Part shown: one piece after another, positions 1 to 64,000 of the stretch
How positions within the stretch are numbered: the first letter of the stretch is position 1
Layout of the letters: every line of letters starts with the position of its first letter
Assembly: GCF_051903065.1 (NCBI RefSeq)
Contig: NZ_CP178438.1
Origin: Escherichia coli
Lineage (GTDB): Bacteria; Pseudomonadota; Gammaproteobacteria; Enterobacterales; Enterobacteriaceae
Strand: one strand, 5' to 3'
DNA length: 64,000 nt
The notes under the pieces: generated by a model
Seen by the model: the letters and a program-made list of their open reading frames with translations, nothing else
Database searches by the model: none
What the model was told of the DNA's origin: nothing
Made by a program: the position numbers and the translations under genes

Positions 1-108
1 TGGTTCTTCGTTATCATGAGCAGCGAACAGATTTGGCAAAGCGTATGCAGCCTGGGGCCCCTTAGGGTTTAAGCCCATATGTAAGCAAATGGCGCATACG
101 CTGAGCCA

Positions 109-151
<43 letters not shown>

Positions 152-168
152 AGCAAGAATGGGCAATA

Positions 169-816
<648 letters not shown>

Positions 817-919
817 AGAAATGTAATGAATCCTGCCATCAGGTTACTCCATAATTTTGTTGGTCAAGACAGTTAATTACGTGACGTATGCTCAGGCACC
901 GGATGCCGTTTTACAGGGC

Positions 920-1651
920 TCACCTGCCATCCAGTAGACGCCCCGGCCCACGACTGCAACCATAATTACGTTGCCCAGAACCGTCATGCTGCTTCGTCTC
1001 ATACTTCACGAGATAACAGGCTCTCTCCATGGCTTTCTGCATCGCTTCCACATCACCACGCTTGACCCAGAGAACAGCGGCTTCACCCGGCTTTTTGTCT
1101 GAAGCCTTCCTGGTTTCAGAACATCCACCCGACAAAGGCGTATCATCGGAAGAAGGGCGAGCATCAGATGATGTCGGTTTACGGAAAGGCGTCCGCCTGG
1201 AAAAATGAACCAGTCCATTACCCTGCCAGGGCTCGAGATGCAGAGCACTGCACCATGCCAGCTTGATCAGCGTCGCCAGCGAAGAAGGAACGGTGAAATC
1301 CCCTGGCGAGCACCAGGTATCTTTGTTGAGCAGTAATATCACGTGATAATGTTTCCTGCCTTTTTCCTTGCCAAACTCCCGACACCAGAAATAACGCAGA
1401 GTGGTTGCACGCACACGCTTGTTGGCACGTCGTTTTTTCCGCTGGTAAGCCTGAATTTTTGCTTTCAGGGATTCGAAAAAACGAGAAATCACTGCTGAAT
1501 CTAAATCGGTATCCATAATAGTGGCAGGCATATACTCAGGAAAACGTAAATCCACCCGAATTAACGAGACGGCACGGTGCTGCACTAGGGCACTGTCGAG
1601 AAGGCTGTCAAAACGGGATAACCAGTAAGCATTGTGTATTGGTTGATTCAT
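920..1651 (-). CDS. YfjJ/YagK-family protein (inovirus Gp2-like) of cryptic prophages
   Basis: 243 aa ORF; recalled similarity to E. coli YfjJ/YagK paralogs; sits beside the CP4-like module. Confidence 0.7.
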   Translation of the reverse strand: MNQPIHNAYWLSRFDSLLDSALVQHRAVSLIRVDLRFPEYMPATIMDTDLDSAVISRFFESLKAKIQAYQRKKRRANKRVRATTLRYFWCREFGKEKGRKHYHVILLLNKDTWCSPGDFTVPSSLATLIKLAWCSALHLEPWQGNGLVHFSRRTPFRKPTSSDARPSSDDTPLSGGCSETRKASDKKPGEAAVLWVKRGDVEAMQKAMERACYLVKYETKQHDGSGQRNYGCSRGPGRLLDGR

Positions 1652-2499
1652 GATGAGAGATCTCCGTTGATTTGGATTGACTTCACATCATTAATCACTG
1701 CGGTAAAACTTTACGGCATCCCGCCATTGAGCAACGCCAATGGCTCCTGATTAAAACAGAATGAATCCCCCACGAAGAAAAGATAAACCTACACGCAGGG
1801 TAAAACACACAACAACGGCATAAATGGTTTTTAAAAACTACAAAGCCCGAAGGGAAACGGATCAACAGAACGTGCAAACAAAACACCAAAAACGCAATCA
1901 GAACGCTTTCTGCTGCTGTGAATCAACAACAATACCAAAACCTACAGCTTAACCACAAAACTCAATCACAGAGCCGAATAGCGCGTTTAAAACCTGTTTA
2001 CAGATAACCCTGCCCCGAGAACAAAAACCACCAACATCAGAATCGATTTTCTTATCCTGAAAACGTTACTTTTCAACACACCATAAAAACGATTAACCAT
2101 CGATAACGTAAATCTCATCTGAATCAAAACACCAGAACCAATCATCACGCTTTTTCTGAAAAGAGCCTTATGATGAAGATAATCACCTTGCACTGAGAAA
2201 AAACACCAGGGCCAGTTAATCATCTCATCAATCTTATCGCTACAAAATCATCCATAAAACCATTTAACAAAATCATCGTAAGCACACAGTAAATCACGCC
2301 AGGTTATCTCAGCCGGATTTGCGTTTTACATAAAAACACTTGTCTCAGGTTAACGACTAAAAACACGAAAACTCATAAAAGGTTAAATGTAACATCAGAA
2401 AAATAGAATATCATATTGATTGCTTAAACAGGAAAGATTGTTTTGTAGTAGCATTAAGCTGATTTTAGTTAACGTAAAAACAGGACTGACAGGTTTACT

Positions 2500-2722
2500 A
2501 AACTGGATGTGTATCAGACAAAGCAATGTGTATAACAATACTTAATGAAAACACTTGTAGAATTGTTTATGAAAACATGTGTATGTCTGGTAAAACACTT
2601 AGTAGAAAATACGTGTATAACACTTACTGAAATGCTTAGTAAAAACACTTAGTAAAATATGTGTAGAATTATCTATTTAAAAAGATATGTATATAACACT
2701 TAATAAAAACATGTGTATATAG
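2500..2722. repeat. Array of degenerate direct repeats (ATGTGTAT / AACACTTA units), iteron- or operator-like
   Basis: At least seven copies of ATGTGTAT-like and five of AACACTTA(G/A)TA-like motifs within about 220 bp of AT-rich DNA; fused unit GTGTATAACACTTA seen at about 2612 and 2687. Confidence 0.55.
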
Positions 2723-3401
2723 TATCATACCGACATTCTCAACATCTTCAGACACTCATGCAGACTGAATGTTCGTTTCAGTTTTTCACGGCCAGCATGG
2801 GGATTTTTGTTCTGAAAACGGAGCAGATTTACTCTGGAATTATTTTTCTGTCCCCGTATTTCAGGCCCCAGAAAAGACAATCCGAAGCAAACCGTTTGTC
2901 AGCTTCCATATCATCTTTTACCCCCGGAAAGTGATCGCGTTTTACAACCAGAATGACAGCCATACTGATTATGTCGTCTCCCGGCCCCCTTCACATATAA
3001 CATGCATGCCTGTCATTGCTTACTGCTCCACATGACAGGATTTCACATACAGGATGCGCATTCAGTGTTTTTATCGCCACTATAACAGACAGATTACTGT
3101 CGCTTTTACTCTTCAGATTGTTAATCTGACCACAAGAACAGTCGAACAGTACAACGACACACCCAAGGAGGATATGAGCAGTAGTTGATAGCATGTTTTA
3201 ATTTATTATGAATAGATCAAGAATAGATCGTGAATAGTTAGAGAATAGTTCTTCAGCATCTCACAGAGTGATCAAGCCTTGAAGTGATTGCTTTTTGAAC
3301 ACAAGTCCGGATGCAATGTTTTTTTGTTAACTTCCTTGCATATTCGATTTCCATGTGATAGTGAAAATCACCAGAAGAGAATGCGATTGAGGCGTAATCA
3401 G

Positions 3402-4211
3402 ATGAAACAATATGAAGATGGTTATAACGTGAATGGATATAGCTGGGAAAATGAAACAATTGAGTATTTGTTGAATGATAAACAACTGACAGATAATCAC
3501 ATACCTGAATGGGTTAAAAAAAATGAAATTGCAGCATTCTGGTTCTGGTTAGTTATAATTAACACAGATCCCAAACTCCTTGGGGTTCGTAATGAATTAG
3601 GGTTCAATACAGCCATGATGGGGCTGATTCCTGCGGGGAGTATACCCATAACAACAATTCCTTCAGATCATGAAATGAGACTGGATGTTATAAGCAAATG
3701 GATTAATGCATTAATCCTTGACAATCAATCAGATTGCTTCATCTCAACAATGCATCAAAACTGGCTGCAGATCGAAAAGAGAAACGAAGCCAAATGGCTT
3801 AAAAAGAATACAGAACAACTCGAATGGGCATGGAAATATATCAATGCACGCATCCCGCACACGTATCTTTCCTGGTTTTATCCTGTAAGTGATAACGAAA
3901 GATACATTGCTATCGTAGTTTTACTAAAAATTTTATTCCCCGCAGATACACCATACTTACAGCAGCCAAAAGTACTTCACTATGGGGTTGCCGCAAAAGA
4001 AAAATTTTTCGACAAGATGCACAATGCATTCCGAAAACAGTTTACCGACGGAAAAAAAGATAAGCGGGTACAAATCAACGTTAAAATATCATCAGATGCA
4101 AAACGTACTCTGGACAGACTGACCAGAGAACTGAAAACAACACAACAGGCTGTCCTGGAACATCTGATTCAGAACCACAGGCTGGTGATTCAGAACCACA
4201 GACTGTATTAA
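3402..4211 (+). CDS. Hypothetical protein with C-terminal ribbon-helix-helix-like segment
   Basis: ORF 3288-4211; preferred ATG at 3402 (MKQYEDG) preceded by GAGG. C-terminus RVQINVKISSDAKRTLDRLTRELKTTQQAVLEHLIQ resembles an RHH DNA-binding motif. N-terminal about 220 aa unrecognised. Confidence 0.5.
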   Translation: MKQYEDGYNVNGYSWENETIEYLLNDKQLTDNHIPEWVKKNEIAAFWFWLVIINTDPKLLGVRNELGFNTAMMGLIPAGSIPITTIPSDHEMRLDVISKWINALILDNQSDCFISTMHQNWLQIEKRNEAKWLKKNTEQLEWAWKYINARIPHTYLSWFYPVSDNERYIAIVVLLKILFPADTPYLQQPKVLHYGVAAKEKFFDKMHNAFRKQFTDGKKDKRVQINVKISSDAKRTLDRLTRELKTTQQAVLEHLIQNHRLVIQNHRLY

Positions 4212-5155
4212 CTTTCACCACTTCTGCTCCTGCCGATTTTCTTCTTTTGGTAGTGTCTCCTGGCTGCGGATATCAGATACTTTTCCGTCATTTTGTTGCA
4301 GAACTCTTCAATGTAGTTAATCATTTTCTGGTGTGCTTTCAGCTTTTCTTCCCCGGGGGACGCTTTCAGATAAATGTCCTCCTTTTCCACAAGCGCATTG
4401 ACAAACTCCCCTAAACATCCCTGGTTATAAAGCGACGTGAAAAACAACACATCCCCCAGTCTCTCCAGTAACTGTGGTTTATCCCCGAAATGTTTTTTTA
4501 TACTTTCAAAAGGTTTTCTATTTTCCGGATCAAAAAAAACACTTAATCCCAGTCGCTTATATTCCTGGTAAAAAAGTTCAAACGTCGGGGATGCTGAACG
4601 GCAAATAAACGAAGACTGCGCCCATGGATTAAAATCTGTGACACGCCTCCCCTCCCGCACTTCCTGTCGTGTCAGCGGTGGTTCAGCAAACCAGGCGTCC
4701 AGCTCAGCCGAATCGTTATCCCTGCTCAAAACCTCATACAAACTGCCCGTGAACGGTTGAGCCGTTTGTTTTGTTGCTTCGCCTTCTGATTGTCTGAATC
4801 CATCCACTTTTCTCCGGATATTACGCGGAATCAGCATAAAAGGCGGGACATTAAGTGATAAACGTTTACCCGTCATGCGATACCATTGACCTACCTCAAC
4901 CTTAATCCGTGTATCTGACTTTAGCTCAAGTGCCATTATGTTAAGCAGGTACAGATAACGCACCGTATAACGATTAAAATGTTTCTCCGGATCAAACGAT
5001 TCTGACCGTTCTCCTCTGTACACGAGTCTGCTGCGCTTCAGTATTCGCAGAGTATATTTCCAGGCCGGACTTTTACAAATGGCGGTAACTCTGGCCTTAT
5101 TAACAATGTCGCGTAATGCATCAATCTGTTGTGCAGTCATCTCTTCCCTCCACAC
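4208..5155 (-). CDS. Hypothetical protein, no recognisable domain
   Basis: 315 aa ORF (alternative start 5140, MTAQQ). Convergent with the previous gene; stop codons overlap within TTAA. Uninterrupted long ORF, basic C-terminal tail. Confidence 0.5.
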   Translation of the reverse strand: MWREEMTAQQIDALRDIVNKARVTAICKSPAWKYTLRILKRSRLVYRGERSESFDPEKHFNRYTVRYLYLLNIMALELKSDTRIKVEVGQWYRMTGKRLSLNVPPFMLIPRNIRRKVDGFRQSEGEATKQTAQPFTGSLYEVLSRDNDSAELDAWFAEPPLTRQEVREGRRVTDFNPWAQSSFICRSASPTFELFYQEYKRLGLSVFFDPENRKPFESIKKHFGDKPQLLERLGDVLFFTSLYNQGCLGEFVNALVEKEDIYLKASPGEEKLKAHQKMINYIEEFCNKMTEKYLISAARRHYQKKKIGRSRSGES

Positions 5156-5246
5156 TTTGTCACTCCAGATTTTTTCACGCCCATATTACCTGAATGATAA
5201 ACCGGATTAGTGTGATCCGGTTCAGTGAAATCAACAGGATACCGGT

Positions 5247-6131
5247 ATGTCATTCAGCCATTCTTCCCTCTCCGCACAAGTGAAATCATATCTGACGTTT
5301 CTTCCTGAAGAAATTCGCCAGAAAATCCTTGAACATCTCCACGGTGTTATTCATTACGAGCCCGTGATTGGCATTATGGGTAAATCCGGCACCGGCAAAA
5401 GCAGTCTGTGTAATGCCATTTTTCAGTCCCGTATCTGCGCCACGCATCCCCTGAACGGCTGCACCCGCCAGGCTCATCGCCTCACCCTGCAGATTGGTGA
5501 ACGCAGAATGACGCTGGTCGATCTGCCCGGCATTGGTGAAACACCGCAGCATGATCAGGAATACCGGGAGCTTTACCGTCAGTTACTGCCGGAACTGGAT
5601 CTGATTATCTGGATCCTGCGGGCTGATGAACGTGCGTATGCTGCTGATATTGCCATGCATCAGTTTTTACTGAATGAAGGTGCAGATCCCTCGCGTTTTC
5701 TGTTTGTTCTCAGCCATGCCGATCGCGTGTTTCCTGCTGAAGAATGGAACGACGCAGAAAAATGCCCGTCCCGTCAGCAGGAACTCTCACTGGCGACAGT
5801 AACAGCCCGGGTGGCCACCCTGTTCCCGTCATCATTTCCGGTACTCTCCGTTGCAGCGCCTGTCGGCTGGAATCTTCCGGCACTGGTGTCACTGATGATC
5901 CACGCACTGCCACCACAGGCAACCAGCGCGGTTTATTCACATATCCGGGGGGAAAACCGCTCTGAACAGGCCCGGAAACACGCACAACAGACTTTTGGTG
6001 ACGCCATCGGGAAAAGTTTTGACGACGCCGTTGCCCGGTTCAGTTTTCCGGCCTGGATGTTACAGCTTCTGCGTAAAGCCCGGGCCCGCATTATCCACCT
6101 ACTGGTCACACTGTGGGATCACCTGTTCTGA
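5247..6131 (+). CDS. YeeP/YkfA/YfjP-family P-loop GTPase of CP4-like islands
   Basis: Walker A GIMGKSGTGKSS; G3-like DLPGIGE; recalled similarity to the YeeP/YfjP/YkfA family. Confidence 0.8.
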   Translation: MSFSHSSLSAQVKSYLTFLPEEIRQKILEHLHGVIHYEPVIGIMGKSGTGKSSLCNAIFQSRICATHPLNGCTRQAHRLTLQIGERRMTLVDLPGIGETPQHDQEYRELYRQLLPELDLIIWILRADERAYAADIAMHQFLLNEGADPSRFLFVLSHADRVFPAEEWNDAEKCPSRQQELSLATVTARVATLFPSSFPVLSVAAPVGWNLPALVSLMIHALPPQATSAVYSHIRGENRSEQARKHAQQTFGDAIGKSFDDAVARFSFPAWMLQLLRKARARIIHLLVTLWDHLF

Positions 6132-6249
6132 GCGCCCCGGAGTCCCCCGTGGCAACCGTATACCTTTACACGACAACGGATTACGGTAACCACTGCCGTA
6201 TACCGTCTGTCATTATCAATAACACGCTCTTTAATTTCAGAGGTCAGTC

Positions 6250-6927
6250 ATGAATACCAGAATGCTTTTTCCCCTGCTGTTCACTGTGGCATCCTTCTCC
6301 ACCTCCGCCGGTAACTGGGCTGTCAAAAACGGCTGGTGTCAGACCATGACGGAAGATGGTCAGGCGCTGGTAATGCTGAAAAATGGCACGATTGGTATTA
6401 CCGGCCTGATGCAGGGATGCCCGAATGGCGTACAGACGCTCCTGGGCAGCCGTATCAGTATTAACGGTAACCTGATCCCCACATCACAAATGTGTAATCA
6501 GCAGACAGGATTCAGGGCTGTTGAGGTGGAAGTCGGACAGGCGCCGGAAATGGTCAAAAAAGCCGTTCACTCCATAGCAGAGCGTGATGTGTCCGTTTTA
6601 CAGGCATTTGGTGTACGAATGGAATTCACCCGCGGTGATATGCTGAAGGTCTGTCCGAAATTTGTCACATCACTTGCCGGTTTTTCCCCGAAACAGACAC
6701 CCGCCATTAATAAAGATTCCGTCCTGCAGGCTGCCCGGCTGGCATACGCCCGGGAATATGACGAGGAAACAACAGAAACCGCTGATTTTGGCTCTTACGA
6801 AGTAAAAGGCAATAAGGTTGAGTTTGAAGTGTTCAATCCTGAAGACCGTGCGTACGACAAAGTGACCGTCACGGTTGGTGCTGACGGTAATGCCACCGGT
6901 GCCAGCGTTGAATTTATCGGAAAATAG
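6250..6927 (+). CDS. Secreted protein of unknown function (N-terminal signal peptide)
   Basis: 225 aa; hydrophobic N-terminus MNTRMLFPLLFTVASFSTSAG; occupies the slot downstream of the GTPase where flu (Ag43) sits in CP4-44. Confidence 0.55.
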   Translation: MNTRMLFPLLFTVASFSTSAGNWAVKNGWCQTMTEDGQALVMLKNGTIGITGLMQGCPNGVQTLLGSRISINGNLIPTSQMCNQQTGFRAVEVEVGQAPEMVKKAVHSIAERDVSVLQAFGVRMEFTRGDMLKVCPKFVTSLAGFSPKQTPAINKDSVLQAARLAYAREYDEETTETADFGSYEVKGNKVEFEVFNPEDRAYDKVTVTVGADGNATGASVEFIGK

Positions 6928-6956
6928 CCGGTATGTCGGACTGTCACCCTGTTTAA

Positions 6957-7166
6957 TTGCCCGAAGGCCCTTTCTCACGCGAACAGGCGGTTGCCGTCAC
7001 AACAGCTTACCGCAATGTGCTTATTGAAGATGACCAGGGAACGCATTTCCGGCTGGTTATCCGTAATGCTGAAGGTCAGTTGCGCTGGCGGTACTGGAAT
7101 TTTGAATCCGATGCCGGAAAACAGCTTAATGTGTGGCTCGCCAGTGAAGGGCTTCTCAGACAATAA
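6957..7166 (+). CDS. Small conserved island protein (DUF905-like)
   Basis: 69 aa ORF followed directly by a hairpin plus T-tract terminator; family recalled from CP4-like islands; start uncertain. Confidence 0.4.
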
Positions 7167-7189
7167 ACGTCATTCATTTCATCCATCAG

Positions 7190-7220
7190 GCCGCGTCTTC
7201 TCCGGGAGGCGCGGCTTTTT
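7190..7220 (+). terminator. Rho-independent terminator
   Basis: GCCGCG ... CGCGGC stem followed by TTTTT. Confidence 0.6.
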
Positions 7221-7256
7221 CATTTATATCGCTAACTCATTCATAAGGAGCAAATC

Positions 7257-8075
7257 ATGCGATTAGCAAGTCGTTTTGGTTATGCGAACCAGATACGCCG
7301 TGACCGCCCCTTAACTCGCGAAGAACTGATGCAGGTCGTCCCCAGCGTATTCGGGGAAGATAAGCACACATCCAGAAGCGAGAACTATACCTGGATCCCC
7401 ACCATCACCGTGCTGGAAAGCCTGCAGCGGGAAGGCTTTCAGCCCTTCTTTGCCTGCCAGACCCGCGTACGTGACCCGGGCCGCCGGGGGTATACCAAAC
7501 ACATGCTGCGTCTGCGCCGTGACGGGGAGATAAACGGACAACATGTCCCTGAAATCATCCTGCTGAACTCCCATGACGGTACCTCCAGCTACCAGATGCT
7601 GCCGGGTTACTTCAGGTTCGTCTGCCAGAACGGCTGCGTCTGTGGTCAGTCTCTGGGGGAAGTGCGTGTTCCGCACCGGGGAAATGTGGTGGACAGAGTC
7701 ATTGAAGGGGCTTACGAAGTGGTGGGCGTTTTTGACCGGATTGAGGAAAAGCGTGATGCCATGCAGTCGCTGGTCCTGCCGCCACCGGCACGCCAGGCGC
7801 TGGCACAGGCGGCACTGACTTACCGTTATGGTGACGAACATCAGCCCGTCACCACCGCCGACATTCTGACGCCACGACGCCGGGAGGATTACGGTAAGGA
7901 CCTGTGGAGTGCTTATCAGACCATCCAGGAAAATATGCTGAAAGGCGGGATTTCTGGTCGCAGCGCTAAAGGAAAACGTATCCACACCCGTGCCATTCAC
8001 AGCATCGACACGGACATTAAGCTCAATCGCGCATTGTGGGTGATGGCAGAAACGCTGCTGGAGAGCATGCGCTGA
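7257..8075 (+). CDS. DUF932-family protein (YfjQ/YafZ-like)
   Basis: 272 aa; recalled similarity to YfjQ/YafZ; conserved position upstream of the antirestriction gene. Confidence 0.75.
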   Translation: MRLASRFGYANQIRRDRPLTREELMQVVPSVFGEDKHTSRSENYTWIPTITVLESLQREGFQPFFACQTRVRDPGRRGYTKHMLRLRRDGEINGQHVPEIILLNSHDGTSSYQMLPGYFRFVCQNGCVCGQSLGEVRVPHRGNVVDRVIEGAYEVVGVFDRIEEKRDAMQSLVLPPPARQALAQAALTYRYGDEHQPVTTADILTPRRREDYGKDLWSAYQTIQENMLKGGISGRSAKGKRIHTRAIHSIDTDIKLNRALWVMAETLLESMR

Positions 8076-8166
8076 TGCTGTTTCCCTGAAAGTGCAACCC
8101 TGACTCACGTCTGTACCAGTCCCCGGGCATTCTTCCATTCATTTACTTTTTATAAGGAATCATCTC

Positions 8167-8652
8167 ATGACAACCTTTTCGCATAGCTCCACCACGCCTT
8201 CTGTTTCCGTAACCACTGCACCAGGGAATAACCAGTCTCAACTGGTTGCCACTCCCGTCCCTGATGAACAGCGCATCAGTTTCTGGCCGCAACATTTTGG
8301 CCTCATTCCACAGTGGGTGACCCTGGAGCCCCGTGTCTTCGGCTGGATGGACCGTCTTTGCGAAGACTACTGCGGTGGTATCTGGAATCTGTACACCCTG
8401 AACAACGGTGGGGCATTTATGGTACCCGAACCGGATGACGATGATGACGAAACATGGGTACTGTTCAATGCCATGAACGGCAACCGCGCTGAAATGAGCC
8501 CGGAAGCCGCCGGCATTGCCGCCTGTCTGATGGCGTACAGTCATCACGCCTGTCGTACAGAGAATTATGCCATGACGGTCCATTATTATCGGTTGCGGGA
8601 TTACGCCCTGCAGCATCCGGAATGCAACGCCATTATGCGCATCATCGACTGA
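8167..8652 (+). CDS. Antirestriction protein, ArdB/KlcA-like (YfjX/YafX family)
   Basis: 161 aa; acidic stretch PEPDDDDDETW; family and position typical of CP4-like islands. Confidence 0.75.
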   Translation: MTTFSHSSTTPSVSVTTAPGNNQSQLVATPVPDEQRISFWPQHFGLIPQWVTLEPRVFGWMDRLCEDYCGGIWNLYTLNNGGAFMVPEPDDDDDETWVLFNAMNGNRAEMSPEAAGIAACLMAYSHHACRTENYAMTVHYYRLRDYALQHPECNAIMRIID

Positions 8653-8667
8653 ATGGAGAGAAGCACA

Positions 8668-9144
8668 ATGCAACAGCTTTCCTTTCTGCCCGGAGAGATG
8701 ACGCCCGGCGAGCGCAGCCTCATTCTGCGGGCCCTGAAAACCCTGGACCGCCATCTTCATGAACCCGGTGTGGCCTTCACCTCCACGCATGCGGCACGGG
8801 AATGGCTGATTCTGAACATGGCGGGACTGGAGCGGGAAGAGTTCCGGGTACTGTATCTGAACAACCAGAATCAGCTGATTGCCGGTGAAACCCTCTTCAC
8901 AGGCACCATCAACCGCACGGAAGTCCATCCCCGGGAGGTAATTAAACGTGCCCTGTACCACAATGCCGCTGCCGTGATACTGGCACACAACCACCCGTCC
9001 GGTGAAGTCACCCCCAGTAAGGCAGATCGCCTTATCACGGAACGCCTGGTACAGGCACTGGCCCTGGTGGATATCCGGGTACCGGACCATCTGATAGTTG
9101 GTGGCAACCAGGTTTTCTCCTTTGCGGAACACGGTCTGCTTTAA
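8668..9144 (+). CDS. yeeS: RadC-like JAB/MPN domain protein (YeeS/YfjY/YkfG family)
   Basis: JAMM motif HNHPSG; near identity to recalled YeeS from MQQLSFLPGEMTPGERSL; ORF track starts 15 nt upstream at 8653. Confidence 0.85.
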   Translation: MQQLSFLPGEMTPGERSLILRALKTLDRHLHEPGVAFTSTHAAREWLILNMAGLEREEFRVLYLNNQNQLIAGETLFTGTINRTEVHPREVIKRALYHNAAAVILAHNHPSGEVTPSKADRLITERLVQALALVDIRVPDHLIVGGNQVFSFAEHGLL

Positions 9145-9212
9145 CCCGTCACCGCCACAACCATATCACACCTGTTTTCACTTTTATCTTCTGTCTTCAG
9201 AGGTATCCCACT

Positions 9213-9434
9213 ATGAAAATCATCACCCGTGGCGAAGCCATGCGTATTCACCGTCAGCATCCGGCATCCCGTCTTTTTCCGTTCTGTACCGGCAAATACC
9301 GCTGGCACGGCAGTGCTGAAGCGTATACCGGTCGTGAAGTGCAGGATATTCCCGGTGTGCTGGCCGTGTTTGCTGAACGCCGTAAGGACAGTTTTGGCCC
9401 GTATGTCCGGCTGATGAGCGTCACCCTGAACTGA
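9213..9434 (+). CDS. yeeT: DUF987 protein (YeeT-like)
   Basis: 73 aa MKIITRGEAMRIHRQHPASRLFPF... matches recalled YeeT. Confidence 0.85.
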   Translation: MKIITRGEAMRIHRQHPASRLFPFCTGKYRWHGSAEAYTGREVQDIPGVLAVFAERRKDSFGPYVRLMSVTLN

Positions 9435-9513
9435 GTCTGGAAGGGCATTCAGAAGAGCAGAATTATCGCCACCACCGGACCATTCTTAACCAATTTTCTG
9501 TGAGGATTTTATC

Positions 9514-9888
9514 GTGTCAGACACTCTCCCCGGGACAACGCATCCCGACGATAACAACGACCGCCCCTGGTGGGGGCTACCCTGCACCGTGACGCCCTGT
9601 TTTGGGGCACGTCTGGTGCAGGAGGGTAACCGGTTGCATTACCTTGCAGACCGCGCCGGTATCAGAGGCCGGTTCAGCGACGCGGATGCGTACCATCTGG
9701 ACCAGGCCTTTCCGCTGCTGATGAAACAACTGGAACTCATGCTCACCAGCGGTGAACTGAATCCCCGCCATCAGCATACCGTCACGCTGTATGCAAAAGG
9801 GCTGACCTGCAAAGCCGATACCCTCAGCAGTTGTGGTTACGTTTATATGGCTGTTTATCCGACACTGGCACCCGCAACCACCTCATAA
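9514..9888 (+). CDS. cbeA: CbeA (YeeU) antitoxin of the CbtA/CbeA type IV toxin-antitoxin system
   Basis: 124 aa; near identity to recalled YeeU (MSDTLPGTT...WWGLPCTVTPCFGARLVQEGNRLHYLADRAGIRG). Confidence 0.9.
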   Translation: MSDTLPGTTHPDDNNDRPWWGLPCTVTPCFGARLVQEGNRLHYLADRAGIRGRFSDADAYHLDQAFPLLMKQLELMLTSGELNPRHQHTVTLYAKGLTCKADTLSSCGYVYMAVYPTLAPATTS

Positions 9889-9934
9889 CCCCGAATATCT
9901 CACCTTTAGCACTACCAGTTACAGAGAACTTAAG

Positions 9935-10312
9935 ATGAAAACATTACCTGACACACACGTACGGGAGGCATCGCGCTGCCCGTCTCCCGTCACCATCTGG
10001 CAGACACTGCTCACCCGACTGTTGGACCAGCATTACGGCCTCACACTGAATGACACACCGTTCGCTGATGAACGTGTGATTGAGCAGCATATTGAGGCAG
10101 GCATTTCACTGTGCGATGCGGTGAACTTTCTCGTTGAAAAATACGCACTGGTACGTACCGACCAGCCAGGATTCAGCGCCTGTACCCGTTCTCAGTTAAT
10201 AAACAGTATTGATATCCTCCGGGCCCGCCGGGCAACCGGCCTGATGGCCCGCGACAATTACAGAACGGTAAATAACATTACCCTGGGTAAACATCCGGGG
10301 GCGAAACAATGA
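9935..10312 (+). CDS. cbtA: CbtA (YeeV) toxin, cytoskeleton-binding type IV toxin
   Basis: 125 aa from ATG 9935 (MKTLPDTHV...); matches recalled YeeV (LNDTPFADERVIEQHIEAGISLCDAVNFLVEKYALVRTDQPGFSA); directly downstream of cbeA. Confidence 0.9.
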   Translation: MKTLPDTHVREASRCPSPVTIWQTLLTRLLDQHYGLTLNDTPFADERVIEQHIEAGISLCDAVNFLVEKYALVRTDQPGFSACTRSQLINSIDILRARRATGLMARDNYRTVNNITLGKHPGAKQ

Positions 10313-10800
10313 AACTGGCCCTGACGCTGGAAGCCGACAGCATTAACGTGCAGGCACTGAACATGGGGCGCATTGTCGTTGACGTCGATGGTGTTACTCT
10401 CGCTGAACTGATTAACGTGGTCTGCGATAACGGTTACTCCCTTCGTGTTGTTGATGAATCTGACCGGACATCAGCAGAGCGCACGCCATCATCTGCGGCG
10501 GCCCTTACCGGCATACGCTGCAGTACCGCGCATATCACGGCAAAGGACAACGCCTGGCTGTACTCGCTGTCACATCAGACGAATGGCACCGGCGAATCAG
10601 AATGGATTCATTTCACAGGTAGCGGATATCTGTTACGTACCGATGCGTGGTCATACCCGGTTCTGCGGCTTAAGCGCCTGGGCCTGTCAAAAACGTTCCG
10701 TCGTCTGGTTGTCACACTTACCCGACGTTATGGCGTCAGTCTCATTCATCTGGATGCCAGCGCTGAATGTCTGCCGGACCTGCCCACTTTCGACTGGTAA
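10309..10800 (+). CDS. YeeW-like protein
   Basis: 163 aa ORF whose start overlaps the cbtA stop; conserved position after cbtA. Confidence 0.65.
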   Translation: MKLALTLEADSINVQALNMGRIVVDVDGVTLAELINVVCDNGYSLRVVDESDRTSAERTPSSAAALTGIRCSTAHITAKDNAWLYSLSHQTNGTGESEWIHFTGSGYLLRTDAWSYPVLRLKRLGLSKTFRRLVVTLTRRYGVSLIHLDASAECLPDLPTFDW

Positions 10801-10811
10801 CCAGGAACAAC

Positions 10812-11009
10812 ATGAAATCATTAACCACGGAAACCGCACTGGATATTCTGATTGCGTGGCTACAGGACAATATCGACTGCGAATCGGGAATTATCTTTGA
10901 CAACGATGAGGATAGAACGGATTCGGCAGCACTGTTGCCCTGTATCGAACAGGCCAGGGAGGATATCCGTATCCTGCGCCAGTTGCAGCTTCTGCAACAG
11001 AACCGGTGA
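10812..11009 (+). CDS. Small hypothetical protein
   Basis: 65 aa from ATG 10812 (MKSLTTETALD...); followed by a hairpin plus T-tract terminator. Confidence 0.4.
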   Translation: MKSLTTETALDILIAWLQDNIDCESGIIFDNDEDRTDSAALLPCIEQAREDIRILRQLQLLQQNR

Positions 11010-11038
11010 GTCTTACTCACCAGACTTCATTCCACTGA

Positions 11039-11066
11039 CGCCAGCCTGAACAGGGCTGGCGTTTTC
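11039..11066 (+). terminator. Rho-independent terminator
   Basis: CGCCAGCC-TGAACAG-GGCTGGCG stem-loop followed by TTTTC. Confidence 0.65.
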
Positions 11067-11093
11067 ATTTATCTGCAAAAAGGAATATCGATT

Positions 11094-11960
11094 ATGTCTG
11101 AAATCACAGCCCCCCGTCCGGAAGTGGTCAACGGGCATACGGACGTTATCGGCTCAACCAGCATCCGCCACATTCTGGCTGTACGAAAGAGTGCGCTGCT
11201 GCAAATCGACACACTTATCCGGCAACTGGCAGAAATCTCGGTGCTGACGGAAAGCATCGGAGGTAAAACTGCACTGGACTGGGCCATGAAACAGGATTTT
11301 CGCTGCGGTTGCTGGCTGATGGAAAAACCGGAAACCGCAATGAAAGCCATCACCCGCAACCTTGACCGCGAAATCTGGCGTGATCTGATGCAACGTTCAG
11401 GGATGCTGTCATTAATGGATGCACAAGCCCGTGATACATGGTACCGGTCACTGGAGTACGATAATTTTCCGGAAATCAGCGAAGCAAATATCCTGAGCAC
11501 GTTTGAACAACTGCACCAGAACAAAGATGAAGTGTTTGAGCGAGGGGTGCTCAACGTTTTCAGAGGACTGAGCTGGAATTACAAAACCAATTCACCCTGC
11601 AAATTTGGCAGTAAAATTATCGTCAACAATCTGGTGAGGTGGGACCGGTGGGGGTTTCATCTTATCACCGGACAACAGGCCGATCGACTTGCCGATCTGG
11701 AAAGAATGCTGCACCTGTTCAGCGGCAAACCGATCCCCGACAACCGGGAAAACATCACCATTCATCTGGATGATCACATCCAGTCTGTTCAGGGTAAAGA
11801 GGACTATGAAGATGAGATGTTCAGCATCAGATACTTTAAGAAGGGCTCCGCGCACATCACGTTCAGGAAACCAGAGCTGGTTGACAGGCTTAATGATATT
11901 ATTGCCAGACACTACCCGGAAGCCCTGGCAAGCACAGTGAACAAAAGCCGCAAGGCATAA
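11094..11960 (+). CDS. Hypothetical protein (conserved island cargo)
   Basis: 288 aa uninterrupted ORF with AAAGGAA ribosome-binding site upstream; no catalytic motif recognised. Confidence 0.6.
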   Translation: MSEITAPRPEVVNGHTDVIGSTSIRHILAVRKSALLQIDTLIRQLAEISVLTESIGGKTALDWAMKQDFRCGCWLMEKPETAMKAITRNLDREIWRDLMQRSGMLSLMDAQARDTWYRSLEYDNFPEISEANILSTFEQLHQNKDEVFERGVLNVFRGLSWNYKTNSPCKFGSKIIVNNLVRWDRWGFHLITGQQADRLADLERMLHLFSGKPIPDNRENITIHLDDHIQSVQGKEDYEDEMFSIRYFKKGSAHITFRKPELVDRLNDIIARHYPEALASTVNKSRKA

Positions 11961-12031
11961 AAGAGGTATTTTACAATTCGCGAATATTAACTATTATTAA
12001 TTGATAGTAATCAATCGGCGAGAAAATAACC

Positions 12032-12295
12032 ATGCCTACCAGTGTATCCCTCAGTCCTTACTTTGAAACGTTTATCCGCGAACAAATAGAAAGTGGTCGG
12101 TACAACAATACAAGTGAAGTCATTCGTGCCGGACTTCGTGCTCTGGAAGAACGGGAACAGCAGATAAAGCTTGAATCACTCCAGAGCGCCGTGGCCGCAG
12201 GCATCAACAGCGGTGAAAGTAAAAGTGCTGAAGAGGTATTCGGGCGACTGACGCACAAATACAAAAAGATGGCAGAAGGTGAACAGCCAATATGA
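12032..12295 (+). CDS. parD: ParD-family type II antitoxin (RHH)
   Basis: 87 aa; start overlaps ParE by ATGA; motif SEVIRAGLRALEEREQ typical of ParD/COG3609. Confidence 0.8.
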   Translation: MPTSVSLSPYFETFIREQIESGRYNNTSEVIRAGLRALEEREQQIKLESLQSAVAAGINSGESKSAEEVFGRLTHKYKKMAEGEQPI

Positions 12296-12618
12296 AACTG
12301 ACTGTTTCACCATTAGCAGAACACGATCTTGAAGCTATAGGTGACTGGATCGCTCAGGATAATCCTGTCCGTGCAATCAGTTTTACCGAAGAGCTTTACC
12401 AACAATGTCTGTTGATAGCCGAATCGCCAGTACTCTACAGAGAAAGACCCGAGTTAGGGGCTGGGATCAGAGGTTGTTCGTATGGTCGTTACCTTCTGCT
12501 GTTCAGGGTACTGGATACTGAAGTTCGTATCGAACGTATCGTTCATGGTTCCCGGGATATCAACAGGGTACTTGCAGAGCCAGACGACAAACCATCAGAT
12601 CATTTCTGGCAGCCATAA
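12292..12618 (+). CDS. parE: ParE/RelE-family type II toxin
   Basis: 108 aa; 4-bp overlap with the upstream antitoxin; RelE/ParE-like size and context. Confidence 0.8.
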   Translation: MKLTVSPLAEHDLEAIGDWIAQDNPVRAISFTEELYQQCLLIAESPVLYRERPELGAGIRGCSYGRYLLLFRVLDTEVRIERIVHGSRDINRVLAEPDDKPSDHFWQP

Positions 12619-12895
12619 ACAAAATCTGTGCGTTAACGCTCCCTAACACAGGTAGCCAGGTATTTTATAAATCTCTGTATTTTGTTGTCACTTCGATTCC
12701 GCGATTCAGCATATCGAACCAGACAAAATGATTACAACAAACCACAAGAAAGAGGGATTATAGCGTCAAAAGAATTCGAATTGCACATGGGGGCCTCATT
12801 GGTGGCCTCAAAAAGAACAAGGATAAAACAGTCGATACAAAACAATTGGTTATATAACCAGTTTCATTCCGAGTCCGGGCACCACTATTCATAAG

Positions 12896-12920
12896 GCCTC
12901 GCTGCAAAGCGGGGCTTTTT
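12896..12920 (+). terminator. Rho-independent terminator
   Basis: GCCTCGC-TGCAAA-GCGGGGC hairpin (one G-U pair) followed by TTTTT. Confidence 0.5.
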
Positions 12921-13244
12921 CACTTTCTGGCTACGGTAGATTTCTGGCCATTGCAAAGCATTATCTATTGGCTGGTTTTTTTCGCCTTTTCACGGATGTT
13001 CGTGACGTTTATACACCTCAGTACCCTCTGATATACCTTCTCTCTGCTGCCTGAAAACAAGAAATTCAATAGGTTAATAATTTATGCGTTTGTCCATCTA
13101 AAGGCGACAGTTGCCACAGTATCTAAACTGACTGATGCAAAGTCCCTCTACCCGGTAAGGTATCAGGACCATCAACGCAGACTTTTCGCAACAACCACTA
13201 CCAAAATACCGCGTAAATAACCTTCCAGAACAAGCATGACTTTT

Positions 13245-13928
13245 TTAACTCTCTTTTCCCCACCTGAGAAGCACCTCTTCCGCAATCCCCACAGGCAAAA
13301 ACTCCTGCTCCAGACGACCACGCGGTAAACGGGTTAAGTAGCGATAAAAATCGGCCTCCTCGTTAAGCAAGCCATCAGGTACAGCTTCCTTCGCTATGAC
13401 CGGTTCTGGAACGGCGCTATGACTGGCATACTGCTCAAACAACTCACGGTTCATGAGCAGGGCATCAAGCGTCGGACGACAACGCCTGGCTCTCGCCAGC
13501 ATCAGTAGTCCCCAGCTATCCATGTCCCCCCAATAGGCAACGCGTTTTTCATCCAGAACAGAACTGGATAGCCATTGCACGTCCAGGCCACAGCCTAAAA
13601 TCGCGATAGTGTCAGATAATGCTGGAAGATGATGCAAACACTGCTCATTTTCAACCACCAGCACTTGCGACGCGGGTAATGTTGTTTCCGCCAGTTCCGC
13701 CGTTGTTACCCGGCATTTTTTAAAAGGAAGCAAGCCGGGTGATAATGGTACAACTAAAACCCAGTGACTGGACTCATCAAAAGCATCAAGAAAAGTTGTT
13801 AATCCCTGCTCGCTGGCTTCTCCTGAAAATCGCACGTCCAACTGACCATAGTGTTGTTCCACAAACGTAATTTCGGCAACCGTCCACTGTGCCCAGTGAT
13901 TACGGTAATGCTGCGTTTTATCCACCAT
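13245..13928 (-). CDS. Toprim-like (Topo VI-A/Spo11/JetD C-terminal-type) domain protein, standalone
   Basis: 227 aa; motifs VLVVENEQCLHHL and YWGDMDSWGLLML resemble the Toprim glutamate and DxD signatures of DUF2220/JetD; family assignment from recall only. Confidence 0.5.
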   Translation of the reverse strand: MVDKTQHYRNHWAQWTVAEITFVEQHYGQLDVRFSGEASEQGLTTFLDAFDESSHWVLVVPLSPGLLPFKKCRVTTAELAETTLPASQVLVVENEQCLHHLPALSDTIAILGCGLDVQWLSSSVLDEKRVAYWGDMDSWGLLMLARARRCRPTLDALLMNRELFEQYASHSAVPEPVIAKEAVPDGLLNEEADFYRYLTRLPRGRLEQEFLPVGIAEEVLLRWGKES

Positions 13929-13945
13929 GTCAGACCTCCCGGGTA

Positions 13946-15400
13946 TCAGTCTCGTTGTTTTTCCTGCGCCAGCGTAAAGATTTGAGCCCGGAGTTGTTGT
14001 TCAGCCTGCAGGACCGCCTGCTGACGCTGCAGTGAGACTTCAGGGAGCAACTTCAACTGCCGAAGCTGCTCTTCTACCGGTACGGTCTGCCGGAAGCTTG
14101 TCAGCATGCCAAAGACCTGCGATTTAAGCTCACTGACGGTAATGTATTTTCCTCTCTGACCATCAAGCGCATTCAGTTTATGGGCAAGTGCCTGAAGCTG
14201 TGTCATTCCTTCATGCCAGCCATTCATTGTATCGACAGGAAGTACTGAGACATTAACCTGTTGCTGCCACTGCTGTGTCAGAGGCTTAGCCTGCTCCGGC
14301 CACAACGACTGAGCTTGTTCTGTAAGTTTTCTGGCATAAGTGATATTCCAGTCAGGAGGTGATTTATCCAGTCGGGCCAGCTGCTGCTGTGTCTGTGCAA
14401 TAAGATCCTGCGGTAACGGAGTCTGCTGACGCAACATCCGCAGCTGTTCAGACGTGAGAGGTGCAGGGAACGGAGCCAGTGAAGCAGCTAGCTGATTCTG
14501 TAGAGGGTCTGGCCGGTGAATAAAATGCCAGCTCCACACTGAAACTATGCTTATCACCAACATGGTACACATCCCGGCGGCAAAGGATTTCCACTTTTTA
14601 ACCGGAACAGGCATTGTCGACAGCACTTCCACATTCGGCTGCGACTGCGGTTCCCGTTGAGCAACGTAAACCCACTGTACTGCACTCCCTGGCGTATCTT
14701 CATTCGGTCCACCAGAAAAGTCTCTCGTGGATGCTATCGCATCATTTGTCACGGTGGCAGGCAACCCGATACCAGGCTGAATGCTCGAGCCGGTACTGGT
14801 TATGCCATTGCTGTTTTCCAGCCGGGCAGCACTATTGTGCATCAGGATACGCAATGTATCGAGTTGGCTGAGATGTTTTAGCTCCAGGCGCTGTAGTACC
14901 TCTCCAAGGCCTGTAAGCAGTTGCTCCACCCGGTACAGCTGGTTGATGTCGCTGTAATTTAACGGGAGCGATCGCATTCGTTGCTGCAGGCGCTGACTCA
15001 GGCTGCTGAGGATTTCCATGCGGGCATGAACTGGATGCGGCCACAGAGTCCCCCACTGATGGCTTATCAGTGCCTCGAGTATCGCCAGCCCTTCATTGAG
15101 CCCGAATAAGCCAGCCAGCTGCGTACGCGCAAGCGTATACCAGGCTGCCGTTTGCAACTCCACGCCGTTCTGCTCAAACAGTGAGAGACAAAGTTTTTCG
15201 ACATACTGCCAGCTCACATCCGGGCGAGCCGGATGTGTTAGCTTACTCAGTTCATCACGCAGGGCGGCATAATCCGGTAGCATGCGCGGGTCGCCGCCGG
15301 TTTTTAATTTACGCTTGGGGATATCATTCATGGTCAGTTGTCCATTAGACGTACCAGGGGCTATTAAAGGGTATTGTTTATGCGGCTTCACTTTCTGCAT
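13946..15400 (-). CDS. ImpA_N-domain, membrane-anchored type VI secretion accessory protein (VasL/TagA-like)
   Basis: N-terminal GGDPRMLPDYAALRDEL...DVSWQYVEKL...LQTAAWYTLAR...GLNEGLAILEALISHQWGTLWP matches the ImpA_N signature; one predicted transmembrane helix (FAAGMCTMLVISIVSVWSW); start may be the internal ATG at 15331. Confidence 0.7.
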   Translation of the reverse strand: MQKVKPHKQYPLIAPGTSNGQLTMNDIPKRKLKTGGDPRMLPDYAALRDELSKLTHPARPDVSWQYVEKLCLSLFEQNGVELQTAAWYTLARTQLAGLFGLNEGLAILEALISHQWGTLWPHPVHARMEILSSLSQRLQQRMRSLPLNYSDINQLYRVEQLLTGLGEVLQRLELKHLSQLDTLRILMHNSAARLENSNGITSTGSSIQPGIGLPATVTNDAIASTRDFSGGPNEDTPGSAVQWVYVAQREPQSQPNVEVLSTMPVPVKKWKSFAAGMCTMLVISIVSVWSWHFIHRPDPLQNQLAASLAPFPAPLTSEQLRMLRQQTPLPQDLIAQTQQQLARLDKSPPDWNITYARKLTEQAQSLWPEQAKPLTQQWQQQVNVSVLPVDTMNGWHEGMTQLQALAHKLNALDGQRGKYITVSELKSQVFGMLTSFRQTVPVEEQLRQLKLLPEVSLQRQQAVLQAEQQLRAQIFTLAQEKQRD

Positions 15401-15995
15401 ATTCGAGACTCTGCAGATACTTTAGCGCCAGCGGGTCAGCAATATATTCAACCTGCCCGTGGTGACGCTCCACCTCATCGATTATCCGGCTGAGTTCACC
15501 CCGGAAAAACTTCTTATGCAGGTTGATTCGGTTAATCCGGTAGCTTTCCAGAGGGTCATGTAGTGTCTTTTCAAGCGCAGGAGCGTCATCGCTGGAAATC
15601 ATGGCGTGTGCGTCAAAATCAAACAGCACGGCTGCCCCGCTCAGTTCTTTCACGCGCTCCATAGGCTCCAGCCGTCGGGCCATGCCGATTTTGAAGACGT
15701 TTTCACCGAAGGAGCCGATATTAGAAATTACATACACATGTCCCTGCTTCGTGAACTGGGCCATAGATTTGGCGCGTTCATACTGCTGATGAACGTCCTG
15801 TATTTTCCGCTCCAGCTCCAGACGCTGTCTTTCCAGTTCATCCCTGTGAGCACCTTCTACGGCGAGCAGGGCTTCTTCCAGGAATACCGGTACACATTTT
15901 ACCGACCGGTCGTCGATACGAAGAACGAGTGCGCCAATATCAAATACTCCCCACTCAACCAGCAGGTCCGTAACGGATGTACTGATCAGTGTCAA
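15378..15995 (-). CDS. T5orf172 (GIY-YIG-like) domain protein with N-terminal coiled coil
   Basis: GHVYVISN...FKIGMARRLEPMERVKEL...LEKTLHDPL...INLHKKFFRGEL matches the T5orf172/Mug113 pattern; overlaps tssE by 41 bp and the VasL ORF by 23 bp, so the start is uncertain. Confidence 0.55.
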   Translation of the reverse strand: MTLISTSVTDLLVEWGVFDIGALVLRIDDRSVKCVPVFLEEALLAVEGAHRDELERQRLELERKIQDVHQQYERAKSMAQFTKQGHVYVISNIGSFGENVFKIGMARRLEPMERVKELSGAAVLFDFDAHAMISSDDAPALEKTLHDPLESYRINRINLHKKFFRGELSRIIDEVERHHGQVEYIADPLALKYLQSLEYAESEAA

Positions 15996-16425
15996 GATAC
16001 TGCTGTTGCTTCAGGTGTCTCAGCATCACTCGTCCCTCGGGCATAAACTCGGTGCCGTAACGCACGAGGCCAATCCCCTTAAGCTCAGCATCAATGGCAT
16101 AACGAAGCTCGCCGGGGACGCTCTGCTCCAGCAGGATGACAGTAATTTTTTTCAGGCGCGGTTCGTATTTGAGCAGGACGGCAGACAATGTGCCCATCAG
16201 CTCATGGGCCGTTCCCGGCATGCCCTGGAGAACTCTGGTCATATCCGGCAGGCCATAGTCCGGCAGATGCGCCAGCGTGCCGGCACGGCAGTTGAGGATA
16301 CGCTGCATATTGTCGAGTACGGACAAAATGACCTGGTTCTGCTCGCTGACCTGGTGCAGGTCGAGGCCGCCGGTGAAGTTGCCATAAAGAGTTTCATACA
16401 ATGAAGGACGGGATGACTCACTCAT
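15955..16425 (-). CDS. tssE: Type VI secretion baseplate subunit TssE (gp25-like)
   Basis: 156 aa; motifs SLYETL, LDNMQRILNCRAGTLAHLPDYGLPD, LKYEPRL typical of the TssE/GPW-gp25 family. Confidence 0.75.
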   Translation of the reverse strand: MSESSRPSLYETLYGNFTGGLDLHQVSEQNQVILSVLDNMQRILNCRAGTLAHLPDYGLPDMTRVLQGMPGTAHELMGTLSAVLLKYEPRLKKITVILLEQSVPGELRYAIDAELKGIGLVRYGTEFMPEGRVMLRHLKQQQYLDTDQYIRYGPAG

Positions 16426-16960
16426 CTTTCAGCGCCTTCAGGGTCAGGCGGTTGTTACCGGCCTCAATCACCCGGGCTTTATCCGGATCAAGGTCATCAC
16501 GGCTCAGCACCACCCGCCAGGTGTTGTTCACCTGGTCTGGCGACATAAACATGCCAGCCACTGCGACATACTGCGCATTTTCATCCATCGGCATATCCAC
16601 CATCACCGCCCCACCCGGCTGCAGGCGGATGTCTTTCTCAGCTACCAGGTCTGCTTTAATGGCCTGACTGTCCGCCCTGAACAGTGACGGGTAGTCCGTC
16701 GTGTCAAAGGTTTTGCGGTCTTTAAGCTGGTAAATACGCACCACCGTCGACAATGCCACGCCGCCTGCATTGCTGTTCACTGCCTCACGGGCCCGAATAT
16801 CCAGATGCAGAGTTTTTATCTGCTTATAAAAAATCGATTTGGTCACAGCAACGGTGCCGTCTGTCACTTTTTGCGTCAGCCCACAGCCCGCCAGCATCAA
16901 GGTGATACCCGCGGCCAGCGCAGCCAGAGGAAATTTACCAGCGGTAATCGCCATCTTCAT
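16418..16960 (-). CDS. tssJ: Type VI secretion lipoprotein TssJ (SciN/VasD-like)
   Basis: Start MKMAITAG with lipobox LAGC; VVRIYQLKD...LQPGG...AVAGMF pattern of the TssJ family; ATG at 16960 checked on the sequence. Confidence 0.75.
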   Translation of the reverse strand: MKMAITAGKFPLAALAAGITLMLAGCGLTQKVTDGTVAVTKSIFYKQIKTLHLDIRAREAVNSNAGGVALSTVVRIYQLKDRKTFDTTDYPSLFRADSQAIKADLVAEKDIRLQPGGAVMVDMPMDENAQYVAVAGMFMSPDQVNNTWRVVLSRDDLDPDKARVIEAGNNRLTLKALKDE

Positions 16961-17580
16961 CGGTCTCCCTGCGGTGAATATTTTCCTGTACCCGCTCATA
17001 GCGGCCCAGATTAATGGTGATTGTTTTTGGGTGTGATGCGGTCCTGGCCGCATTCAGCGGTCGCATCACGGCAGTGCGGCCCAGTTGCACCGCCCCTGCG
17101 TTGGGTTTACTGCTCATGGTCGCGTCAGGAAGCAGACTGCGATCGACACACAGCTGTAGCCGCACATCCAGGCGAGACCCAAGATACACGTGCAGGAGCG
17201 CCATCAGGTCCGCGTGAAGCTCCCCGCCCGATAACCAGCCCTGCACTTCTGCCGGGTCAGTGGTGGTCAGGCGCATCAGCACCTGGCTGTTCACGTCGGC
17301 GGCATAGTTGCCCATCACCGGTCGGTTTGTCAGGGTGACGGGCTGGCTAACGCTCATGGTCAATGGCTTCTTCAGCGGCACACGGCGTTTGTCGTGGTGC
17401 CAGATTTTCGCCTGCGTGTTGGGTGCCAGCAGGCGCACCAGCGAGGCCATGCCTTCTGCGGTACGCCCCGGCAGTAACATGACCGGCAGCAGTGCCAGAA
17501 AGCGCGAAGCCGGGGTCGCGATACTGTCCGTGCAGCCGTTAATCCCGAGCCCGGCCAGTCCCAGCAGGTACTGCGAGGTT
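16935..17580 (-). pseudogene. C-terminal fragment of a type VI secretion-associated gene, truncated by IS1
   Basis: The reading frame runs without a native start into the IS1 end at 17581; identity (TssG or other) not resolved. Confidence 0.5.
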
Positions 17581-17595
17581 GGTAATGACTCCAAC

Positions 17596-18099
17596 TTATT
17601 GATAGTGTTTTATGTTCAGATAATGCCCGATGACTTTGTCATGCAGCTCCACCGATTTTGAGAACGACAGCGACTTCCGTCCCAGCCGTGCCAGGTGCTG
17701 CCTCAGATTCAGGTTATGCCGCTCAATTCGCTGCGTATATCGCTTGCTGATTACGTGCAGCTTTCCCTTCAGGCGGGATTCATACAGCGGCCAGCCATCC
17801 GTCATCCATATCACCACGTCAAAGGGTGACAGCAGGCTCATAAGACGCCCCAGCGTCGCCATAGTGCGTTCACCGAATACGTGCGCAACAACCGTCTTCC
17901 GGAGCCTGTCATACGCGTAAAACAGCCAGCGCTGGCGCGATTTAGCCCCGACATAGCCCCACTGTTCGTCCATTTCCGCGCAGACGATGACGTCACTGCC
18001 CGGCTGTATGCGCGAGGTTACCGACTGCGGCCTGAGTTTTTTAAGTGACGTAAAATCGTGTTGAGGCCAACGCCCATAATGCGGGCTGTTGCCCGGCAT
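17596..18099 (-). CDS. insB: IS1 InsB
   Basis: 167 aa matching recalled IS1 InsB. Confidence 0.9.
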
Positions 18100-18293
18100 C
18101 CAACGCCATTCATGGCCATATCAATGATTTTCTGGTGCGTACCGGGTTGAGAAGCGGTGTAAGTGAACTGCAGTTGCCATGTTTTACGGCAGTGAGAGCA
18201 GAGATAGCGCTGATGTCCGGCGGTGCTTTTGCCGTTACGCACCACCCCGTCAGTAGCTGAACAGGAGGGACAGCTGATAGAAACAGAAGCCAC
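18018..18293 (-). CDS. insA: IS1 InsA
   Basis: 91 aa [43 protein letters not shown]... matches IS1 InsA. Confidence 0.9.
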
Positions 18294-18457
18294 TGGAGCA
18301 CCTCAAAAACACCATCATACACTAAATCAGTAAGTTGGCAGCATCACCAACGGAGACTATGTATTAAGAAGCCAATCGTAAAAACGGTTCCCTGGCGAGA
18401 TAAACGACAAACAAATGGAAAGCCGGATGATATTTACCTTCATCCGGCATTATTGAC

Positions 18458-20140
18458 TTACGAAACTAACATCCCGGTAAACACATACGCCTGCAACAGC
18501 GTGATAATGCCGATAACGCTGGCAAAAATCAGACTGTGCTTCACGGTGTAGCGGAACAGTTCAGATTCTCGGCCCACCATGCCCGTCGCGGCGCAGGCCA
18601 CGGCGATAGATTGCGGGGAGATCATCTTGCCAGTTACGCCGCCGCTGGTATTTGCTGCCACCAGCAGAGTGTCAGAGACGTTGATTTGCTGCGCCGTGGT
18701 CGATTGCAGTGAACCAAACAGGGCGTTAGAGGAGGTGTCCGAGCCGGTAAGGAATACGCCCAGCCAGCCGAGAAACGGTGAGAAGAACGGGAACATCACG
18801 CCTGTACCTGCCAGTACCAGCGCCAGCGTGGTGGACATGCCGGAATAGTTGGTGACGAAAGCGAACGCCAGCACCATGCCAATCGACAATATCGGCCACT
18901 TCAGACTAATTAGCGTTTCGGCAAAGACGCCAATCCCTTTCTTGATGCCCACGCCGAGGATGAAGATAGAGATAATCGCCGCAATAAAAATAGCGGTGCC
19001 GCCAGCCGAGAGGGGGTCGAATTTAAACACCGCATCCATCGGCGTTGGTTGGGCGACAATGGGTGCCGCTTTCAACACTTGTTGATGCAAATGAGGGATC
19101 TGGAAATTAATCACCAGTGAATAAAACGCGCCGCCCGGAGCAAATAACGCTTTAAACGGCTTCATGGTCCAGATGGTGACCAGCACCGTTAAGATTAAAA
19201 ACGGTGACCACGCTCGAATGATTTGCCCCAGACTATATTCTGAAGGCACGGGACCGCCAGAAGATGGCTTATTTACCACCATCGCACCTGCGGATTGTCC
19301 CATGCTGATTGCCGTTTCGGTATTTTTCGGCCGCCAGACTTTAAGGAATAAAGCGAGTGAGACGATACTCACCAGCGCCGAAGTAATATCCGGCAGTTCC
19401 GGACCAATATAATTAGAGGTAAAGAACTGAGTGACAGCGAAGCTTCCCCCAGCAACCAGCGCCGCTGGCCACGTCTCTTTCACCCCTTTCCAGCCGTCCA
19501 TCATTGCTACCAGCCAGAACGGCACAAGAACCGACAGGAACGGTAACTGACGTCCCGCCATTGCGCCAATGTGGAACGGATCGATTCCCGTTACCTGACC
19601 GGCGACCAGAATCGGCACGCCCAACGCACCAAACGCCACCGGCGCAGTATTGGCAATCAGACACAGCCCTGCCGCGTATAAAGGTTTGAAGCCCAGGCCC
19701 ACCAGCAGAGCACCAGTAATCGCCACCGGAGCACCAAAGCCAGCCGCCCCTTCCAGCAGCGCGCCAAAGGAGAAACCAATCAGTAACACCTGCAAACGCT
19801 GATCGTCAGTGATGGAGATGACCGAGCTGCGGATAATATCAAACTGACCGCTGGCAACGGTTAATTTATAGAGGAATACCGCTGCAACAATAATCCAGGC
19901 AATAGGCCATAAACCATAAATAAAGCCATAGCCCGCAGCAGCAAATGCCATATCAATCGGCATTTTAAAGGCGAATATCGCAATCAGGATAGATAATATA
20001 AGGGTTATCGCTCCAGCGACATGTCCTTTCAGACGTAATACCGCGAGTGCAACGAAGAAGAATATTATCGGGATCAGGGCGACCAGAGCGGATAGCCCCA
20101 GTCCTCCCATCGGCATATACATTTGGGTCCAGGTAACCAT
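18458..20140 (-). CDS. glcA: Glycolate/lactate permease GlcA (LctP family)
   Basis: 560 aa polytopic membrane protein; position downstream of glcB. Confidence 0.85.
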
Positions 20141-20495
20141 ATTGTTCAGTCTCTTATTATCTTTATATGCTTGATATACTTAAGGTTGTAATAAGCAAAA
20201 GAGGACTGAACTGTAAAATATAGGCGTTATACTTTACAGCAACAGTACGCCGCTAACGCAATTGCTACCTCTGGCATAACAAGTATATCGGGTAAGGGTT
20301 TCTGTTCCGCACACGCAGGCGCAGAGTATCGTTAAGATATCCATATTGTTGTTTTAGGCCCGCTAGTAATGCGCTACGGGTATTTAATATTGTTAAACCC
20401 TGATAATCGCTCCGGTTATTTCCGGGATAAATGTACTACCGCAGTTACTATCATAGCCCCGACAATAAAACTTGCCGGGGCTTTTTTTGACGCTA

Positions 20496-22667
20496 TTAAT
20501 GACTTTCTTTTTCGCGCAAACGCCAGGCGTGTAATAACGGTTCGGTATAGCCGTTTGGCTGTTTCACGCCAAGGAAGATTAAATCGCTGGCAGCCTTAAA
20601 GGCACACGAGTTAGCGAAATTCCCCGCCATCGGACGATAAGCCGGATCGCCAGCGTTTTGCTGATCAACCACTTTCGCCATATTCTCCAGCGACGCCTGC
20701 ACCTGTTCTTTGGTCAGAATACCGTGACGTAACCAGTTGGCGATATGCTGGCTGGAGATACGCAGCGTTGCGCGGTCTTCCATCAGCGCCACATTGTGAA
20801 TATCCGGCACTTTTGAACAACCAATCCCCTGCTCCACCCAGCGCACCACGTACCCCAGAATCCCCTGCACGTTGTTATCCAGCTCTTGTTGGATCTCTTG
20901 CGCCGACCAGTTAGCGTTTTCAGCAACCGGAATAGTCAGCAGATCGTCCAGCAGCGGTTCAAATTCAGCATTGAACTCGGTCTGGGCAATGTTGGCTTGC
21001 ACGCTCTGTACGTTGGTTTGGTGGTAGTGCAGCGCATGGAGCGTAGCAGCGGTTGGTGACGGAACCCAGGCTGTGTTTGCCCCGGCACGCAGTTGGTCGC
21101 CCTTCTGGCTGTACATGTCTGCCATCAGGTCCGGCATTGCCCACATGCCTTTACCAATTTGCGCTTTACCGCGCAGCCCACAGAACAGACCGGAAAGCAC
21201 GTTATTACGCTCGTAGGCTTTGATCCAAGGCGTCGATTTCATCTGATTTTTACGCAGCATCGGGCCAGCTTCCATCACCGAATGCATTTCATCGCCGGTA
21301 CGGTCGAGGAAACCGGTATTGATGAACGCCACGCGGTTGTGCGCCTGAGCGATACAGCTACGCAAGTTCAGCGAGGTCCGACGTTCTTCATCCATAATGC
21401 CCATTTTCAGGGTATTCGGTGCCATACCGAGCATTGTCTCAATGCGGGTAAACAGTTTGTTGGCGAACGCCACTTCCAGCGGACCGTGCATTTTCGGTTT
21501 CACAATATAGACGCTGCCAGTGCGCGAGTTTTTCTGCACTTTTAAATCATAGAGGGCAATCGCGCCAGTCATGACGCCATCAAGAATGCCTTCCGGTATT
21601 TCATTACCTTCGCTGTCCCAAATCACAGGAATGGTCATCAAATGACCCACGTTGCGGATAAACAGCAACGAGCGTCCGTGCAGAGAAATTTCAGAGCCAT
21701 CGGCGGCGGTGTACTGACGATCGTCATTCAGTTTACGTACGATTTGCCGACCGTTTTTCTCCATTTTCTCTTGCAGAGTCCCCTGCATCAGGCCCAGCAG
21801 GTTGCGGTACAGCAGGATTTTATCTTCCGCATCAACCGCCGCGACCGAATCTTCGCAGTCGAGAATGGTACTGATGGCCGCTTCGACGATAACATCGTTG
21901 ATGTGCGCCGGATCGTCTTTGCCAATCCGCCCGTTGGCATCGATTTGTAGCTCAATATGCAGGCCGTTATTTTTCAGCAAAATGCAGGTCGGCGCAGCGG
22001 TATCGCCACGGTAACCGACAAACTGCGCCGGGGTACGTAACGTGGTTTCTTTACCATTTTTCAACTGGATGCGTAATTGTTTATCGACCACCTTAAACGC
22101 CACCACATCCTGATAGCTGCCGTTTTCCAGCGGTAGAGATTCATCGAGGAAACGCCGAACCCAGGCGATAACTTGCTCACCGCGTTGCGGATCGTAGCCG
22201 CTGACCATCGCCCCTTCCTGTGGGATGATGTCGCTGCCGTATAACGCATCGTACAGTGAGCCCCAGCGAGCGTTCGCCGCGTTCAGCGCGTAGCGGGTGT
22301 TCATTGCCGGAACCACCAGCTGTGGCCCCGCCTGACTGGTGATTTCGCTGTCAATGCCCGTGGTTTCCACCGTCACGCGCTCCGGTTGCGGCACCAGGTA
22401 GCCCAGTTCACGCAGGAAAGATTTATAGGCCGCTTTATCTTTTACCGGCCCCGGATTGCTGCGATGCCACTCATCAAGCGCCGCCTGAATGCGATCGCGT
22501 TCTGCCAGCAACTGACGATTTTCTGGTGCCAGATCGTGAACGATCTCATCAAAATTGCGCCAGAACGCCGCAGCGTCCAGCCCTGTTCCCGGTAAAACTT
22601 CTTCATCCACAAAACGTTTAAAATTGGCGTCAATGCGTAAACGGCCCTGGGTTATGGTTTGACTCAT
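20496..22667 (-). CDS. glcB: Malate synthase G
   Basis: 723 aa; matches recalled GlcB ([31 protein letters not shown]...). Confidence 0.95.
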
Positions 22668-22688
22668 TGTTTCTCTCCTCGTTTTCGC

Positions 22689-23093
22689 TTATTTCGCCAA
22701 CACCGCTGCTGCCGCTTTCGCGACCTGCGCATCCTGTGCTCCGGTTAAACCAGAAACGCCCACGGCACCAATAATTTGCCCATCAACAACAACCGGTACG
22801 CCGCCTTCCAGCGACGTTAATAACGGCGCAGTCACGAACGCGGTACGTCCGTTGTTCACCATCTCTTCATAGCCCTTAGTTTCACGACGCCCCAGCGCGG
22901 CGGTACGCGCTTTCTCTTGGGAGATGTAAGCCGCAATCGGCGCGCAATCGTCCATGCGACTTAACGCCAGCAGATGACCGCCGTCATCGGCAACAGCAAT
23001 GGAAACAGACCAGTTATTTTTCTGCGCCTCTTCCTGACCTGCGGCAATAATTGCACTCGCCATTTGCTGGCTAAGAATGACTTTAGTTTTCAT
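22689..23093 (-). CDS. glcG: GlcG protein
   Basis: Start MKTKVILSQQMASAIIAAGQEEA; ORF track extends to 23111. Confidence 0.85.
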   Translation of the reverse strand: MKTKVILSQQMASAIIAAGQEEAQKNNWSVSIAVADDGGHLLALSRMDDCAPIAAYISQEKARTAALGRRETKGYEEMVNNGRTAFVTAPLLTSLEGGVPVVVDGQIIGAVGVSGLTGAQDAQVAKAAAAVLAK

Positions 23094-23097
23094 TTTT

Positions 23098-24321
23098 TTA
23101 TTCCTTTTCAAGGGCTTGTTCTACAATTTCAATCCAGTGACGCACAGAGGTACGACCGGCGCTCGCCAGATGCGTCTGGCAACCAATGTTGGCGGTGACG
23201 ATCATTTCCGGTTTGCCGCTTTCCAGCGCATTCATTTTGTTATCCCGCAGCTGGCGTGCCAGATCGGGATGCGTGAACGCATATGTTCCCGCTGAACCGC
23301 AGCACAGATGGCTGTCGGGAACGTCCGTTAAGGTAAATCCAAGACGAAGCAACACTTTTTCCACTTCGCCGTTCAGCTTTTGCGCATGTTGTAGGGTACA
23401 CGGGCAGTGGAAGGCCAGTTTTTTATCGCCGCGAATTGCCAGTTTTTCCAGCGGTTCCTCGCGCAGAAGCTCGACTAAATCGACCGCCAGTTCACTGACC
23501 TGACGCGCTTTATCGGCATATAACGCATCGTTTTTCAGCATCTGCCCATACTCTTTGACAAACGCGCCGCAACCGCTGGCGGTTTGCAAAATTGCCTCGG
23601 CACCTGCTTCAATCGCGGGCCACCAGGCATCAATATTATTGCGCACCCGTGCCAGCCCTTTCTCCTGCGCATTAAGATGATAGTCCACCGCGCCACAACA
23701 GCCTGCTTCGTTAGCTGGCATGACGCTGATCCCCAGACGATCCAGCACTCGCGCAGTTGCCGCGTTGGTGTTGGGCGAAAGCGTAGGCTGGGCGCAGCCT
23801 TCCAGCATTAAAACCCGACGCTTATGGCGCAGCGGCGGACGCGGTTTAGCTTTCACCGTTTCAGCAGGCAGTTTTGCTCTGACCTGTTCCGGTAAAAACG
23901 GTCGCAGCACCAGCCCTACCTGCGTCAGCGCACGGAAGACCGCCGGACGCGGCACTACCTGGCGCAATCCTTCGCGCAGTATTCGCTCCGGCAGTGGGCG
24001 TTTCACTTTCTGCTCGACAATATCACGCCCGATATCCAGCAAATTGTGATAGCGCACACCAGAAGGACAGGTGGTTTCACAATTGCGGCAAGTGAGGCAG
24101 CGATCGAGATGCTCCTGTGTTTTAAGCGTGACTTCGTTGCCTTCCAGCACCTGTTTAATCAGATAGATGCGCCCGCGCGGCCCGTCCAGTTCATCGCCCA
24201 GAAGCTGATAGGTTGGGCAGGTTGCGGTACAAAATCCGCAGTGAACACAGGCGCGCAGGATGCTGTCGGCTTCCAGCGCGCGCGCGTTCTGCCGCATCTC
24301 TTCAGTTAATTGGGTTTGCAT
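23098..24321 (-). CDS. glcF: Glycolate oxidase iron-sulfur subunit GlcF
   Basis: Start MQTQLTEEM; two CxxCxxC ferredoxin-type clusters (CVHCGFCTATCP, CLTCRNCETTCP). Confidence 0.9.
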   Translation of the reverse strand: MQTQLTEEMRQNARALEADSILRACVHCGFCTATCPTYQLLGDELDGPRGRIYLIKQVLEGNEVTLKTQEHLDRCLTCRNCETTCPSGVRYHNLLDIGRDIVEQKVKRPLPERILREGLRQVVPRPAVFRALTQVGLVLRPFLPEQVRAKLPAETVKAKPRPPLRHKRRVLMLEGCAQPTLSPNTNAATARVLDRLGISVMPANEAGCCGAVDYHLNAQEKGLARVRNNIDAWWPAIEAGAEAILQTASGCGAFVKEYGQMLKNDALYADKARQVSELAVDLVELLREEPLEKLAIRGDKKLAFHCPCTLQHAQKLNGEVEKVLLRLGFTLTDVPDSHLCCGSAGTYAFTHPDLARQLRDNKMNALESGKPEMIVTANIGCQTHLASAGRTSVRHWIEIVEQALEKE

Positions 24322-24331
24322 AGCCTGCTCC

Positions 24332-25384
24332 TCAAAGTTCCGCGTACATGCGACCGGGGTTAAACACGCCGCAAGGGTCGAGCTGCTGTTTAAGCTGCTG
24401 GTGATAGCGGAATAAAGGAGCCGATAGCGGGGCAAAGCCACCATCTCCGGCACTAAAGCGGGTCGCATGACCGCCAGCGTTGCGGGCGATGCGATGGATT
24501 TGATTGTCCTCGGCTGTCGATTTCAGCCAGCGTAACGCCCCGCCCCAGTCGATCAGTTGCTCGCCGGGTAAATCCATCATCGGCGCATCGCTGGGTAATG
24601 AAATGCGCCATAAGGTACCTGGTAACGAGAAGAACGGCAGTTGTTGTTCACGCAATTGCTGCCAGAACTGACCCGCCACCTCTTCGCCACCCAGCAGTTC
24701 ACGCGCTGCTTTTACCGATCCTTCGCCGCCCTCAAGGCGGATCCACAACGCATTGTCGAAGTAACATAAGCCACTAATGGGTAATGGCTGGAGTTGCCAC
24801 TCGGCGATTTCACTCATGGCTTCTTGCAGGCTGATTTCCCGACGCAGGCTCAGGGAGGCGCGCGGTCGCGGTAACACTTTCATTGAGATTTCAGTGAGCA
24901 CGCCAAGACAACCGTAGCTTCCGGCCATTAACCGTGAGAGATCGTATCCGGCAACGTTTTTCATCACTTCGCCACCAAAACGCAGATGTTTTCCAGCGCC
25001 GGTAATGATGCGCGTGCCGAGGACAAAATCGCGGACCGAACCGCTCCACGGGCGACGCGGCCCCGCCAGCCCGCAGGCGACCATCCCGCCCCAGGTGGCT
25101 TCTTCACCATAATGTGGCGGCTCGCAGGGGAGCATTTGCCCCGCGCTCTCCAGCGCCGCTTCAATCGCCACCAGCGGCGTTCCGGCACGAGCGGTTATCA
25201 CCAGCTCGGTCGGGTCGTAATTAACAATGCCGCGATGACAACGCACATCCAGCGTTTGCCCGGTGACAGGGCGACCTAAAAAGGCTTTGCTATTGCTGCC
25301 CTGAATCACCAGCGGCGTTTTATTGCTAATTGCCTGATTCACCTGCTCCAGCAGCGCCTGGCTGTAATCACACTCGCGTAGCAT
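24332..25384 (-). CDS. glcE: Glycolate oxidase FAD-binding subunit GlcE
   Basis: 350 aa; synteny between glcF and glcD. Confidence 0.9.
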   Translation of the reverse strand: MLRECDYSQALLEQVNQAISNKTPLVIQGSNSKAFLGRPVTGQTLDVRCHRGIVNYDPTELVITARAGTPLVAIEAALESAGQMLPCEPPHYGEEATWGGMVACGLAGPRRPWSGSVRDFVLGTRIITGAGKHLRFGGEVMKNVAGYDLSRLMAGSYGCLGVLTEISMKVLPRPRASLSLRREISLQEAMSEIAEWQLQPLPISGLCYFDNALWIRLEGGEGSVKAARELLGGEEVAGQFWQQLREQQLPFFSLPGTLWRISLPSDAPMMDLPGEQLIDWGGALRWLKSTAEDNQIHRIARNAGGHATRFSAGDGGFAPLSAPLFRYHQQLKQQLDPCGVFNPGRMYAEL

Positions 25385-26883
25385 CAGAAACGCTCCAGTT
25401 CAGGAAAAGGTAAATGACCGTGATGCACGTGCATGGCACCAAATTCAGCACAGCGGTGTAGCGTGGGAATGTTTTTTCCTGGGTTCAGCAAACCATCCGG
25501 ATCAAACGCCGCCTTGACCGCATGAAAGGTCGTGATTTCATCGCTGTTGAACTGGGCGCACATTTGATTGATTTTTTCTCGCCCGATGCCATGTTCCCCA
25601 CTGATGCTGCCGCCAACTTCAACGCAGAGTTCGAGGATCTTCCCGCCCAGCACTTCCGCGCGGGCAAATTCACCGGGTTCGTTGGCATCGAAAAGGATTA
25701 AAGGGTGCATGTTGCCGTCTCCGGCATGAAAGACGTTGGCAACGCGTAAATCATATTGCTGCGATAAACGGGCAATGCCTTCCAGTACGCCAGGCAGCGC
25801 GCGGCGCGGGATGGTGCCATCCATGCAGTAGTAATCCGGGGAGATACGTCCTACCGCCGGGAATGCATTTTTGCGACCGGCCCAGAAACGTACGCGCTCT
25901 GCTTCGTCCTGTGCCAGACGGACGTCAGTCGCGCCCGCTTTCAACAAGATGTCGTTAACCCGCTCGCAGTCTTCCTGTACATCAGACTCCACGCCGTCCA
26001 GCTCGCATAACAAAATCGCTTCGGCGTCGACGGGATAACCGGCATGAATAAAATCTTCCGCCGCGCGGATCGACAGGTTATCCATCATCTCCAGCCCGCC
26101 GGGGATAATGCCATTGGCGATGATGTCACCAACCGCAAGTCCGGCTTTTTCTACCGAGTCAAAGCTTGCTAACAGAACCCGCGCCACGGGCGGCTTCGGC
26201 AGCAGTTTTACCGTCACTTCGGTGGTCACGCCGAGCATACCTTCCGATCCGGTGAACAACGCCAGCAGGTCAAAACCAGGCGAATCCAGCGCATCCGATC
26301 CCAGCGTCAGCGCCTCGCCATCCAGCGTTTGCACTTCAATTTTCAGCAGGTTATGTACGGTCAGACCATATTTCAGGCAGTGGACGCCGCCGGCATTTTC
26401 AGCCACATTGCCGCCAATCGAACAGGCGATTTGTGATGAAGGATCCGGCGCGTAATAGAGATTATGCGGCGCAACGGCCTGGGAGATCGCCAGGTTACGC
26501 ACGCCCGGCTGCACACGCGCGCGGCGACCAACGGGGTTAATGTCGAGGATCTCTTTAAAGCGCGCCATCACCAACAACACACCTTTTTCCAGCGGCAGCG
26601 CGCCACCAGAAAGCCCGGTGCCTGCACCACGGGTCACCACCGGTACACGCAGGCGGTGGCAGACAGCCAGAATCGCTGTCACCTGTTCCATCTGCTTAGG
26701 CAGAACAACCAGTAATGGACGCGTGCGATACGCGCTCAACCCGTCACACTCGTAAGGAATGATCTCCTCATCGGTATGCAGGATCTCCAGTCCAGGGACA
26801 TGCTCACGCAGTGCCATCAGTACCGATGTGCGGTCGACATCGGGTAAAGCGCCATCAAGACGCTCTTCGTACAAGATGCTCAT
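25384..26883 (-). CDS. glcD: Glycolate oxidase subunit GlcD (FAD-linked oxidase)
   Basis: 499 aa; first gene of the glcDEFGBA operon. Confidence 0.9.
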   Translation of the reverse strand: MSILYEERLDGALPDVDRTSVLMALREHVPGLEILHTDEEIIPYECDGLSAYRTRPLLVVLPKQMEQVTAILAVCHRLRVPVVTRGAGTGLSGGALPLEKGVLLVMARFKEILDINPVGRRARVQPGVRNLAISQAVAPHNLYYAPDPSSQIACSIGGNVAENAGGVHCLKYGLTVHNLLKIEVQTLDGEALTLGSDALDSPGFDLLALFTGSEGMLGVTTEVTVKLLPKPPVARVLLASFDSVEKAGLAVGDIIANGIIPGGLEMMDNLSIRAAEDFIHAGYPVDAEAILLCELDGVESDVQEDCERVNDILLKAGATDVRLAQDEAERVRFWAGRKNAFPAVGRISPDYYCMDGTIPRRALPGVLEGIARLSQQYDLRVANVFHAGDGNMHPLILFDANEPGEFARAEVLGGKILELCVEVGGSISGEHGIGREKINQMCAQFNSDEITTFHAVKAAFDPDGLLNPGKNIPTLHRCAEFGAMHVHHGHLPFPELERF

Positions 26884-27133
26884 GAGTAGGCTTCGCTTTG
26901 TTATGTTGTGTGGCAGCTGATTTTTGCGCGCTGCTTCTGTGAACAGTTATTAAGCGGGCTTTTCGTTTTCGTCTATCTCTTTAGCTACCGGTCAGACCAT
27001 TTTTTTTCCAGCTCTGTGACCTTGTCTTGGTTAACTTAATGTTAAATTGATGTAACATAATCACTTACGTGATGTGCGTGTTTTGCGAGTTAAGAACAGA
27101 AAAATTGGTCCTACCTGTGCACGAGGTCCGGGA
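26884..27133. promoter_or_regulatory. Divergent glcD / glcC promoter region
   Basis: Intergenic region between divergently transcribed glcD and glcC; individual sites not mapped. Confidence 0.5.
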
Positions 27134-27898
27134 ATGAAAGATGAACGTCGCCCTATTTGCGAAGTGGTTGCAGAGAGTATCGAACGGTTAATTATCGACG
27201 GCGTACTGAAGGTCGGTCAGCCGCTTCCCTCGGAACGTCGACTGTGTGAAAAGCTCGGCTTCTCACGCTCCGCACTGCGTGAAGGGCTGACCGTGCTGCG
27301 CGGGCGCGGGATTATTGAAACGGCGCAGGGTCGCGATTCTCGTGTCGCACGGCTTAATCGGGTGCAGGACACCAGTCCGCTGATCCATCTGTTCAGTACG
27401 CAACCGCGAACGCTGTACGATCTGCTCGATGTTCGCGCATTACTGGAGGGCGAATCGGCAAGGCTTGCGGCAACGCTGGGAACCCAGGCTGATTTTGTTG
27501 TGATAACCCGCTGTTATGAAAAAATGCTCGCCGCCAGTGAGAACAACAAAGAGATTTCGCTGATCGAACATGCGCAGTTGGATCACGCTTTCCATCTCGC
27601 CATTTGTCAGGCTTCTCACAATCAGGTGCTGGTGTTTACGCTGCAATCATTGACCGATCTGATGTTTAATTCAGTGTTTGCCAGCGTAAATAATCTCTAC
27701 CATCGACCACAGCAAAAAAAGCAGATCGATCGCCAGCATGCGCGGATCTACAACGCGGTGTTGCAGCGGCTGCCGCACGTCGCCCAGCGCGCAGCACGCG
27801 ATCATGTGCGGACCGTGAAAAAGAATCTCCACGATATCGAGCTGGAAGGCCACCATTTGATTCGCTCGGCGGTGCCGCTGGAGATGAACCTGAGTTAG
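27134..27898 (+). CDS. glcC: GntR-family transcriptional activator GlcC
   Basis: Start MKDERRPICEVVAESIERLIIDG; ATG at 27134 checked on the sequence. Confidence 0.9.
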   Translation: MKDERRPICEVVAESIERLIIDGVLKVGQPLPSERRLCEKLGFSRSALREGLTVLRGRGIIETAQGRDSRVARLNRVQDTSPLIHLFSTQPRTLYDLLDVRALLEGESARLAATLGTQADFVVITRCYEKMLAASENNKEISLIEHAQLDHAFHLAICQASHNQVLVFTLQSLTDLMFNSVFASVNNLYHRPQQKKQIDRQHARIYNAVLQRLPHVAQRAARDHVRTVKKNLHDIELEGHHLIRSAVPLEMNLS

Positions 27899-27904
27899 CT
27901 GGTA

Positions 27905-29047
27905 TTAAATCTGCTTTTCATACAATCGGTAACGCTTGTACGGCTCCGCCCCAATGCGTTCCAGCATGTTATTCATGCCTGTATTGGTTTCGAGGATCCA
28001 TGACATCTCCAGCGCATCGATCTTCCGGCGGGCAAACGGATCGCGTAAGGCTTCAATCAATAACAGCGCAATCACCGGGCCGATGCGGCTGAACTGATAC
28101 TCGTCGCGCACGCCCATCAGCGGTACTCTCGCAGTTCGCACACCGCTGACTTTCAAACGCCACAGCAATTTTGCCCAGCCGAAGGGAAAGAGCGATCCGT
28201 TCAGATCGGCAATCGCCTCGTTGATGTTCGGCAAGCCGACAATAAACGCGCAGGGTGCAGAATCAATCTCAGCGATGTAGATCATATCGTCCGGCACCAG
28301 ATATTTAAGTTGGTCGCCCATGGTCGCGAATTCATGTTCGGTAAACGGCACAAATCCCCAGTTGTGCTGCCAGCCAGAGTTGAAAATCTCACGCAGGATC
28401 TGCATCTCTTCGGCAAACCGCTGACGATTGATGCAGCGAATGGTCACCTTTTTGCGCACCTGATCCATCAGTTTTTTTAGCGCCGGAGAGAAAGTGAGAT
28501 CGGTTCGCTGCATCCACCACGCCAGTAAATCAATGCCTTTGTGATAACCCAGTTGTTCAATATGCGCGGCATACCACGGTTTGCCGTGTGGCATCATCGC
28601 ACAGGGTGGTGTATCGAAACCTTCAATCAGTAATCCGCTTTCCTGATTGATATTCAGGCTGAAAGGACCGCTGATCTTACTTGCACCTTGTGACTTCAAC
28701 CACGCTTCCGCTGCGCCAAACAACGCGGCAAAAACCTGCGGATCATCAATGGCGTCAATCATGCCGAAATGACCGGTATCTTCGCCGTAACGCTCGCGGT
28801 GTAAGGTATCGATTTGCGCGGTAATACGCCCAACTATCTGCCCGGCTATTTTTGCCACCCACGCCTGCCAGATGATATGGTCCGTCCCCGGATTTTTCAC
28901 AGACAAATGCTCGTTGCGTTCAATGAATAAAGGGGGTATCCAGTTTGGATCGTCGGGATAAAGTGATGACGGAAAAGCGATAAATGCCTTAAGGTCATTT
29001 TTATTAGTTACTTTTTCAATTTGAATCATTAGCAGATCGCATTCCAT
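27905..29047 (-). CDS. yghO: YghO, predicted acyl-CoA N-acyltransferase fold (candidate ceramide-synthase-like enzyme)
   Basis: 380 aa intact ORF matching recalled YghO; acyltransferase fold is recalled annotation, not verified here. Confidence 0.75.
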   Translation of the reverse strand: MECDLLMIQIEKVTNKNDLKAFIAFPSSLYPDDPNWIPPLFIERNEHLSVKNPGTDHIIWQAWVAKIAGQIVGRITAQIDTLHRERYGEDTGHFGMIDAIDDPQVFAALFGAAEAWLKSQGASKISGPFSLNINQESGLLIEGFDTPPCAMMPHGKPWYAAHIEQLGYHKGIDLLAWWMQRTDLTFSPALKKLMDQVRKKVTIRCINRQRFAEEMQILREIFNSGWQHNWGFVPFTEHEFATMGDQLKYLVPDDMIYIAEIDSAPCAFIVGLPNINEAIADLNGSLFPFGWAKLLWRLKVSGVRTARVPLMGVRDEYQFSRIGPVIALLLIEALRDPFARRKIDALEMSWILETNTGMNNMLERIGAEPYKRYRLYEKQI

Positions 29048-29418
29048 AGTTCTGTAGATAACAAAAAATTAACGGTGACAAACAGGTTGCAACAGCAACG
29101 AACGGCATCTTAATAATCAACCCAATGAATACAAACGACGAATAAATAGTATTTATTAATGATTACGATAAGGTCAGAGACTACACAGAAGCGCCACAAT
29201 GCCTTTTGTCGATTTAAGGCGACCGGACAAGGCTTCTTCTTAATATATTCATAAATTAAATATCATTCACAATAAAAACAAAAAAACTCAAACTCATTAT
29301 TTAAATCAATGTTCATTTTCACACTGATGAAAATACTATCTCATTTATCTTTTATGCCTATATAATCCACCGCATTATTGTCATTTTATTTTGGATATCC
29401 AATTTTTTCGTGGTGTAT

Positions 29419-31140
29419 ATGTCTAATAAAATCTTTACGCATTCCCTACCTATGCGCTATGCCGATTTTCCAACGCTGGTTGATGCTTTGGACTACGCCG
29501 CTCTGAGTAGCGCTGGAATGAATTTTTATGACAGACGTTGCCAACTTGAAGATCAACTGGAATATCAGACGTTAAAAGCGCGTGCCGAAGCTGGTGCGAA
29601 GCGGTTGTTATCGCTAAACCTGAAAAAAGGCGATCGCGTGGCGCTGATTGCCGAAACCAGTAGCGGGTTCGTAGAGGCTTTTTTTTCCTGCCAGTATGCC
29701 GGCTTAGTCGCCGTCCCGTTGGCGATTCCAATGGGCGTCGGTCAGCGGGATTCCTGGAGCGCCAAACTGCAGGGTTTACTGGCAAGTTGCCAGCCCGCTG
29801 CCATTATCACTGGTGATGAGTGGTTGCCGCTGGTCAATGCCGCCACGCATAACAACCCCGAATTGCATGTATTAAGCCACACCTGGTTTAAGGCATTACC
29901 GGAAGCCGATGTTGCGCTCCAGCGTCCAGTTCCGAACGATATCGCCTACCTCCAGTACACCTCCGGCAGCACCCGTTTTCCCCGTGGCGTCATTATCACC
30001 CATCGCGAAGTGATGGCTAATCTACGTGCTATAAGCCACGACGGCATTAAATTACGCCCTGGCGACCGCTGCGTCTCCTGGCTGCCTTTCTACCATGATA
30101 TGGGACTGGTCGGCTTTCTCCTGACCCCCGTCGCCACGCAGCTTTCAGTAGATTATTTGCGCACTCAGGATTTTGCCATGCGTCCTCTGCAATGGCTTAA
30201 ATTGATCAGTAAAAATCGCGGCACCGTTTCCGTTGCGCCGCCGTTTGGCTATGAATTGTGCCAGCGCCGCGTGAATGAAAAAGATCTCGCTGAACTGGAT
30301 CTTTCCTGCTGGCGCGTCGCTGGTATTGGTGCAGAACCCATCTCCACAGAACAACTCCATCAATTCGCTGAATGTTTCCGTCAGGTTAACTTTGACAATA
30401 AAACTTTCATGCCGTGCTACGGACTGGCAGAAAATGCGCTGGCTGTCAGCTTCTCTGATGAAGCCTCCGGGGTTGTGGTTAACGAAGTGGATCGCGACAT
30501 CCTCGAATATCAGGGTAAAGCCGTCGCGCCGGGTGCAGAGACACGCGCCGTATCGACTTTCGTCAACTGCGGCAAAGCGTTGCCGGAACATGGTATTGAA
30601 ATCCGCAATGAAGCAGGTATGCCGGTCGCGGAACGTGTGGTAGGCCATATTTGCATCTCCGGTCCCAGTCTGATGAGCGGTTACTTTGGCGACCAGGCTT
30701 CGCAAGACGAGATTGCCGCGACGGGCTGGTTAGACACTGGCGACCTCGGATATCTGCTGGACGGTTATCTGTATGTCACCGGACGCATTAAAGATCTGAT
30801 TATTATTCGTGGCCGTAATATCTGGCCGCAGGATATTGAATATATAGCGGAACAGGAACCGGAAATTCATTCTGGCGATGCGATTGCTTTTGTTACCGCC
30901 CAGGAAAAAATCATTTTGCAGATCCAGTGTCGGATCAGCGATGAAGAACGTCGCGGGCAGCTTATCCACGCGCTGGCGGCACGGATCCAAAGCGAATTTG
31001 GCGTGACCGCGGCTATCGATCTGTTGCCGCCCCACAGTATTCCCCGAACGTCCTCCGGCAAGCCTGCCCGTGCGGAAGCGAAAAAACGTTATCAGAAGGC
31101 TTATGCTGCAAGCCTTCATGTGCAGGAATCCCTGGCATGA
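29419..31140 (+). CDS. Fatty acyl-AMP ligase / acyl-ACP synthetase (adenylate-forming enzyme)
   Basis: AMP-binding motifs YTSGSTRFPRGV and TGDLGY; ORF track begins at GTG 29410, first ATG at 29419. Confidence 0.85.
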   Translation: MSNKIFTHSLPMRYADFPTLVDALDYAALSSAGMNFYDRRCQLEDQLEYQTLKARAEAGAKRLLSLNLKKGDRVALIAETSSGFVEAFFSCQYAGLVAVPLAIPMGVGQRDSWSAKLQGLLASCQPAAIITGDEWLPLVNAATHNNPELHVLSHTWFKALPEADVALQRPVPNDIAYLQYTSGSTRFPRGVIITHREVMANLRAISHDGIKLRPGDRCVSWLPFYHDMGLVGFLLTPVATQLSVDYLRTQDFAMRPLQWLKLISKNRGTVSVAPPFGYELCQRRVNEKDLAELDLSCWRVAGIGAEPISTEQLHQFAECFRQVNFDNKTFMPCYGLAENALAVSFSDEASGVVVNEVDRDILEYQGKAVAPGAETRAVSTFVNCGKALPEHGIEIRNEAGMPVAERVVGHICISGPSLMSGYFGDQASQDEIAATGWLDTGDLGYLLDGYLYVTGRIKDLIIIRGRNIWPQDIEYIAEQEPEIHSGDAIAFVTAQEKIILQIQCRISDEERRGQLIHALAARIQSEFGVTAAIDLLPPHSIPRTSSGKPARAEAKKRYQKAYAASLHVQESLA

Positions 31141-32051
31141 ATCAAACTGTCGCGGTGACGGGCGCTACCGGTTTTATCGGTAAATATATTATCGATAACC
31201 TGCTCGCCCGCGGCTTTCACGTTCGCGCATTGACGCGTACTGCCCGCGCTCACGTCAATGATAATCTCACCTGGGTGCGCGGTTCGCTGGAAGATACTCA
31301 TTCACTTAGCGAACTGGTTGCCGGAGCCAGTGCGGTGGTCCATTGCGCCGGGCAAGTGCGCGGACACAAAGAGGATGTCTTTACTCGCTGTAACGTTGAC
31401 GGTAGCCTGCGCTTGATGCAGGCGGCAAAAGAGAGCGGCTTTTGCCAACGTTTTCTATTTATCTCTTCGCTGGCGGCGCGCCATCCCGAGCTCTCCTGGT
31501 ATGCAAAATCCAAACATGTCGCCGAACAACGACTGGCAGCAATGGCGGACGCAATTACGCTGGGCGTTTTTCGCCCAACGGCAGTCTATGGCCCCGGCGA
31601 TAAAGAGTTAAAACCACTGTTTGACTGGATGCTGCGCGGCCTGCTGCCACGGCTGGGCGCACCAGATACACAGCTCTCTTTCCTGCACGTCACCGATTTC
31701 GCACAAGCCGTGGGTCAGTGGTTAAGCGCCGACTCCGTACAGACGCAAACGTATGAATTATGTGATGGTGTCGTCGGTGGCTATGACTGGCAGCGCATAC
31801 AACAACTGGCCGCCGCCGCCCGCCAGGGAGCTGTACGGATGGTCGGCGTTCCTCTGCCGTTGCTCACCTGCCTTGCGGATATCAGTACCGCGTTGAGTCG
31901 CCTGGCAGGTAAAGAACCTATGCTGACCCGCTCGAAAATTCGTGAATTAACCCACGCCGACTGGTCGGCAAGTAATAACCGTATTTCTGAAGATATTAAT
32001 TGGTTTCCCGGGATTAGCCTGGAACACGCATTACGCAACGGGCTATTTTGA
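31137..32051 (+). CDS. Extended SDR (NAD-dependent epimerase/dehydratase family) reductase
   Basis: Rossmann GATGFIG at N-terminus and YAKSK (YxxxK) motif; start overlaps the upstream stop (ATGA). Confidence 0.85.
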   Translation: MNQTVAVTGATGFIGKYIIDNLLARGFHVRALTRTARAHVNDNLTWVRGSLEDTHSLSELVAGASAVVHCAGQVRGHKEDVFTRCNVDGSLRLMQAAKESGFCQRFLFISSLAARHPELSWYAKSKHVAEQRLAAMADAITLGVFRPTAVYGPGDKELKPLFDWMLRGLLPRLGAPDTQLSFLHVTDFAQAVGQWLSADSVQTQTYELCDGVVGGYDWQRIQQLAAAARQGAVRMVGVPLPLLTCLADISTALSRLAGKEPMLTRSKIRELTHADWSASNNRISEDINWFPGISLEHALRNGLF

Positions 32052-32082
32052 TTGTCTTGTTTAAAGGTGTGTTAACGTTTCT

Positions 32083-32331
32083 ATGGTAAATCGTGAAATA
32101 GTAATGGATTACATCCTTTCCTGTTTACAGGATTTGGTCGAAAACGGTGTGGAAATTAAGCCCGACAGCGATCTCGTCAACGATCTTGGCCTGGAGTCGA
32201 TCAAAGTGATGGATCTCTTAATGATGCTGGAAGACAGATTCGATATTTCCATTCCTATTAATATTCTGCTGGATGTCAAAACCCCTGCGCAATTAATGGA
32301 AACTCTACTTCCATGGCTGGAGAATAAATAA
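32083..32331 (+). CDS. Acyl carrier protein
   Basis: 82 aa; DLGLESIKVMDLLMMLED resembles the phosphopantetheine attachment region; AAGGTG upstream of ATG 32083. Confidence 0.7.
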   Translation: MVNREIVMDYILSCLQDLVENGVEIKPDSDLVNDLGLESIKVMDLLMMLEDRFDISIPINILLDVKTPAQLMETLLPWLENK

Positions 32332-33503
32332 TGGGGCTATACGATAAATATGCGCGCCTTGCTGGCGAGCGACTGCAATTTAGTGACAACGGGTTAACAC
32401 CGTTTGGCACCTGTATTGATGAAGTGTATTCCGCCACCGAAGGCCGGATCGGCAATAAAAAAGTGATTCTGGCCGGGACCAATAATTACCTCGGTTTAAC
32501 CTTTAATCATGATGCCATCGCCGAAGGTCAGGCAGCGTTAGCGACCCAAGGCACCGGCACCACCGGTTCTCGTATGGCAAACGGCAGTTATGCGCCGCAC
32601 CTGGCGTTAGAGAAAGAGATTGCCGAGTTTTTCAATCGCCCTACCGCTATCGTTTTTTCAACCGGTTATACCGCTAATTTAGGCGTCATCAGCGCACTTG
32701 CCGACCATAACGCCGTGGTGTTACTGGATGCCGACAGCCACGCCAGTATTTATGACGCCTGTTCTCTCGGTGGCGCGGAAATTATTCGTTTCCGCCATAA
32801 CGATGCTAAAGATCTGGAACGGCGCATGGTTCGCCTCGGTGAACGGGCGAAAGAGGCGATTATCATCGTTGAGGGCATCTACAGTATGCTCGGTGACGTT
32901 GCGCCACTGGCGGAAATTGTTGATATCAAACGTCGTCTCGGTGGTTATTTGATTGTCGATGAAGCGCATTCGTTTGGCGTGTTAGGCGCAACGGGGCGCG
33001 GACTGGCTGAAGCTGTAGGCGTTGAAGATGATGTGGATATTATCGTTGGCACCTTCAGTAAAAGTCTGGCCTCGATTGGCGGTTTTGCTGTCGGTTCGGA
33101 AGCGATGGAAGTGCTGCGCTACGGCAGCCGCCCGTATATTTTTACCGCCTCTCCTTCTCCGTCCTGCATTGCGACCGTGCGCTCGTCGTTAAGAACTATT
33201 GCCACACAACCAGAGCTGCGGCAAAAGCTGATGGATAATGCCAACCATCTGTATGACGGTCTGCAAAAACTGGGTTATGAGTTAAGTTCACATATTAGCC
33301 CGGTAGTGCCGGTAATAATCGGTTCGAAAGAGGACGGTTTACGCATCTGGCGCGAGCTTATTTCGCTGGGCGTTTATGTGAATCTTATCCTGCCACCTGC
33401 CGCGCCTGCAGGCATCACGCTGCTGCGCTGTAGCGTAAACGCTGCCCACAGTCGTGAGCAAATCGATGCCATCATTCAAGCGTTCGCTACTCTGAAGCAG
33501 TAA
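32331..33503 (+). CDS. PLP-dependent alpha-oxoamine synthase (serine palmitoyltransferase/BioF/Kbl family)
   Basis: 390 aa; PLP-lysine motif GTFSKSLASIGGF; start overlaps the ACP stop. Confidence 0.85.
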   Translation: MGLYDKYARLAGERLQFSDNGLTPFGTCIDEVYSATEGRIGNKKVILAGTNNYLGLTFNHDAIAEGQAALATQGTGTTGSRMANGSYAPHLALEKEIAEFFNRPTAIVFSTGYTANLGVISALADHNAVVLLDADSHASIYDACSLGGAEIIRFRHNDAKDLERRMVRLGERAKEAIIIVEGIYSMLGDVAPLAEIVDIKRRLGGYLIVDEAHSFGVLGATGRGLAEAVGVEDDVDIIVGTFSKSLASIGGFAVGSEAMEVLRYGSRPYIFTASPSPSCIATVRSSLRTIATQPELRQKLMDNANHLYDGLQKLGYELSSHISPVVPVIIGSKEDGLRIWRELISLGVYVNLILPPAAPAGITLLRCSVNAAHSREQIDAIIQAFATLKQ

Positions 33504-33537
33504 TGTGAGCCCGCTGTGGTGTTGCGCCACGGCGGGT

Positions 33538-34617
33538 TTAATGTTGTCTGTCATACCAATACACCAGGCTCAACGCCATCAACACAAACGCTACCGGTAA
33601 ACCGAGCGCGATAACAGGTGCGCTCAACGCAAATAGCAAACCCAGATTGACCATGATTTGATAGCTGATCCAGGTGAGTAAGCCAACGATGACGCCTACA
33701 GCGAGACGGCTACCCATCCCTGGCGAGCGCGGGGCGCTAAAGGTAAACGGCACAGCCAGCAAAATCATCGCCAGGGTCAGGATCGGTTGCCCCAGTTTTT
33801 CCCACAGTGCAAGGCGGTATTCGCTGCTGGGTTGCCCGGTTTCCTGCAAATAATGGATGTAATGATTAAGCTGACGGACAGAAAAAGTATTCCCCGGCAT
33901 CGATAGCTCTTCAAGATCCATACTGGTGAAGGCCGATTGCCAGGCAAGATTATCTGATGTTTCCAGCGTTTCTTTACCGTTAAGCCATTTTTTATGATTC
34001 ACACCATGCAGGATCCACATTTTGTCGTCTTTAATGGTGGCACTGCGTGCATAAATGTAGGATTCGAGCGAGAGATCGTCGCGATAATGAAATATCTCCA
34101 CGCCCACCGGCTGGCCCTGCTCGTTCAGCGATTTCACCGTTACAAATTCATTACCGCGCCTGGCCCAAAGCATATTGCCGGTAATATCATCGTCCTCCCC
34201 CAACGCAGTGGCGGTCGATTTGATTTGCAGCGCCTGTTGCTGCAATGGCGACGCTACCCACTCATCTATCGCGCCTAACGAAACAGTCCACAATATCCCG
34301 GCAACCAGCGCCACCAGTGCAATACGGAAGATAGAAAACCCCGTGCTGCGAATGGCGGTAAGCTCACTGTTTTTCGATAACTGCCCCAGGCCAACAATCC
34401 CTCCCAATAAGGCGATAAACGGCGAAAGTTCGACCAGTGTGCGCGGTAAGGTCATTAGCACCACCAGCACCGCCTGAGTCCAGCGATAACCGCCCGGGCT
34501 GACATCATCCAGTTCGTTAATCAGGTTGAAGGTGGTAAAAAGCGGCAGCAATAGCCCTGCGGCGGCGGCAAAACCGAGAAAGAGATGACGGATTAAATAG
34601 CGACTGAAAACATTCAT
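33538..34617 (-). CDS. LptG-like permease (YjgP/YjgQ family)
   Basis: Start MNVFSRYLIRHLFLGF; six-helix permease pattern; 4-bp overlap with the upstream LptF-like gene. Confidence 0.75.
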   Translation of the reverse strand: MNVFSRYLIRHLFLGFAAAAGLLLPLFTTFNLINELDDVSPGGYRWTQAVLVVLMTLPRTLVELSPFIALLGGIVGLGQLSKNSELTAIRSTGFSIFRIALVALVAGILWTVSLGAIDEWVASPLQQQALQIKSTATALGEDDDITGNMLWARRGNEFVTVKSLNEQGQPVGVEIFHYRDDLSLESYIYARSATIKDDKMWILHGVNHKKWLNGKETLETSDNLAWQSAFTSMDLEELSMPGNTFSVRQLNHYIHYLQETGQPSSEYRLALWEKLGQPILTLAMILLAVPFTFSAPRSPGMGSRLAVGVIVGLLTWISYQIMVNLGLLFALSAPVIALGLPVAFVLMALSLVYWYDRQH

Positions 34618-35684
34618 CGGGAAAATTTCTGCAGCAAAGAGAAGTCGCGTGCGACCAGCATCAGCAGGCCCATTAGCATGAGTCCGGGCACTAACCACAA
34701 ACCAGGAATGAGAGGAATCGCGCCGTTAGCCACCAGCGTACGGCAGACGTCGCCGCCATAAAAAATGACAACAAACAGCAACGTCAGTGGCAATAACGTT
34801 GAAAATCGCCCTTGCCGCGGTTTTACCCGACTTAATGAAATGGCCAGCAGCGCCATCAACAATGCGGTCAGGCCACGGCTTTGTCGCCATTGCAGTTCGG
34901 CATGATCGGCCGGAAAGACGGAGCGCGCCAGCTCCGTGACCGATTTTGCTTTGCGTTTGACGTTAGGGCTTTGATCCAGCGGATTCAGATGTAATTGCAG
35001 ATTACGGTAGATCTGTTCGTTGTCGTCACGCCCCTGATGATCGAGAAGATAGGCGGTGCCGTTGTGCAACATAACGGTCGGTTTCTCGGGAGATGGGTCA
35101 ACCACATCAACCGAACGGGCGCGGAAAATGCGGGTTCGATTGGCAGTAGAAGTATAAATCAGCGCGTCAGTCAGGCGATTATTATCCTGATCAACCGTCT
35201 GCGAAAGGATCATTCGTCCGTTATCGTTAGTGTTAAATTTCTTTGCCCGCAACTGGCGAACATCCAGCTCCGACTGCGACTGCTGCTCCAGTTGATAAAT
35301 CTGCGCATAAGCCCACGGACGACCATACATCGACAGAAGGGTGACAAAAATACTTAGCGGTATCGCCAGATAAAGAACGGCTTTGTACAAGCGTCCCGGA
35401 CTGCCCCCTGCCGCAGAGATAGCAGTAATTTCCGAGTCGGTATACATCTGCCCTAGCGTCACGCCAACTGACACATACAGTCCAACAGGTAACAACATCT
35501 CCAGTGCAATCAGCACCTTGTAGAAAACGATATCCAGCACAACATCAAGTGCTAATGTCCCATTTGCCGCTTCGGTCAGATAACGCTGTGCGGAGTAGCT
35601 GGCGAAAATAAAGATCAGAAAACCGACGATAATCAGCACCAGACGGCGCGTACCACGCATGATGTAGTGTTCAACCAGCTTCAT
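34614..35684 (-). CDS. LptF-like permease (YjgP/YjgQ family)
   Basis: 356 aa; MKLVEHYIMRGTRRLVLII; paired with the LptG-like gene. Confidence 0.75.
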   Translation of the reverse strand: MKLVEHYIMRGTRRLVLIIVGFLIFIFASYSAQRYLTEAANGTLALDVVLDIVFYKVLIALEMLLPVGLYVSVGVTLGQMYTDSEITAISAAGGSPGRLYKAVLYLAIPLSIFVTLLSMYGRPWAYAQIYQLEQQSQSELDVRQLRAKKFNTNDNGRMILSQTVDQDNNRLTDALIYTSTANRTRIFRARSVDVVDPSPEKPTVMLHNGTAYLLDHQGRDDNEQIYRNLQLHLNPLDQSPNVKRKAKSVTELARSVFPADHAELQWRQSRGLTALLMALLAISLSRVKPRQGRFSTLLPLTLLFVVIFYGGDVCRTLVANGAIPLIPGLWLVPGLMLMGLLMLVARDFSLLQKFSR

Positions 35685-35714
35685 CTCACTAACGCCCTCA
35701 ATCCTTTGAATTTT

Positions 35715-36278
35715 TTATTCATTGATCAGTTTCTGCGCCAGCGCAATGACATGATCTACCTCTTCCGGCGTCAGGCTGCCGTCCTTTGCCCACTGAATTT
35801 GCCCGGTTTTATTCAGCACCAGAATGGTTGAACTCTGCTCCGGCAAGCGCCAGGCAACGCGTCCCTGTCCATTGCCGTCAATAACGAATTGCGCCCACGG
35901 ATAGCGGCGTTTATTTTTTTCGATTTTGCCAACGACAAAATAGCCAGTACCAAAGATGGCATCATCAGTGTTCACAATGGTGGTGGGCTGAAAACGATCC
36001 TGTGGAAAGTTTGCCGCTTCAACCGCTTTAATTAACAGTGAGTTCTTTTTCTTCGCCGACTTACGCCCGGCGATATACTGGATAATGCGGACTTTTCCCG
36101 CCAATTGTGTGCTGTTCCACTTTTGGTAGTGAATTTCGTCGTCGCTATTCAGAAGCAGCTCGCCGCCTTCCTGAATATAAACAGGGGTAACCGTTTTGCC
36201 AGTGACGAAATTGTGTGCCTGCACACCCGGGGCTAAGAGCATGATAATCAGCGCAATAATCAAACGAGATGACATCAT
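35715..36278 (-). CDS. YtfJ-family periplasmic protein (paralog)
   Basis: 187 aa with signal peptide; clear similarity to recalled YtfJ (TTIVNTDDAI...YPW.QF..D.NG...WQL...VLDK.G..QWAKDG.LTPEEV). Confidence 0.75.
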   Translation of the reverse strand: MMSSRLIIALIIMLLAPGVQAHNFVTGKTVTPVYIQEGGELLLNSDDEIHYQKWNSTQLAGKVRIIQYIAGRKSAKKKNSLLIKAVEAANFPQDRFQPTTIVNTDDAIFGTGYFVVGKIEKNKRRYPWAQFVIDGNGQGRVAWRLPEQSSTILVLNKTGQIQWAKDGSLTPEEVDHVIALAQKLINE

Positions 36279-36286
36279 TGCTCCGG

Positions 36287-37111
36287 TTATAGCGGAAAAC
36301 GCGAAATCAGCAGCTCTAAGCGCTGGCGAATATCGCTATCCAGCGCCACCGGTGCATCATACGACTGGCGGTTTTCCATATCATCCGCCACCATGTCGTC
36401 GTGTTTATCCCCCATCAGGCCATTAATGGCGGCGAGGAAACGGGAAATCTGTAACGCCTCTTTATTTTCAGGATCAAGCGATCTTAAGGTGTCGTAATAA
36501 GAAACCTGCTGGCTGATGATTTTTCGCACATCATGAAATTCCCTGCCGGTTAGTCGCGGTTTGGCAATTATCTCTTTCAGGGCATGCATTTGCTTTTGCC
36601 GATAGGCAATAAAACCGCTTACGCTTTCTAACTGGCTATGGCGTAATGAATAGTTCACCAACGACCAGACCGGAGAGCTTAAATAAATCCGTAACAGGTT
36701 GCCGTAATACGACACAATATTTTTCTTACCGTTACGAAACCCGTCCTGAAAACGTCCCAGAAAAACGGTCGTTTTGCCGAATAAAAATCCGGCCTGATGC
36801 TTCTTTAAATACAGCCGTTGCGCAAAACGCAGGTGCTTGTAGCGCGCTCGCATGTATTTAAATTGTTTGCGCTCATCAGCAGTCAGCTCATCGCCTTTGG
36901 CTTGTTTGCGAACTAAACGCAGTAATTCCTGACGATTAACGCCATTGAGCCAGAATTGCAGGCATAACGCGTAATTATCATGAATGATTTCGGTGGTACA
37001 ACTTAGTGCAATAGTCGGCGGCAAACTAACCTGTGCATCAACGACATCATCTTCTTCAATCGCAACAAATAGACGCTCGCTCGCCTCAAGCGGGAAATAT
37101 TTTCTCATCAT
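36287..37111 (-). CDS. Hypothetical protein
   Basis: 274 aa ORF between the YtfJ-like gene and yghQ; no motif recognised. Confidence 0.55.
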   Translation of the reverse strand: MMRKYFPLEASERLFVAIEEDDVVDAQVSLPPTIALSCTTEIIHDNYALCLQFWLNGVNRQELLRLVRKQAKGDELTADERKQFKYMRARYKHLRFAQRLYLKKHQAGFLFGKTTVFLGRFQDGFRNGKKNIVSYYGNLLRIYLSSPVWSLVNYSLRHSQLESVSGFIAYRQKQMHALKEIIAKPRLTGREFHDVRKIISQQVSYYDTLRSLDPENKEALQISRFLAAINGLMGDKHDDMVADDMENRQSYDAPVALDSDIRQRLELLISRFPL

Positions 37112-38460
37112 CAGGATTTCTCTCCGGCTGCGTTATAAAGCAAGGAATGGCGCTGAAAAAATGCCTTTAAGGTTGGAATTAACGAGAGCGCCACGTCCAG
37201 ACATTGCCCACCGAAGTAAGCAAACGCTGCTCCCAGCACGCCAAACAGATGACAGAACATGAACAGCAATACGATGTAGCCGATTGAGGCGATGGTTTGC
37301 GCCACGAGAAAAGCGCGCTGTTTTCCCGCCATCAATAGCAATGACTCCTGAGGGAAGCCCAGCATCGAGATCACAATTGCGCCCAGCATCACCTGAATCA
37401 GGTCATACGCTTCGAGATACTTAACGCCAAACACCAGCGAAATGAGCGGCTTGCCGACGATCAACACCGCGAGCGCCACCAGAATACCGATTCCGCCCGC
37501 CAGTAAACCGGACTTCACGCCTAACAACCACGGTCTGGTGGTGCGCGGATCTAAACGCATCACCTCTGGGTAAAAACTTTTACCCAGTAAACCCGCTGGC
37601 GTTCCGGCGGCGTCGAAGAATGTCATGGCGATTTTAAATAACCCGGCGGCAGCGGGTCCTAACACGATCCCCACCAACACTGTGCTGCACGAGTTACGTG
37701 CCGACCAGATGGAGTGGGCAATGTTGGTCGACCAGACAAAACTCCACGCGCCTTTAATGTGTCGGGCAGACTCAAACAGATTCAATTTGAAGGCGTTATG
37801 GATATTTCTGCGGCGTAATTCGCGCGCGGCAAACCACCAGTACATGGTGCCGCCAACCAGATTCGACACGTACCAGGCAATAACAAAACCCGCAAAACCA
37901 AAGTCAAAATACCAGGCTACGACGCTCCCCGCTGCGCGCAGAAAAGGTTTCGTCGCCTGCTGTACAGCAATCAAATCAAAGCGATCTACCGCACGCAGAA
38001 TGCCGGTCGGCGTGGAGGAAGCCATTGAAGGAATGAGCGTGCAATACAGCGCCGCCAGCCAAAAGCTTTGGTCATCCAGACCTAATGAATGGGAAAGGAA
38101 TGGCAGTAAGGCAATGCCGCCGACAATCGCCACCGCGCCGCTGACGATATCCAGCGAGAAGGAAAATGAGACGACATTGCGAAATTGCTGCGGATTATTG
38201 TTGGTTAATGCTGGTGTTCCGTACTGAACCACCAGCTGCCATGTCTGAAACTTAATAAAATCGCTGATCGACTTGGCGTACGATTGCACAATCACCAGTA
38301 CGCCAAACATGGCGGGCGTCATCCCTTTACCGGCACACGAGAGCGCCAACAGCCCCAGCAAAGCGCTCACGACATTACTGGAGCCTAACCAGGCGCTATT
38401 GCGAATAATGGTGCGAAACGCGCCATCTGCAAACCAATGTTTGATGTTAAAACCCGCCAA
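37111..38460 (-). CDS. yghQ: YghQ, MOP/Wzx-like polysaccharide/lipid flippase family membrane protein
   Basis: 449 aa polytopic membrane protein; synteny with yghRST. Confidence 0.75.
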   Translation of the reverse strand: MAGFNIKHWFADGAFRTIIRNSAWLGSSNVVSALLGLLALSCAGKGMTPAMFGVLVIVQSYAKSISDFIKFQTWQLVVQYGTPALTNNNPQQFRNVVSFSFSLDIVSGAVAIVGGIALLPFLSHSLGLDDQSFWLAALYCTLIPSMASSTPTGILRAVDRFDLIAVQQATKPFLRAAGSVVAWYFDFGFAGFVIAWYVSNLVGGTMYWWFAARELRRRNIHNAFKLNLFESARHIKGAWSFVWSTNIAHSIWSARNSCSTVLVGIVLGPAAAGLFKIAMTFFDAAGTPAGLLGKSFYPEVMRLDPRTTRPWLLGVKSGLLAGGIGILVALAVLIVGKPLISLVFGVKYLEAYDLIQVMLGAIVISMLGFPQESLLLMAGKQRAFLVAQTIASIGYIVLLFMFCHLFGVLGAAFAYFGGQCLDVALSLIPTLKAFFQRHSLLYNAAGEKS

Positions 38461-38505
38461 TTCAGCCTGACCTTATCGTTGATAGTAAAAAGTATCCCGC
38501 CAGCC

Positions 38506-39264
38506 TTAAGTTAAACTTCGGCGGTCAGAAACGATGGCAACCAGAGAAACCGCCTTCTGTGCCTGTTCCAGCACTTCGCTGTAGGGCGCTCTGGAATCAA
38601 TCTCAAGAATTTTTGTGCCGTTATAGCCAATCGTCGACATAACACCGATTTTGTCCTGCAGCTCGGCATAGTCATGGTCAGGCTTGCGGGAGATGGCAGT
38701 CTCAATATCAATGCCCAGGCGAATAATTAATTCCGGGCGATATTGCGCCATTTGTTGGTATAAACGCCGTTCGCGCTGCGCCAGAAACATGCTTATTTTC
38801 CCGGTCGCACGTTCGACGCCAATCCCCGGTCCATCATAATAAAAGCCCGAAATTTCAGCCTGCGGGAAGCGATCGCTGACCACCAGAACGCCACTTTGCG
38901 CCAGTCGCTGAACCTTGCGTAGATTCGCCATTCTTCGCAGCGAGAAGCAGTACATAATCACCGCCGCCCATAGCGCCGGAGATTTGGTTTTCATGCTTTG
39001 GGTTTTCGAGGATTTGGCCGCCAGTCGCCGTTCCAGCCAGACGCCAACCAACGGCAATCGTTTGATTTTGTCGCCGTCTTCGCCCGAGAGCAGCCCCAAA
39101 TAGCGGCGCTCGGTTTGCCAGTGTTGTTGCAGCGATTTCACCAGGTCGGTGGTCAGCGTGGATTTACCGGTGCCATCACACCCGACCACCGCAATCAGCC
39201 CCGGAATGTAGTTGGGCTGCGGTGCGGTTGTACTATTAACAGTTTGTGTTTGTAGTGCATCCAT
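38506..39264 (-). CDS. yghR: YghR, P-loop ATP-binding protein
   Basis: Walker A GCDGTGKST; matches recalled YghR (MDALQTQTVNSTTAPQPNYIPGLIAVVGCDGTGKSTL). Confidence 0.85.
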   Translation of the reverse strand: MDALQTQTVNSTTAPQPNYIPGLIAVVGCDGTGKSTLTTDLVKSLQQHWQTERRYLGLLSGEDGDKIKRLPLVGVWLERRLAAKSSKTQSMKTKSPALWAAVIMYCFSLRRMANLRKVQRLAQSGVLVVSDRFPQAEISGFYYDGPGIGVERATGKISMFLAQRERRLYQQMAQYRPELIIRLGIDIETAISRKPDHDYAELQDKIGVMSTIGYNGTKILEIDSRAPYSEVLEQAQKAVSLVAIVSDRRSLT

Positions 39265-39295
39265 TCGTTAAATCATCCCCTATCCATTTTGGTGA

Positions 39296-40009
39296 TCAGG
39301 AAAGCGCGGCGTGAATTGCGCGTAGTGACGCTTGCATAATTTCATCGGCTGGTTGCCGACCATCCAGTTCAAGGATCTTTGCGCCATTGAATGTCAGTTG
39401 CGGCGTAACGGCGATTTTTTCCTGTAACGCTGCCAGTTGGTGGTCAGGTTTACGCGCAAACGCGGTTTGTTCATCAATGCCAAGACGAATCAACAATACG
39501 GGTAAATAAGACGCCATCCATTGGTACAGCTTCAACTCGCGCTGCCTTAACATTTTTATCCAACCGTTACCGCCCGTGGTTTTTGCCAATTGCGGGCCAT
39601 CAAAGCGAAAACCCGGCACTTCAACCTGCGGGTAGCGGTCGGTGATGAGCAGATGGCCTTGCTGGCTTCTACACAACATTTTGCGAAACTTGTACGCCCG
39701 CCAGCAGGAAAGCAGATAGATAACCAGCGCAGTAATATTGCCAGGCGGTGTTGAGGGCTTTTCGTGCACATGTGCCGCTTTACTTCGCAGATAACGCCCA
39801 AAAGGTGCGCCAATAACAGGGAGCTGTGAAATCCATTCGCCAATTCGCCCGGACGATTGCCCGAGATAAATGCGTTCTGTTGGCATTCTTGCTGCCAGTT
39901 CATTTACCAGGCTTGCCGTGAGGGTCGATTTACCTGAACCATCACATCCTACAATGGCAATAACACGCACTGGCGTGGAATTAATTATTGACATATTACG
40001 TTGATTCAC
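39296..40009 (-). CDS. yghS: YghS, P-loop ATP-binding protein (YghR paralog)
   Basis: Walker A GCDGSGKST; 237 aa. Confidence 0.85.
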   Translation of the reverse strand: MNQRNMSIINSTPVRVIAIVGCDGSGKSTLTASLVNELAARMPTERIYLGQSSGRIGEWISQLPVIGAPFGRYLRSKAAHVHEKPSTPPGNITALVIYLLSCWRAYKFRKMLCRSQQGHLLITDRYPQVEVPGFRFDGPQLAKTTGGNGWIKMLRQRELKLYQWMASYLPVLLIRLGIDEQTAFARKPDHQLAALQEKIAVTPQLTFNGAKILELDGRQPADEIMQASLRAIHAALS

Positions 40010-40182
40010 GAAAAACCCGGCAGTAAATAATGTATTGAATATTACGTGGTCCGTGCTCAGAATATCCGTTCAACCTTATTGTGACAATGGTTAATTGTGA
40101 CATTGACCTGAATTACGCTTTCATAAAAACATATTAACCAAATAAATATTTTGGATGGATATTTAAATTAAAGGATATATTC

Positions 40183-40875
40183 ATGCAGTCAATAACACCT
40201 CCATTAATTGCCGTTATTGGTAGCGATGGTTCAGGCAAGTCAACGGTGTGTGAACATCTCATTACCGTTGTCGAAAAATATGGTGCTGCCGAAAGAGTTC
40301 ATTTAGGAAAACAAGCCGGAAATGTCGGTCGTGCAGTGACAAAATTACCGTTGATGGGAAAATCCTTACATAAAACAATTGAACGAAATCAGGTGAAAAC
40401 AGCAAAAAAATTGCCAGGACCAGTTCCGGCGCTGGTAATTACAGCGTTTGTCGCCCGTCGCTTACTGCGCTTTCGTCATATGCTTGCCTGTCGTCGTCGC
40501 GGGTTAATTGTTCTAACCGACCGTTATCCTCAGGACCAAATTCCTGGCGCTTACGATGGTACGGTGTTCCCACCTAACGTTGAAGGTGGTCGTTTTGTCT
40601 CATGGCTGGCAAGCCAGGAACGTAAAGCGTTTCACTGGATGGCGAGCCATAAGCCTGATCTGGTCATCAAACTCAATGTCGATCTAGACGTGGCCTGCGC
40701 GCGTAAGCCTGACCACAAAAGGGAGTCGCTGGCAAGAAAGATAGCCATAACGCCACAGTTAACCTTTGGTGGTGCACAACTGGTTGATATCGACGCCAAT
40801 CAGCCACTGGAACAGGTGTTAGTTGATGCAGAAAAAGCGATTACGGATTTTATGACCGCGCGTGGTTATCACTAG
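40183..40875 (+). CDS. yghT: YghT, P-loop ATP-binding protein (YghR/S paralog)
   Basis: Walker [10 protein letters not shown]; 230 aa. Confidence 0.85.
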
Positions 40876-40922
40876 CCAAAAATGGAAATGCCCGATCGCC
40901 AGGACCGGGCATTTCAGGAAGG

Positions 40923-52906: not shown

Positions 52907-53794
52907 TCAGGAGAGATATTTATCGAACCATTTCAGTGTCCTTTGCCAGGCAAGATCGGCGGCAGATTTGTCATAACGGGGCGTGGAATCATTATGGAAT
53001 CCGTGATTAACCCCCGGATAGATATACGCCTCATAAACCTTATTATTGGCTTTCAACGCCGCCTCGTAAGCAGGCCAGCCCTCGTTGATTCGGGTGTCCA
53101 GTTCCGCGAAGTGGAGTAGTAAAGGCGCTTCAATCTTCGCCACATCGGCAGTGGGTGCCTGACGACCATAAAACGGCACCGCGCAGGCCAGTTCCGGATA
53201 CGCGACAGCCGCCGCGTTCGATACGCCACCGCCATAGCAAAATCCGGTAATACCCACTTTGCCTGTCGCTTGCGGATAGCGTTGCATAAACTCAATTGCG
53301 GCAAAAAAATCATTCATCAGTTTGGTTGGATCAACCTGCTGTTGCAGCTCACGACCTTTATCATCATTTCCCGGATAACCTCCAACGGAACTTAAGCCGT
53401 CAGGTGCCAGGGCGATATACCCCGCCTTCGCCACTCGCCGTGCCACATCTTCGATATACGGATTCAGTCCACGATTCTCATGCACCACCACCACGGCTGG
53501 CGTTTTGCCGCTCATCCTTGCGGGTTTCACCAGATAACCCCGTACCTCGCCGTGACCATTTGGCGAAGGATACGTGATGTACTCAGCAACAATCTCCGGG
53601 TCGGTAAACTCTACCTGAGTCGCCAGCGCATAATTTGGCTTGAGCAAATCAAACAACGCTAATGCCGTCATCCCGCCTACCGCATACTTCGCCGCAAGGT
53701 TGAGGAACTCACGTTTCGAGATTTTCCCGTGAGCGTAATAGTCGTAGTAATCCAGCAACTCTTGTGGGAAATCTTTGGCGGTTAAACGCGGCAT
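52907..53794 (-). CDS. yghX: Dienelactone hydrolase family protein (intact yghX)
   Basis: Start MPRLTAKDFPQELLDYYDYY; continuous reading frame; ORF track extends to 53839. Confidence 0.75.
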   Translation of the reverse strand: MPRLTAKDFPQELLDYYDYYAHGKISKREFLNLAAKYAVGGMTALALFDLLKPNYALATQVEFTDPEIVAEYITYPSPNGHGEVRGYLVKPARMSGKTPAVVVVHENRGLNPYIEDVARRVAKAGYIALAPDGLSSVGGYPGNDDKGRELQQQVDPTKLMNDFFAAIEFMQRYPQATGKVGITGFCYGGGVSNAAAVAYPELACAVPFYGRQAPTADVAKIEAPLLLHFAELDTRINEGWPAYEAALKANNKVYEAYIYPGVNHGFHNDSTPRYDKSAADLAWQRTLKWFDKYLS

Positions 53795-53950
53795 CGTTGC
53801 ACTCCTCAGTTGGTGTTTTTTTAAGCAAAGCATAAGCACGTGTTTTTGCCCAGTTTTTCGTCACTCTGTGAGCCAGACTACGGGATACGCGCTGGCGAAT
53901 CGCTAAACTAGAAACATTGTTTCGAAATTGAACGGTGGAAAGGAGAGGTC

Positions 53951-54991
53951 ATGGTCTGGTTAGCGAATCCCGAACGTTACGGGCAGATGCAATACCGCTA
54001 TTGCGGAAAAAGCGGTTTACGCCTGCCCGCGTTATCGCTCGGTTTATGGCACAATTTCGGTCACGTTAACGCGCTGGAATCACAGCGTGCGATCCTGCGT
54101 AAAGCGTTTGATTTGGGCATTACGCACTTTGATTTAGCCAACAATTACGGGCCGCCTCCAGGAAGCGCAGAAGAGAACTTTGGTCGCCTGCTGCGGGAGG
54201 ATTTTGCCGCTTATCGCGATGAACTGATTATCTCTACCAAGGCTGGCTACGATATGTGGCCCGGCCCTTACGGCTCTGGCGGTTCACGTAAATACCTGCT
54301 CGCCAGCCTCGACCAAAGCCTGAAGCGTATGGGGCTTGAGTATGTCGATATCTTTTACTCTCATCGCGTCGATGAAAATACGCCGATGGAAGAAACCGCC
54401 TCTGCGCTGGCTCATGCGGTACAAAGCGGTAAGGCGCTGTATGTCGGGATCTCCTCTTACTCGCCAGAGCGGACGCAAAAAATGGTCGAGTTACTGCGCG
54501 AGTGGAAAATTCCGCTGTTAATTCATCAACCTTCGTACAATTTACTAAACCGCTGGGTGGATAAAAGCGGCCTGCTGGATACCCTGCAAAATAACGGCGT
54601 GGGCTGCATTGCCTTTACTCCTCTGGCTCAGGGATTGCTGACCGGAAAATATCTCAACGGCATTCCTGAAGATTCACGAATGCATCGTGAAGGGAATAAA
54701 GTTCGTGGCCTGACGCCGAAAATGCTCACCGAAGCCAACCTCAACAGCCTGCGCTTATTGAATGAAATGGCACAGCAGCGTGGACAATCAATGGCGCAAA
54801 TGGCGTTAAGCTGGTTGCTGAAAGATGAGCGAGTGACGTCGGTATTGATTGGTGCCAGCCGCGCGGAGCAACTTGAGGAGAACGTGCAGGCGCTGAGTAA
54901 TCTGACGTTTAGCACCGAGGAGCTGGCGCAGATTGATCAGCATATCGCCGATGGCGAGCTGAATCTGTGGCAGGCGTCTTCCGATAAATGA
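53951..54991 (+). CDS. gpr: L-glyceraldehyde 3-phosphate reductase (aldo-keto reductase)
   Basis: 346 aa AKR family; synteny (yghZ). Confidence 0.9.
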   Translation: MVWLANPERYGQMQYRYCGKSGLRLPALSLGLWHNFGHVNALESQRAILRKAFDLGITHFDLANNYGPPPGSAEENFGRLLREDFAAYRDELIISTKAGYDMWPGPYGSGGSRKYLLASLDQSLKRMGLEYVDIFYSHRVDENTPMEETASALAHAVQSGKALYVGISSYSPERTQKMVELLREWKIPLLIHQPSYNLLNRWVDKSGLLDTLQNNGVGCIAFTPLAQGLLTGKYLNGIPEDSRMHREGNKVRGLTPKMLTEANLNSLRLLNEMAQQRGQSMAQMALSWLLKDERVTSVLIGASRAEQLEENVQALSNLTFSTEELAQIDQHIADGELNLWQASSDK

Positions 54992-55030
54992 CCTGTTAAT
55001 AACGGGCGCGAGAACCGCGCCCGAATCAGA

Positions 55031-55594
<564 letters not shown>

Positions 55595-55715
55595 TCAACA
55601 TATCCGTTAAACCTTTGTCGCATAATTCTGAGGGTTAGGGATCTTCCTGGTTCCCTTATCAACGCATCGAGAGCGTCTACCCTTAAAGGACGTTGAACCT
55701 GAAGGGAGAAAAACG

Positions 55716-56600
55716 ATGTCTCATTTAAAAGACCCGACCACGCAGTATTACACTGGTGAATATCCCAAACAGAAACAACCGACGCCAGGCATCCAGGCGA
55801 AGATGACACCGGTACCGGATTGCGGCGAGAAAACCTATGTTGGTAGCGGTCGCCTGAAAGATCGTAAAGCCCTGGTGACAGGGGGCGATTCCGGAATCGG
55901 TCGCGCTGCCGCCATCGCTTACGCGCGTGAAGGGGCTGACGTGGCGATCAGTTATCTTCCCGTGGAAGAAGAAGACGCTCAGGATGTGAAAAAGATCATT
56001 GAAGAATGCGGACGCAAAGCCGTTCTGCTGCCAGGCGATTTAAGCGATGAGAAATTCGCCCGTTCGCTGGTTCACGAAGCGCACAAGGCGTTAGGCGGGC
56101 TGGATATTATGGCGCTGGTCGCCGGGAAACAGGTTGCCATTCCTGATATTGCAGACCTCACCAGCGAACAGTTTCAAAAGACCTTTGCCATTAACGTTTT
56201 CGCGCTGTTCTGGCTAACCCAGGAAGCGATCCCCCTGCTACCGAAAGGTGCAAGTATCATCACCACTTCGTCAATCCAGGCATACCAGCCAAGTCCGCAT
56301 TTACTGGACTATGCGGCTACGAAGGCGGCGATTCTGAACTACAGCCGTGGCCTGGCAAAACAGGTCGCGGAGAAAGGTATTCGGGTGAATATTGTCGCGC
56401 CAGGCCCTATCTGGACGGCACTACAAATTTCCGGCGGACAAACGCAGGATAAGATCCCGCAGTTTGGTCAGAAAACGCCGATGAAGCGTGCGGGGCAACC
56501 GGCGGAACTGGCCCCAGTATATGTTTATCTGGCAAGTCAGGAGTCGAGCTACGTCACCGCAGAAGTGCACGGTGTGTGCGGCGGCGAGCATTTAGGTTAA
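55716..56600 (+). CDS. yghA: NADP-dependent SDR oxidoreductase YghA
   Basis: 294 aa; GGDSGIGRA Rossmann motif. Confidence 0.9.
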
Positions 56601-56624
56601 AAAAATGCCCGGTTGTGAAAAGCA

Positions 56625-56870
56625 ACCGGGCATCATTGTGAATTCACTCTTACCTGATGTGGCGAAAACGCCTTATCCGCCTACAAACGCATGAAGATTC
56701 AACATGTTGCAATAGATTTTGTAGGCCTGATAAGCGTAGCGCATCAGGCATTGAGCACCTAATGCCGGATGCGGCGTGAACGCCTTATCCGGCCTACAAA
56801 CGCACGAAGATTCAACATGTTGCAATAGATTTTGTAGGCCTGATGAGCGTAGCGCATCAGGCAATTCTAC
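56625..56870. repeat. BIME/REP repeat cluster (two tandem copies of an about 100 bp unit)
   Basis: Near-duplicate units CCTTATCCG(G)CCTACAAACGCA(T/C)GAAGATTCAACATGTTGCAATAGATTTTGTAGGCCTGAT(A/G)AGCGTAGCGCATCAGGCA. Confidence 0.8.
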
Positions 56871-56871
56871 T

Positions 56872-57297
56872 TTACTTCGCTTTGGCGGTTTCTTCGCCGA
56901 CCAGACCTATCTTCAGGTAACCCGCCTGATGCAGCGTATCCATTACCTTCATCAACGTCTCGTAATCGACGGTTTTGTCCGCTCGGAAGAAGATGGTGGT
57001 GTCTTTCTTACCTTCGGTTAACGCATTCAACGCCGTAATCATTGTTTCATCGGTGACTGGATCGTTACCGATAAACATCGAGTTGTCTGCCTTCACCGAC
57101 AGATAAACCGGTTTTTCCGGGCGCGGCTGCGGCGTGCTGGTAGAAGCAGGCAAGTTCACCTTCACATCTACCGTCGCTAACGGTGCCGCCACCATAAAGA
57201 TAATCAGCAGAACCAACATCACGTCGATAAACGGCGTCACGTTGATATCATGCATTTCGCCGTTATCATCGAGGTTTTCGTTAAGATGCATTGCCAT
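56872..57297 (-). CDS. exbD: TonB-system protein ExbD
   Basis: 141 aa; synteny with exbB. Confidence 0.9.
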   Translation of the reverse strand: MAMHLNENLDDNGEMHDINVTPFIDVMLVLLIIFMVAAPLATVDVKVNLPASTSTPQPRPEKPVYLSVKADNSMFIGNDPVTDETMITALNALTEGKKDTTIFFRADKTVDYETLMKVMDTLHQAGYLKIGLVGEETAKAK

Positions 57298-57303
57298 CGG
57301 ACA

Positions 57304-58038
57304 TTATCCTGCACGTAATTTTTGTGCGACACGAACCGGATGCGCAGCGGCGCTGGCTTCCAGATCCAGGTCACGGCTTTGCAGCAACAATACCTGCGCT
57401 GCGACATCACCCAGCATCGCTTTAAAGCCGCCAATCTGACGCGCGAATACGTTATAGATAACGACCGCCGGAATCGCTGCCACCAGACCGATTGCCGTTG
57501 CTAACAGAGCTTCTGCGATACCCGGCGCAACGACTGCCAGGTTAGTAGTCTGCGTTTGCGCGATACCAATAAAGCTGTTCATGATGCCCCAGACCGTACC
57601 AAACAGCCCAACGAACGGCGAAATCGCGCCGATGGTTGCCAGATAGCCGTTACCGCGGCCCATTTGACGACCTACTGCGGCGACCCGACGCTCCAGACGA
57701 AAGCTGGTACGTTCTTTAATACCTTCGTTATCGTCGCTGCCTTCTGACAGTTCCAGCTCATTCTGCGCTTCATTGAGCAAATGCAGGCTTAAGCTTTTGC
57801 TACCAAAATCAGCGGCGATATCGTTGGCCTGGTTTAAGGAACGCGCTTCAGCCAGCAGTTGCTGCTCGCGCTTAAGGCGACGCTTCTGATTGAAGAACTC
57901 TACGCTCTTACTGAAGAAGATTGCCCAGGTGACTACGGAGGCCAAAATAAGCCCAATCATCACGCACTTAACGACAATATCGGCGTGCTGATACATACCC
58001 CAGACGGAAAGGTCCGTCTGCATTAAATTATTACCCAC
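57304..58038 (-). CDS. exbB: TonB-system protein ExbB
   Basis: 244 aa MotA/TolQ/ExbB family. Confidence 0.9.
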   Translation of the reverse strand: MGNNLMQTDLSVWGMYQHADIVVKCVMIGLILASVVTWAIFFSKSVEFFNQKRRLKREQQLLAEARSLNQANDIAADFGSKSLSLHLLNEAQNELELSEGSDDNEGIKERTSFRLERRVAAVGRQMGRGNGYLATIGAISPFVGLFGTVWGIMNSFIGIAQTQTTNLAVVAPGIAEALLATAIGLVAAIPAVVIYNVFARQIGGFKAMLGDVAAQVLLLQSRDLDLEASAAAHPVRVAQKLRAG

Positions 58039-58289
58039 TGTGTATCTCCAGGACGCAAGTCACAAAATCTGCGCATAATAATATCAAAACGACGTCGAAT
58101 TGATAGTCGTTCTCATTACTATTTGCATACTGCCGTACCTTTGCTTTCTTTTCCTTGCGTTTACGCAGTAAAAAAGTCACCAGCACGCCATTTGCGAAAA
58201 TTTTCTGCTTTATGCCAATTCTTCAGGATGCGCCCGCGAATATTCATGCTAGTTTAGACATCCAGACGTATAAAAACAGGAATCCCGAC

Positions 58290-59477
58290 ATGGCGGACAA
58301 AAAGCTTGATACTCAACTGGTGAATGCAGGACGCAGCAAAAAATACACTCTCGGCGCGGTAAATAGCGTGATTCAGCGCGCTTCTTCGCTGGTATTTGAG
58401 AGTATGGAAGCCAAAAAGCACGCGACGCGCAATCGCGCCAATGGCGAGTTGTTCTATGGACGGCGCGGAACGTTAACCCATTTTTCCTTACAACAAGCGA
58501 TGTGTGAACTGGAAGGTGGCGCAGGCTGCGCGCTATTTCCCTGCGGGGCGGCAGCGGTTGCTAATTCGATTCTTGCTTTTGTCGAACAGGGCGATCATGT
58601 GTTGATGACCAACACCGCCTATGAACCGAGTCAGGATTTCTGTAGCAAAATCCTCAGCAAACTGGGCGTAACGACATCATGGTTTGATCCGCTGATTGGT
58701 GCCGATATCGTTAAGCATCTGCAGCCAAACACTAAAATCGTATTTCTGGAATCGCCGGGTTCCATCACTATGGAAGTCCACGACGTTCCGGCGATTGTTG
58801 CCGCCGTGCGCAGTGTGGTGCCGGATGCCATCATTATGATCGACAACACCTGGGCAGCCGGTGTGCTGTTTAAGGCGCTGGATTTTGGCATCGATGTTTC
58901 TATTCAGGCCGCCACCAAATATCTGGTTGGGCATTCAGATGCGATGATTGGCACTGCCGTGTGCAATGCCCGTTGCTGGGAGCAGCTACGGGAAAATGCC
59001 TATCTGATGGGCCAGATGGTCGATGCCGATACCGCCTATATAACCAGCCGTGGCCTGCGCACATTAGGTGTGCGTTTGCGTCAACATCATGAAAGCAGTC
59101 TGAAAGTGGCTGAATGGCTGGCAGAACATCCGCAAGTTGCGCGAGTTAACCACCCTGCCCTGCCTGGCAGTAAAGGACACGAATTCTGGAAACGAGACTT
59201 TACAGGCAGCAGCGGGCTATTTTCCTTTGTGCTTAAGAAAAAACTCAATGATGAAGAGCTGGCGAACTATCTGGATAACTTCAGTTTATTCAGCATGGCC
59301 TACTCGTGGGGCGGGTATGAATCGTTGATCCTGGCAAATCAACCAGAACATATCGCCGCCATTCGCCCACAAGGCGAGATCGATTTTAGCGGGACCTTGA
59401 TTCGCCTGCATATTGGTCTGGAAGATGTCGACGATCTGATTGCCGATCTGGACGCCGGTTTTGCGCGGATTGTATAA
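58290..59477 (+). CDS. metC: Cystathionine beta-lyase
   Basis: Start [20 protein letters not shown]; ORF track extends upstream to 58155. Confidence 0.9.
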
Positions 59478-59616
59478 CATTGCCACTTTTGGACAATTTT
59501 GCAGACATTTTATTGTGAAAAGTCTTAAATTGTTGCGTCCGGGATCAAGGCGTCCCGGACGATTCAGGAGTACAATAGGCAGATAAAGGCTTAAACGCTG
59601 TTCCACAGGAAAGTCC

Positions 59617-60270
59617 ATGGCTGTTATTCAAGATATCATCGCTGCGCTCTGGCAACACGACTTTGCCGCGCTGGCGGATCCTCATATTGTTAGCGTTGTT
59701 TACTTTGTCATGTTTGCCACGCTGTTTTTAGAAAACGGCCTGCTGCCCGCCTCATTTTTGCCAGGCGACAGCTTGTTGATACTGGCAGGCGCATTGATTG
59801 CCCAGGGGGTTATGGATTTTCTGCCTACGATTGCGATTCTGACCGCCGCAGCAAGTCTGGGCTGCTGGCTAAGTTATCTTCAGGGGCGCTGGTTAGGGAA
59901 TACCAAAACGGTGAAAGGCTGGCTGGCACAGCTTCCTGCTAAATATCATCAGCGCGCCACCTGCATGTTTGACCGCCACGGTCTGCTGGCGCTGCTGGCT
60001 GGACGTTTTCTTGCATTTGTCCGTACGCTGCTGCCAACCATGGCGGGAATTTCCGGTCTGCCAAACCGCCGTTTCCAGTTTTTCAACTGGTTAAGCGGAT
60101 TGCTGTGGGTCAGCGTGGTAACCAGTTTCGGCTATGCCTTAAGTATGATTCCGTTCGTTAAACGCCATGAAGATCAGGTAATGACGTTCCTGATGATCCT
60201 GCCAATTGCCTTGTTAACCGCTGGCTTGTTAGGCACGCTGTTTGTGGTGATTAAAAAAAAAATACTGTAA
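59617..60270 (+). CDS. yghB: DedA-family inner membrane protein YghB
   Basis: 217 aa; synteny between metC and yqhC. Confidence 0.85.
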
Positions 60271-60316
60271 CGCCTGACGATTTTCCCTGTTCCCGGTTGC
60301 TGTACCGGGAACGTAT

Positions 60317-61273
60317 TTAATTCCCCTGCATCGCCCGCATTCTTGCCGCATCTTCCCCCGGCGTCACACCGAAGTAACGTTTAAACTCACGGCTAAATTG
60401 CGATGCGCTTTCATAGCCGACGCGCATCGCTGCTGCGCTGGCCTTCATGCCGTCATGGATGATCATCATCCGCGCCTTATGCAGACGGTAATTCTTCAAA
60501 TACTGCAACGGCGAGGTGCTGGTGACAGACTTAAAATTATGGTGGAACGCCGATACGCTCATATTGGCTTCTGCCGCCAGTTGCTCGACGCTCAGGTTTT
60601 CGGTGTATTTATTCTCAATCCGTTTCAGCACGCGGCTAATCAGACTGAAGTGAGTCTGGCGACTGACCAGCGCCAGTAACGCGCCGCCGCAAGGTCCGGT
60701 CAGCACGTAGTACAGAATTTCGCGGATGATCTGTTTGCCGAGAATACGCGCATCCAGTGGTCGCTCCATCACGTCGAGTAACCGCTCCGCCGCGCATAAA
60801 ATCTCTTCTGATAACGTGGCGGAGTTAATCCCGCTGGCTGCCATCGACGGCTGGAAATGCTCATCTTCGCCAATGTCCATCAACAGTTCCTGTAACTGCA
60901 AAATATCGACATTGAGACGCAACCCTGCCAGCGGCACCTCTGACGTGGCATAGGTTTCGCACTCAAACGGCAACGGCACCGTCAGCAGCAGGTATTCATT
61001 GGCATCATAACGAAACACGCGTTCATTGATATAACCGATTTTATGTCCGGAAAAGAGAATTATGATGCCAGGCTCGTACATCACCGGTGTACGTGCGAAA
61101 GGCGTCTCGCCATACAACAAACGCACATCGGGCAACATTTCTGACAAACTATTTTCTTTATTTTTCAGTTTATTAACTTTATCCGCCAGCAAGCGGCAAA
61201 TCTCTTCACGTTTCATATCGCGTAATTTCTTAGGAATAATGCGGCAATTTGATTGTGCGCAATTTTGTAGCAT
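60317..61273 (-). CDS. yqhC: AraC-family transcriptional regulator YqhC
   Basis: Start [10 protein letters not shown]; ATG 61273 checked; ORF track extends to 61444. Confidence 0.85.
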
Positions 61274-61409
61274 TTCTCCAGCACTCTGGAGAAATAGGCA
61301 AGACATTGGCAGAAATGAGCATTGAGAGCCAGGGCGCTGGCGATCACAATGAAAAACATCAGGCAGATCGTTCTCTGCCCTCATATTGGCCCAGCAAAGG
61401 GAGCAAGTA

Positions 61410-62573
61410 ATGAACAACTTTAATCTGCACACCCCAACCCGCATTCTGTTTGGTAAAGGCGCAATCGCTGGTTTACGCGAACAAATTCCTCACGATGCTC
61501 GCGTATTGATTACCTACGGCGGCGGCAGCGTGAAAAAAACCGGCGTTCTCGATCAAGTTCTGGATGCCCTGAAAGGCATGGACGTGCTGGAATTTGGCGG
61601 TATTGAGCCAAACCCGGCTTATGAAACGCTGATGAACGCCGTGAAACTGGTTCGCGAACAGAAAGTGACTTTCCTGCTGGCGGTTGGCGGCGGTTCTGTA
61701 CTGGACGGCACCAAATTTATCGCCGCAGCGGCTAACTATCCGGAAAATATCGATCCGTGGCACATTCTGCAAACGGGCGGTAAAGAGATTAAAAGCGCCA
61801 TCCCGATGGGCTGTGTGCTGACGCTGCCAGCAACCGGTTCAGAATCCAACGCCGGTGCGGTGATCTCCCGTAAAACCACAGGCGATAAGCAGGCGTTCCA
61901 TTCTGCCCATGTTCAGCCGGTATTTGCCGTGCTCGATCCGGTTTATACCTACACCCTGCCGCCGCGTCAGGTGGCTAACGGCGTAGTGGACGCCTTTGTA
62001 CACACCGTGGAACAGTATGTTACCAAACCGGTTGATGCCAAAATTCAGGACCGTTTCGCAGAAGGCATTTTGCTGACGCTGATCGAAGATGGTCCGAAAG
62101 CCCTGAAAGAGCCAGAAAACTACGATGTGCGCGCCAACGTCATGTGGGCGGCGACTCAGGCGCTGAACGGTTTGATTGGCGCTGGCGTACCGCAGGACTG
62201 GGCAACGCATATGCTGGGCCACGAACTGACTGCGATGCACGGTCTGGATCACGCGCAAACACTGGCTATCGTCCTGCCTGCACTGTGGAATGAAAAACGC
62301 GATACCAAGCGCGCTAAGCTGCTGCAATATGCTGAACGCGTCTGGAACATCACTGAAGGTTCCGACGATGAGCGTATTGACGCCGCGATTGCCGCAACCC
62401 GCAATTTCTTTGAGCAATTAGGCGTGCCGACCCACCTCTCCGACTACGGTCTGGACGGCAGCTCCATCCCGGCTTTGCTGAAAAAACTGGAAGAGCACGG
62501 CATGACCCAACTGGGCGAAAATCATGACATTACGCTGGATGTCAGCCGCCGTATATACGAAGCCGCCCGCTAA
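61410..62573 (+). CDS. yqhD: NADPH-dependent aldehyde reductase YqhD
   Basis: Start [22 protein letters not shown]; iron-type alcohol dehydrogenase family. Confidence 0.9.
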
Positions 62574-62677
62574 GCTTTTTACGCCTCAAACTTTCGTTTT
62601 CGGGCATTTCGTCCAGACTTAAGTTCACAACACCTCACCGGAGCCTGCTCCGGTGAGTTCATATAAAGGAGGAACGT

Positions 62678-63505
62678 ATGGCTAATCCAACCGTTATTAA
62701 GCTACAGGATGGCAATGTCATGCCCCAGTTGGGACTGGGCGTCTGGCAAGCAAGTAATGAGGAAGTAATCACCGCCATTCAAAAAGCGTTAGAAGTGGGT
62801 TATCGCTCGATTGATACCGCCGCGGCCTATAAGAACGAAGAAGGTGTCGGCAAAGCCCTGAAAAATGCCTCAGTCAACAGAGAAGAACTGTTCATCACCA
62901 CTAAGCTGTGGAACGACGACCACAAGCGCCCCCGCGAAGCCCTGCTCGACAGCCTGAAAAAACTCCAGCTTGATTATATCGACCTCTACTTAATGCACTG
63001 GCCCGTTCCCGCTATCGACCATTATGTCGAAGCATGGAAAGGCATGATCGAATTGCAAAAAGAGGGATTAATCAAAAGCATCGGCGTGTGCAACTTCCAG
63101 ATCCATCACCTGCAACGCCTGATTGATGAAACTGGCGTGACACCTGTTATTAATCAGATCGAACTTCACCCGCTGATGCAACAACGCCAGCTACACGCCT
63201 GGAACGCGACACACAAAATCCAGACCGAATCCTGGAGCCCATTAGCGCAAGGAGGGAAAGGCGTTTTCGATCAGAAAGTCATTCGCGATCTGGCAGATAA
63301 ATACGGCAAAACCCCGGCGCAGATTGTTATCCGCTGGCATCTGGATAGCGGCCTGGTGGTGATCCCGAAATCGGTCACACCTTCACGCATTGCCGAAAAC
63401 TTTGATGTCTGGGATTTCCGTCTCGACAAAGACGAACTCGGCGAAATTGCAAAACTCGATCAGGGCAAGCGTCTCGGTCCCGATCCTGACCAGTTCGGCG
63501 GCTAA
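62678..63505 (+). CDS. dkgA: 2,5-diketo-D-gluconate reductase A (aldo-keto reductase)
   Basis: 275 aa MANPTVIKLQDGNVMPQLGLGVWQ. Confidence 0.9.
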   Translation: MANPTVIKLQDGNVMPQLGLGVWQASNEEVITAIQKALEVGYRSIDTAAAYKNEEGVGKALKNASVNREELFITTKLWNDDHKRPREALLDSLKKLQLDYIDLYLMHWPVPAIDHYVEAWKGMIELQKEGLIKSIGVCNFQIHHLQRLIDETGVTPVINQIELHPLMQQRQLHAWNATHKIQTESWSPLAQGGKGVFDQKVIRDLADKYGKTPAQIVIRWHLDSGLVVIPKSVTPSRIAENFDVWDFRLDKDELGEIAKLDQGKRLGPDPDQFGG

Positions 63506-63704
63506 CGTGCAAATTCTCCCGGTGGCGGTAATGTTCCGCTACCGGACTTTTCAGAAATCATTTATTCCCCTCGCGTCCCGCCCGTTGTTACTCTTCCTTG
63601 TTCAGGAATGCCAAATATAAGGACATCATCATGCAGAGCCGGAAGCTCTTAAAAGAACAACTCATCTATATCCGGGATAAACGCAACGGAGAGGTGAAAA
63701 ACAG

Positions 63705-64000
63705 ATGAAAATAATACTTCTGTTTTTAGCAGCCCTGGCAAGTTTTACCGTACACGCACAGCCCCCCTCACAGACCGTAGAACAAACAGTCCGGCATATT
63801 TATCAGAACTATAAATCAGATGCCACTGCCCCTTATTTTGGTGAAACCGGAGAGCGGGCGATAACTTCTGCGCGTATTCAACAGGCGCTTACCCTGAACG
63901 ACAATCTTACGCTGCCGGGCAATATTGGCTGGCTGGATTATGATCCGGTTTGTGATTGTCAGGATTTTGGCGATCTGGTGCTAGAAAGCGTAGCGATAAC
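63705..64000 (+). CDS. yqhG: YqhG (DUF3828) periplasmic protein, 5' part only
   Basis: MKIILLFLAALASFTVHAQPPSQ... runs off the window end. Confidence 0.7.
   Translation, partial: MKIILLFLAALASFTVHAQPPSQTVEQTVRHIYQNYKSDATAPYFGETGERAITSARIQQALTLNDNLTLPGNIGWLDYDPVCDCQDFGDLVLESVAI

Follow-up and report, generated by a model that had tools for sequence, protein, structure and literature searches.

A Toprim-encoding reading frame in the pheV-glcA interval of Escherichia coli is very probably a chimeric relic of the Wadjet gene jetD

What is the origin of the small Toprim protein encoded on the minus strand at 13245-13928, and does it act as a nuclease in its own right? The program-made ORF list of the window (the whole 64-kb stretch of DNA that was analysed) contains a real ORF of 227 codons at this position. 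A sequence-only reading had remarked on the small size of the product, on the motifs VLVVENE and YWGDMD (residues 89-95 and 132-137, respectively), on the missing N-terminal arm domain, and on the absence of jetABC-like genes nearby, and the ORF list, Pfam, and tblastn bear out all of these facts. Pfam places JetD_C (PF09983) on residues 50-219 (E 3.7e-42, model positions 2-178 of 179) and detects no other domain in the 227-aa product; the N-terminal JetD domain (PF11795, also DUF3322) is absent. An NCBIfam search of the ORF returned no match. PADLOC matched the JetD1 model PDLC00532 (E 1.6e-101), and only at profile positions 185-381 of 383. We also considered a standalone Toprim nuclease of the OLD or AriB type (DUF4435-type) and rejected this assignment, as PADLOC returns JetD models only.

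The closest solved structure is that of JetD itself. A search of the PDB aligned residues 29-227 of the ORF with residues 184-382 of JetD(E248A) in 8q72 chain M (E 2.2e-130, approximately 99% identical), and together with the PF09983 match this near-identity confirms the earlier assignment of the two motifs to a JetD-type Toprim. Residues E93, D135, and D137, which lie within VLVVENE and YWGDMD, correspond to E248, D290, and D292, which bind metal in the JetD Toprim; the acidic residues singled out from the sequence at the start are thus the published catalytic residues. According to the JetD literature, these three are the counterparts of the Topo VI-A Mg2+ ligands, and the E248A mutation abolishes plasmid restriction. 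In an alignment of 21 homologs reaching down to 58% identity, E93, N94, E95, Y132-W133-G134-D135, and D137 are invariant, and this check of the acidic residues leaves the Toprim assignment standing.

A structure prediction was likewise compared with known folds. The AlphaFold2 model, built from a 22-sequence alignment, has a mean pLDDT of 60, with values below 50 at residues 1-57, 61-81, and 93-102, and ten-residue blocks averaging at least 75 from residues 121 to 210. With this mediocre model, the top Foldseek matches in the PDB were Pseudomonas aeruginosa JetD (7TIL, E 7.8e-17) and Corynebacterium glutamicum MksG (8B7F, E 2.2e-6), while the match to Topo VI-A (1D3Y) was non-significant (E ~1.2, TM 0.30, low-confidence model). 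The anticipated structural resemblance was therefore recovered for JetD and MksG and not for Topo VI-A. For the fold, we rely on the near-identity in sequence (~99%) with the solved JetD and not on this model. P. aeruginosa JetD and C. glutamicum MksG have a homologous Toprim (phmmer E 6.1e-79 and 6.8e-4, respectively); unlike the product of the ORF, the 7TIL and 8B7F proteins are full-length two-domain dimers from four-gene operons. Topo VI-A/Spo11 (1D3Y) shares the Toprim fold class and the acidic metal-binding residues, per the JetD literature, whereas the ORF encodes neither a CAP/winged-helix domain nor a catalytic tyrosine, the latter being absent from full-length JetD as well.

Where does the reading frame come from? 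Residues 30-227 of the ORF align with residues 185-382 of the full-length, 382-aa JetD of E. coli FHI_NMBU_11 with 197 of 198 positions identical, and residues 1-29 have no similarity to the JetD N-terminus (BLASTP). Likewise, the JetD of strain GF4-3 matches the window as residues 185-382 only, at 13841-13248 (tblastn). In the DNA, the match to full-length jetD loci extends over 12863-13842 with 97.7% identity and then ends abruptly (blastn); the breakpoint is at 13841/13842, and a three-way alignment puts it inside ...GGTCAGTTG / GACGTGCG... (the slash marks the break). The gene is truncated with respect to its intact orthologs, its DNA homology breaks sharply, and foreign sequence lies past the break, as is characteristic of a gene remnant. 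The features of the ORF and its upstream region are as follows.

13245-13841, minus strand: 3' remnant of jetD, codons 185-382 plus the stop codon, with a complete Toprim (JetD_C); from BLASTP, blastn, and PDB 8q72 chain M.
13518-13520, minus strand: catalytic codon D137, checked in the sequence.
13524-13526, minus strand: catalytic codon D135, checked in the sequence.
13650-13652, minus strand: catalytic codon E93, checked in the sequence.
13842-13928, minus strand: foreign 5' end of the chimeric ORF, ATG plus 28 codons; from homology to the gene after vasL in related type VI secretion system (T6SS) islands.
13935-13940, minus strand: GGGAGG, a Shine-Dalgarno-like site 6 nt upstream of the ATG, read from the sequence.
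13946-15400, minus strand: vasL, an ImpA_N-type T6SS gene directly upstream; from NCBIfam TssA-like matches and the PGAP name 'VasL domain-containing protein'.

The foreign sequence has an identifiable source. The 87 nt upstream of the break, the ATG included, are approximately 87% homologous to the start of a gene of approximately 104 codons that follows vasL in strains BA92 and SEC470. In the alignment with BA92 and SEC470, the homology runs up to ...CACTATGGTCAGTTG and the sequences diverge beyond it; the BA92 protein reads ...TEITFVEQHYGQL / SARKIG..., and the window reads ...AEITFVEQHYGQL / DVRFSG.... The donor gene is conserved in related T6SS islands, where it overlaps the vasL stop codon (locus L004, 5800-6114, in strain BA92), and no Pfam family matched its ~104-aa product. 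In the window, the vasL stop codon stands 17 nt before the ATG of the ORF, and the GGGAGG site is inherited from the T6SS-island gene. Read from these alignments, the 227-codon ORF is an in-frame chimera in which 29 codons of a T6SS-island gene precede jetD codons 185-382.

The chromosomal setting leads to the same gene. In GF4-3 and FHI_NMBU_11, the gene order is pheV-jetD-jetC-jetB-jetA-glcA, and the ORF occupies the same chromosomal site as the characterised jetD of GF4-3, to which it is orthologous by position. From the 3' end of pheV to the 3' half of jetD inclusive, the flank shares 97-98% identity with both strains. Two features of the plus strand mark the pheV side of the interval.

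12866-12884, plus strand: the last 19 nt of tRNA-Phe (pheV), representing the attR repeat of an island; an exact 19-nt match to the pheV 3' end.
12893-12918, plus strand: a terminator-like hairpin just past the pheV fragment, between attR and the jetD stop codon; from a consensus scan only.

ARAGORN finds no tRNA gene in the 64-kb window. Since the 19-nt tRNA-Phe end is present and a tRNA gene is not, positions 1-12865 of the window represent the right end of an island integrated at pheV. The sequence to the right of 12866-12884 is the native flank downstream of pheV, and it carries the jetD remnant; the hairpin at 12893-12918 is probably the pheV terminator. The right end of the island (window 1-12884) encodes a GTPase, a DUF932 protein, an antirestriction protein, RadC, a YeeU/CbtA toxin-antitoxin pair, a DUF4942 protein, and ParD/ParE (12032-12618). 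The sequence-only reading had described an isolated Toprim nuclease module, unusual in accessory DNA; what lies here instead is the 3' 198 codons of a GF4-3-type jetD at its native locus.

What remains of the operon? Searched with GF4-3-type sequences, the partner genes jetA (DUF3375), jetB (DUF4194), and jetC (SMC ATPase) do not stand alongside the remnant, and jetA, jetB, and jetC of GF4-3 have no tblastn match within the 64-kb window. Between the jetD remnant and glcA there is only a T6SS fragment composed of vasL, a truncated GIY-YIG gene, tssE, tssJ, and a tssG cut by IS1. Within the window, there is no jetA remnant on the glcA side of this fragment, which would be a sign of insertion into the operon.

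The T6SS fragment is itself a remnant. It occupies 13946-18293 on the minus strand and comprises vasL, tssE (15955-16425), tssJ (16418-17053), and a tssG without its N-terminus (16935-17594), which abuts the IS1 (17596-18293) beside glcA; genes for the sheath, baseplate-K, the membrane complex, or the spike cannot be seen within 13946-18293. The fragment also contains a second truncated defence gene, a 205-aa ORF on the minus strand between tssE and vasL (15378-15995), whose similarity to PD-Lambda-1 is confined to the C-terminal third (PADLOC PDLC03976, E 1.9e-65, profile positions 313-476 of 491) and which PGAP calls a GIY-YIG nuclease pseudogene with its N-terminus missing. Elsewhere in the window, the Rfam matches at gathering threshold (20219-20440, 45675-45751, 56724-56794, and 62576-62639) are ordinary E. 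coli features: the C0719 sRNA between glcA and glcB, two naRNA4 elements (REP-derived), and the ES173 sRNA.

We propose the following sequence of events. In the ancestor, the pheV-glcA interval would have housed the type I Wadjet operon jetABCD, an arrangement that GF4-3 has kept. The operon would then have lost jetA, jetB, jetC, and jetD codons 1-184 in a rearrangement by which the T6SS island was brought in or joined. The break, at a short GTT microhomology, would have placed jetD codon 185 in frame directly after codon 29 of the small gene of the island. This may have happened by insertion followed by deletion or by one-step replacement. The predicted 227-aa product would keep the whole Toprim, with its dimerisation surface and its E/DxD metal site, and would lack the aCAP docking and DNA-wrapping domain.

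What could such a product do? The JetD literature describes the protein as a rigid arm-CAP (aCAP) domain flexibly joined to a C-terminal Toprim that mediates dimerisation, and reports that neither JetABC alone nor purified E. coli JetD alone cleaves DNA. In the cleavage-competent complex, aCAP docks on the JetC "larynx" via a pocket for JetC F919, mutation of which inactivates the system in vivo, and aCAP also contacts and wraps the DNA (JetD literature). The reference system is the JetABCD of GF4-3, which has been reconstituted and its structure solved (Liu et al. 2022; Roisne-Hamelin et al. 2023 preprints). With the JetD of this type I Wadjet/JET system (8Q72 chain M), the remnant shares approximately 99% of residues 185-382, the catalytic triad, and the site just downstream of pheV; it differs in lacking residues 1-184 (the aCAP) and the neighbouring jetA, jetB, and jetC, and in carrying 29 unrelated N-terminal residues. 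Since the aCAP is gone and there is no GF4-3-type JetABC motor in the genome, the product very probably cannot perform Wadjet plasmid restriction. Taking origin and non-function together, we consider it very probable that the chimeric gene is a relic of jetD, without Wadjet restriction, inert and drifting.

Is the remnant under selection? Over the 198 codons that it shares with full-length jetD, the allele in the window differs by 1 non-synonymous and 12-13 synonymous codon changes. Among remnant alleles, the changes since truncation, polarised with full-length outgroups, number 4 non-synonymous (D135E, L158H, A168V, and R200H) to 1 synonymous, few events standing behind this count. The shift between the two ratios (4:1 versus 1:12-13) gives p = 0.008 by Fisher's exact test, with small counts. 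D135E, a substitution of the first Asp in DxD, is carried by an allele found on 61 contigs, and truncated alleles encode 65 aa (17 contigs) or 156 aa (4 contigs). Further variants include T44I, A80V, S105F, A109V, C113F, and A179T, with at least 10 amino-acid variants in public assemblies. Strong purifying selection thus appears to have given way to roughly neutral change, as a relic predicts, although the counts behind this comparison of alleles are small. In its amino acids, the window allele is identical to the consensus of full-length JetD 185-382, and the ORF is uninterrupted in 10 of 10 complete genomes with the junction. Because divergence since truncation amounts to at most 3 substitutions per 684 bp, the unchanged Toprim of the window allele reflects youth, not maintenance, and the intactness of the ORF says little either way. 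The remnant itself is most likely inert and drifting.

The family to which the product belongs has the architecture of full-length JetD. Among the best 120 of 825 homologs (E <= 1e-10), almost all are 379-395 aa long and contain both PF11795 and PF09983. The exceptions among these 120 are the chimera, four shorter two-domain proteins (281-355 aa), and two fragments with JetD_C only (184 and 172 aa), both labelled partial by their sources; the same 120 offer no evidence for a lineage of genuine standalone JetD_C proteins.

Could the chimeric ORF nonetheless be expressed as a standalone, deregulated Toprim nuclease, with the loss of the CAP domain freeing the dimer to serve as a new defence protein or toxin co-transcribed with the T6SS remnant? 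The Toprim is complete by its Pfam model (2-178 of 179), E93, D135, and D137 are intact and invariant across homologs, GGGAGG stands 6 nt before the ATG, the frame is open in all 10 complete genomes, and the exact protein occurs on 130 contigs. Furthermore, a 2023 review notes that in the closed JetD dimer the cleft for DNA appears to be obstructed by the CAP domains, so that a Toprim dimer without them might still be active, and that very high concentrations of JetD suffice for DNA cutting without JetABC. Against this, purified E. coli JetD alone showed no cleavage and the domain that contacts and wraps DNA is the missing aCAP (JetD literature), while the 4:1 ratio of non-synonymous to synonymous changes, the D135E allele on 61 contigs, and the 65-aa and 156-aa alleles speak against such a nuclease, as do the best 120 of 825 homologs, which apart from a few shorter exceptions are two-domain proteins of ~380 aa. 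Nor does expression favour it: a consensus scan of the minus strand between the ORF and IS1 found no promoter-like site, although read-through transcription may occur, and the counts of promoter and terminator sites were at or below shuffle expectation. Translation could follow if the upstream genes were transcribed, to judge from the good Shine-Dalgarno match and the position 17 nt after vasL. We regard an active standalone nuclease as highly unlikely and infer that the remnant lacks both function and meaningful expression.

A variant of the same idea would treat the ORF as a natural CAP-less JetD made from the T6SS remnant, a weak and unregulated nuclease, with the D135E and truncated alleles arising from selection against its toxicity. 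We give this about the same low probability; if it were true, nature would have provided at this locus a test of the autoinhibition model for JetD. It is speculation, and very doubtful, that the remnant acts as a decoy or dominant-negative factor against an incoming or resident Wadjet by heterodimerising with full-length JetD via the Toprim-Toprim interface. The Toprim does mediate JetD dimerisation, and wild-type JetABCD is inhibited in its cleavage in vitro when JetD(E248A) is in excess (JetD literature). However, this inhibition is accounted for by binding to JetABC, a step for which the aCAP is needed, and the remnant has none; in addition, remnant genomes are without GF4-3-type jetABC, and constraint appears relaxed. 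Finally, an assembly or sequencing artefact can be practically dismissed, given that the identical junction recurs in 10 complete genomes, assembled independently and drawn from several countries and hosts, and that protein variants occur on several hundred contigs.

How widespread is the relic of jetD, and is this its only form? In a survey of 5,426 complete E. coli genomes, the exact junction was found in 10; vasL is adjacent in 7 of these, and in the other 3 a further deletion has brought a truncated tssL alongside. A complete jetABCD of the GF4-3 type occupies the pheV-glcA site in 9 of the 5,426 genomes, GF4-3 among them, and there is no overlap between the 10 remnant genomes and the 15 genomes with any GF4-3-type jetABC DNA. 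In public databases, the exact 227-aa protein appears on 130 contigs and variants on several hundred more, under the names "Uncharacterized protein conserved in bacteria" and "JetD domain-containing protein".

Other genomes preserve other products of decay, at least four of them of independent origin. In PT62 and LP5-1, jetD is cut by IS1 and has an internal stop (locus L011, 3404-4063, in PT62); in W444 and MB53, jetABC is deleted and a 375-aa orphan jetD remains beside glcA (locus L012, 2404-3531, in W444); in LHM10-1 and CP52E, only 322 bp of the jetA 5' end persist beside ISEc52 (locus L014, 7092-7322, in LHM10-1). FHI_NMBU_11 has an internal stop in jetA, and GDSC2227PM has a shorter 3' scrap. 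Like the window type, these are leftovers of the jetABCD operon between pheV and glcA; they differ in breakpoints and partners, and the fusion to a T6SS-island gene is found in the window type only. The pheV-glcA interval is thus a turnover site at which at least five different routes, that of the window type included, have led to loss of the GF4-3-type Wadjet operon.

In a sister lineage (CUWW06, locus L003, 9346-10323, protein P0122), a second deletion has placed the first ~96 codons of tssL (DotU) ahead of the remnant ORF and in the same frame. The resulting 325-aa triple chimera (TssL N-terminus, 29 aa, and JetD Toprim) occurs on 145 contigs and goes under the name 'putative type VI secretion protein' in one source.

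What does the remnant mean for the annotation and study of Wadjet systems? It is already known, in that the parent protein is solved and RefSeq flags the remnant as a pseudogene: in ECNB21-M121, which is identical over this stretch, PGAP calls it "JetD domain-containing" and 'incomplete; missing N-terminus'. A known defence system has decayed here in an ordinary way, and no new kind of nuclease is involved. The main consequence is correct annotation, in that the ORF belongs neither among Wadjet systems nor among new standalone Toprim nucleases, and its importance beyond this is small. Remnants in the pheV-glcA interval can mislead domain-based scans for defence systems. At the same time, the remnant is a natural CAP-less JetD Toprim construct, which Wadjet biochemists could use in tests of autoinhibition.

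Follow-up and report, generated by a model that had tools for sequence, protein, structure and literature searches.

The window analysed here, a stretch of 64 kb of E. coli DNA, contains a copy of the insertion sequence IS1 that lies between the remains of a T6SS locus and the glycolate permease gene glcA. In the initial annotation this copy was taken to mark the junction of an IS1-mediated adjacent deletion. The locus thereby raises the question whether DNA has indeed been lost at this position, which DNA it was and by which route it was removed.

Members of the IS1 family are characterized by a length of approximately 768 bp between imperfect terminal inverted repeats of approximately 23 bp, and by the two frames insA and insB', which are joined by a -1 frameshift at an A6C motif. 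In the window the element (IS1A-like) extends from 17581 to 18348, is intact with 768 bp and carries its transposase genes on the minus strand. The IRR end (GGTAATGACTCCAACTTATTGAT, 17581-17603, plus strand) adjoins tssG and the IRL end (GGTGATGCTGCCAACTTACTGAT, 18326-18348, minus strand) faces glcA. Both ends agree with the degenerate IS1 end pattern without a single mismatch; they are the only two matches in the entire 64-kb window, and none is expected from shuffled sequences. The insA ORF (18018-18293, minus strand) encodes 91 aa and the insB' frame was found in the ORF list at 17596-18099 on the same strand. The A6C frameshift motif TTAAAAAAC is located at 18036-18044, corresponding to IS1 position 305. 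RefSeq names the identical sequence [quoted passage not shown], and the products match the Pfam families Zn_ribbon_InsA, HTH_Tnp_IS1 and DDE_Tnp_IS1. By each structural test, from inverted repeats and ORFs to the RefSeq name, the element is an IS1. A second IS1 that could act as partner in a composite element or an inversion was sought across the 64-kb window and none was found.

An IS1 insertion usually generates a target-site duplication of 8 or 9 bp (PMC12428005). We read the 9 bp to the left of the element as TGCGAGGTT (17572-17580, plus strand) and the 9 bp to the right as AACGGAGAC (18349-18357, plus strand), so that the left junction consists of TGCGAGGTT followed by GGTAATGACTCC and the right junction of GCAGCATCACC followed by AACGGAGAC. 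These are the same two 9-mers that had been reported as different at the outset: they agree at 3 of 9 positions, and the left one has no copy on the right. No k-mer of 5 or more bases is shared between the two 30-bp flanks of IS1. When the ends were re-examined base by base, no duplication with up to 2 mismatches was detected around the element at any of the lengths (7-14) and end offsets (-2 to +2) scanned. Because the 8- or 9-bp duplication of a simple insertion is absent in the window, we call this IS1 copy rearranged. Two further copies served as positive controls. The second IS1 of 23CRST031, located in yghO, is flanked by the 8-bp duplication CGAATTCA, the same site being empty in the window (28327-28334), and the glcA-side IS1 of E. 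coli HS is flanked by the perfect 9-bp duplication GGTTATCTG. The absent duplication reflects the history of this one IS1 copy and is not a property of the element.

We then assigned the neighboring genes, converting RefSeq locus coordinates to window coordinates by subtracting 3420. On the left side a T6SS remnant is found, all of it on the minus strand. It comprises a VasL-domain gene (13946..15331; RefSeq annotation, Pfam ImpA_N and VasL), an intact tssE (15955..16425, 156 aa; ORF list and annotation), an intact tssJ (16418..16954, 178 aa; annotation, Pfam T6SS-SciN) and, directly at the IS1, a tssG of which only the 3' 646 nt are kept (16935..17580). The truncated T6SS gene noticed earlier on one side of IS1 is therefore this tssG without its N-terminus: approximately 150 N-terminal codons out of 364-367 are gone, and in RefSeq genomes with identical sequence the gene is annotated as a pseudogene, "TssG, incomplete, missing N-terminus". 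With vasL, tssE, tssJ and the 3' part of tssG left, the T6SS core-gene set (tssA-M, hcp, vgrG, clpV/tssH) is incomplete at this locus, and the remnant cannot form a secretion apparatus.

On the right side glcA is intact (18458..20140, minus strand, 560 aa; ORF list and annotation). The tail 3' of the gene is kept over 109 bp (18349..18457, minus strand), which is the distance from the glcA stop codon to the end of IS1 and agrees with the approximately 110 bp given before. This tail contains an inverted repeat (GCCGGATGA, 18422-18430, and TCATCCGGC, 18440-18448). A simple terminator scan did not call this hairpin, its loop being 9 nt and the maximum of the scan 8. The glc operon together with its 3' hairpin is intact in the window. 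Relative to transcription, the breakpoint is on the 3' side of glcA, so that the lost DNA had been misplaced when it was described as upstream of glcA. A tRNA scan of the 64-kb window returned no tRNA gene, and pheV is therefore located outside the window.

To define what is missing we used 5,426 complete E. coli genomes as comparison set. The tssG-tssJ-tssE DNA is rare and occurs in only 7 of them. Three of the 7 carry the junction of the window, and in the other four (33F4, 32F4, 33E and PapRG-06-5) tssG is full-length, with 88-89% identity. To the right of IS1, a stretch of 122 bp represents a minority allele of the 3' flank of glcA; 41 of the 5,426 genomes have it at full length, and all four genomes with full-length tssG are among these 41 carriers. 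The 109-bp tail is 100% identical in 39 other genomes with this allele. In the intact relatives the two flanks of the IS1 are collinear, in the same order and orientation, at a distance of 46,367 bp in 33F4 and of 49,189 bp in PapRG-06-5. On the 33F4 locus the bases that immediately precede and follow IS1 correspond to 2180 and 48548, respectively; the tssG part of the window aligns to 1535-2180, the full-length gene there extending over 1535-2629. In both relatives the breakpoints are sharp on both sides. Across the breakpoint the intact tssG reads ...GGTAAGGACAA and continues with AACCTCGCAG; in the aligned relatives ...TGCGA(G/A)GTT is continued by TTGTCCTTACC. On the intact glcA side ...TTTGCATTGTAA precedes AACGGAGAC. 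The comparison with intact loci thus bears out the view of the IS1 as a deletion junction, with flanks 46.4-49.2 kb apart, and defines the gap in 33F4 and PapRG-06-5.

Read from glcA to tssG, the 46,367 bp in 33F4 comprise a winged-helix regulator, an Flp/Tad pilus locus, a TcfC-type cluster and the T6SS core; the gap content of PapRG-06-5 is equivalent. The Flp/Tad locus consists of flp, a prepilin peptidase, cpaB, a secretin, tadZ, cpaF, two TadB/C-type proteins, a TPR protein and tadE/F/G-type pseudopilins. It is followed by a fimbrial cluster of six genes that includes a TcfC-type usher-like protein. The T6SS part contains tssB, tssC, tssK, tssL, an OmpA-family protein, hcp, tssH, vgrG, lipase and PAAR effector modules, tssM, tssA, tssF and the 5' end of tssG. 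The expectation that the rest of the T6SS locus had been removed holds, since tssB to tssF and the 5' part of tssG all fall into the gap. We also considered a translocation or inversion instead of a loss. Both halves of the gap were searched against the 5,426 genomes, and the three junction genomes were absent among the near-identical matches (≥98%) listed. We therefore regard the 46-kb DNA as lost and not moved. The estimate of 46-49 kb is based on relatives whose tssG-tssE DNA is 88-89% identical. In some relatives with identical TssE the island has undergone internal deletions, and the locus may thus have been shorter than this in the ancestor.

In the initial annotation the DNA lost on the glcA side had been taken for the yghJ/gsp region of K-12. 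We found a different situation. Most E. coli indeed have an arrangement with sslE (yghJ), pppA and gsp behind glcA, as seen in HS, in MLI104K1 and in the feature names of the genomes. However, this arrangement belongs to another glcA flank allele than that of the window. Where the neighbor of the window allele is preserved, it is the winged-helix regulator with the Flp/Tad locus, followed by the TcfC-type cluster and the T6SS. In addition, draft relatives with identical TssE lead from VasL straight to yqgA-speC-nupG-mltC-mutY, with no gsp or sslE in between. As the 109-bp flank is a non-K-12 allele and its preserved neighbors are the regulator and Tad genes, we rejected yghJ/gsp as the lost DNA; a Tad/fimbrial/T6SS island takes its place.

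Next, we assessed how widely the junction is distributed. It is present in 3 of the 5,426 complete genomes, two from human faecal isolates (Ecuador) and one from a meat isolate (China). A stretch of 2,768 bp spanning the junction is identical or differs by approximately 1 base in these three independently assembled genomes. Over its full length the window is an exact match to none of the three and is therefore counted as a fourth representative. The junction also creates a predicted ORF of 219 aa, which has a TTG start inside the IRR of IS1 and runs into the truncated tssG. Its exact product was found in 50 blocks of a large assembly collection that includes draft and metagenome assemblies, mostly at contig ends, as short-read assemblies break at IS copies. 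Because the junction occurs in 3 of 5,426 genomes and its left part in these 50 blocks, we conclude that it is inherited and no artefact of assembly. The exact TssE protein is found in 545 blocks of the collection, and many of the contigs concerned have intact tssG, tssF, tssA and tssM. The carriers of the junction therefore form a subclade of a broader lineage in which the island persists.

The most informative relative is GCA_949766195.1. Its junction between IRR and tssG is identical to that of the window, and its IS1 differs by 1 nt. The IRL end, which faces glcA in the window, is joined here to position 30881 inside a fatty acyl-AMP ligase gene. As a result the genome is devoid of the 12,532 bp at 18349-30880 of the window, and glcA, glcB, glcG, glcF, glcE, glcD, glcC, yghO and most of the ligase gene have been lost in addition. 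In detail, positions 1-8077 of its locus correspond to 38957-30881 of the window and positions 8078-13564 to 18348-12863. In comparison to the window, 23CRST031 and ECNB21-M121 the flanks show 0-3 substitutions in 12.4 kb, for which reason we assign GCA_949766195.1 to the same clone as the window. Deletions with one common IS terminus and different far ends are the classical signature of IS-promoted adjacent deletion. This is the pattern observed here: one IS-flank junction is common to both sequences, and the far endpoint differs (18349 versus 30881). The second deletion in GCA_949766195.1 clearly began at the resident IS1. We favor adjacent deletion because a clonal relative shows such nested deletions from one IS end.

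Judging from this anatomy, a resident IS1 probably made the junction by transposase-mediated adjacent deletion, that is, by intramolecular ("abortive" or replicative) transposition. A single IS is located at the junction, and its flanks are non-adjacent yet collinear in intact genomes, as expected for such an event. In the scenario we propose, IS1 would have arrived as a simple insertion, likelier in the AT-rich intergenic DNA 3' of glcA. Transposase would then have linked IRR to a target within tssG, in the same DNA molecule, and the DNA between would have been discarded. In one sublineage the IRL end would later have done likewise in rightward direction. The GC content over ±150 bp is 37% at the glcA-side site versus 55-57% at the tssG site. 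Together with the IS1 landings past glcA in other lineages, this weakly suggests that the anchor end was on the glcA side. The data for GCA_949766195.1 are equally compatible with an IS1 that had its first site in tssG.

An IS without duplication may be explained by decay of the duplication, by recombination between two IS copies or by adjacent deletion (PMC11708052). A possible alternative to adjacent deletion, though one to which we give distinctly less credence, is homologous recombination that depends on RecA: with direct copies of IS1 in tssG and 3' of glcA, a crossover within the element would have excised the 46-49 kb. The copy in tssG would have been flanked by the duplication TGCGAGGTT and the copy at glcA by AACGGAGAC, the survivor keeping half of each. 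Such an event predicts exactly what we observed, namely a single IS1 with unlike flanks that are collinear in intact relatives; the end product alone cannot separate it from adjacent deletion because both yield the same final sequence. Recombination between IS copies is a frequent cause of missing duplications (PMC11708052). The abundance of IS1, with 28-37 matching places per junction genome, renders the extra insertions less improbable, and the island has attracted IS repeatedly (IS1 in GDSC2227PM and XJ34, IS1B in CUWW06 and 100416, an IS3-family element in 2018-05-2CC). However, neither of the two required simple insertions was found in the 5,426 complete genomes or by their predicted ORFs in the assembly collection, and to account for the 12.5-kb deletion of GCA_949766195.1 in this way, a further direct insertion of IS1, the third, would be required within the ligase gene. 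Between the window and 23CRST031 the junction IS1 is invariant, and a difference of 1 nt sets apart the copies of GDSC2227PM and GCA_949766195.1; no chimeric or hybrid variant pattern is seen. This is weak evidence against recombination, since the compared copies are near-identical and a crossover could hardly show. Of the original proposal, adjacent deletion stands as the probable route and has gained likelihood from the nested deletions; recombination between IS1 copies keeps a smaller share of our confidence, and no progenitor was found. One IS1 insertion suffices for adjacent deletion in contrast to three direct insertions for recombination, which is the reason for this weighting.

A progenitor of the junction would contain TGTAAAACGGAGAC joined to GGTAATGACTCC if IS1 had been first at glcA, or GCAGCATCACC joined to TGCGAGGTTTTGTCC if it had been first in tssG. 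Among the 5,426 complete genomes no other carried IS1 at either junction with the other flank intact. A simple insertion in tssG with a 9-bp duplication should yield an ORF of 162 aa and a simple insertion at the glcA site one of 85 aa. Neither is on record in a look-up of exact products, in which an 8-bp duplication would alter the former ORF and gene callers may skip ORFs of this kind. Draft contigs end inside IS1, so that the absence of a progenitor from the assembly collection weighs little. The same absence, in complete genomes and predicted ORFs, could be read in favor of a single step, in which the deletion coincided with the arrival of a new IS1 copy and no duplication was made, no IS1 being resident at either breakpoint before. 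Such a non-canonical route has already been proposed, IS movement coupled to rearrangement having been suggested for IS5 and IS481 (PMC11708052). We nevertheless consider it very unlikely at this locus. All 14 IS-associated deletions of the long-term evolution experiment (LTEE) that were examined consisted of an insertion followed by adjacent deletion (PMC11708052), the progenitor negatives are weak given the breakage of draft contigs at IS1, and the second deletion in GCA_949766195.1 started from an IS1 already in place. In a milder version of the idea, IS1 would have a true landing hotspot directly 3' of glcA. That no deletion took place at all, the junction being a simple IS1 insertion with a decayed duplication or a mis-assembly across the repeat, we regard as next to impossible. 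In its favor stands no more than the common experience that duplications can decay and that assemblers are misled by IS copies. A decayed or offset duplication is ruled out by the scan of the flanks and by their distance in intact relatives, where sequences matching at 3 of 9 positions lie 46-49 kb apart; the junction recurs in three independently assembled complete genomes besides the window, and its left part in dozens of draft and metagenome assemblies.

Deletion formation by IS1 has a long history. Reif and Saedler (1975) are said to have described the classical formation of IS1 deletions in gal, and Turlan and Chandler (1995) reportedly demonstrated by experiment that intramolecular rearrangements and replicative deletions of IS1 depend on its transposase. 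As in the window, a single IS1 is kept in these classical deletions (replicative, gal), the deletion starts at the IS1 terminus and no duplication is present. In contrast to the experimental proof of transposase dependence there, the mechanism at our locus is inferred from the anatomy of the junction and the nested deletion of the relative. In the nfsB region of clinical E. coli, deletions of 11-66 kb are found directly adjacent to a resident IS1 with variable far endpoints and have been attributed to the ligation of one IS1 end to a target on the same molecule (PMC10569738). The losses of 46-49 kb and 12.5 kb in the clone of the window match them in size range and anatomy. The nfsB deletions arose and were selected in the laboratory under nitrofurantoin with the parent available (PMC10569738), whereas the event in the window is historical and fixed in a natural clone. 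The LTEE also contains IS copies at deletion junctions without duplications, where earlier samples already had an IS insertion at the site, and deletions there often grew stepwise (PMC11708052), a pattern resembled by the state of the window and the larger deletion of GCA_949766195.1. Unlike in the window, the LTEE element belongs to the IS3 family and the order of events was proven by a time series (PMC11708052). With its size, anatomy and nesting the junction fits into the known class of large IS1-anchored deletions.

The closest counterpart to a state before deletion is provided by E. coli HS (NC_009800.1). As in the window, its IS1 is located in the intergenic DNA past glcA, approximately 120 bp from the stop codon. 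Unlike the window copy, it has a perfect 9-bp duplication and an intact neighboring sslE, is oppositely oriented and lies in the common K-12-type flank allele. HS shows the kind of state that precedes a deletion, which was not found for the lineage of the window. Its 9-bp site is also used in FCI56 and MLI104K1, two genomes with the K-12-type flank allele that have one common right junction between IS1 and glcA (GGTTATCTG...). Their left flanks differ, consisting of a helix-turn-helix regulator in one and a truncated gspC in the other, and neither genome shows a duplication. In PK8277, likewise with the K-12-type flank allele, an IS1 without duplication is positioned 23 bp nearer to glcA. In at least 35 genomes an IS1 is located no more than a few hundred bp from the 3' end of glcA, a count that is uncorrected for shared ancestry and in which one orientation is favored.

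Independent truncations of this island occur in other genomes that share the glcA flank allele of the window. In GDSC2227PM the IS1 bridges positions 29323 and 47141 of the 33F4 locus without a duplication; together with FCI56, MLI104K1 and HS, we count this parallel case in favor of adjacent deletion. XJ34 carries a divergent IS1 in the winged-helix gene of the island, and in 2018-05-2CC the IS3-family element is positioned 203 bp to the left of the breakpoint of the window. In O145:H28 genomes the Tad locus is reduced to approximately 6 kb. Two draft relatives have internal deletions in the island at which no IS is present.

A literature search directed at this island returned no description of the deletion. 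The particular deletion seems to be undescribed, and IS1-anchored deletion as a process is textbook knowledge; the case is a clear but ordinary example of IS-driven genome erosion and poses no new mechanistic question. It explains why the clone has a dead T6SS stub and neither a Tad pilus nor TcfC-type fimbriae beside glcA, and it corrects the content of the loss, which does not consist of the K-12 yghJ/gsp genes, as this lineage never possessed them there. The exact IS1-tssG junction can be used as a clone-specific PCR or k-mer marker. If the DNA 3' of glcA were a true hotspot, the variable stretch from pheV to glcA would be eroded repeatedly and in a lineage-specific manner, affecting T2SS-beta/SslE in most E. 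coli and Tad, fimbriae and T6SS here. The loss of the whole glc operon in the relative indicates that the IS1 copy is still reshaping the region.

In the lineage of the window, the interval from glcA to yqgA/speC is occupied by an island that replaces the usual sslE-gsp (T2SS-beta) region and carries Tad/Flp pilus, TcfC-type fimbrial and T6SS genes. It is represented by positions 1-48547 of L005, the locus of genome 33F4, and by L006, the corresponding locus of PapRG-06-5. The Tad/fimbrial half is complete in five complete genomes, four of which also have a full-length tssG. In the other roughly 35 genomes with the flank allele we found the island at many differing stages of decay, and every O145:H28 genome among the matches listed contains a decayed island. 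Genome GDSC2227PM carries an IS1A (L009 6325-7092) which has the same orientation as the window copy and differs from it by 1 nt. This element joins position 29323 of L005 to position 47141 and a duplication is absent. It marks an independent 17.8-kb deletion that left this same island without its TcfC cluster or Tad locus. Two draft relatives with identical TssE show internal T6SS deletions (L012 5147-5149; L018 6789-7536), with L012 fusing position 25954 of L005 to position 5679. Neither deletion junction contains any IS, and the island therefore decays by IS-independent routes too.

A further deletion was observed in GCA_949766195.1, a clonal relative. Here 12,532 bp corresponding to window 18349-30880 are missing, and the deletion starts at the IRL terminus of the IS1 shared with the window (L011 8078-8845, identical to L021). 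The lost genes comprise the entire glc operon from glcA to glcC, yghO and most of the fatty acyl-AMP ligase gene, and this strain should be incapable of glycolate use via the glc pathway. In 23CRST031 an extra IS1 of 767 bp, annotated as frameshifted, is located in yghO (L001 31755-32521), inverted with respect to the junction IS1 and flanked by the 8-bp duplication CGAATTCA. The same yghO site is unoccupied in the window (28327-28334) as well as in ECNB21-M121, which belongs to the same clone as 23CRST031. IS1 was therefore active after strain divergence.

In genomes with the common K-12-type flank allele, IS1 seems to land repeatedly in the DNA immediately 3' of glcA. An IS1 lies beside the glcA 3' end in FCI56, MLI104K1, PK8277 and E. 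coli HS (elements at L003 8001-8768, L004 8001-8768, L002 8002-8769 and L031 5267-6034). FCI56 and MLI104K1 share the right IS1 junction GGTTATCTG, whereas their left flanks are unlike each other; a duplication is absent in both. In E. coli HS the same 9-bp site holds an IS1 in reverse orientation with a perfect duplication, and sslE is intact. The IS1 of PK8277 is placed 23 bp off that site. In at least 35 of 5,426 genomes, counted without correction for shared ancestry, an IS1 lies no more than a few hundred bp from glcA.

Left of the T6SS remnant, the window contains a CP4-like island with yeeU/cbtA, antirestriction, radC and parDE genes (6200-13000, compared with L001 and L007). Between the window and the three junction genomes this island is a mosaic of blocks with 92-99% identity, while the DNA from 12863 up to the junction is nearly invariant, which suggests recombination or an exchange of the island after the deletion. 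Fragments of a JetD-domain (Wadjet) pseudogene and a GIY-YIG nuclease gene (13245-13865 and 15378-15881) adjoin the T6SS remnant. The GIY-YIG fragment is likewise partial in 33F4, where the island is intact, and is therefore older than the IS1 event. Downstream of yghO (window about 29452-38500) lies a putative lipid-type biosynthetic cluster that is unusual for E. coli. By the RefSeq annotation of L001 and L007 its products are a fatty acyl-AMP ligase, an epimerase/dehydratase, an acyl carrier protein, serine palmitoyltransferase (spt), LptF/LptG paralogues, a YtfJ-family protein and a polysaccharide biosynthesis protein.

On the minus strand (window 16935-17594), a 219-aa ORF predicted by gene callers runs from the IS1 IRR into the truncated tssG, starting at a TTG 14 bp within the IRR. 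This ORF is an artefact of the IS junction. Its product scores in Pfam as a TssG-domain protein, 50 blocks of the assembly collection contain it as a deposited protein, and it could be misread as a short TssG.

Follow-up and report, generated by a model that had tools for sequence, protein, structure and literature searches.

A locus beside yghO in Escherichia coli and its relation to the proteobacterial dihydroceramide biosynthesis cluster

The textbook lipidome of E. coli (PE, PG, cardiolipin and lipid A) comes from K-12, a strain that lost the locus considered here by an IS5-associated deletion. The locus is intact in a 64,000-nucleotide stretch of the E. coli contig NZ_CP178438.1 (assembly GCF_051903065.1), hereafter the window, where yghO faces a run of four genes for lipid-type enzymes. 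Which pathway do these genes encode, and is it maintained? The evidence assembled below makes it very probable that the locus represents, in E. coli, the dihydroceramide biosynthesis cluster of proteobacteria, as reported previously for E. coli B strains.

Organization of the locus

The five open reading frames that a preliminary description of this DNA had placed here were all recovered, with yghO (27905–29047, minus strand, 380 aa), a bacterial ceramide synthase homolog of the aca/bCerS family, divergent from a plus-strand run at 29452–33503. This run comprises aasR, for a fatty acyl-AMP ligase (FAAL)-type acyl-ACP synthetase (29452–31140, 562 aa from ATG 29452), cerR or epi, for an extended SDR of the NAD-dependent epimerase/dehydratase family and putative 3-keto reductase (31137–32051, 304 aa), acpR, for a specialised acyl carrier protein (32083–32331, 82 aa), and spt, for a serine palmitoyltransferase of the oxoamine synthase family (32331–33503, 390 aa). 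The longest FAAL reading frame starts at GTG 29410, the RefSeq-style start being ATG 29452. Overlapping start and stop codons, previously ascribed to the whole run, are present between aasR and the SDR gene (4 nt, ATGA) and between acpR and spt (1 nt), whereas the SDR gene and acpR are 31 nt apart.

Downstream, a G+C-rich hairpin of 16 pairs (33506–33540) lies between the convergent spt and lptG2 genes and, from its sequence, is likely a bidirectional terminator. It is followed on the minus strand by genes for a second LptG-type permease, lptG2 (33538–34617, 359 aa from the RefSeq-style start; the longest reading frame reaches 34698), and a second LptF-type permease, lptF2 (34614–35684, 356 aa). 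Possible accessory genes extend further: on the minus strand, a YtfJ-family protein (35715–36278), an unannotated 274-aa all-helical protein (36287–37111), the MOP-flippase-like yghQ (37111–38460), yghR (38506–39264) and yghS (39296–40009), and on the plus strand, yghT (40183–40875).

The cluster and its sphingolipid reading are already known. Padilla-Gómez et al. (2022, PMC9386255) described the E. coli sphingolipid gene set and named the BL21(DE3) genes aca (yghO/ECD_02850), aasR (ECD_02851), epi (ECD_02852), acpR (ECD_02853) and spt (ECD_02854), and 'sphingolipid operons' of E. coli UTI89 are drawn in bioRxiv 10.64898/2026.04.12.717747. The ceramide-type interpretation in the preliminary description is thus borne out by the Spt model, the published BL21(DE3) work and synteny, but specialists and the RefSeq annotation already have it, and no new discovery is added here.

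Assignment of the encoded proteins

The family of the oxoamine synthase was assigned from curated HMM cutoffs, the ranking of PDB scores and published enzymology. Against NCBIfam, Spt scored 599.5 bits to the Spt equivalog NF047599 (cutoff 500) and remained under the cutoffs of its sister families, with which it has the fold-type I PLP family and lysine motif in common: bioF (334 vs 426), Kbl (297.5 vs 460), CqsA (221.5 vs 428) and ALAS (219 vs 338.55). A PDB search returned full-length matches to the Sphingomonas SPTs at ~375 bits, with S. paucimobilis 2jg2 the best (376.7 bits) and S. wittichii 2x8u at 373.6 bits, compared with 125–203 bits for other oxoamine synthases (Kbl 203, BioF 175–184, CqsA 125), a gap of ~170 bits between these SPTs and the best non-SPT match. 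The enzyme thus does not group with BioF or Kbl, the outcome that was to count against the preliminary description: it passes only the Spt equivalog, and its closest solved relatives are the Sphingomonas SPTs. Across E. coli, the RefSeq name at the locus is "spt: serine palmitoyltransferase".

Alignment of the active sites extends this comparison. The segment GTFSKSLASIGGF begins at Spt residue 240, and the PLP lysine is Lys244. Both the lysine and the His/Asp/His/Arg390 residues of the Sphingomonas enzymes (2jg2, 2x8u) are common to E. coli Spt, in which His137, Asp210, His213, Lys244 and Arg366 align with His159, Asp231, His234, Lys265 and Arg390 of the S. paucimobilis enzyme SpSPT (2jg2). 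The position of SpSPT Arg378, in contrast, is occupied by Leu354 in the Spt of the window. This replacement, the breadth of the oxoamine synthase family and the relaxed amino-acid specificity of SPT noted in PMC9386255 could be read as signs of a substrate other than serine, as for BioF, Kbl, CqsA or cysteate acyltransferases, from which a different amino-lipid or a signalling α-hydroxyketone would be made instead of a sphingoid base. We regard this as very improbable. The residue equivalent to Arg378 is hydrophobic in all 39 of the Spt homologs adjoining yghO relatives and is thus a lineage trait; the family cutoffs and the PDB gap both place the protein with SPT; and the BL21(DE3) enzyme incorporates [14C]serine directly into 3-oxosphinganine, the E. 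coli B protein differing from that of the window at only 2 of 390 residues.

Serine palmitoyltransferase activity is therefore the preferred assignment, and the former view that the substrate could not be decided from sequence has been overtaken by experiment (PMC9386255). In that study, SPT_Ec converted palmitoyl-AcpR and [14C]serine to 3-oxosphinganine in vitro, with acyl-AcpR preferred over acyl-CoA, and co-expression of AasR_Ec, AcpR_Ec and SPT_Ec likewise led to 3-oxosphinganine, whose formation is described only in strains over-expressing the genes.

AasR scored 874.7 bits to the NCBIfam fatty acyl-AMP ligase model NF006624 (cutoff 600), and its BL21(DE3) counterpart (ECD_02851) allows 3-oxosphinganine to be formed when paired with AcpR_Ec, though not when paired with AcpR_Cc (PMC9386255). 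For AcpR, matches to NCBIfam ACP families were weak and all under their cutoffs (best 35.6 bits vs 71); the putative 4'-phosphopantetheine site is Ser39 (GLESI). The published AcpR_Ec (ECD_02853) carries 4'-PPT and is labelled in vivo by β-[3H]alanine (PMC9386255).

The SDR contains the motifs GATGFIG at residue 9 and YAKSK (YxxxK) at residue 122. No NCBIfam model scored above its cutoff (best HpnA, 95 bits vs 367), and the top PDB matches include the NDUFA9/39-kDa subunits of complex I, with E values down to 9e-12, consistent with the homology of CerR to NDUFA9 stated in PMC11087976. Table S2 of PMC9386255 gives 34% identity (E 7e-38, 94% coverage) between the BL21(DE3) protein ECD_02852 and Caulobacter CC_1164. 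The extended SDR is thus a putative 3-keto reductase homologous to CerR.

YghO had no Pfam or NCBIfam match, and a profile built from 57 of its relatives found nothing significant among PDB sequences (best E 0.3). Fold comparison revealed a tandem GNAT (acyl-CoA N-acyltransferase) fold, in keeping with the acyltransferase fold anticipated previously. For the BL21(DE3) protein ECD_02850, the same published table lists 44% identity to Caulobacter CC_1154 (E 1e-107, 98% coverage). The first protein search with YghO returned close enterobacterial relatives only. A relative from Nitrosomonas eutropha (L079) is 49% identical to YghO, and the N. eutropha ortholog Neut_1100 is listed in PMC9386255. 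When BL21 was supplied with 3-oxosphinganine, ceramide-like spots appeared, which the authors credited to chromosomal ECD_02850 and ECD_02852 (PMC9386255). By analogy with bCerS, YghO would be the N-acyltransferase that adds the amide-linked acyl chain.

Conserved neighbourhood, retention and loss

Related loci were collected by a genome scan with a 12-sequence YghO alignment, and the best 80, which do not include Caulobacter or Sphingomonas, were compared. Among the 51 that were fully flanked, spt and/or lptF2/lptG2 lay within 10 kb of the yghO relative in 48; spt was present in 30, lptG2 was linked in 37 and lptF2 in 35, and an SDR gene stood between aasR and acpR in 29. In nearly all of the 38 related loci that have spt, this gene is directly preceded by one for an ACP homolog; in the window, acpR and spt share 1 nt. 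The divergent layout of yghO and FAAL-SDR-ACP-Spt recurs in Enterobacterales, Pseudomonas, Salinicola, Nitrococcus, beta-proteobacterial and other genomes, and the five-gene arrangement is therefore not due to chance.

This linkage also bears on whether YghO belongs to the pathway at all. It could instead acetylate proteins or small molecules and be a mere neighbour of the operon, as might be suspected from the missing Pfam and NCBIfam matches, from its inclusion in a K-12 lysine acetyltransferase screen and from its varying annotation ('DNA-binding protein', 'N-acetyltransferase', 'dATP pyrophosphohydrolase'). Such a role is hardly credible given the association with spt and/or lptF2/G2 across several phyla, the tandem GNAT fold and the published similarity over 98% of its length to CC_1154, a protein that genetic work has shown to be needed for making ceramide.

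The permease genes also form part of the conserved neighbourhood. LptG2 scored 303.8 bits to TIGR04408 (cutoff 240) and only 142–147 bits to enterobacterial LptG structures, indicating a distant paralog of LptG; LptF2 scored 320.1 bits to TIGR04407 (cutoff 230) and 90–96 bits to enterobacterial LptF structures. Both pass the LptF/LptG-family cutoffs and are distinct from the housekeeping pair, and they are encoded beside the sphingolipid genes. A role of LptF2/G2 in sphingolipid transport has been described for Caulobacter (bioRxiv 10.64898/2026.04.12.717747), and by analogy the E. coli pair may serve the same purpose.

The products of yghQ, yghR, yghS and yghT gave weak matches only, of MOP-flippase-like and dTMP-kinase-like type. 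These genes co-occur with the cluster in Enterobacterales, and in a beta-proteobacterial locus (L039) the interval from spt to the yghO relative holds YghQ-, YghR- and YghS-like genes; they may be members of the pathway. An identification of YghR/S/T with the ceramide kinase CpgB was rejected, CpgB being of the LCB5/DAG-kinase type and YghR/S/T weakly dTMP-kinase-like P-loop proteins. A defence-system role of YghO and the accessory genes was also considered and dropped, a PADLOC scan having found no defence-system family.

Within the species, the cluster was at least 80% covered in 4067 of 5426 complete E. coli genomes, about three quarters. The cluster is not intact in K-12 or in roughly one quarter of the complete genomes: in the K-12 lineage IS5 abuts a truncated yghO, strains other than K-12 have IS1 and IS5 insertions (H1, H3), and in some strains IS elements break yghO. 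Between E. coli lineages, the cluster genes have dN/dS values of 0.02–0.16, indicating purifying selection and hence selection for function.

The divergent intergenic (promoter) region between yghO and aasR (29048–29451, 404 bp) has a G+C content of 31%. A sigma-70 consensus scan found 4 sites where 6.3 were expected, no better than in shuffled sequences, and the region might be silenced by nucleoid proteins. This AT-rich region lacking a strong sigma-70 consensus, the insertions and the absent or partial cluster in about 25% of complete genomes would fit a locus that is intact in sequence, transcriptionally silent or conditionally cryptic and being lost piecemeal, with no sphingolipid normally made; moreover, we found no report of a sphingolipid from wild-type E. 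coli in the searchable literature. This account is quite possible, though short of probable. It is opposed by the low dN/dS values, by the intact reading frames in 4067 of the 5426 genomes and by the ceramide-like spots in BL21, which were ascribed to chromosomal genes. On the reading of the locus as a functional dihydroceramide cluster, most natural E. coli retain an intact ceramide pathway that is kept by selection and has Lpt-type permeases of its own.

Proposed pathway and comparison with known systems

In the proposed pathway, AasR would adenylate a free long-chain fatty acid and transfer its acyl group to the 4'-phosphopantetheine arm of AcpR, the dedicated carrier, followed by condensation of acyl-AcpR with L-serine by Spt (PLP, Lys244), with loss of CO2, to form 3-oxosphinganine. 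These two steps have been experimentally shown for the BL21(DE3) proteins (PMC9386255), and AasR, AcpR and Spt of the window match their counterparts in an E. coli B strain at 98–100% identity. YghO, as a tandem-GNAT N-acyltransferase and bCerS homolog, would then add the amide-linked acyl chain, and the NDUFA9-like extended SDR, as a CerR homolog, would reduce the 3-keto group to give dihydroceramide. Both assignments draw on homology to genetically defined Caulobacter genes, fold and conserved synteny, and the order of N-acylation and 3-keto reduction is disputed in the literature. Finally, as suggested by the Caulobacter work, LptF2/LptG2, probably with the housekeeping ATPase LptB, would take the lipid out of the inner membrane on its way to the outer membrane.

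The closest known system is the E. coli B set, for which the comparison strain was B-LamR, of the B lineage but not BL21(DE3) itself. Locus, gene order and flanks (glcC upstream, lptG/lptF-like genes downstream) are all as in the window, and the proteins are 95–100% identical (YghO 375/380, AasR 552/562, AcpR 82/82, Spt 388/390). The differences are only allelic: AcpR is unchanged, and the substitutions number 16 in the SDR, 10 in AasR, 5 in YghO and 2 in Spt.

Caulobacter crescentus has the same five enzyme families, encoded by spt (CC_1162), acpR (CC_1163), cerR (CC_1164), aasR (CC_1165) and bcerS (CC_1154), together with nearby lptF2 and lptG2 (CC_1156 and CC_1155, respectively); unlike in Caulobacter, the E. 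coli gene order is compact and divergent. The glcC–yghT interval of E. coli contains no gene like lptC2 or like the head-group families of Caulobacter, which are those of the ceramide kinase cpgB, a CDP-alcohol transferase and nucleotidyltransferases, and has instead the YtfJ-like, CHAD-like, YghQ and YghR/S/T genes. One conceivable consequence, unlikely on balance and put forward tentatively, is that, under non-laboratory conditions, strains whose locus is intact produce a lipid of the outer membrane that depends on spt, and on these enterobacterial accessory genes for its head group or export. Of their products, the YtfJ-like one is periplasmic, the CHAD-like one is basic and helical, YghQ resembles MOP flippases and YghR/S/T resemble P-loop kinases. 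If this were true, the product would represent a not-yet-described class of sphingolipid, since the accessory families differ from the ceramide-phosphoglycerate genes of Caulobacter. The Caulobacter counterpart affects the barrier function of the outer membrane, the sensitivity to polymyxin or detergent, or the interaction with a host.

Gene layout and protein assignment

Analysis of the window located all five ORFs that the preliminary description had proposed as a match to the bacterial ceramide biosynthesis enzymes. The yghO gene (27905-29047, minus strand, 380 aa) is divergent from a run of four genes, the first of which encodes the adenylate-forming enzyme (FAAL, aasR). The longest ORF for this enzyme starts at GTG 29410 and ends at 31140, while ATG 29452, the counterpart of the RefSeq start in the orthologous gene, gives a protein of 562 aa. 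It is followed by the SDR (31137-32051), the ACP (32083-32331, 82 aa) and the oxoamine synthase Spt (32331-33503, 390 aa). The start/stop overlaps described for the whole run were found at two of the three junctions, FAAL/SDR (ATGA) and ACP/Spt (1 nt), but the SDR and ACP genes are separated by a 31-nt gap. The motifs read earlier are present: the SDR has GATGFIG (residue 9) and YAKSK (residue 122), and Spt has GTFSKSLASIGGF at residue 240, which contains the PLP lysine Lys244. The convergent spt and lptG2 genes have a 16-pair G+C-rich hairpin (33506-33540) placed exactly between their stop codons, probably a bidirectional terminator.

Spt scored 599.5 bits on the NCBI curated Spt equivalog NF047599 (cutoff 500) and passed no other family cutoff, falling below those for bioF (334 vs 426), Kbl (297.5 vs 460), CqsA (221.5 vs 428) and ALAS (219 vs 338.55). 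Solved structures rank its relatives in the same order, led by the SPTs of S. paucimobilis (376.7 bits), S. wittichii (373.6 bits) and Sphingobacterium (264 bits), followed by cysteate acyltransferase (205 bits), Kbl (203 bits), BioF (175-184 bits) and CqsA (125 bits). Alignment to solved SPT revealed that the catalytic His, Asp, His and Lys are kept, together with the equivalent of Arg390, which is invariant in the Spt homologs adjoining yghO relatives. Arg378 of S. paucimobilis SPT, which contacts the serine carboxylate in that enzyme, is replaced with Leu354 in the window Spt, and 39/39 of the homologs adjoining yghO relatives have a hydrophobic residue (L, I, V or F) at this position.

The FAAL scores 874.7 bits on the model for the fatty acyl-AMP ligase subfamily, NF006624, above its cutoff of 600. 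The SDR passed none of the curated models scanned; it is an extended SDR with complex I NDUFA9 among its PDB relatives, a likeness common to Caulobacter CerR, for which it has been published (PMC11087976). Pfam and NCBIfam scans of YghO gave zero matches. It belongs to a large family of proteins 375-390 aa in length, for which 6391 representatives were retrieved at E ≤ 0.001, and an AlphaFold model built from 57 relatives was very confident (pLDDT 96, pTM 0.92). The objection that YghO might lack an acyltransferase fold, raised in the preliminary description, therefore fails.

Published gene set and proposed pathway

The reading of the cluster as a ceramide synthesis locus is supported. It is not new, having stood in the specialist literature since 2022 and also in RefSeq annotation, where the genes are labelled 'fatty acyl-AMP ligase', 'NAD-dependent epimerase/dehydratase family protein', 'acyl carrier protein', 'spt: serine palmitoyltransferase' and 'yghO'. 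SPT was reported in E. coli B, ETEC B7A and BL21(DE3) (Padilla-Gómez et al. 2022, PMC9386255), with the genes named aca (yghO, ECD_02850), aasR (ECD_02851), epi (ECD_02852), acpR (ECD_02853) and spt (ECD_02854), and C. crescentus and E. coli BL21 were noted as the only two cases where all five dihydroceramide genes form one cluster. The Caulobacter bCerS CC_1154 and ECD_02850 share 44% identity (E 1e-107, 98% coverage), and the CerR CC_1164 and ECD_02852 share 34% (PMC9386255 Table S2). The 'sphingolipid operons' of E. coli UTI89 have also been drawn alongside the Caulobacter and S. wittichii ones (2026 preprint, 10.64898/2026.04.12.717747). Among the papers searched, none demonstrated a sphingolipid in unmodified E. 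coli.

Against their counterparts in an E. coli B strain, the window proteins have identical residues at 375/380 positions for YghO, 552/562 for AasR, 82/82 for AcpR, 388/390 for Spt and 288/304 for the SDR. The SDR is the most variable cluster gene between E. coli lineages, its neighbours agreeing at 98-100%, and its nucleotide alignments between lineages require gaps, which suggests that its C-terminal half may be a recombination patch or under relaxed constraint.

In the proposed pathway, AasR would activate a free fatty acid, followed by its loading onto AcpR, and Spt would convert acyl-AcpR and serine to 3-oxosphinganine. Both steps have been shown for the BL21(DE3) proteins: AcpR_Ec bears a 4'-phosphopantetheine group, 3-oxosphinganine was formed when AasR_Ec, AcpR_Ec and SPT_Ec were expressed together, and SPT_Ec extract made it from [14C]serine and palmitoyl-AcpR (PMC9386255). 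The base would then be N-acylated by YghO/bCerS and its 3-keto group reduced by the CerR-like SDR; the order of these two steps is disputed between two Caulobacter groups. Finally, by analogy with Caulobacter, the product may be exported by LptF2/G2 and LptB.

Distribution and selection within E. coli

The 5.6-kb cluster segment was detected in 4591/5426 complete E. coli genomes, with at least 80% coverage in 4067, and is nearly always chromosomal. K-12-type genomes keep about 1.1 kb of a 5'-truncated yghO abutted by IS5, and the remaining cluster is gone. Among the genomes matching the segment, NZ_AP045789.1 is 100% identical to the window yet carries IS1 inside yghO, and NZ_CP068283.1 carries IS5 in yghO; these insertions and that of the K-12 type are independent. 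Comparison of the window with two other E. coli lineages gave dN/dS values of 0.02-0.16 for yghO, aasR, acpR, spt, lptG2, lptF2 and two downstream genes, the SDR being left out owing to gapped alignments. These values show that selection maintains the locus.

The 404-bp divergent region between yghO and aasR (29048-29451) has a G+C content of 31%, compared with about 52% for its neighbours, and a sigma-70 consensus scan of it gave no match above chance. This composition would fit a silenced or conditionally expressed locus, and the region may reflect xenogeneic silencing or unusual regulation.

Neighbouring genes and related loci

Adjoining spt on the minus strand are lptG2 (33538-34617) and lptF2 (34614-35684), paralogs distantly related to the housekeeping permeases. 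Both pass the LptG/LptF equivalog cutoffs, with only 90-147 bits to enterobacterial LptF/LptG structures, and their plain RefSeq names, lptG and lptF, are probably misleading. Further downstream come a minus-strand gene for a YtfJ-family protein; yghQ, whose product weakly resembles MOP flippases; and the three paralogs yghR, yghS and yghT, whose products show a weak dTMP-kinase-like P-loop resemblance. The downstream neighbours accompany the cluster in other Enterobacterales, with yghQ and yghR/S/T (37111-40875) linked to it in several. In a beta-proteobacterial MAG (L039, 6814-9983), spt is separated from the yghO relative by YghQ-, YghR- and YghS-like genes, and in Pseudomonas marginalis spt is followed by a YghR/S/T-like gene (L012, near 3740). 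K-12 retains yghQ, yghR, yghS and yghT despite loss of the biosynthetic core.

One genome per species was scanned, and the best 80 loci with YghO relatives (44-95% identity) were searched by tblastn with the window proteins; counts were then made on the 51 loci whose 10-kb flanks were complete. An Spt homolog was present in 30/51, FAAL, SDR and ACP homologs in 28-29, usually in the divergent arrangement, and an LptF-/LptG-like pair in 35-37; spt and/or lptF2/G2 occurred in 48. In Nitrosomonas, the yghO relative is directly followed by lptF2-lptG2, with the spt operon absent within 10 kb, which fits the published N. eutropha map, where aca (Neut_1100) and spt (Neut_0461) are far apart.

The counterpart of the 33538-35684 pair is Caulobacter LptF2/LptG2, recently tied to sphingolipid transport. 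The two Caulobacter proteins were shown to form a complex and to bind LptB, and their deletion is tolerated only with sphingolipid synthesis off (10.64898/2026.04.12.717747). The Caulobacter head-group genes, encoding an LCB5-type ceramide kinase, a CDP-alcohol transferase, nucleotidyltransferases and a phosphoesterase (PMC11324152, PMC10331486), belong to families different from those of the E. coli downstream neighbours.

What the first reader, a model, noticed from the sequence alone, without database searches (positions are those of the whole stretch)
27905..37111. Region probably lost in K-12 by IS5-associated deletion
As I recall the K-12 map, yghO is followed by an IS5 copy and then yghQ. 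Here about 8 kb (29.0-37.1 kb) with eight intact genes lies between them and no IS is present. This window therefore appears to preserve the ancestral, intact locus, which makes it a better template than K-12 for studying the system.
Basis: established knowledge. Interest (0 to 1): 0.5.

Follow-up and report, generated by a model that had tools for sequence, protein, structure and literature searches.

The report
Sphingolipid gene cluster missing from K-12

Summary
K-12 MG1655 aligns with window 23000-29006 and 37392-42999. Between those blocks it has only a 1195-bp IS5, so window 29007-37391 (8,385 bp) is missing. That interval holds eight intact genes and no IS. The deletion also removes 41 nt of the yghO 5' end and 281 nt of the yghQ 3' end.

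Two refinements apply. First, the loss happened in at least two steps. K-12 strains WG1 and NCM3722 keep about 7 kb, with one IS5 inside the acyl carrier protein gene and a second IS5 next to a 1.36-kb deletion. Second, this is a known system. aasR-cerR-acpR-spt plus yghO are the dihydroceramide genes, and three of the BL21 versions (aasR, acpR, spt) have been assayed. lptF2/lptG2 match the Caulobacter sphingolipid exporter.

About 75% of 5,426 complete E. coli genomes carry the segment. Independent losses linked to IS1, ISKpn26 or other IS elements occur in other isolates, and O157:H7 lacks the whole locus.

New here: all 13 genes from yghO to yghT travel together in Serratia and Sodalis. The unnamed 274-aa protein has a CHAD fold. 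YghR, YghS and YghT are paralogous kinases with a thymidylate-kinase-like fold.

Verdict: correct, already known, modest interest.

The parts
27905..29047 (-). yghO, the predicted ceramide synthase (N-acyltransferase, 'aca'/bCerS). It is intact here. MG1655 lacks its first 41 nt.
   Evidence: ORF. No Pfam or NCBIfam hit. Assigned as the aca orthologue of Caulobacter CC_1154 in PMC9386255 Fig. 9. 78-79% aa orthologues lie in the Serratia and Sodalis clusters.
29048..29409 (.). AT-rich divergent intergenic region between yghO and aasR, presumed to hold the promoters. Deleted in MG1655.
   Evidence: GC 0.41-0.44; sequence. The promoter scan gives only chance-level matches, so the promoter role is inferred.
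29410..31140 (+). aasR, the acyl-ACP synthetase (a fatty acyl-AMP ligase). The start annotated in relatives corresponds to about 29452.
   Evidence: PF00501 at 5e-57. NF006624 scores 874.7 bits against a cutoff of 600. The BL21 orthologue ECD_02851 was shown to support 3-oxo-sphinganine formation with its cognate ACP and Spt (PMC9386255).
31137..32051 (+). cerR/epi, an NAD-dependent reductase of the epimerase/dehydratase family. Its 3' two-thirds are unusually divergent.
   Evidence: PF01370 at 2e-23. Corresponds to ECD_02852 / CC_1164. dS 0.27 against HS, compared with 0.02-0.12 for the other genes.
32083..32331 (+). acpR, the dedicated acyl carrier protein. In K-12 WG1 and NCM3722 an IS5 sits at TTAA 32294-32297.
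   Evidence: PF00550 at 1e-13. Junctions with a TTAA duplication. The BL21 AcpR was shown to carry 4'-phosphopantetheine.
32331..33503 (+). spt, serine palmitoyltransferase.
   Evidence: NF047599 equivalog scores 599.5 bits against a cutoff of 500. BL21 Spt ECD_02854 made 3-oxo-sphinganine and preferred acyl-AcpR as substrate.
33506..33540 (.). 16-pair hairpin between the convergent genes spt and lptG2; a likely bidirectional terminator.
   Evidence: The function is inferred.
33538..34617 (-). lptG2, an LptG-family permease.
   Evidence: PF03739 at 1e-68; TIGR04408 scores 304 bits against a cutoff of 240. Caulobacter LptG2 binds LptF2 and LptB.
34614..35684 (-). lptF2, an LptF-family permease.
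   Evidence: TIGR04407 scores 320 bits against a cutoff of 230. Literature as for lptG2.
35715..36278 (-). YtfJ-family periplasmic protein with a signal peptide. Its 5' (N-terminal) part is already lost in WG1 and NCM3722.
   Evidence: PF09695 at 2e-59. N-terminus reads MMSSRLIIALIIMLLAPGVQA. Truncation seen.
36287..37111 (-). 274-aa protein with no family assignment and a CHAD-like all-helical fold. Lost in every K-12 genome examined here (WG1/NCM3722 type and MG1655 type).
37111..38460 (-). yghQ, a MOP-family flippase. K-12 lacks its last 281 nt.
   Evidence: PF01943 and PF13440. Annotated as a pseudogene in MG1655.
38506..39264 (-). yghR, a P-loop kinase with a thymidylate-kinase-like fold.
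39296..40009 (-). yghS, a paralogue of yghR.
   Evidence: 40% identical to YghR. Orthologue in Serratia and Sodalis at 72%.
40183..40875 (+). yghT, a paralogue of yghR and yghS. It marks the end of the 13-gene module.
29007..37391 (.). Interval absent from MG1655-type K-12 and replaced there by one IS5 (8,385 bp).
   Evidence: 356 genomes carry this junction or a near-congruent one; that count includes strain C21, which has an independent ISKpn26 junction.
36036..37391 (.). Interval absent from WG1/NCM3722-type K-12. This is the first-step deletion, next to the IS5 that MG1655 retains.

Best explanation
Window 27905-40875 is the intact 13-gene sphingolipid locus of E. coli.

Proposed pathway:
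- AasR loads a fatty acid onto the dedicated carrier AcpR.
- Spt condenses acyl-AcpR with serine to give 3-oxo-sphinganine.
- CerR and YghO reduce and N-acylate it to dihydroceramide.
- The remaining genes are inferred to add a head group and export the lipid to the outer membrane. These are LptF2/LptG2 (probably powered by the housekeeping LptB), the flippase YghQ, a periplasmic YtfJ-family protein, a CHAD-fold protein and the three kinases YghR, YghS and YghT.

How K-12 lost the core, in steps:
1. An IS5 at a CTAA site in yghQ became flanked by a 1.36-kb deletion reaching a TTAA in the ytfJ-like gene. A second IS5 inserted into acpR. This is the state of WG1 and NCM3722.
2. In the lineage of EMG2, MG1655 and W3110, everything from that IS5 leftward to a TTAA 41 nt inside yghO was lost (about 7.0 kb plus the acpR IS5).

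What is shown: the endpoints, the intermediates, the gene families, and activity for the BL21 versions of aasR, acpR and spt (from the literature). What is inferred: the order of events, the deletion mechanism (IS5 adjacent deletion or IS5-IS5 recombination), and the roles of the seven non-ceramide genes (lptF2, lptG2, yghQ, the ytfJ-like gene, the CHAD-fold gene and yghR/S/T count as eight with lptF2/G2 separate; all are assigned by inference).
For: - Alignment endpoints and the IS5.
- The flanks do not match (TTAA and CTAA), and both neighbouring genes are truncated.
- The WG1/NCM3722 structure has the same right junction as MG1655 and a TTAA duplication around the acpR IS5.
- Strain 300709 is intact and matches K-12 with 0-1 mismatch per aligned block.
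- The segment is present in 4063 of 5426 genomes.
- Family assignments score above curated cutoffs for aasR, spt, lptF and lptG.
- All 13 genes have orthologues at 62-82% aa identity, clustered in a different order and with different neighbours, in Serratia and Sodalis.
- dN/dS is 0.03-0.28 for most genes, with no frameshifts.
- Literature: PMC9386255 (BL21 AasR, AcpR and Spt assays; yghO named as aca), the 2026 bioRxiv preprint 10.64898/2026.04.12.717747 (LptF2/G2 bind LptB; E. coli UTI89 locus drawn), PMC3045373 and PMC9997739 (extra block in NCM3722 and WG1).
Against: - No sphingolipid has been reported from wild-type E. coli. BL21(DE3) has the intact locus, yet empty-vector extracts gave no 3-oxo-sphinganine, so the native locus may be silent in ordinary media.
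- E. coli lacks homologues of the Caulobacter head-group genes. CpgB is an LCB5/DAG-kinase-type enzyme, not a P-loop kinase, so the final product is unknown.
- The base next to the IS5 in yghQ differs from all intact sequences examined (CTAA against CTGA), which the model explains only by assuming an earlier SNP.
- The order of the two K-12 steps rests on parsimony.
Confidence: 0.9

Rival explanations
1. The 8.4 kb is an island gained by the window's lineage, and K-12 shows the original empty site.
For: The yghO-aasR intergenic region is AT-rich. The module sits in different contexts in Serratia and Sodalis, so it has moved between genomes at some time.
Against: In K-12 both flanking genes are truncated and an IS5 occupies the junction. 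The segment has genome-like GC content. It sits at the same site in phylogroups A, B1, B2 and E. Strains essentially identical to K-12 in the shared DNA have it.
Confidence: 0.02
2. K-12 lost the segment in one event: a single IS5 insertion with one flanking deletion.
For: MG1655 shows only one IS5 and one gap.
Against: WG1 and NCM3722 share MG1655's exact right junction, including the CTAA difference, but keep 7 kb and a second IS5. Two independent origins of that same junction are very unlikely.
Confidence: 0.06
3. The second K-12 step was homologous recombination between directly repeated IS5 copies, after a third IS5 had landed at the TTAA in yghO. It was not a transposase-made adjacent deletion.
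For: The two IS5 copies in NCM3722 have the same orientation and are identical. The left breakpoint is a canonical IS5 target, TTAA. K-12 stocks accumulate IS5 insertions (PMC9997739).
Against: No K-12 genome with an IS5 at the yghO TTAA together with retained downstream genes appeared among the best hits. The end product is identical under both mechanisms, so the sequence cannot decide.
Confidence: 0.45
4. In E. coli the locus is a decaying relic that no longer makes any lipid, so its loss in K-12 has no consequence.
For: IS-linked disruption recurs in unrelated isolates and O157:H7 lacks the locus entirely. Empty-vector BL21 shows no product.
Against: All 13 genes are intact in about 75% of genomes. 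dN/dS is well below 1. The whole set is conserved across Enterobacterales families. The cloned BL21 enzymes are active.
Confidence: 0.2

Closest known systems
Caulobacter crescentus sphingolipid locus CC_1152-CC_1168 (ccna_01212-01226)
   Same: Both have aasR, cerR, acpR and spt as neighbours, a cerS/aca gene nearby, a second LptF/LptG pair, a MOP-type flippase candidate and no LptB of their own.
   Different: E. coli has no LptC2 and none of the ceramide-phosphoglycerate genes (cpgABC, CC_1152/1153/1158). In their place it has three P-loop kinases, a CHAD-fold protein and a YtfJ-family periplasmic protein. The E. coli product is unknown.
E. coli BL21(DE3) ECD_02850-02854 (Padilla-Gomez et al. 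2022, PMC9386255)
   Same: Same locus and same genes. BL21 covers 100% of window 26000-40000 at 98.0% identity (row H9).
   Different: That paper treats only five genes and describes the locus as a feature of E. coli B. It does not mention the K-12 deletion (no occurrence of 'K-12').
The '7 kb of new sequence' in K-12 NCM3722 and the extra block in WG1 (PMC3045373; PMC9997739)
   Same: This is the same DNA that MG1655 lacks. Those papers already note the IS5 in the carrier protein gene and the restored yghO.
   Different: They did not link the block to sphingolipids; one tested a biotin hypothesis. They also did not note that even NCM3722 and WG1 lack 1.36 kb of the locus.
Other IS5-linked lesions of K-12, such as rfb-50 (IS5 in wbbL)
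   Same: Envelope-related genes inactivated by IS5 during the history of K-12.
   Different: Here the IS5 is associated with deletions that remove eight genes and clip two more, rather than with a simple insertion.

Membership tests
IS-associated deletion (K-12 MG1655 relative to the window) | An IS element sits exactly at the junction of two blocks that are separated in intact relatives. | tested here: met
   A 1195-bp IS5 lies between the blocks that match window ...29006 and 37392....
IS-associated deletion (K-12 MG1655 relative to the window) | The flanks of the IS are not a target-site duplication, and the neighbouring genes are truncated. | tested here: met
   TTAA on the left and CTAA on the right. 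yghO lacks 41 nt and yghQ lacks 281 nt.
IS-associated deletion (K-12 MG1655 relative to the window) | The intact state is ancestral: present in close relatives and in outgroups. | tested here: met
   Strain 300709 is essentially identical to K-12 and intact. 4063 of 5426 genomes carry the segment. Orthologues occur in E. albertii, Serratia and Sodalis. The chromosomal position in E. albertii was not checked.
Rhodobacteria-type ceramide synthesis cluster (aasR-cerR-acpR-spt plus cerS) | An Spt of the alpha-oxoamine synthase family that scores as serine palmitoyltransferase. | tested here: met
   NF047599 scores 599.5 bits against a cutoff of 500.
Rhodobacteria-type ceramide synthesis cluster (aasR-cerR-acpR-spt plus cerS) | A dedicated ACP gene directly upstream of spt, and an adenylating acyl-ACP synthetase nearby. 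| tested here: met
   acpR ends at 32331, where spt starts. aasR scores 874.7 bits on NF006624.
Rhodobacteria-type ceramide synthesis cluster (aasR-cerR-acpR-spt plus cerS) | Orthologues of the CerR reductase and the bCerS N-acyltransferase. | tested here: inconclusive
   cerR matches only the broad epimerase/SDR family. yghO matches no profile. Both assignments rest on PMC9386255 Fig. 9. I did not align them with the Caulobacter proteins.
Rhodobacteria-type ceramide synthesis cluster (aasR-cerR-acpR-spt plus cerS) | The organism makes a ceramide or other sphingolipid. | not testable with these tools
   Only heterologous overexpression data exist for the E. coli enzymes.
LptB2F2G2 sphingolipid exporter | A second LptF/LptG pair encoded in the sphingolipid locus, with no LptB gene of its own. 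| tested here: met
   TIGR04407 and TIGR04408 score above their cutoffs. None of the 13 genes encodes an ABC ATPase.
LptB2F2G2 sphingolipid exporter | The pair forms a complex with the housekeeping LptB and is required when anionic sphingolipid is made. | not testable with these tools
   Shown only for Caulobacter.
CHAD domain (Pfam PF05235), for the 274-aa protein | The two-fold helical-bundle CHAD fold. | tested here: met
   [not shown]
CHAD domain (Pfam PF05235), for the 274-aa protein | A sequence match to the CHAD profile. | tested here: not met
   No Pfam hit even at E <= 10. It therefore has a CHAD-like fold but is not a recognised family member. Polyphosphate binding is untested.
Thymidylate kinase (dTMP kinase), for YghR/S/T | A score above the curated dTMP kinase cutoff. 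| tested here: not met
   [not shown]

The most novel reading that the evidence does not exclude
The Enterobacterales version of the locus makes a sphingolipid with a head group unlike the Caulobacter ceramide-phosphoglycerates. In this reading the head group is built by the three paralogous P-loop kinases YghR, YghS and YghT together with the CHAD-fold protein, possibly as a multiply phosphorylated or polyphosphate-linked ceramide. YghQ, LptF2G2 and the periplasmic YtfJ-like protein would then export it. The long-unexplained K-12 genes yghO, yghQ, yghR, yghS and yghT would be stranded remnants of this pathway.
Probability: 0.3. Interest if true: 0.6.

Novelty: already known. Interest (0 to 1): 0.25.

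Why it matters
Most E. coli envelope biology has been worked out in MG1655-type K-12, which cannot make this lipid. About three quarters of sequenced E. coli could, including pathogens (ST131, O104:H4, ExPEC) and BL21. Whether and when E. coli makes an outer-membrane sphingolipid is still an open, testable question. The endpoint map shows which strains are suitable. HS, BL21 and wild phylogroup A isolates that are near-identical to K-12 are intact. WG1 and NCM3722 are partial, and MG1655 and O157:H7 lack the core. The map also suggests that yghR, yghS and yghT belong to this pathway rather than to nucleotide metabolism.

Tried and rejected
- I first supposed that YghR/S/T were homologues of the Caulobacter ceramide kinase CpgB. 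I rejected this because CpgB has an LCB5/DAG-kinase domain with a GGDG motif, not a P-loop.
- My first guess at the NCM3722 coordinates fetched the wrong region, because the record has a different origin.
- The promoter scan over the locus gave no more matches than shuffled sequence.
- Sequence searches of YghS, YghO and the YtfJ-like protein against solved structures gave nothing significant.
- The afdb50 fold library was unavailable.
- I did not classify all 1161 genomes that lack the segment. I identified only the MG1655-type junction class (356 genomes, which includes C21), the O157:H7 pattern and a handful of individual cases.
- I did not fetch Caulobacter sequences, so orthology of yghO and cerR to bCerS and CerR rests on the literature.
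Full report
**1. The observation**

The ORF list for window 24-41 kb shows yghO at 27905-29047 (-). After it come eight ORFs:
- 29410-31140 (+)
- 31137-32051 (+)
- 32083-32331 (+)
- 32331-33503 (+)
- 33538-34617 (-)
- 34614-35684 (-)
- 35715-36278 (-)
- 36287-37111 (-)

yghQ follows at 37111-38460 (-). A megablast of window 26000-40000 against 5,426 complete E. coli genomes found K-12 records covering only 40% of the query. Their annotation reads yghO, IS5, yghQ.

In MG1655 (NZ_CP010440) the annotation is yghO, an IS5 transposase gene, then a yghQ pseudogene 'missing C-terminus'. Strain HS has all eight intervening genes.

blastn places MG1655 on window 23000-29006 and 37392-42999, with 1195 bp of IS5 in between. 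The missing interval is therefore window 29007-37391, 8,385 bp, with one base of ambiguity at each junction. It removes the first 41 nt of yghO and the last 281 nt of yghQ as well as the eight genes.

Probes for IS5, IS1 and ISKpn26 find nothing in the interval. The only IS hit in the window is an IS1 at 17581-18348. All eight genes, and the five flanking genes of the locus, align without gaps to HS and have no internal stops.

**2. Direction of the change**

The K-12 state is derived, for three reasons.
- The bases flanking the IS5 are TTAA on the left and CTAA on the right. That is not a 4-bp target duplication, and both neighbouring genes are truncated.
- Wild phylogroup A isolates such as strain 300709 match K-12 with 0-1 mismatch per aligned block in the shared DNA and carry the complete locus.
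- The 8,385-bp segment is at least 80% covered in 4063 of 5426 genomes. These include HS, BL21, O104:H4, O103:H2, O55:H7, ST131, IHE3034 and clone D i2.

**3. K-12 lost it in steps**

NCM3722, WG1 and three CY strains have a different structure:
- yghO is intact, and aasR and cerR are present.
- acpR is interrupted by an IS5 at TTAA (window 32294-32297), with the TTAA duplicated on both sides. This is a simple insertion.
- spt, lptG2 and lptF2 follow.
- The ytfJ-like gene is truncated.
- A second IS5 follows, then the same truncated yghQ.

blastn gives NCM3722 matching window 18413-32301 and 32293-36035, and then 37392 onward. The second IS5 therefore replaces window 36036-37391 (1,356 bp). 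Its right junction (IS5|CTAAATCAGG) is identical to the MG1655 junction.

The parsimonious order is the WG1/NCM3722 state first. A further loss then ran from the left end of that IS5 to the TTAA in yghO, removing about 7.0 kb plus the acpR IS5. Two mechanisms give the same product: IS5 intramolecular transposition (adjacent deletion), or recombination with a third, directly repeated IS5. The sequence cannot separate them.

One detail is unexplained. The intact sequences read CTGAATCAGG at the yghQ site, whereas K-12 reads CTAAATCAGG. That one-base difference creates the canonical IS5 target CTAA.

These facts are already in print. Lyons et al. 2011 described '7 kb of new sequence' and an extra IS5 in NCM3722, restoring yghO (PMC3045373). 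Browning et al. 2023 noted that WG1, unlike EMG2, MG1655 and W3110, carries a block with lptG, an ACP gene and an epimerase gene flanked by IS5 (PMC9997739).

**4. Other losses**

A query spanning the MG1655 junction is at least 80% covered in 356 genomes. These are K-12 derivatives, apart from strain C21. Independent events include:
- C21 has ISKpn26 (IS5 family) with a nearly congruent 8.8-kb deletion.
- SY3626 has IS1 joining yghO to gss.
- eco-241 has two IS1 copies and a truncated spt.
- 2018-18.25PC has an IS1-flanked rearrangement.
- 23CRST027, the genome closest to the window, has IS1 inside yghO.
- O157:H7 genomes lack everything from glcA into pitB, which abuts IS3/IS66 debris.

In all, 1161 genomes have no match to the segment. 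I did not classify all of them.

**5. What the locus is**

Profile searches give the following:

| Gene | Assignment | Score |
|---|---|---|
| aasR | fatty acyl-AMP ligase | NF006624, 874.7 bits, cutoff 600 |
| cerR/epi | NAD-dependent epimerase/SDR family | PF01370, 2e-23 |
| acpR | acyl carrier protein | PF00550, 1e-13 |
| spt | serine palmitoyltransferase | NF047599, 599.5 bits, cutoff 500 |
| lptG2 | LptG family | TIGR04408, 304 bits, cutoff 240 |
| lptF2 | LptF family | TIGR04407, 320 bits, cutoff 230 |
| ytfJ-like | YtfJ family, with a signal peptide | PF09695, 2e-59 |
| yghQ | MOP flippase | PF01943, PF13440 |

The published work fits these assignments.
- Padilla-Gomez et al. 2022 (PMC9386255) worked on the BL21(DE3) genes. 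AcpR (ECD_02853) carries phosphopantetheine. AasR (ECD_02851), AcpR and Spt (ECD_02854) together make 3-oxo-sphinganine. Spt prefers acyl-AcpR. The paper lists ECD_02852 as the reductase and yghO (ECD_02850) as the N-acyltransferase.
- In Caulobacter, LptF2 and LptG2 form a complex that uses the housekeeping LptB. They become essential when anionic sphingolipid is made. The same preprint draws the E. coli UTI89 locus (bioRxiv 10.64898/2026.04.12.717747).

(a) *Extent of the module.* Starting from the unnamed 274-aa protein, homologues appear across Enterobacterales: E. albertii, Pseudocitrobacter, Hafnia, Shimwellia, Sodalis, Serratia and Pantoea. In a Serratia genome and a Sodalis-like contig, all 13 genes from yghO to yghT are present at 62-82% aa identity. 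They are clustered, but in a different order and between different neighbours. This argues that yghQ, yghR, yghS, yghT, the ytfJ-like gene and the 274-aa gene belong to the same functional unit as the ceramide genes.

(d) *Selection.* dN/dS against HS and IHE3034 is 0.03-0.28 for nearly all genes. yghS gives 0.56 against HS, on 11 substitutions. This is consistent with function being maintained.

**7. Caveats**

No wild-type E. coli sphingolipid has been reported. BL21 has the intact locus (row H9), yet empty-vector BL21 extracts made no 3-oxo-sphinganine. The native locus therefore appears silent in standard media. Together with recurrent IS-linked loss, this keeps open the view that the locus is dispensable or conditionally used.

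**8. Verdict**

The endpoints need correcting, the loss was stepwise, and both the deletion and the system are already described. Interest is modest. The residual novelty lies in the unassigned head-group and export genes.

Noticed in passing
window 17581-18348 and 1-18412: A complete IS1 sits directly upstream of glcA. Everything upstream of 18413 is not collinear with K-12, which has sslE and the T2SS-beta genes there. In the closest genome, 23CRST027, this region is a CP4-like island with YeeU/CbtA and ParDE toxin-antitoxin genes and remnants of a type VI secretion system.
   Followed up: partly
window 31250-32000 (3' two-thirds of cerR/epi): A sharply divergent patch: 16-28 mismatches per 250 nt against HS, compared with 0-12 elsewhere, and dS 0.27. 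This suggests a recombinant allele of the reductase gene. acpR, immediately downstream, is 100% identical to HS.
   Followed up: partly
window 37392-37396, the K-12 right junction: K-12 reads CTAA next to the IS5, whereas the window, HS and the K-12-like intact strain 300709 read CTGA. This single-base difference creates the canonical IS5 target. Its origin is unexplained.
   Followed up: partly
window 33506-33540: A 16-pair GC-rich hairpin lies exactly between the convergent genes spt and lptG2. It is probably a bidirectional terminator.
   Followed up: no
[not shown]
   Followed up: partly
L010 (23CRST027) and the window: The window is 100% identical to 23CRST027 from about 28.3 kb through the cluster, whereas the block 6.2-28.3 kb is 98.2% identical overall. 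Only 21 of 5,426 genomes are at least 99% identical over the cluster, so this cluster allele is rare. 23CRST027 itself has IS1 inside yghO.
   Followed up: no
P0229, P0211 and P0206 (distant YghR/S/T relatives): The YghR/S/T kinase domain occurs fused to a MOP flippase plus an NTP_transf_5 domain, to a GT4 glycosyltransferase, and to NTP_transf_5 alone. This points to a role in assembling a glycoconjugate or lipid head group rather than in nucleotide metabolism.
   Followed up: partly
P0032 and H38: Some E. coli genomes have a chimeric ORF annotated as GspM that is 84% identical to the CHAD-fold protein. Strain 52F4 has gspM next to yghS. These indicate yet another rearrangement, joining this locus to the nearby type II secretion genes.
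   Followed up: no

Follow-up and report, generated by a model that had tools for sequence, protein, structure and literature searches.

A probable transport and surface-delivery half of the Escherichia coli ceramide locus

Which role is played by the five genes that lie, in opposite orientation, beside the ceramide biosynthetic genes of E. coli, and how far does the unit to which they belong extend? The window analysed in this work is a stretch of 64,000 nucleotides of a non-K-12 E. coli chromosome covering the glc-yghO...yghQRST-pitB region, where the cassette yghO-aasR-cerR-acpR-spt represents the five-gene bacterial ceramide pathway. Their Caulobacter equivalents have been given as aca/cerS, aasR, epi/cerR, acpR and spt; AcpR, AasR and Spt of E. 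coli BL21 have been shown biochemically to make 3-oxo-sphinganine, the products being seen on overexpression only (PMC9386255). A first-pass annotation had proposed that the neighbouring genes are an export-like module of dedicated paralogs for the passage of a lipid or glycolipid through the envelope. This idea is supported by the ceramide cassette, by Caulobacter LptF2/G2 and CC_1166 and by the conserved clustering, and we consider it likely that this region supplies the E. coli ceramide (sphingolipid) locus with its half for transport and surface delivery, extending to yghR, yghS and yghT. Export proteins make up only part of the set, however: Ybl138 and the kinase-like proteins, having neither a signal peptide nor a hydrophobic segment, are presumably cytoplasmic.

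Dedicated lipid export by such loci has largely been published already, whereas the three accessory parts of the E. coli locus are described nowhere in the literature searched. What is new here is the CHAD fold of Ybl138 and its constant pairing with YghQ and YghR/S/T, as well as the extent of the unit, the finding of YtfJ2 and of this LptF2/G2 branch in Enterobacterales alone, the changed LptG2 cavity, the selection acting on the genes and the carriage of the segment by 76% of complete E. coli genomes.

Table 1. Features of the ceramide locus in the window (positions from the first letter of the stretch).
Feature	Position	Strand	Description
adjacent ceramide cassette	27905..33503	mixed	yghO, aasR, cerR/epi, acpR, spt (RefSeq annotation)
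yghO	27905-29047	-	N-acyltransferase
aasR	29452-31140	+	
cerR/epi	31137-32051	+	
acpR	32083-32331	+	
spt	32331-33503	+	
GC-rich hairpin	33506..33540	.	separates the stops of spt and lptG2, which converge; probably terminates transcription in both directions (inferred function)
lptG2	33538..34617	-	LptG-family permease paralog, 359 aa
lptF2	34614..35684	-	LptF-family permease paralog, 356 aa
ytfJ2	35715..36278	-	periplasmic YtfJ-family paralog, 187 aa, N-terminal signal peptide
ybl138	36287..37111	-	274-aa cytoplasmic all-alpha protein, divergent CHAD fold
yghQ (full length)	37111..38460	-	449 aa, MOP/Polysacc_synt-family membrane protein, candidate lipid flippase
yghR	38506..39264	-	P-loop kinase-like, paralog of YghS and YghT; 45 nt upstream of yghQ
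yghS	39296..40009	-	P-loop kinase-like paralog; probable first gene of the yghS-to-lptG2 operon
yghT	40183..40875	+	third P-loop kinase-like paralog, divergent from yghS

The five open reading frames claimed at 33538-38460 were all found intact and co-directional on the minus strand, convergent with the biosynthetic genes, whose last stop (spt) is at 33503. The mechanical list of open reading frames starts lptG2 with a GTG at 34698 and RefSeq with an ATG at 34617; since no other start gives the claimed overlap with lptF2, the latter is the start concerned, and the 4-bp overlap can be read from the letters as ATGA. The yghQ stop and the ybl138 start share one nucleotide (TGATG), and the gaps along the minus strand from yghS to lptG2 are 31, 45, -1, 8, 30 and -4 nt. 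The hairpin at the 3' end (16-pair stem, nine GC pairs) is the strongest terminator-like site in 27000-41000, and no strong internal hairpin occurs within yghS-to-lptG2, which is probably a seven-gene operon. A promoter-like site lies upstream of yghS (40087-40059, minus strand); such sites in total are not more numerous than in shuffled sequence. The boundary originally drawn was too narrow, given that ybl138 is always paired with yghQ and yghR/S/T (in Enterobacterales, Xanthomonadales, Sphingomonadales and Acetobacteraceae), so that the unit, beyond the genes claimed, reaches about 40875.

According to the scheme that we propose, YghO, AasR, CerR, AcpR and Spt would make ceramide on the cytoplasmic side of the inner membrane, a step partly demonstrated with the E. 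coli enzymes, and YghR, YghS and YghT would probably modify its head group. YghQ, together with the translationally coupled Ybl138, might then flip the lipid to the periplasmic leaflet, and the basic CHAD fold of Ybl138 may hold a phosphate-rich ligand or the head group. An LptF2-LptG2 heterodimer borrowing the housekeeping LptB ATPase would extract the lipid from the membrane and hand it on by way of its periplasmic domains to the Lpt bridge, from which it would reach the outer membrane; extraction and transfer have been shown for the Caulobacter counterparts and may be supposed in E. coli. An accessory role in the periplasm could fall to YtfJ2.

Some observations weaken this interpretation. 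Neither a native sphingolipid from wild-type E. coli nor a phenotype of the K-12 loss of the region is reported in the literature searched, and both points speak against it, as do the restriction of the BL21 products to overexpression, the loss of the segment from K-12 (with IS5 at the junction), the IS1 inside yghO of strain 23CRST027 (the closest genome to the window), the lack of the segment in about 24% of complete E. coli genomes and the weak match of YghQ to MOP flippase models. Most of them, and a promoter signal not above shuffled-sequence expectation, would also suit a cryptic locus, that is, an inherited cluster for sphingolipid synthesis and export which, under the conditions known, is silent or almost so and adds nothing significant to the envelope. 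This, however, seems unlikely. Indeed, all 13 locus genes are under purifying selection, with dN/dS values of 0.03-0.15 (0.05 for lptG2) in the comparison with Escherichia whittamii and also with Pseudocitrobacter; they are thus not pseudogenes, and the decay that the first-pass annotation had contemplated, with loss of the permease core residues, is not supported, the core glutamates being kept. Among the 79 loci compared, a few of which end at contig edges, the 13 genes are clustered, with their blocks shuffled, in every enterobacterial locus complete on both flanks. These belong to 14 named genera (Escherichia, Pseudocitrobacter, Hafnia, Sodalis, Pantoea, Erwinia, Serratia, Citrobacter, Mangrovibacter, Klebsiella indica, Tatumella, Rosenbergiella, Cedecea and Rahnella), across which each open reading frame is full length. 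Moreover, the segment is retained in 4103 of the 5426 complete E. coli genomes with 95-99% identity. This pattern of selection and retention fits a conditionally expressed system under selection rather than decay.

The placing of YghQ in the MOP-type flippase family agrees with its matches to Pfam Polysacc_synt (1e-8) and Polysacc_synt_3 (1e-7) and with its multiple hydrophobic segments; in K-12 it is a 355-aa remnant adjoining IS5. It differs from other MOP (Wzx, MurJ-type) flippases in the weakness of its match to the family models (E 1e-8; also weak for the NCBIfam MOP flippase model) and in being always coupled to a CHAD-like cytoplasmic protein, whereas we know of no such partner of Wzx or MurJ.

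The partner, Ybl138, matches nothing in Pfam or NCBIfam, including the Pfam CHAD model, and in this respect was rightly called unrecognised; nevertheless, it is a divergent CHAD fold, since its top matches are the CHAD structures 6qv5 and 6rn5, and its conserved basic and His motifs align to the CHAD motifs; the protein as a whole is also basic (pI 9.4). CHAD domains (PF05235; Ricinus 6qv5, Streptomyces PptA 6rn5, E. coli YgiF 5a61) are polyphosphate-binding two-bundle helical modules. Unlike them, Ybl138 stands alone, without a CYTH partner, and its gene keeps company with those of a membrane flippase and of kinase-like proteins. The taxa concerned include known producers of sphingolipids: the CHAD-like family occurs in Sphingomonadales and Acetobacteraceae, to which Sphingomonas, Zymomonas and Gluconobacter belong, and this favours the link to sphingolipid. 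Fusions of the CHAD-like domain to a phosphotransferase of the APH/choline-kinase type are found elsewhere.

YghR, YghS and YghT are thymidylate-kinase-fold P-loop proteins sharing the motifs GxDGxGK(S/T), DR(F/Y)PQ and RKPDH; the TMP-kinase fold was assigned to YghT, YghR matches dTMP kinase weakly, and yghR lies near yghQ and the CHAD-like gene in each of four bacterial orders. A protein of this type scores 24.6 bits against dTMP kinase (cut-off 83) and carries, compared with thymidylate kinase and NMP kinases, an extra basic and hydrophobic insert (residues 40-105); three paralogs are conserved together. Since a separate, genuine tmk is present in E. coli, "dTMP kinase", as RefSeq calls YghS and YghT, is probably a misnomer.

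A different division of labour may be imagined, in which LptF2/G2 alone transport ceramide, and YghQ, Ybl138 and YghR/S/T build or flip something else, such as a sugar linked to undecaprenyl diphosphate or a donor of a phosphate-rich head group, to be added to ceramide periplasmically; with this product added on that side, YghQ would not flip the sphingolipid itself. Characterised MOP/Polysacc_synt members do flip polyprenyl-diphosphate-linked glycans, and the polyphosphate binding of 6qv5 and 6rn5 points in the same direction. So does the finding that in Sphingomonadales and Acetobacteraceae the kinase-yghQ-chad unit occurs alone, with no spt or LptFG within 10 kb, and in Sphingobium adjoins a GT4 glycosyltransferase. 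We regard this possibility as quite unlikely, since no glycosyltransferase or polyprenyl-phosphate transferase is present at the E. coli locus, and in the Xanthomonadales Luteibacter, Rhodanobacter and Dyella the genes aasR-cerR-acpR-spt-yghQ-chad follow one another in one orientation, with yghQ and the 274-aa gene directly after spt, a string also found on the metagenomic contig L002. In addition, the InterPro family of YghQ (IPR002797) is that of CC_1166, a Polysacc_synt-family protein likewise encoded in a sphingolipid locus, which was proposed in 2024 as the Caulobacter sphingolipid flippase; cofitness connects its mutants with those in LptF2 and in the head-group genes (PMC11324152).

As regards the permeases, to which ceramide transport is assigned in both cases, LptG2 scores 304 bits against the LptG equivalog TIGR04408 (cut-off 240) and LptF2 320 bits against the LptF equivalog TIGR04407 (cut-off 230), in agreement with the family claimed for them. 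Both align over their full length to structures of the LPS extractor LptB2FG(C) (PDB 6mhu, 6mit, 6s8g, 5x5y; E 1e-41 for LptG2 and 2e-31 for LptF2), including the three N-terminal and three C-terminal transmembrane segments and the central periplasmic domain. In both systems, too, F precedes G, with the stop of the first gene overlapping the start of the second, and the coupling-helix glutamate is conserved (E88 equivalent in 41 of 42 LptG2 orthologs, E84 equivalent in all 41 of LptF2). On the other hand, LptF2 and LptG2 are only 25.8% and 27.9% identical to the K-12 housekeeping proteins and are non-essential, since K-12 and about 24% of strains lack them; the canonical genes do lie elsewhere (in K-12, lptFG at 4.486 Mb and ytfJ at 4.439 Mb). 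Moreover, among the LPS-contact residues listed by Tang 2019, LptG K34 (to N/D/T), K40 (to D/E), K41 (to D) and R133 (to L/Q) and LptF K322 (to N) and Q248 are altered, three of them to acidic residues, and LptF R33 and K317(R) and LptG K62(R) and R136(K) are retained. Judging from these alignments, LptG2 has acidic or neutral residues in place of lipid A-binding lysines and keeps the LptB-docking glutamates, which suggests a substrate other than bis-phosphorylated lipid A.

The closest parallel is offered by Caulobacter crescentus LptF2/LptG2 (CCNA_01214/CCNA_01213; Uchendu, Isom and Klein), a paralog pair within a sphingolipid locus, as in E. coli. They form a complex, bind the housekeeping LptB and co-purify with it, can be deleted only in the absence of spt or cpgB and are essential once the anionic sphingolipid is made (bioRxiv 10.64898/2026.04.12.717747); the same 2026 preprint depicts the locus of E. 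coli UTI89 as a homologous one. Neither locus has a dedicated ATPase (no ABC ATPase gene is found among the genes of the E. coli one), and the docking glutamates conserved in E. coli are consistent with the Caulobacter LptB interaction. LptC2, Caulobacter-restricted according to that preprint, is absent from E. coli, which has YtfJ2, the CHAD-like Ybl138 and the three P-loop kinase-like proteins instead. The E. coli locus likewise lacks homologs of cpgABC and the related head-group genes of Caulobacter, so that CPG2 is probably not what is carried. Divergence of the enterobacterial branch is very high, and the pairs are likened by locus context, family and LptB-docking residues. That LptF2/G2 carry instead a modified LPS or a lipid A variant, the ceramide neighbourhood being incidental, is very improbable: the equivalog cut-offs passed, the RefSeq names lptF and lptG and the retained cationic cavity residues would favour it, but the LptG lysines have become neutral or acidic (K34E is lethal in the housekeeping exporter; Tang 2019), the identity to the housekeeping pair is low, the pair remains with the spt cluster despite many rearrangements, and Caulobacter genetics link the paralogs to sphingolipid, not LPS.

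A further point against the main reading comes from L002, where the LptFG pair beside spt, divergently placed with respect to the biosynthetic string, scores 171 and 188 bits against canonical LptF/G and 109 and 102 bits against E. coli LptF2/G2; being nearer to the former, it indicates that "sphingolipid LptFG" may not be a single clade. Finally, the presence of a second YtfJ-family copy was borne out by TIGR01626 (213 bits, cut-off 151) and by Pfam YtfJ_HI0045 (2e-59); YtfJ2 is 54% identical to K-12 YtfJ, and its single hydrophobic segment spans residues 1-19. Its gene directly follows the CHAD-like one in all enterobacterial loci and is absent from other orders, and YtfJ2 and the E. coli-type LptF2/G2 branch were found in Enterobacterales only.

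The locus is chromosomal, flanked in E. coli by the glc operon on one side and by pitB/gss/hyb on the other. Seven co-directional minus-strand genes extend from 40009 to 33538 (see the table below), and the distances between them, in order from yghS to lptG2, are 31, 45, -1, 8, 30, and -4 nt; read from the sequence, the overlap of yghQ with the gene encoding the 274-aa protein Ybl138 is TGATG, and that of lptF2 with lptG2 is ATGA. The first-pass annotation had proposed an export-like module of five genes (two LptF/LptG-type permeases, a YtfJ paralog, the 274-aa protein, and YghQ); its coordinates and gene list proved right, with ORFs and families confirmed, except that the start codon of lptG2 is the ATG at 34617 and not the upstream GTG of a mechanical ORF list. 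The module reaches further, to include yghR, yghS, and yghT, which we count as new. The end of lptG2 is 34 nt from the opposing stop codon of spt, and the hairpin following yghT is probably another bidirectional terminator, at the far edge of the locus. An Rfam scan of positions 26500-41500 returned no RNA families, and a promoter scan gave sites not enriched with respect to shuffled sequence, so that no promoter is claimed.

Genes and terminator-like hairpins of the putative lipid-export locus (positions in the window)
Feature	Coordinates	Strand	Remark
yghT	40183-40875	+	divergent from yghS
yghS	39296-40009	-	first of the seven-gene run
yghR	38506-39264	-	seven-gene run
yghQ	37111-38460	-	seven-gene run
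ybl138 (274-aa protein)	36287-37111	-	seven-gene run
ytfJ2 (ytfJ paralog)	35715-36278	-	seven-gene run
lptF2 (lptF paralog)	34614-35684	-	seven-gene run
lptG2 (lptG paralog)	33538-34617	-	last of the seven-gene run
16-pair GC-rich hairpin	33506-33540		fills the spt-lptG2 gap; strongest terminator-like site of the region
13-pair hairpin	40885-40915		directly 3' of yghT, before the convergent pitB

The idea that these genes are decayed pseudogenes can be dismissed, since the ORFs are conserved at full length and all 13 genes of the locus (the ceramide cassette plus yghT/S/R/Q, ybl138, ytfJ2, lptF2, and lptG2) exhibit dN/dS values of 0.03-0.15 against Escherichia whittamii. At least 80% of the stretch 33538-37111 is present, as a single chromosomal copy, in 4103 of 5426 complete E. 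coli genomes (76%). In K-12 MG1655 (L083, 3129043-3132408), aasR, the 3' end of yghQ, and all that lies between them are absent, and an IS5 element (insH9) occupies the exact junction between yghO and the shortened yghQ, which implies that the “yghQ” of K-12 is a 355-aa remnant; the absence of the locus from this strain may explain why it has been overlooked. The K-12 yghO is annotated as a “putative DNA-binding transcriptional regulator”, and in the literature it is a ceramide synthase homolog. The yghO gene of the window (27905-29047) is intact and codes for 380 aa; in strain 23CRST027 (L001, 8130-10048), which is 100% identical over 33000-39000, an IS1 lies within yghO, suggesting that the pathway has been knocked out independently in some lineages.

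The two permeases belong to the LptF/LptG family (PF03739) over their full length and above the curated cut-offs, and the F and G types can be told apart: LptF2 scored 320 bits on the LptF model TIGR04407 (cut-off 230) and 68 on the LptG model, and LptG2 scored 304 bits on the LptG model TIGR04408 (cut-off 240) and 86 on the LptF model. Each can be aligned over its whole length with LptF or LptG chains of solved LptB2FG complexes. They share 25.8% (LptF2) and 27.9% (LptG2) identity with the K-12 housekeeping proteins, whose genes map elsewhere on the chromosome, in agreement with the earlier suggestion that they are paralogs distinct from the canonical lptFG. RefSeq/PGAP calls the genes at 33538-35684 “lptG” and “lptF” (LPS export permeases) because the NCBIfam equivalog cut-offs are passed; in such genomes each of the two names is given to two genes, which is probably misleading.

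A residue-by-residue comparison was then made between 41-42 orthologs from Enterobacterales and the LptF and LptG of K-12. The glutamate corresponding to E. coli LptF E84 and LptG E88, which we take to be the coupling-helix residue docking into LptB, is present in the window proteins, in 41 of 41 LptF2 orthologs, and in 41 of 42 LptG2 orthologs. As for the LPS contacts, which were taken from Tang et al. 2019 (PMC6744409) and bind the lipid A phosphates and the inner core, the cation set of a functional LPS exporter (LptG K34, K40, K41, K62, R133, and R136; LptF R33, K317, and K322) is not preserved as a whole. Basic residues are retained at LptF R33 and K317 (R) and at LptG K62 (R) and R136 (K); LptG2 carries K34 to N/D/T, K40 to D/E, K41 to D, and R133 to L/Q, and LptF2 carries K322 to N. 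In the housekeeping exporter, LptG K34E is lethal (PMC6744409). We infer from these alignments that the engine of the permeases and the surface contacting LptB have been conserved and that the charges along the edge of the substrate cavity have been altered, a change that would suit a cargo different from bis-phosphorylated lipid A. The altered charges of LptG2 represent a new finding and could explain how an extractor of the Lpt type came to serve a lipid distinct from lipid A.

The concept of such a transport route is not new: in Caulobacter, additional copies of LptC, LptF, and LptG, together with the Polysacc_synt protein CC_1166, were connected in 2024 with probable sphingolipid transport (PMC11324152). 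How bacterial sphingolipids arrive at the cell surface had been termed “a mystery” up to the April 2026 preprint on Caulobacter (bioRxiv 10.64898/2026.04.12.717747), which showed that LptF2 and LptG2 form a complex and that their deletion is tolerated solely when spt or cpgB is mutated. This work bears on the question, raised by the first-pass annotation, of whether the permease pair needs the housekeeping LptB: in the Caulobacter homologs both proteins bind the sole LptB. The preprint also drew the locus of E. coli UTI89, and left the flippase, the periplasmic steps, and the generality of the system unsettled. The convergent ceramide pathway comprises five genes, yghO (N-acyltransferase), aasR, cerR/epi, acpR, and spt, in alpha-, beta-, and gamma-proteobacteria, and AcpR, AasR, and Spt of E. 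coli BL21 make 3-oxo-sphinganine (PMC9386255). As in Caulobacter, the E. coli lptF2/lptG2 pair lies within the spt/ceramide cluster and is conserved with it; in the window the pair and spt run towards each other, and in 14 enterobacterial genera the pair stays near spt despite rearrangements. The adjacent ceramide pathway, the Caulobacter data, and the conserved clustering of the genes speak in favor of a dedicated lipid-export system, as previously suggested for this module. Our literature search did not link yghQ/R/S/T, CHAD, or UTI89 with sphingolipids beyond the cited papers, nor did it find a report of a native E. coli sphingolipid.

A metagenomic contig (L002, 1525-3662) also harbors an LptF/LptG pair, divergent from its spt operon. 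This pair is more similar to canonical E. coli LptF/G than to LptF2/G2, so that its orthology with the latter was ruled out and the monophyly of the spt-linked LptFG pairs is in doubt; judging from sequence similarity, sphingolipid-linked pairs may have arisen more than once, or the pair may be the only LptFG of that organism.

The presence of a second, periplasmic member of the YtfJ family was borne out as well: YtfJ2 scored 213 bits on TIGR01626 (cut-off 151) and 2e-59 on Pfam PF09695, possesses a signal peptide with a hydrophobic N-terminus ending ...VQA-HN, and shares 54% identity with the canonical YtfJ of K-12. No match to solved structures was obtained with either the single sequence or a profile, and a literature search on YtfJ function found no functional paper. 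Among the 79 loci scanned, ytfJ2 was seen only in Enterobacterales, a restriction that is also new.

YghQ had been regarded as a MOP/Wzx-like flippase. It is polytopic, with at least six strong hydrophobic segments in a crude scan, and matches the Polysacc_synt profile PF01943 (1.1e-8 over residues 19-280, and again weakly over 316-437), PF13440 (1e-7), and the NCBIfam MOP flippase model (1.9e-8, far under the equivalog cut-off); these weak yet consistent matches point to a member of the MOP/Polysacc_synt group. The adjacent protein, Ybl138, had been described as unrecognised. Neither Pfam, even at E<=10, nor NCBIfam gave any match, the Pfam CHAD profile (PF05235) included, and structure prediction and remote homology search led to a CHAD fold. 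The AlphaFold2 model is all-helical and confident (pLDDT 91), with the two four-helix bundles and the conserved basic and His residues of CHAD proteins; the best PDB match of the family profile is a CHAD structure (E 0.014), with the basic and His motifs aligned. There are 344 close matches; clustered at 50%, the family comprises 209 representatives, the most distant at about 21% identity. In a set of 61 members, 14 matched Pfam CHAD at E<=0.1 (one reaching 2.5e-5), and no other family recurred in more than two. UniProt labels the orthologs of Sphingomonas, Zymomonas, Acetobacter, and Komagataeibacter as “CHAD domain-containing” and names the E. coli protein Ybl138. The protein is basic (pI 9.4), has neither a signal peptide nor a hydrophobic segment, and shares with its family the invariant residues R88, D123, H193, R196, and D238. 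On the basis of its model and profile, Ybl138 is predicted to be a divergent CHAD-fold protein, an assignment that is new. The known activity of CHAD domains is the binding of inorganic polyphosphate.

RefSeq/PGAP labels YghS and YghT (39296-40875) as “dTMP kinase”. With 32 (YghR), 22 (YghS), and 25 bits (YghT) on the dTMP kinase model TIGR00041, the three proteins fall far under its cut-off of 83, so that the name is unlikely to be correct; what they have in common with thymidylate kinase is the fold alone. Their invariant motifs are GxDGxGK(S/T), DR(F/Y)PQ, and RKPDH, together with a basic hydrophobic insert. Residues 40-105 of YghT, and the corresponding residues of its paralogs, form a loop of low model confidence and then an extended helix rich in Arg and hydrophobic residues, a feature that thymidylate kinases lack and that may be a membrane-interface element. 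Homology with CpgB, the ceramide kinase of Caulobacter, was rejected, since CpgB is an unrelated diacylglycerol-kinase-like protein with a GGDG motif, whereas YghR/S/T are P-loop proteins. Together with the lptF/lptG names of the paralogs, these labels should serve as a warning.

To define the distribution of the system, one genome per species was scanned with a profile of the CHAD-like family built from a 17-sequence alignment, and the resulting 79 loci were searched with all 13 E. coli proteins. In Enterobacterales (14 genera) the full gene set is kept together, and the order and orientation of its blocks (yghO; aasR-cerR-acpR-spt; yghT; yghS-yghR; yghQ-chad-ytfJ2; lptF2-lptG2, where chad is the CHAD-like gene) vary, which argues for a functional unit rather than inherited synteny. 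In Luteibacter, Rhodanobacter, and Dyella, spt is followed by co-oriented yghQ and CHAD-like genes, with kinase-like genes just upstream and an OlsC/LpxO-type lipid hydroxylase between. Sphingomonadales share the unit yghS-(yghR)-yghT-yghQ-chad, Acetobacteraceae have yghT-chad with yghS and a yghQ-like gene close by, and the metagenomic contig L002 carries aasR-cerR-acpR-spt-yghQ-chad with its divergent LptFG pair. These conserved units delineate a core in which the flippase and the CHAD-like protein are accompanied by two or three paralogs of the kinase-like group; that this core is common to four orders is a new finding, and the E. coli-type LptF2/G2 branch was seen, among the 79 loci, in Enterobacterales alone. 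The orders with the core include sphingolipid producers (Sphingomonas, Zymomonas, and Gluconobacter). In Luteibacter (L040, 3455-4213), the OlsC/LpxO-like lipid acyl 2-hydroxylase lies between the kinase-like genes and aasR, which suggests a sphingolipid with 2-hydroxylated acyl chains.

According to the mechanism that we propose, the cassette would make a ceramide, as shown in part for the E. coli enzymes, and YghR/S/T, judging from their fold and linkage, would modify its head group. YghQ would flip the lipid with Ybl138 as cytoplasmic partner, a role suggested by family, translational coupling, and near-constant adjacency. An LptB2-LptF2-LptG2 complex would then extract it at the expense of ATP and hand it over to the Lpt bridge, as shown for the Caulobacter counterparts and as the conserved architecture and docking residues would imply here. 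YtfJ2 would act in the periplasm and may occupy the place of Caulobacter LptC2, a parallel not backed by homology. The head-group genes of Caulobacter are absent from the E. coli locus, so that the product is probably a different sphingolipid. A possible, if rather doubtful, reading is that YghQ, Ybl138, and YghR/S/T constitute a previously unrecognised machine that phosphorylates or otherwise charges the ceramide head group and flips it, joined in Enterobacterales to LptF2/G2 and YtfJ2.

The locus would represent a complete candidate pathway, from synthesis through possible head-group kinases, a flippase with its CHAD-fold partner, and the LptF2/G2 extractor to a periplasmic YtfJ paralog, in E. 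coli, the best genetic model available, and it offers initial clues to the function of four orphan families (YtfJ, Ybl138, YghR/S/T, and full-length YghQ). If the more doubtful reading of a head-group-charging and flipping machine is true, most E. coli strains could carry an undescribed (phospho)sphingolipid in the outer membrane, and CHAD domains, besides their role at polyphosphate granules, would take part in the biogenesis of membrane lipids; a surface sphingolipid in E. coli pathogens would bear on the outer-membrane barrier, polymyxin binding, and host recognition.

Other arrangements of the CHAD-like gene were also observed. It is tandemly duplicated in two Luteibacter genomes (L040, 10001-11766; L047, 9152-10816), is present in two copies in a gammaproteobacterial MAG (L077, 5525-8669), and in a 564-aa metagenomic protein (P0124) the domains are fused head-to-tail. 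In the large proteins P0252 (L086, 8001-10931), P0267, and P0261, an APH/choline-kinase-type phosphotransferase domain precedes two CHAD-like domains; the genes around these fusions have no relation to those of the E. coli locus, and the fusions tie the CHAD-like domain to phosphotransfer again, in other lineages.

What the first reader, a model, noticed from the sequence alone, without database searches (positions are those of the whole stretch)
38506..40875. Three paralogous P-loop proteins (yghR, yghS, yghT) next to the lipid and export genes
Three consecutive proteins of similar size (230-252 aa) share an unusual Walker A (G-C/S-D-G-T/S-G-K-S-T) and are arranged minus, minus, plus. Triplicated small nucleotide-binding proteins beside a lipid biosynthesis and export block suggest kinases or nucleotidyltransferases acting on the pathway product or regulating it. 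Their function is unknown as far as I am aware.
Basis: partly seen in the sequence, partly recalled or inferred. Interest (0 to 1): 0.5.

Follow-up and report, generated by a model that had tools for sequence, protein, structure and literature searches.

The report
Sphingolipid-locus kinase trio with polyphosphate-binding partner
Three related E. coli genes of unknown function (yghR, yghS, yghT) encode thymidylate-kinase-shaped enzymes that travel with the bacterial sphingolipid gene cluster across many Proteobacteria, next to a flippase and a protein shaped like a polyphosphate binder, so they most likely add phosphate groups to the lipid's head group rather than make DNA precursors.

Summary
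yghR, yghS and yghT are real paralogues (34-42% identity), arranged minus, minus, plus. Their Walker A is not unusual: GxDGxGK[ST]T is the canonical dTMP-kinase P-loop.

In 80 species-level loci the genes form three old orthogroups in a conserved order, T< S> R>. S and R are always adjacent. Natural S-R and T-R fusions exist.

They lie within 10 kb of spt in 54 of 80 loci. They lie next to the MOP flippase YghQ in 63, and next to the unannotated 274-aa ORF downstream of yghQ in 54.

The closest precedent is archaeal PPK3: two adjacent dTMPK paralogues plus CHAD forming a polyphosphate kinase. YghRST fails several PPK3 membership tests.

Best reading (inferred, about 0.45): a hetero-oligomeric kinase that builds or uses a phosphate-rich sphingolipid head group before flipping and export. 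No activity has been shown.

The parts
38506..39264 (-). yghR (R-type dTMPK-fold P-loop kinase paralogue, 252 aa)
   Evidence: ORF; RefSeq model; R orthogroup across 80 loci; Walker A 39157-39183, DRFPQ 38860-38874, RKPDH 38674-38688
39296..40009 (-). yghS (S-type paralogue, 237 aa, GTG start); first gene of the minus-strand operon yghS-yghR-yghQ-CHAD-like-ytfJ-like-lptF2-lptG2
40183..40875 (+). yghT (T-type paralogue, 230 aa), transcribed divergently from yghS
   Evidence: Walker A 40219-40245, DRYPQ 40519-40533, RKPDH 40702-40716
40010..40182 (.). AT-rich (GC about 0.31) divergent intergenic region shared by yghS and yghT. The T< S> arrangement is conserved across taxa. It holds a TTGTGACA direct repeat seen only in Escherichia.
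   Evidence: one promoter-like site at 40087-40059 on the minus strand (consensus match only)
37111..38460 (-). yghQ, MOP-superfamily (Wzx-like) flippase, 449 aa; core partner of the kinases
   Evidence: Pfam Polysacc_synt 7.8e-11; co-located with the kinases in 64/81 loci; flippase-kinase fusion P0218 in a distant relative
36287..37111 (-). Unannotated 274-aa ORF: divergent CHAD domain protein. Its start overlaps the yghQ stop.
35715..36278 (-). YtfJ-family protein (187 aa) in the same operon; seen only in the Enterobacterales-group loci
   Evidence: Pfam YtfJ_HI0045 2e-59
33538..35684 (-). lptG2 (33538-34617) and lptF2 (34614-35684), paralogues of the LPS export permeases; distal genes of the operon
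   Evidence: Pfam LptF_LptG; role in sphingolipid transport shown in Caulobacter (bioRxiv 10.64898/2026.04.12.717747)
27905..33503 (.). Ceramide synthesis genes: yghO/bCerS homologue 27905-29047 (-), intact in the window; aasR 29452-31140, epi/cerR 31137-32051, acpR 32083-32331, spt 32331-33503 (+)
   Evidence: PMC9386255
40885..40915 (.). GC-rich hairpin between the convergent genes yghT and pitB (terminator-like)
   Evidence: pattern match only

Best explanation
YghS, YghR and YghT are three anciently diverged paralogues of the thymidylate-kinase (dTMPK) superfamily of P-loop phosphotransferases. They have been exapted away from nucleotide metabolism.

They form a conserved module, T< S> R>. 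Its constant partners are a MOP-family flippase (YghQ) and a CHAD-like, polyphosphate-binding-type protein. In most genomes the module is embedded in the sphingolipid (spt) locus.

Proposed mechanism (inferred):
- On the cytoplasmic face of the inner membrane the three basic proteins act as a hetero-oligomer, or as successive steps. S and R form the obligatory pair.
- They transfer phosphate from ATP onto an anionic, phosphate-bearing head group. This is NMP-kinase-type chemistry, phosphate to diphosphate and beyond. The acceptor could be ceramide phosphate, converted to ceramide pyro- or oligophosphate. Alternatively the enzymes use an oligo- or polyphosphate chain held by the CHAD-like protein.
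- YghQ then flips the product, and LptB-LptF2G2 exports it.

Shown: paralogy, fold, conserved catalytic motifs in all three, orthogroup structure, fusions, gene neighbourhoods, and the CHAD-like fold of the partner.
Inferred: hetero-oligomer, substrate, direction of the reaction, and the link to export.
For: Fold and catalytic motifs:
- The PDB profile search aligns the P-loop, the 'LLSxWR...DRYPQ' stretch (= TMPK 'LFSANRWE...DRY') and the lid Arg.
- The Walker A Lys, the DRx Arg and RKPDH are invariant in 80 sequences of all three types.

Not a dTMPK:
- 16-32 bits against cut-offs of 27 (Pfam), 83 (TIGR00041) and 193 (NF005923).
- The TMPK 'FPxR' phosphate-binding loop is replaced by an invariant YLGxxSG motif. 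The helix after DRY is replaced by PQxExxGFxxDGP.

Module structure:
- Three orthogroups with conserved order in Enterobacterales, Xanthomonadales, Betaproteobacteria, Sphingomonadales and Myxococcota-like MAGs. There are 71 S>R pairs with a median gap of 31 nt.
- Natural S-R fusions (P0121, two Nitrotoga genomes) and T-R fusions (P0122, P0123, Oecophyllibacter P0029).

Context:
- Counted over 81 loci (the 80 plus the window's near-identical reference genome): spt in 55, yghQ in 64, CHAD-like in 55.
- Outside Enterobacterales the neighbours also include PAP2 phosphatases, an LpxO-like hydroxylase and a PEMT-like methyltransferase. In Enterobacterales a DgkA-like lipid kinase sits beside bCerS.
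- In E. coli, 4057 of 4066 cassette-positive genomes have the block contiguous.

Partner protein:
- The 274-aa ORF has a CHAD fold and CHAD sequence signal.
- CHAD domains bind polyphosphate (title and abstract of bioRxiv 10.1101/567040, listed).
- A reciprocal search starting from the CHAD-like protein recovers T< GT2< CHADx2> GT4> S> R> on an unrelated metagenome contig. In Oecophyllibacter it recovers kinase + CHAD-like + two YghQ-like genes + a His_Phos_1 phosphatase.

Precedent:
- SaPPK3 is two adjacent dTMPK paralogues in an operon with CHAD, forming a heteromeric polyphosphate kinase (PMC12995831).

Charge:
- All three families are strongly basic, median pI 9.7-10.0. This fits polyanionic ligands or membranes.
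Against: - No biochemical or genetic data exist for any of the three.
- The AF2 model of concatenated YghS+YghR gave pTM 0.47, so no confident S-R interface was obtained.
- The CHAD-like protein is missing from 26 of 81 loci, some of them with full flanks. The E. coli member itself gives no Pfam CHAD hit.
- spt is not within 10 kb in 26 of 80 loci. Half of the full-length non-enterobacterial loci lack it nearby. Whether those genomes have spt elsewhere was not tested.
- No sphingolipid with a pyro- or oligophosphate head built this way is known.
Confidence: 0.45

Rival explanations
1. Hydroxyl-directed lipid or head-group kinases. One or more of the three phosphorylates an OH group (ceramide C1-OH, a long-chain base or a head-group sugar) to give a simple monophosphate. 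They would be functional analogues of Caulobacter CpgB, with no pyro- or polyphosphate chemistry.
Confidence: 0.2
2. A bacterial PPK3-type polyphosphate kinase. S, R and T, with the CHAD protein, make or consume ordinary cytoplasmic polyphosphate (an energy or phosphate buffer). The link to the sphingolipid genes is only positional.
Against: No PPX, SixA or Pst genes occur in the 81 loci. The recurrent neighbours are instead spt, acpR, aasR, a flippase, PAP2, an LpxO-like gene and LptF2G2. No paralogue has lost the DRx Arg, as rPPK3 has. The family profile hits canonical TMPKs at 7e-6 but 2plr only at 0.028, through the P-loop alone. E. coli already has PPK1. PPK3 bacterial homologues are reported in Acidobacteriota and candidate phyla, not in Proteobacteria.
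Confidence: 0.1
3. Non-catalytic or regulatory NTPases. The trio binds ATP to gate, assemble or energise the YghQ flippase or the LptF2G2 exporter, or to sense the nucleotide or phosphate state, rather than to modify the lipid.
For: The genes share an operon with yghQ and lptF2G2. A flippase-P-loop fusion exists in a distant relative, P0218. The sphingolipid locus encodes no dedicated ATPase.
Against: The fold is a small-molecule kinase fold, not an ABC or AAA+ fold. ABC-type hits are confined to the P-loop residues. In Caulobacter, LptF2G2 use the housekeeping LptB. The kinase catalytic residues (DRx Arg, lid Arg) are invariant in all three types. MOP flippases are not ATP-driven (established knowledge).
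Confidence: 0.1
4. Genuine dTMP or nucleotide-salvage kinases, as the RefSeq names for yghS and yghT ('dTMP kinase') imply.
For: The best structural and sequence relatives are thymidylate kinases. PGAP names them so.
Against: Scores are far below the curated cut-offs: TIGR00041 gives 22-32 bits against 83, PF02223 gives 16-27 against 27. The dTMP phosphate-binding loop and the post-DRY helix are replaced. There are three copies, always in a lipid or flippase context. E. coli has an essential canonical tmk (established knowledge). The precedent of Saci_2019/2020 shows that such annotations can be wrong.
Confidence: 0.03

Closest known systems
Thymidylate kinase (Tmk; PF02223, TIGR00041)
   Different: Scores are below all curated cut-offs. 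The 'FPxR' loop that binds the dTMP phosphate is replaced by an invariant YLGxxSG. A conserved insert of about 25 residues (LPxIG) is present. The helix after DRY is replaced by PQxExxGFxxDGP. The lid is shortened to RKPDH. pI is about 10. There are three co-conserved paralogues in lipid loci.
PPK3 polyphosphate kinase of Sulfolobus acidocaldarius (cPPK3 Saci_2019 + rPPK3 Saci_2020; PMC12995831)
   Same: Adjacent dTMPK-superfamily paralogues mis-annotated as dTMP kinases, in one operon with a CHAD protein. The dTMP-binding residues are lost and a basic surface is gained. A hetero-oligomer is shown for PPK3 and suggested here by fusions.
   Different: All Ygh paralogues keep the DRx Arg, whereas rPPK3 lost it. 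There are no PPX, SixA or Pst neighbours. The sequence profile is closer to canonical TMPK than to the cPPK3 homologue 2plr. The context is sphingolipid synthesis, a flippase and export. The hosts are Proteobacteria that have PPK1.
PPK2 polyphosphate kinases
   Different: The structural match is clearly weaker than to TMPK. There is no Pfam PPK2 hit.
CpgB, the Caulobacter ceramide kinase (with CpgA, CpgC and CpgD, which build the head group)
   Same: A soluble cytoplasmic kinase encoded in a sphingolipid locus alongside lptF2/G2 and a putative flippase. It produces an anionic head group.
   Different: CpgB is a DAGK-family enzyme with a GGDG motif, an unrelated fold. No cpg-type genes were seen among the recurrent neighbours of the trio.
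CHAD domain proteins (Ricinus CHAD 6qv5, Chlorobium 3e0s, PptA 6rn5, YgiF 5a61), compared with the 274-aa partner
   Different: Very divergent: the E. coli member gives no Pfam hit. It is translationally coupled to a MOP flippase instead of being fused to a CYTH domain or placed next to ppk/ppx.

Membership tests
Canonical dTMP kinase (Tmk) | P-loop GxDGxGK[ST]T, DRx motif and lid arginine | tested here: met
   Invariant in 80 sequences; aligned to the TMPK P-loop, DRY and lid Arg
Canonical dTMP kinase (Tmk) | dTMP-binding residues (FPxR phosphate-binding Arg; post-DRY helix contacting the nucleotide) | tested here: not met
   TMPK 'YFPNRETG' aligns to 'YLGQSSG'. The stretch after DRY is the Pro/Gly-rich loop PQxExxGFxxDGP
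Canonical dTMP kinase (Tmk) | Score at or above curated family cut-offs | tested here: not met
   PF02223: 26.7, 16.3 and 20.1 bits against 27. TIGR00041: 32, 22.3 and 24.6 bits against 83.25
Canonical dTMP kinase (Tmk) | dTMP to dTDP activity | not testable with these tools
   Needs an enzyme assay or tmk complementation
PPK3 (heteromeric dTMPK-derived polyphosphate kinase) | Two adjacent dTMPK-fold paralogues in one operon | tested here: met
   S>R adjacent in 71 pairs, median gap 31 nt, plus fusions
PPK3 (heteromeric dTMPK-derived polyphosphate kinase) | One paralogue is regulatory and has lost the DRx arginine | tested here: not met
   R125 (YghS numbering) is invariant in all S, R and T sequences
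PPK3 (heteromeric dTMPK-derived polyphosphate kinase) | CHAD protein in the same operon | tested here: met
   The 274-aa ORF is CHAD-like; present in 55/81 loci
PPK3 (heteromeric dTMPK-derived polyphosphate kinase) | Neighbourhood of polyphosphate-metabolism genes (PPX, SixA/PhoE, Pst) | tested here: not met
   None among the recurrent neighbour families. Only pitB beside yghT in Escherichia and close relatives, and one His_Phos_1 gene in Oecophyllibacter
PPK3 (heteromeric dTMPK-derived polyphosphate kinase) | Phylogenetic placement in the PPK3 clade | tested here: inconclusive
   [not shown]
PPK3 (heteromeric dTMPK-derived polyphosphate kinase) | Polyphosphate kinase or polyphosphate-dependent ADP kinase activity | not testable with these tools
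   Needs biochemistry
CpgB-type bacterial ceramide kinase | DAGK catalytic domain with GGDG motif | tested here: not met
   CpgB is described as DAGK-like with GGDG. YghRST have a P-loop TMPK fold
ABC-transporter ATPase (LptB-like) | ABC fold beyond the Walker A | tested here: not met
   [not shown]
CHAD domain (for the 274-aa partner ORF) | All-helical CHAD fold | tested here: met
   [not shown]
CHAD domain (for the 274-aa partner ORF) | Pfam CHAD (PF05235) at the gathering score | tested here: inconclusive
   9 of 34 family members hit CHAD. One (L062) reaches 26.0 bits against a cut-off of 25.6. The E. coli protein gives no hit
CHAD domain (for the 274-aa partner ORF) | Conserved histidines and basic residues | tested here: met
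   Invariant H93, H105, H193, H237, R60, R88, R95, R196, K92 in 34 sequences. Their position in the model could not be mapped because no coordinates were accessible
CHAD domain (for the 274-aa partner ORF) | Binds inorganic polyphosphate | not testable with these tools
   Needs a binding assay

The most novel reading that the evidence does not exclude
The module (YghS/R/T + CHAD-like protein + YghQ) builds a lipid-anchored pyro-, oligo- or polyphosphate on ceramide. dTMPK-derived kinases extend the phosphate chain one unit at a time while the CHAD-like protein holds it. The product is flipped by a Wzx-like flippase and exported by LptB-LptF2G2. It would be a previously unknown, strongly anionic, LPS-like surface lipid. 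The genes are present in about three quarters of complete E. coli genomes, but the ceramide-synthesis and export part of the locus is deleted in K-12.
Probability: 0.15. Interest if true: 0.9.

Novelty: new variant of a known kind. Interest (0 to 1): 0.65.

Why it matters
About 75% of complete E. coli genomes (4057 of 5426) carry the whole 11.5-kb sphingolipid block. K-12, where almost all y-gene phenotyping was done, lost the ceramide and export part to an IS5-associated deletion but kept yghRST. This explains why these genes have stayed functionless 'ATP-binding proteins'.

The head group of the enterobacterial sphingolipid is unknown. In Caulobacter, anionic phosphosphingolipids can partly replace LPS and determine polymyxin sensitivity.

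A kinase trio, a CHAD-like protein and a flippase as the conserved head-group module gives a concrete, testable prediction for that chemistry.

It would also be a second, independent case, after archaeal PPK3, of thymidylate-kinase paralogues being recruited together with a CHAD protein.

Finally, it shows that the RefSeq names are over-calls. These are 'dTMP kinase' for yghS and yghT, 'LPS export permease LptF/LptG' for the paralogous permeases, and 'lipopolysaccharide biosynthesis protein' for yghQ.

Tried and rejected
- Homology to the Caulobacter ceramide kinase CpgB. Rejected: CpgB is DAGK-like with a GGDG motif.
- The 274-aa ORF as the split-off counterpart of the N-terminal (weak NTP_transf_5) domain of about 500-aa relatives. 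No similarity by BLASTP or phmmer.
- Apparent YghQ-CHAD fusions in Luteibacter, Dyella and Sphingobium. These were over-extended ORFs in another frame; the genes are separate but overlap stop to start. The 464-aa 'fusion' in L047 was likewise an ORF-calling artefact.
- An S-R heterodimer from AF2 on the concatenated YghS+YghR. pTM was 0.47, so the interface is not confident and is not used as evidence.
- A Pho box in the yghS-yghT intergenic region. No match there. The TTGTGACA repeat is confined to Escherichia.
- An anti-phage defence role. PADLOC gave only P-loop-level hits.
- A sequence search of PDB with the 274-aa family. No hit; only fold comparison revealed CHAD.
- Literature on yghR, yghS and yghT. 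I found only strain lists, a silkworm screen without phenotype, FlhDC SELEX and SlyA tables.
- Supplements of the PPK3 paper were not held, so no PPK3 sequences were available for a tree.
- I first noted that yghO is broken by IS1. That is true of the reference strain 23CRST027, not of the window.
Full report
**1. The observation**

yghR is at 38506-39264 (-, 252 aa), yghS at 39296-40009 (-, 237 aa, GTG start) and yghT at 40183-40875 (+, 230 aa). They coincide with the RefSeq gene models of an E. coli genome that is 100% identical over the stretches compared, 29410-40950.

They are true paralogues. Identity is 34-42% over the full length, and BLASTP scores between them are 144-185 bits. All three carry G[CS]DG[ST]GKST, DR[YF]PQ and RKPDH.

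One point needs correcting. This Walker A is not unusual. It is the thymidylate-kinase P-loop: Aquifex TMPK reads 'LIAFEGIDGSGKTT' against the family consensus 'liAvvGcDGsGKst'.

**2. Surroundings in the window**

The neighbouring block is the known proteobacterial sphingolipid locus.
- yghO, the bCerS/'aca' homologue, lies at 27905-29047 and is intact in the window.
- aasR, epi/cerR, acpR and spt follow on the plus strand. Their roles were studied with the BL21(DE3) genes in PMC9386255.
- On the minus strand, yghS, yghR, yghQ, a 274-aa ORF, a ytfJ-like gene, lptF2 and lptG2 follow one another with gaps of 31, 45, -1, 8, 30 and -4 nt. I read this as one operon that starts with yghS. That reading is an inference from spacing.
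- yghT is divergent from yghS across an AT-rich spacer of 173 bp.
- LptF2/G2 paralogues are required for sphingolipid transport in Caulobacter and work with the housekeeping LptB. The same preprint draws the E. coli UTI89 locus but does not discuss yghRST.

**3. Distribution within E. coli**

Of 5426 complete genomes:
- 4604 hold yghRST,
- 4066 hold the synthesis and export cassette,
- 4057 hold the whole 11.5-kb block contiguously.

So the cassette is almost never found without the trio. The roughly 550 genomes with the trio alone include K-12, where IS5 sits between yghO and a truncated yghQ. K-12 keeps yghRST but has no pathway for them to act on. This fits the absence of any phenotype in the literature.

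**4. Distribution across species**

One scan of 100,044 species genomes found 248 relative-encoding stretches and returned 80 loci. They come from Enterobacterales, Xanthomonadales/Lysobacterales, Carnimonas, Cellvibrionales-like and Aeromonadales MAGs, Betaproteobacteria (Methylotenera, Sulfuritalea, Gallionellaceae, Nitrotoga, Comamonadaceae), Sphingomonadales and Myxococcota-like MAGs.

The family is small. In 1.84 billion cluster representatives there were 2178 hits at E<1e-3 and 142 at E<1e-30.

I clustered all ORFs of the loci and typed every P-loop ORF against YghR, YghS and YghT. Counts below are over 81 loci: the 80 plus the window's near-identical reference genome.
- The paralogues fall into three orthogroups.
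- Their order and orientation, T< S> R>, is conserved from E. coli to Dyella, Methylotenera, Sphingopyxis and beyond.
- S and R are always adjacent and co-directional. There are 71 pairs with a median gap of 31 nt.
- T is sometimes missing (several Betaproteobacteria) and sometimes duplicated (L054, L057, L061, L068).
- Natural fusions exist. S-R fusions are P0121, two Nitrotoga genomes (L070, L072) and P0043. T-R fusions are P0122, P0123 and Oecophyllibacter P0029.

The triplication is therefore ancient and each copy is retained. That argues for non-redundant subunits or successive steps (inference).

**5. What travels with the trio**

Within 10 kb:
- spt in 55 of 81 loci (54 of the 80 fetched),
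- yghQ in 64,
- the 274-aa ORF in 55.

Outside Enterobacterales the recurrent neighbours are an LpxO-like Asp/Asn hydroxylase (19 of 38 loci), two PAP2 families (15 and 7), DUF2147 (11), a PEMT-like membrane methyltransferase (9), an RND pump with its outer-membrane factor (9) and GT4 glycosyltransferases. In the Enterobacterales-group loci a DgkA-like small lipid kinase sits beside yghO in 19 of 38 loci, though not in E. coli.

Among the 22 non-enterobacterial loci of at least 18 kb, 21 carry at least one of these lipid-related families and 11 carry spt.

The invariant core is therefore kinases plus YghQ, usually with the 274-aa protein. It is most often embedded in the sphingolipid cluster.

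More distant relatives (E 1e-30 to 1e-46) are proteins of about 500 aa with the kinase domain at the C-terminus. They occur in polysaccharide loci with Wzx, Wzy and glycosyltransferase genes. One is fused to a Polysacc_synt_3 flippase (P0218) and one to a GT4 (P0258).

**6. Fold of the trio**

No Pfam or NCBIfam model is reached. Thymidylate_kin gives 16-27 bits against a cut-off of 27, and TIGR00041 gives 22-32 against 83.

Profile searches of PDB sequences agree. They align three elements: the P-loop, the 'LLSxWR...DRYPQ' stretch to TMPK 'LFSANRWE...DRY', and the Arg of RKPDH to the TMPK lid Arg.

Across 80 sequences of all three types the invariant residues are the Walker A G/D/G/G/K, G50, G54, G67, R125 (DRx), P127, D137, E158, P170, A183, R186, K187, D189, H190, L195 and K198 (YghS numbering). 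All three paralogues therefore look catalytically competent.

The acceptor side is remodelled.
- The TMPK 'FPxR' loop becomes YLGxxSG.
- A conserved insert, LPxIG, is present.
- The helix after DRY becomes PQxExxGFxxDGP.

All three orthogroups are strongly basic, with median pI 9.7, 9.9 and 10.0.

**7. The partner protein**

The 274-aa ORF (36287-37111) has no Pfam hit and no PDB sequence hit. It models with pLDDT 94.8 and pTM 0.91 as an all-helical protein.

Sequence data agree weakly. 9 of 34 family members hit Pfam CHAD, with a best E-value of 1.1e-5. One member passes the gathering score, and both halves of the proteins match the same part of the profile. Four His, four Arg and one Lys are invariant.

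CHAD domains are described as inorganic-polyphosphate-binding modules (title and abstract of bioRxiv 10.1101/567040 / PMC6537752, listed).

The gene always follows yghQ, with overlapping stop and start. The family is small, 568 proteins.

A reciprocal look-up starting from it found an unrelated metagenome contig with T< GT2< CHADx2> GT4> S> R>. The Oecophyllibacter locus of the T-R fusion also holds a CHAD-like gene (E 2e-76), two YghQ-like genes, GT4s and a His_Phos_1 phosphatase.

**8. The precedent**

PMC12995831 (JBC 2026) shows that two adjacent 'thymidylate kinases' of Sulfolobus acidocaldarius form a heteromeric polyphosphate kinase, PPK3. They are encoded in one operon with PPX, SixA and a CHAD protein. 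One subunit is catalytic. The other is regulatory and has lost the DRx Arg. The dTMP-binding residues are not conserved, and a positively charged cleft is proposed to hold polyphosphate.

YghRST shares the architecture: dTMPK paralogues, CHAD, basic proteins and lost dTMP residues. It fails other defining features.
- No paralogue has lost the DRx Arg.
- No PPX, SixA or Pst neighbours occur.
- The family profile is nearer to canonical TMPKs (7e-6) than to 2plr (0.028, P-loop only).
- PPK3's bacterial relatives are reported from Acidobacteriota and candidate phyla.

I therefore treat PPK3 as what this system may work like, not as its family.

**9. Mechanism proposed**

Shown: dTMPK-fold kinases with intact catalytic motifs; three co-conserved orthogroups with fusions; constant association with a MOP flippase and usually with a CHAD-like protein; embedding in sphingolipid loci.

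Inferred: the proteins form a hetero-oligomer on the cytoplasmic face and carry out NMP-kinase-type phosphate-to-phosphate transfer on an anionic head group.

A coherent scheme runs in four steps.
- Ceramide is converted to ceramide-1-phosphate, by the DgkA-like kinase where present. E. coli DgkA is known to phosphorylate ceramide in vitro (established knowledge).
- YghS/R/T then extend it to a pyro- or oligophosphate, or transfer from a polyphosphate chain that the CHAD-like protein binds.
- YghQ flips the product. The canonical substrates of MOP flippases are diphosphate-linked lipids (established knowledge).
- Periplasmic PAP2 enzymes trim or transfer phosphates in the taxa that have them, and LptB-LptF2G2 export the lipid.

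I put about 0.45 on the general statement, a phosphate-rich head-group kinase complex of the sphingolipid pathway. I put about 0.15 on the specific lipid-anchored oligo- or polyphosphate.

**10. Rivals**

- Simple OH-kinases making a monophosphate: 0.2.
- A PPK3-like general polyphosphate kinase whose position is incidental: 0.1.
- Regulatory NTPases for the flippase or exporter: 0.1.
- Genuine dTMP kinases: 0.03.

The evidence for and against each is given in the structured fields.

**11. Limits**

- There are no experimental data on these proteins.
- The S-R interface was not predicted with confidence (pTM 0.47).
- Whole genomes were not available to ask whether spt-less loci have spt elsewhere.
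- No PPK3 sequences were available for a phylogeny.

**12. Verdict**

The genes are known by name, but their function is not.

The new elements are the pan-proteobacterial link of an S/R/T module to the sphingolipid locus, the CHAD-like nature of the operon's unannotated ORF, and the parallel to PPK3. I found none of these in the literature searched.

I rate it a new variant of a known kind, interest 0.65.

Noticed in passing
[not shown]
   Followed up: yes
window 27905-29047 (-) versus L001 2730-4648: yghO (bCerS homologue) is intact in the window. In the otherwise identical reference genome 23CRST027 it is split by an IS1 (776 extra bases). The window therefore comes from a close relative, not from that exact assembly.
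   Followed up: yes
L084 (K-12 MG1655, NC_000913.3 3129043-3134823): K-12 has yghO, IS5, a truncated yghQ (355 aa against 449) and yghRST. The aasR-to-CHAD-like segment is deleted. K-12 knock-out data on yghQRST are therefore uninformative about the pathway.
   Followed up: yes
window 33538-35684, 37111-38460, 39296-40875: RefSeq/PGAP names look like over-calls. These are 'LPS export ABC transporter permease LptF/LptG' for the sphingolipid-locus paralogues, 'lipopolysaccharide biosynthesis protein' for yghQ, and 'dTMP kinase' for yghS and yghT.
   Followed up: partly
window 40079-40101: A direct repeat TTGTGACA...TTGTGACA (15-bp period) lies in the yghS-yghT divergent spacer. It is present only in the Escherichia loci. 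The spacer is AT-rich (GC about 0.31). An FlhDC SELEX peak is reported between yghS and yghT in K-12, and yghS is up 3.1-fold on SlyA overexpression, listed with H-NS-regulon marks.
   Followed up: partly
L008, L015, L037, L040, L059 and 14 other Enterobacterales-group loci: A 119-aa DgkA-like lipid kinase (PF01219) sits immediately beside the yghO/bCerS homologue in many Enterobacterales but is absent from the E. coli locus. It is a candidate ceramide kinase.
   Followed up: partly
P0161-P0268 (representative proteins); L082 4351-5871: There is a larger, more distant family of proteins of about 500 aa with a C-terminal YghRST-like kinase domain and a weak N-terminal NTP_transf_5 signal. It occurs in polysaccharide loci with Wzx-, Wzy- and GT-type genes and a second small P-loop protein. 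One member is fused to a Polysacc_synt_3 flippase (P0218, 978 aa) and one to a GT4 (P0258).
   Followed up: partly
window 40923-42422 (-): pitB (a low-affinity phosphate transporter paralogue) is convergent with yghT. It stays adjacent to the trio in Escherichia, Hafnia, Citrobacter and Pseudocitrobacter loci (10 loci). This may be plain synteny or a phosphate-related link.
   Followed up: no
window 33506-33540 and 40885-40915: Strong GC-rich hairpins lie between convergent gene pairs: spt/lptG2 (16 pairs) and yghT/pitB (13 pairs). They are likely bidirectional terminators bounding the locus's transcription units.
   Followed up: no
window 2001-4000: A stretch of markedly low GC (0.35-0.38, against about 0.52 elsewhere in the window) suggests horizontally acquired DNA. 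It was not examined.
   Followed up: no
L036 (labelled Martelella alba) and L018 (labelled Pseudomonas sp. MAG): These loci have Enterobacterales-type gene order and 69-70% identity to E. coli YghR, despite alpha-proteobacterial and Pseudomonas labels. Contamination, mis-binning or recent transfer is possible.
   Followed up: no
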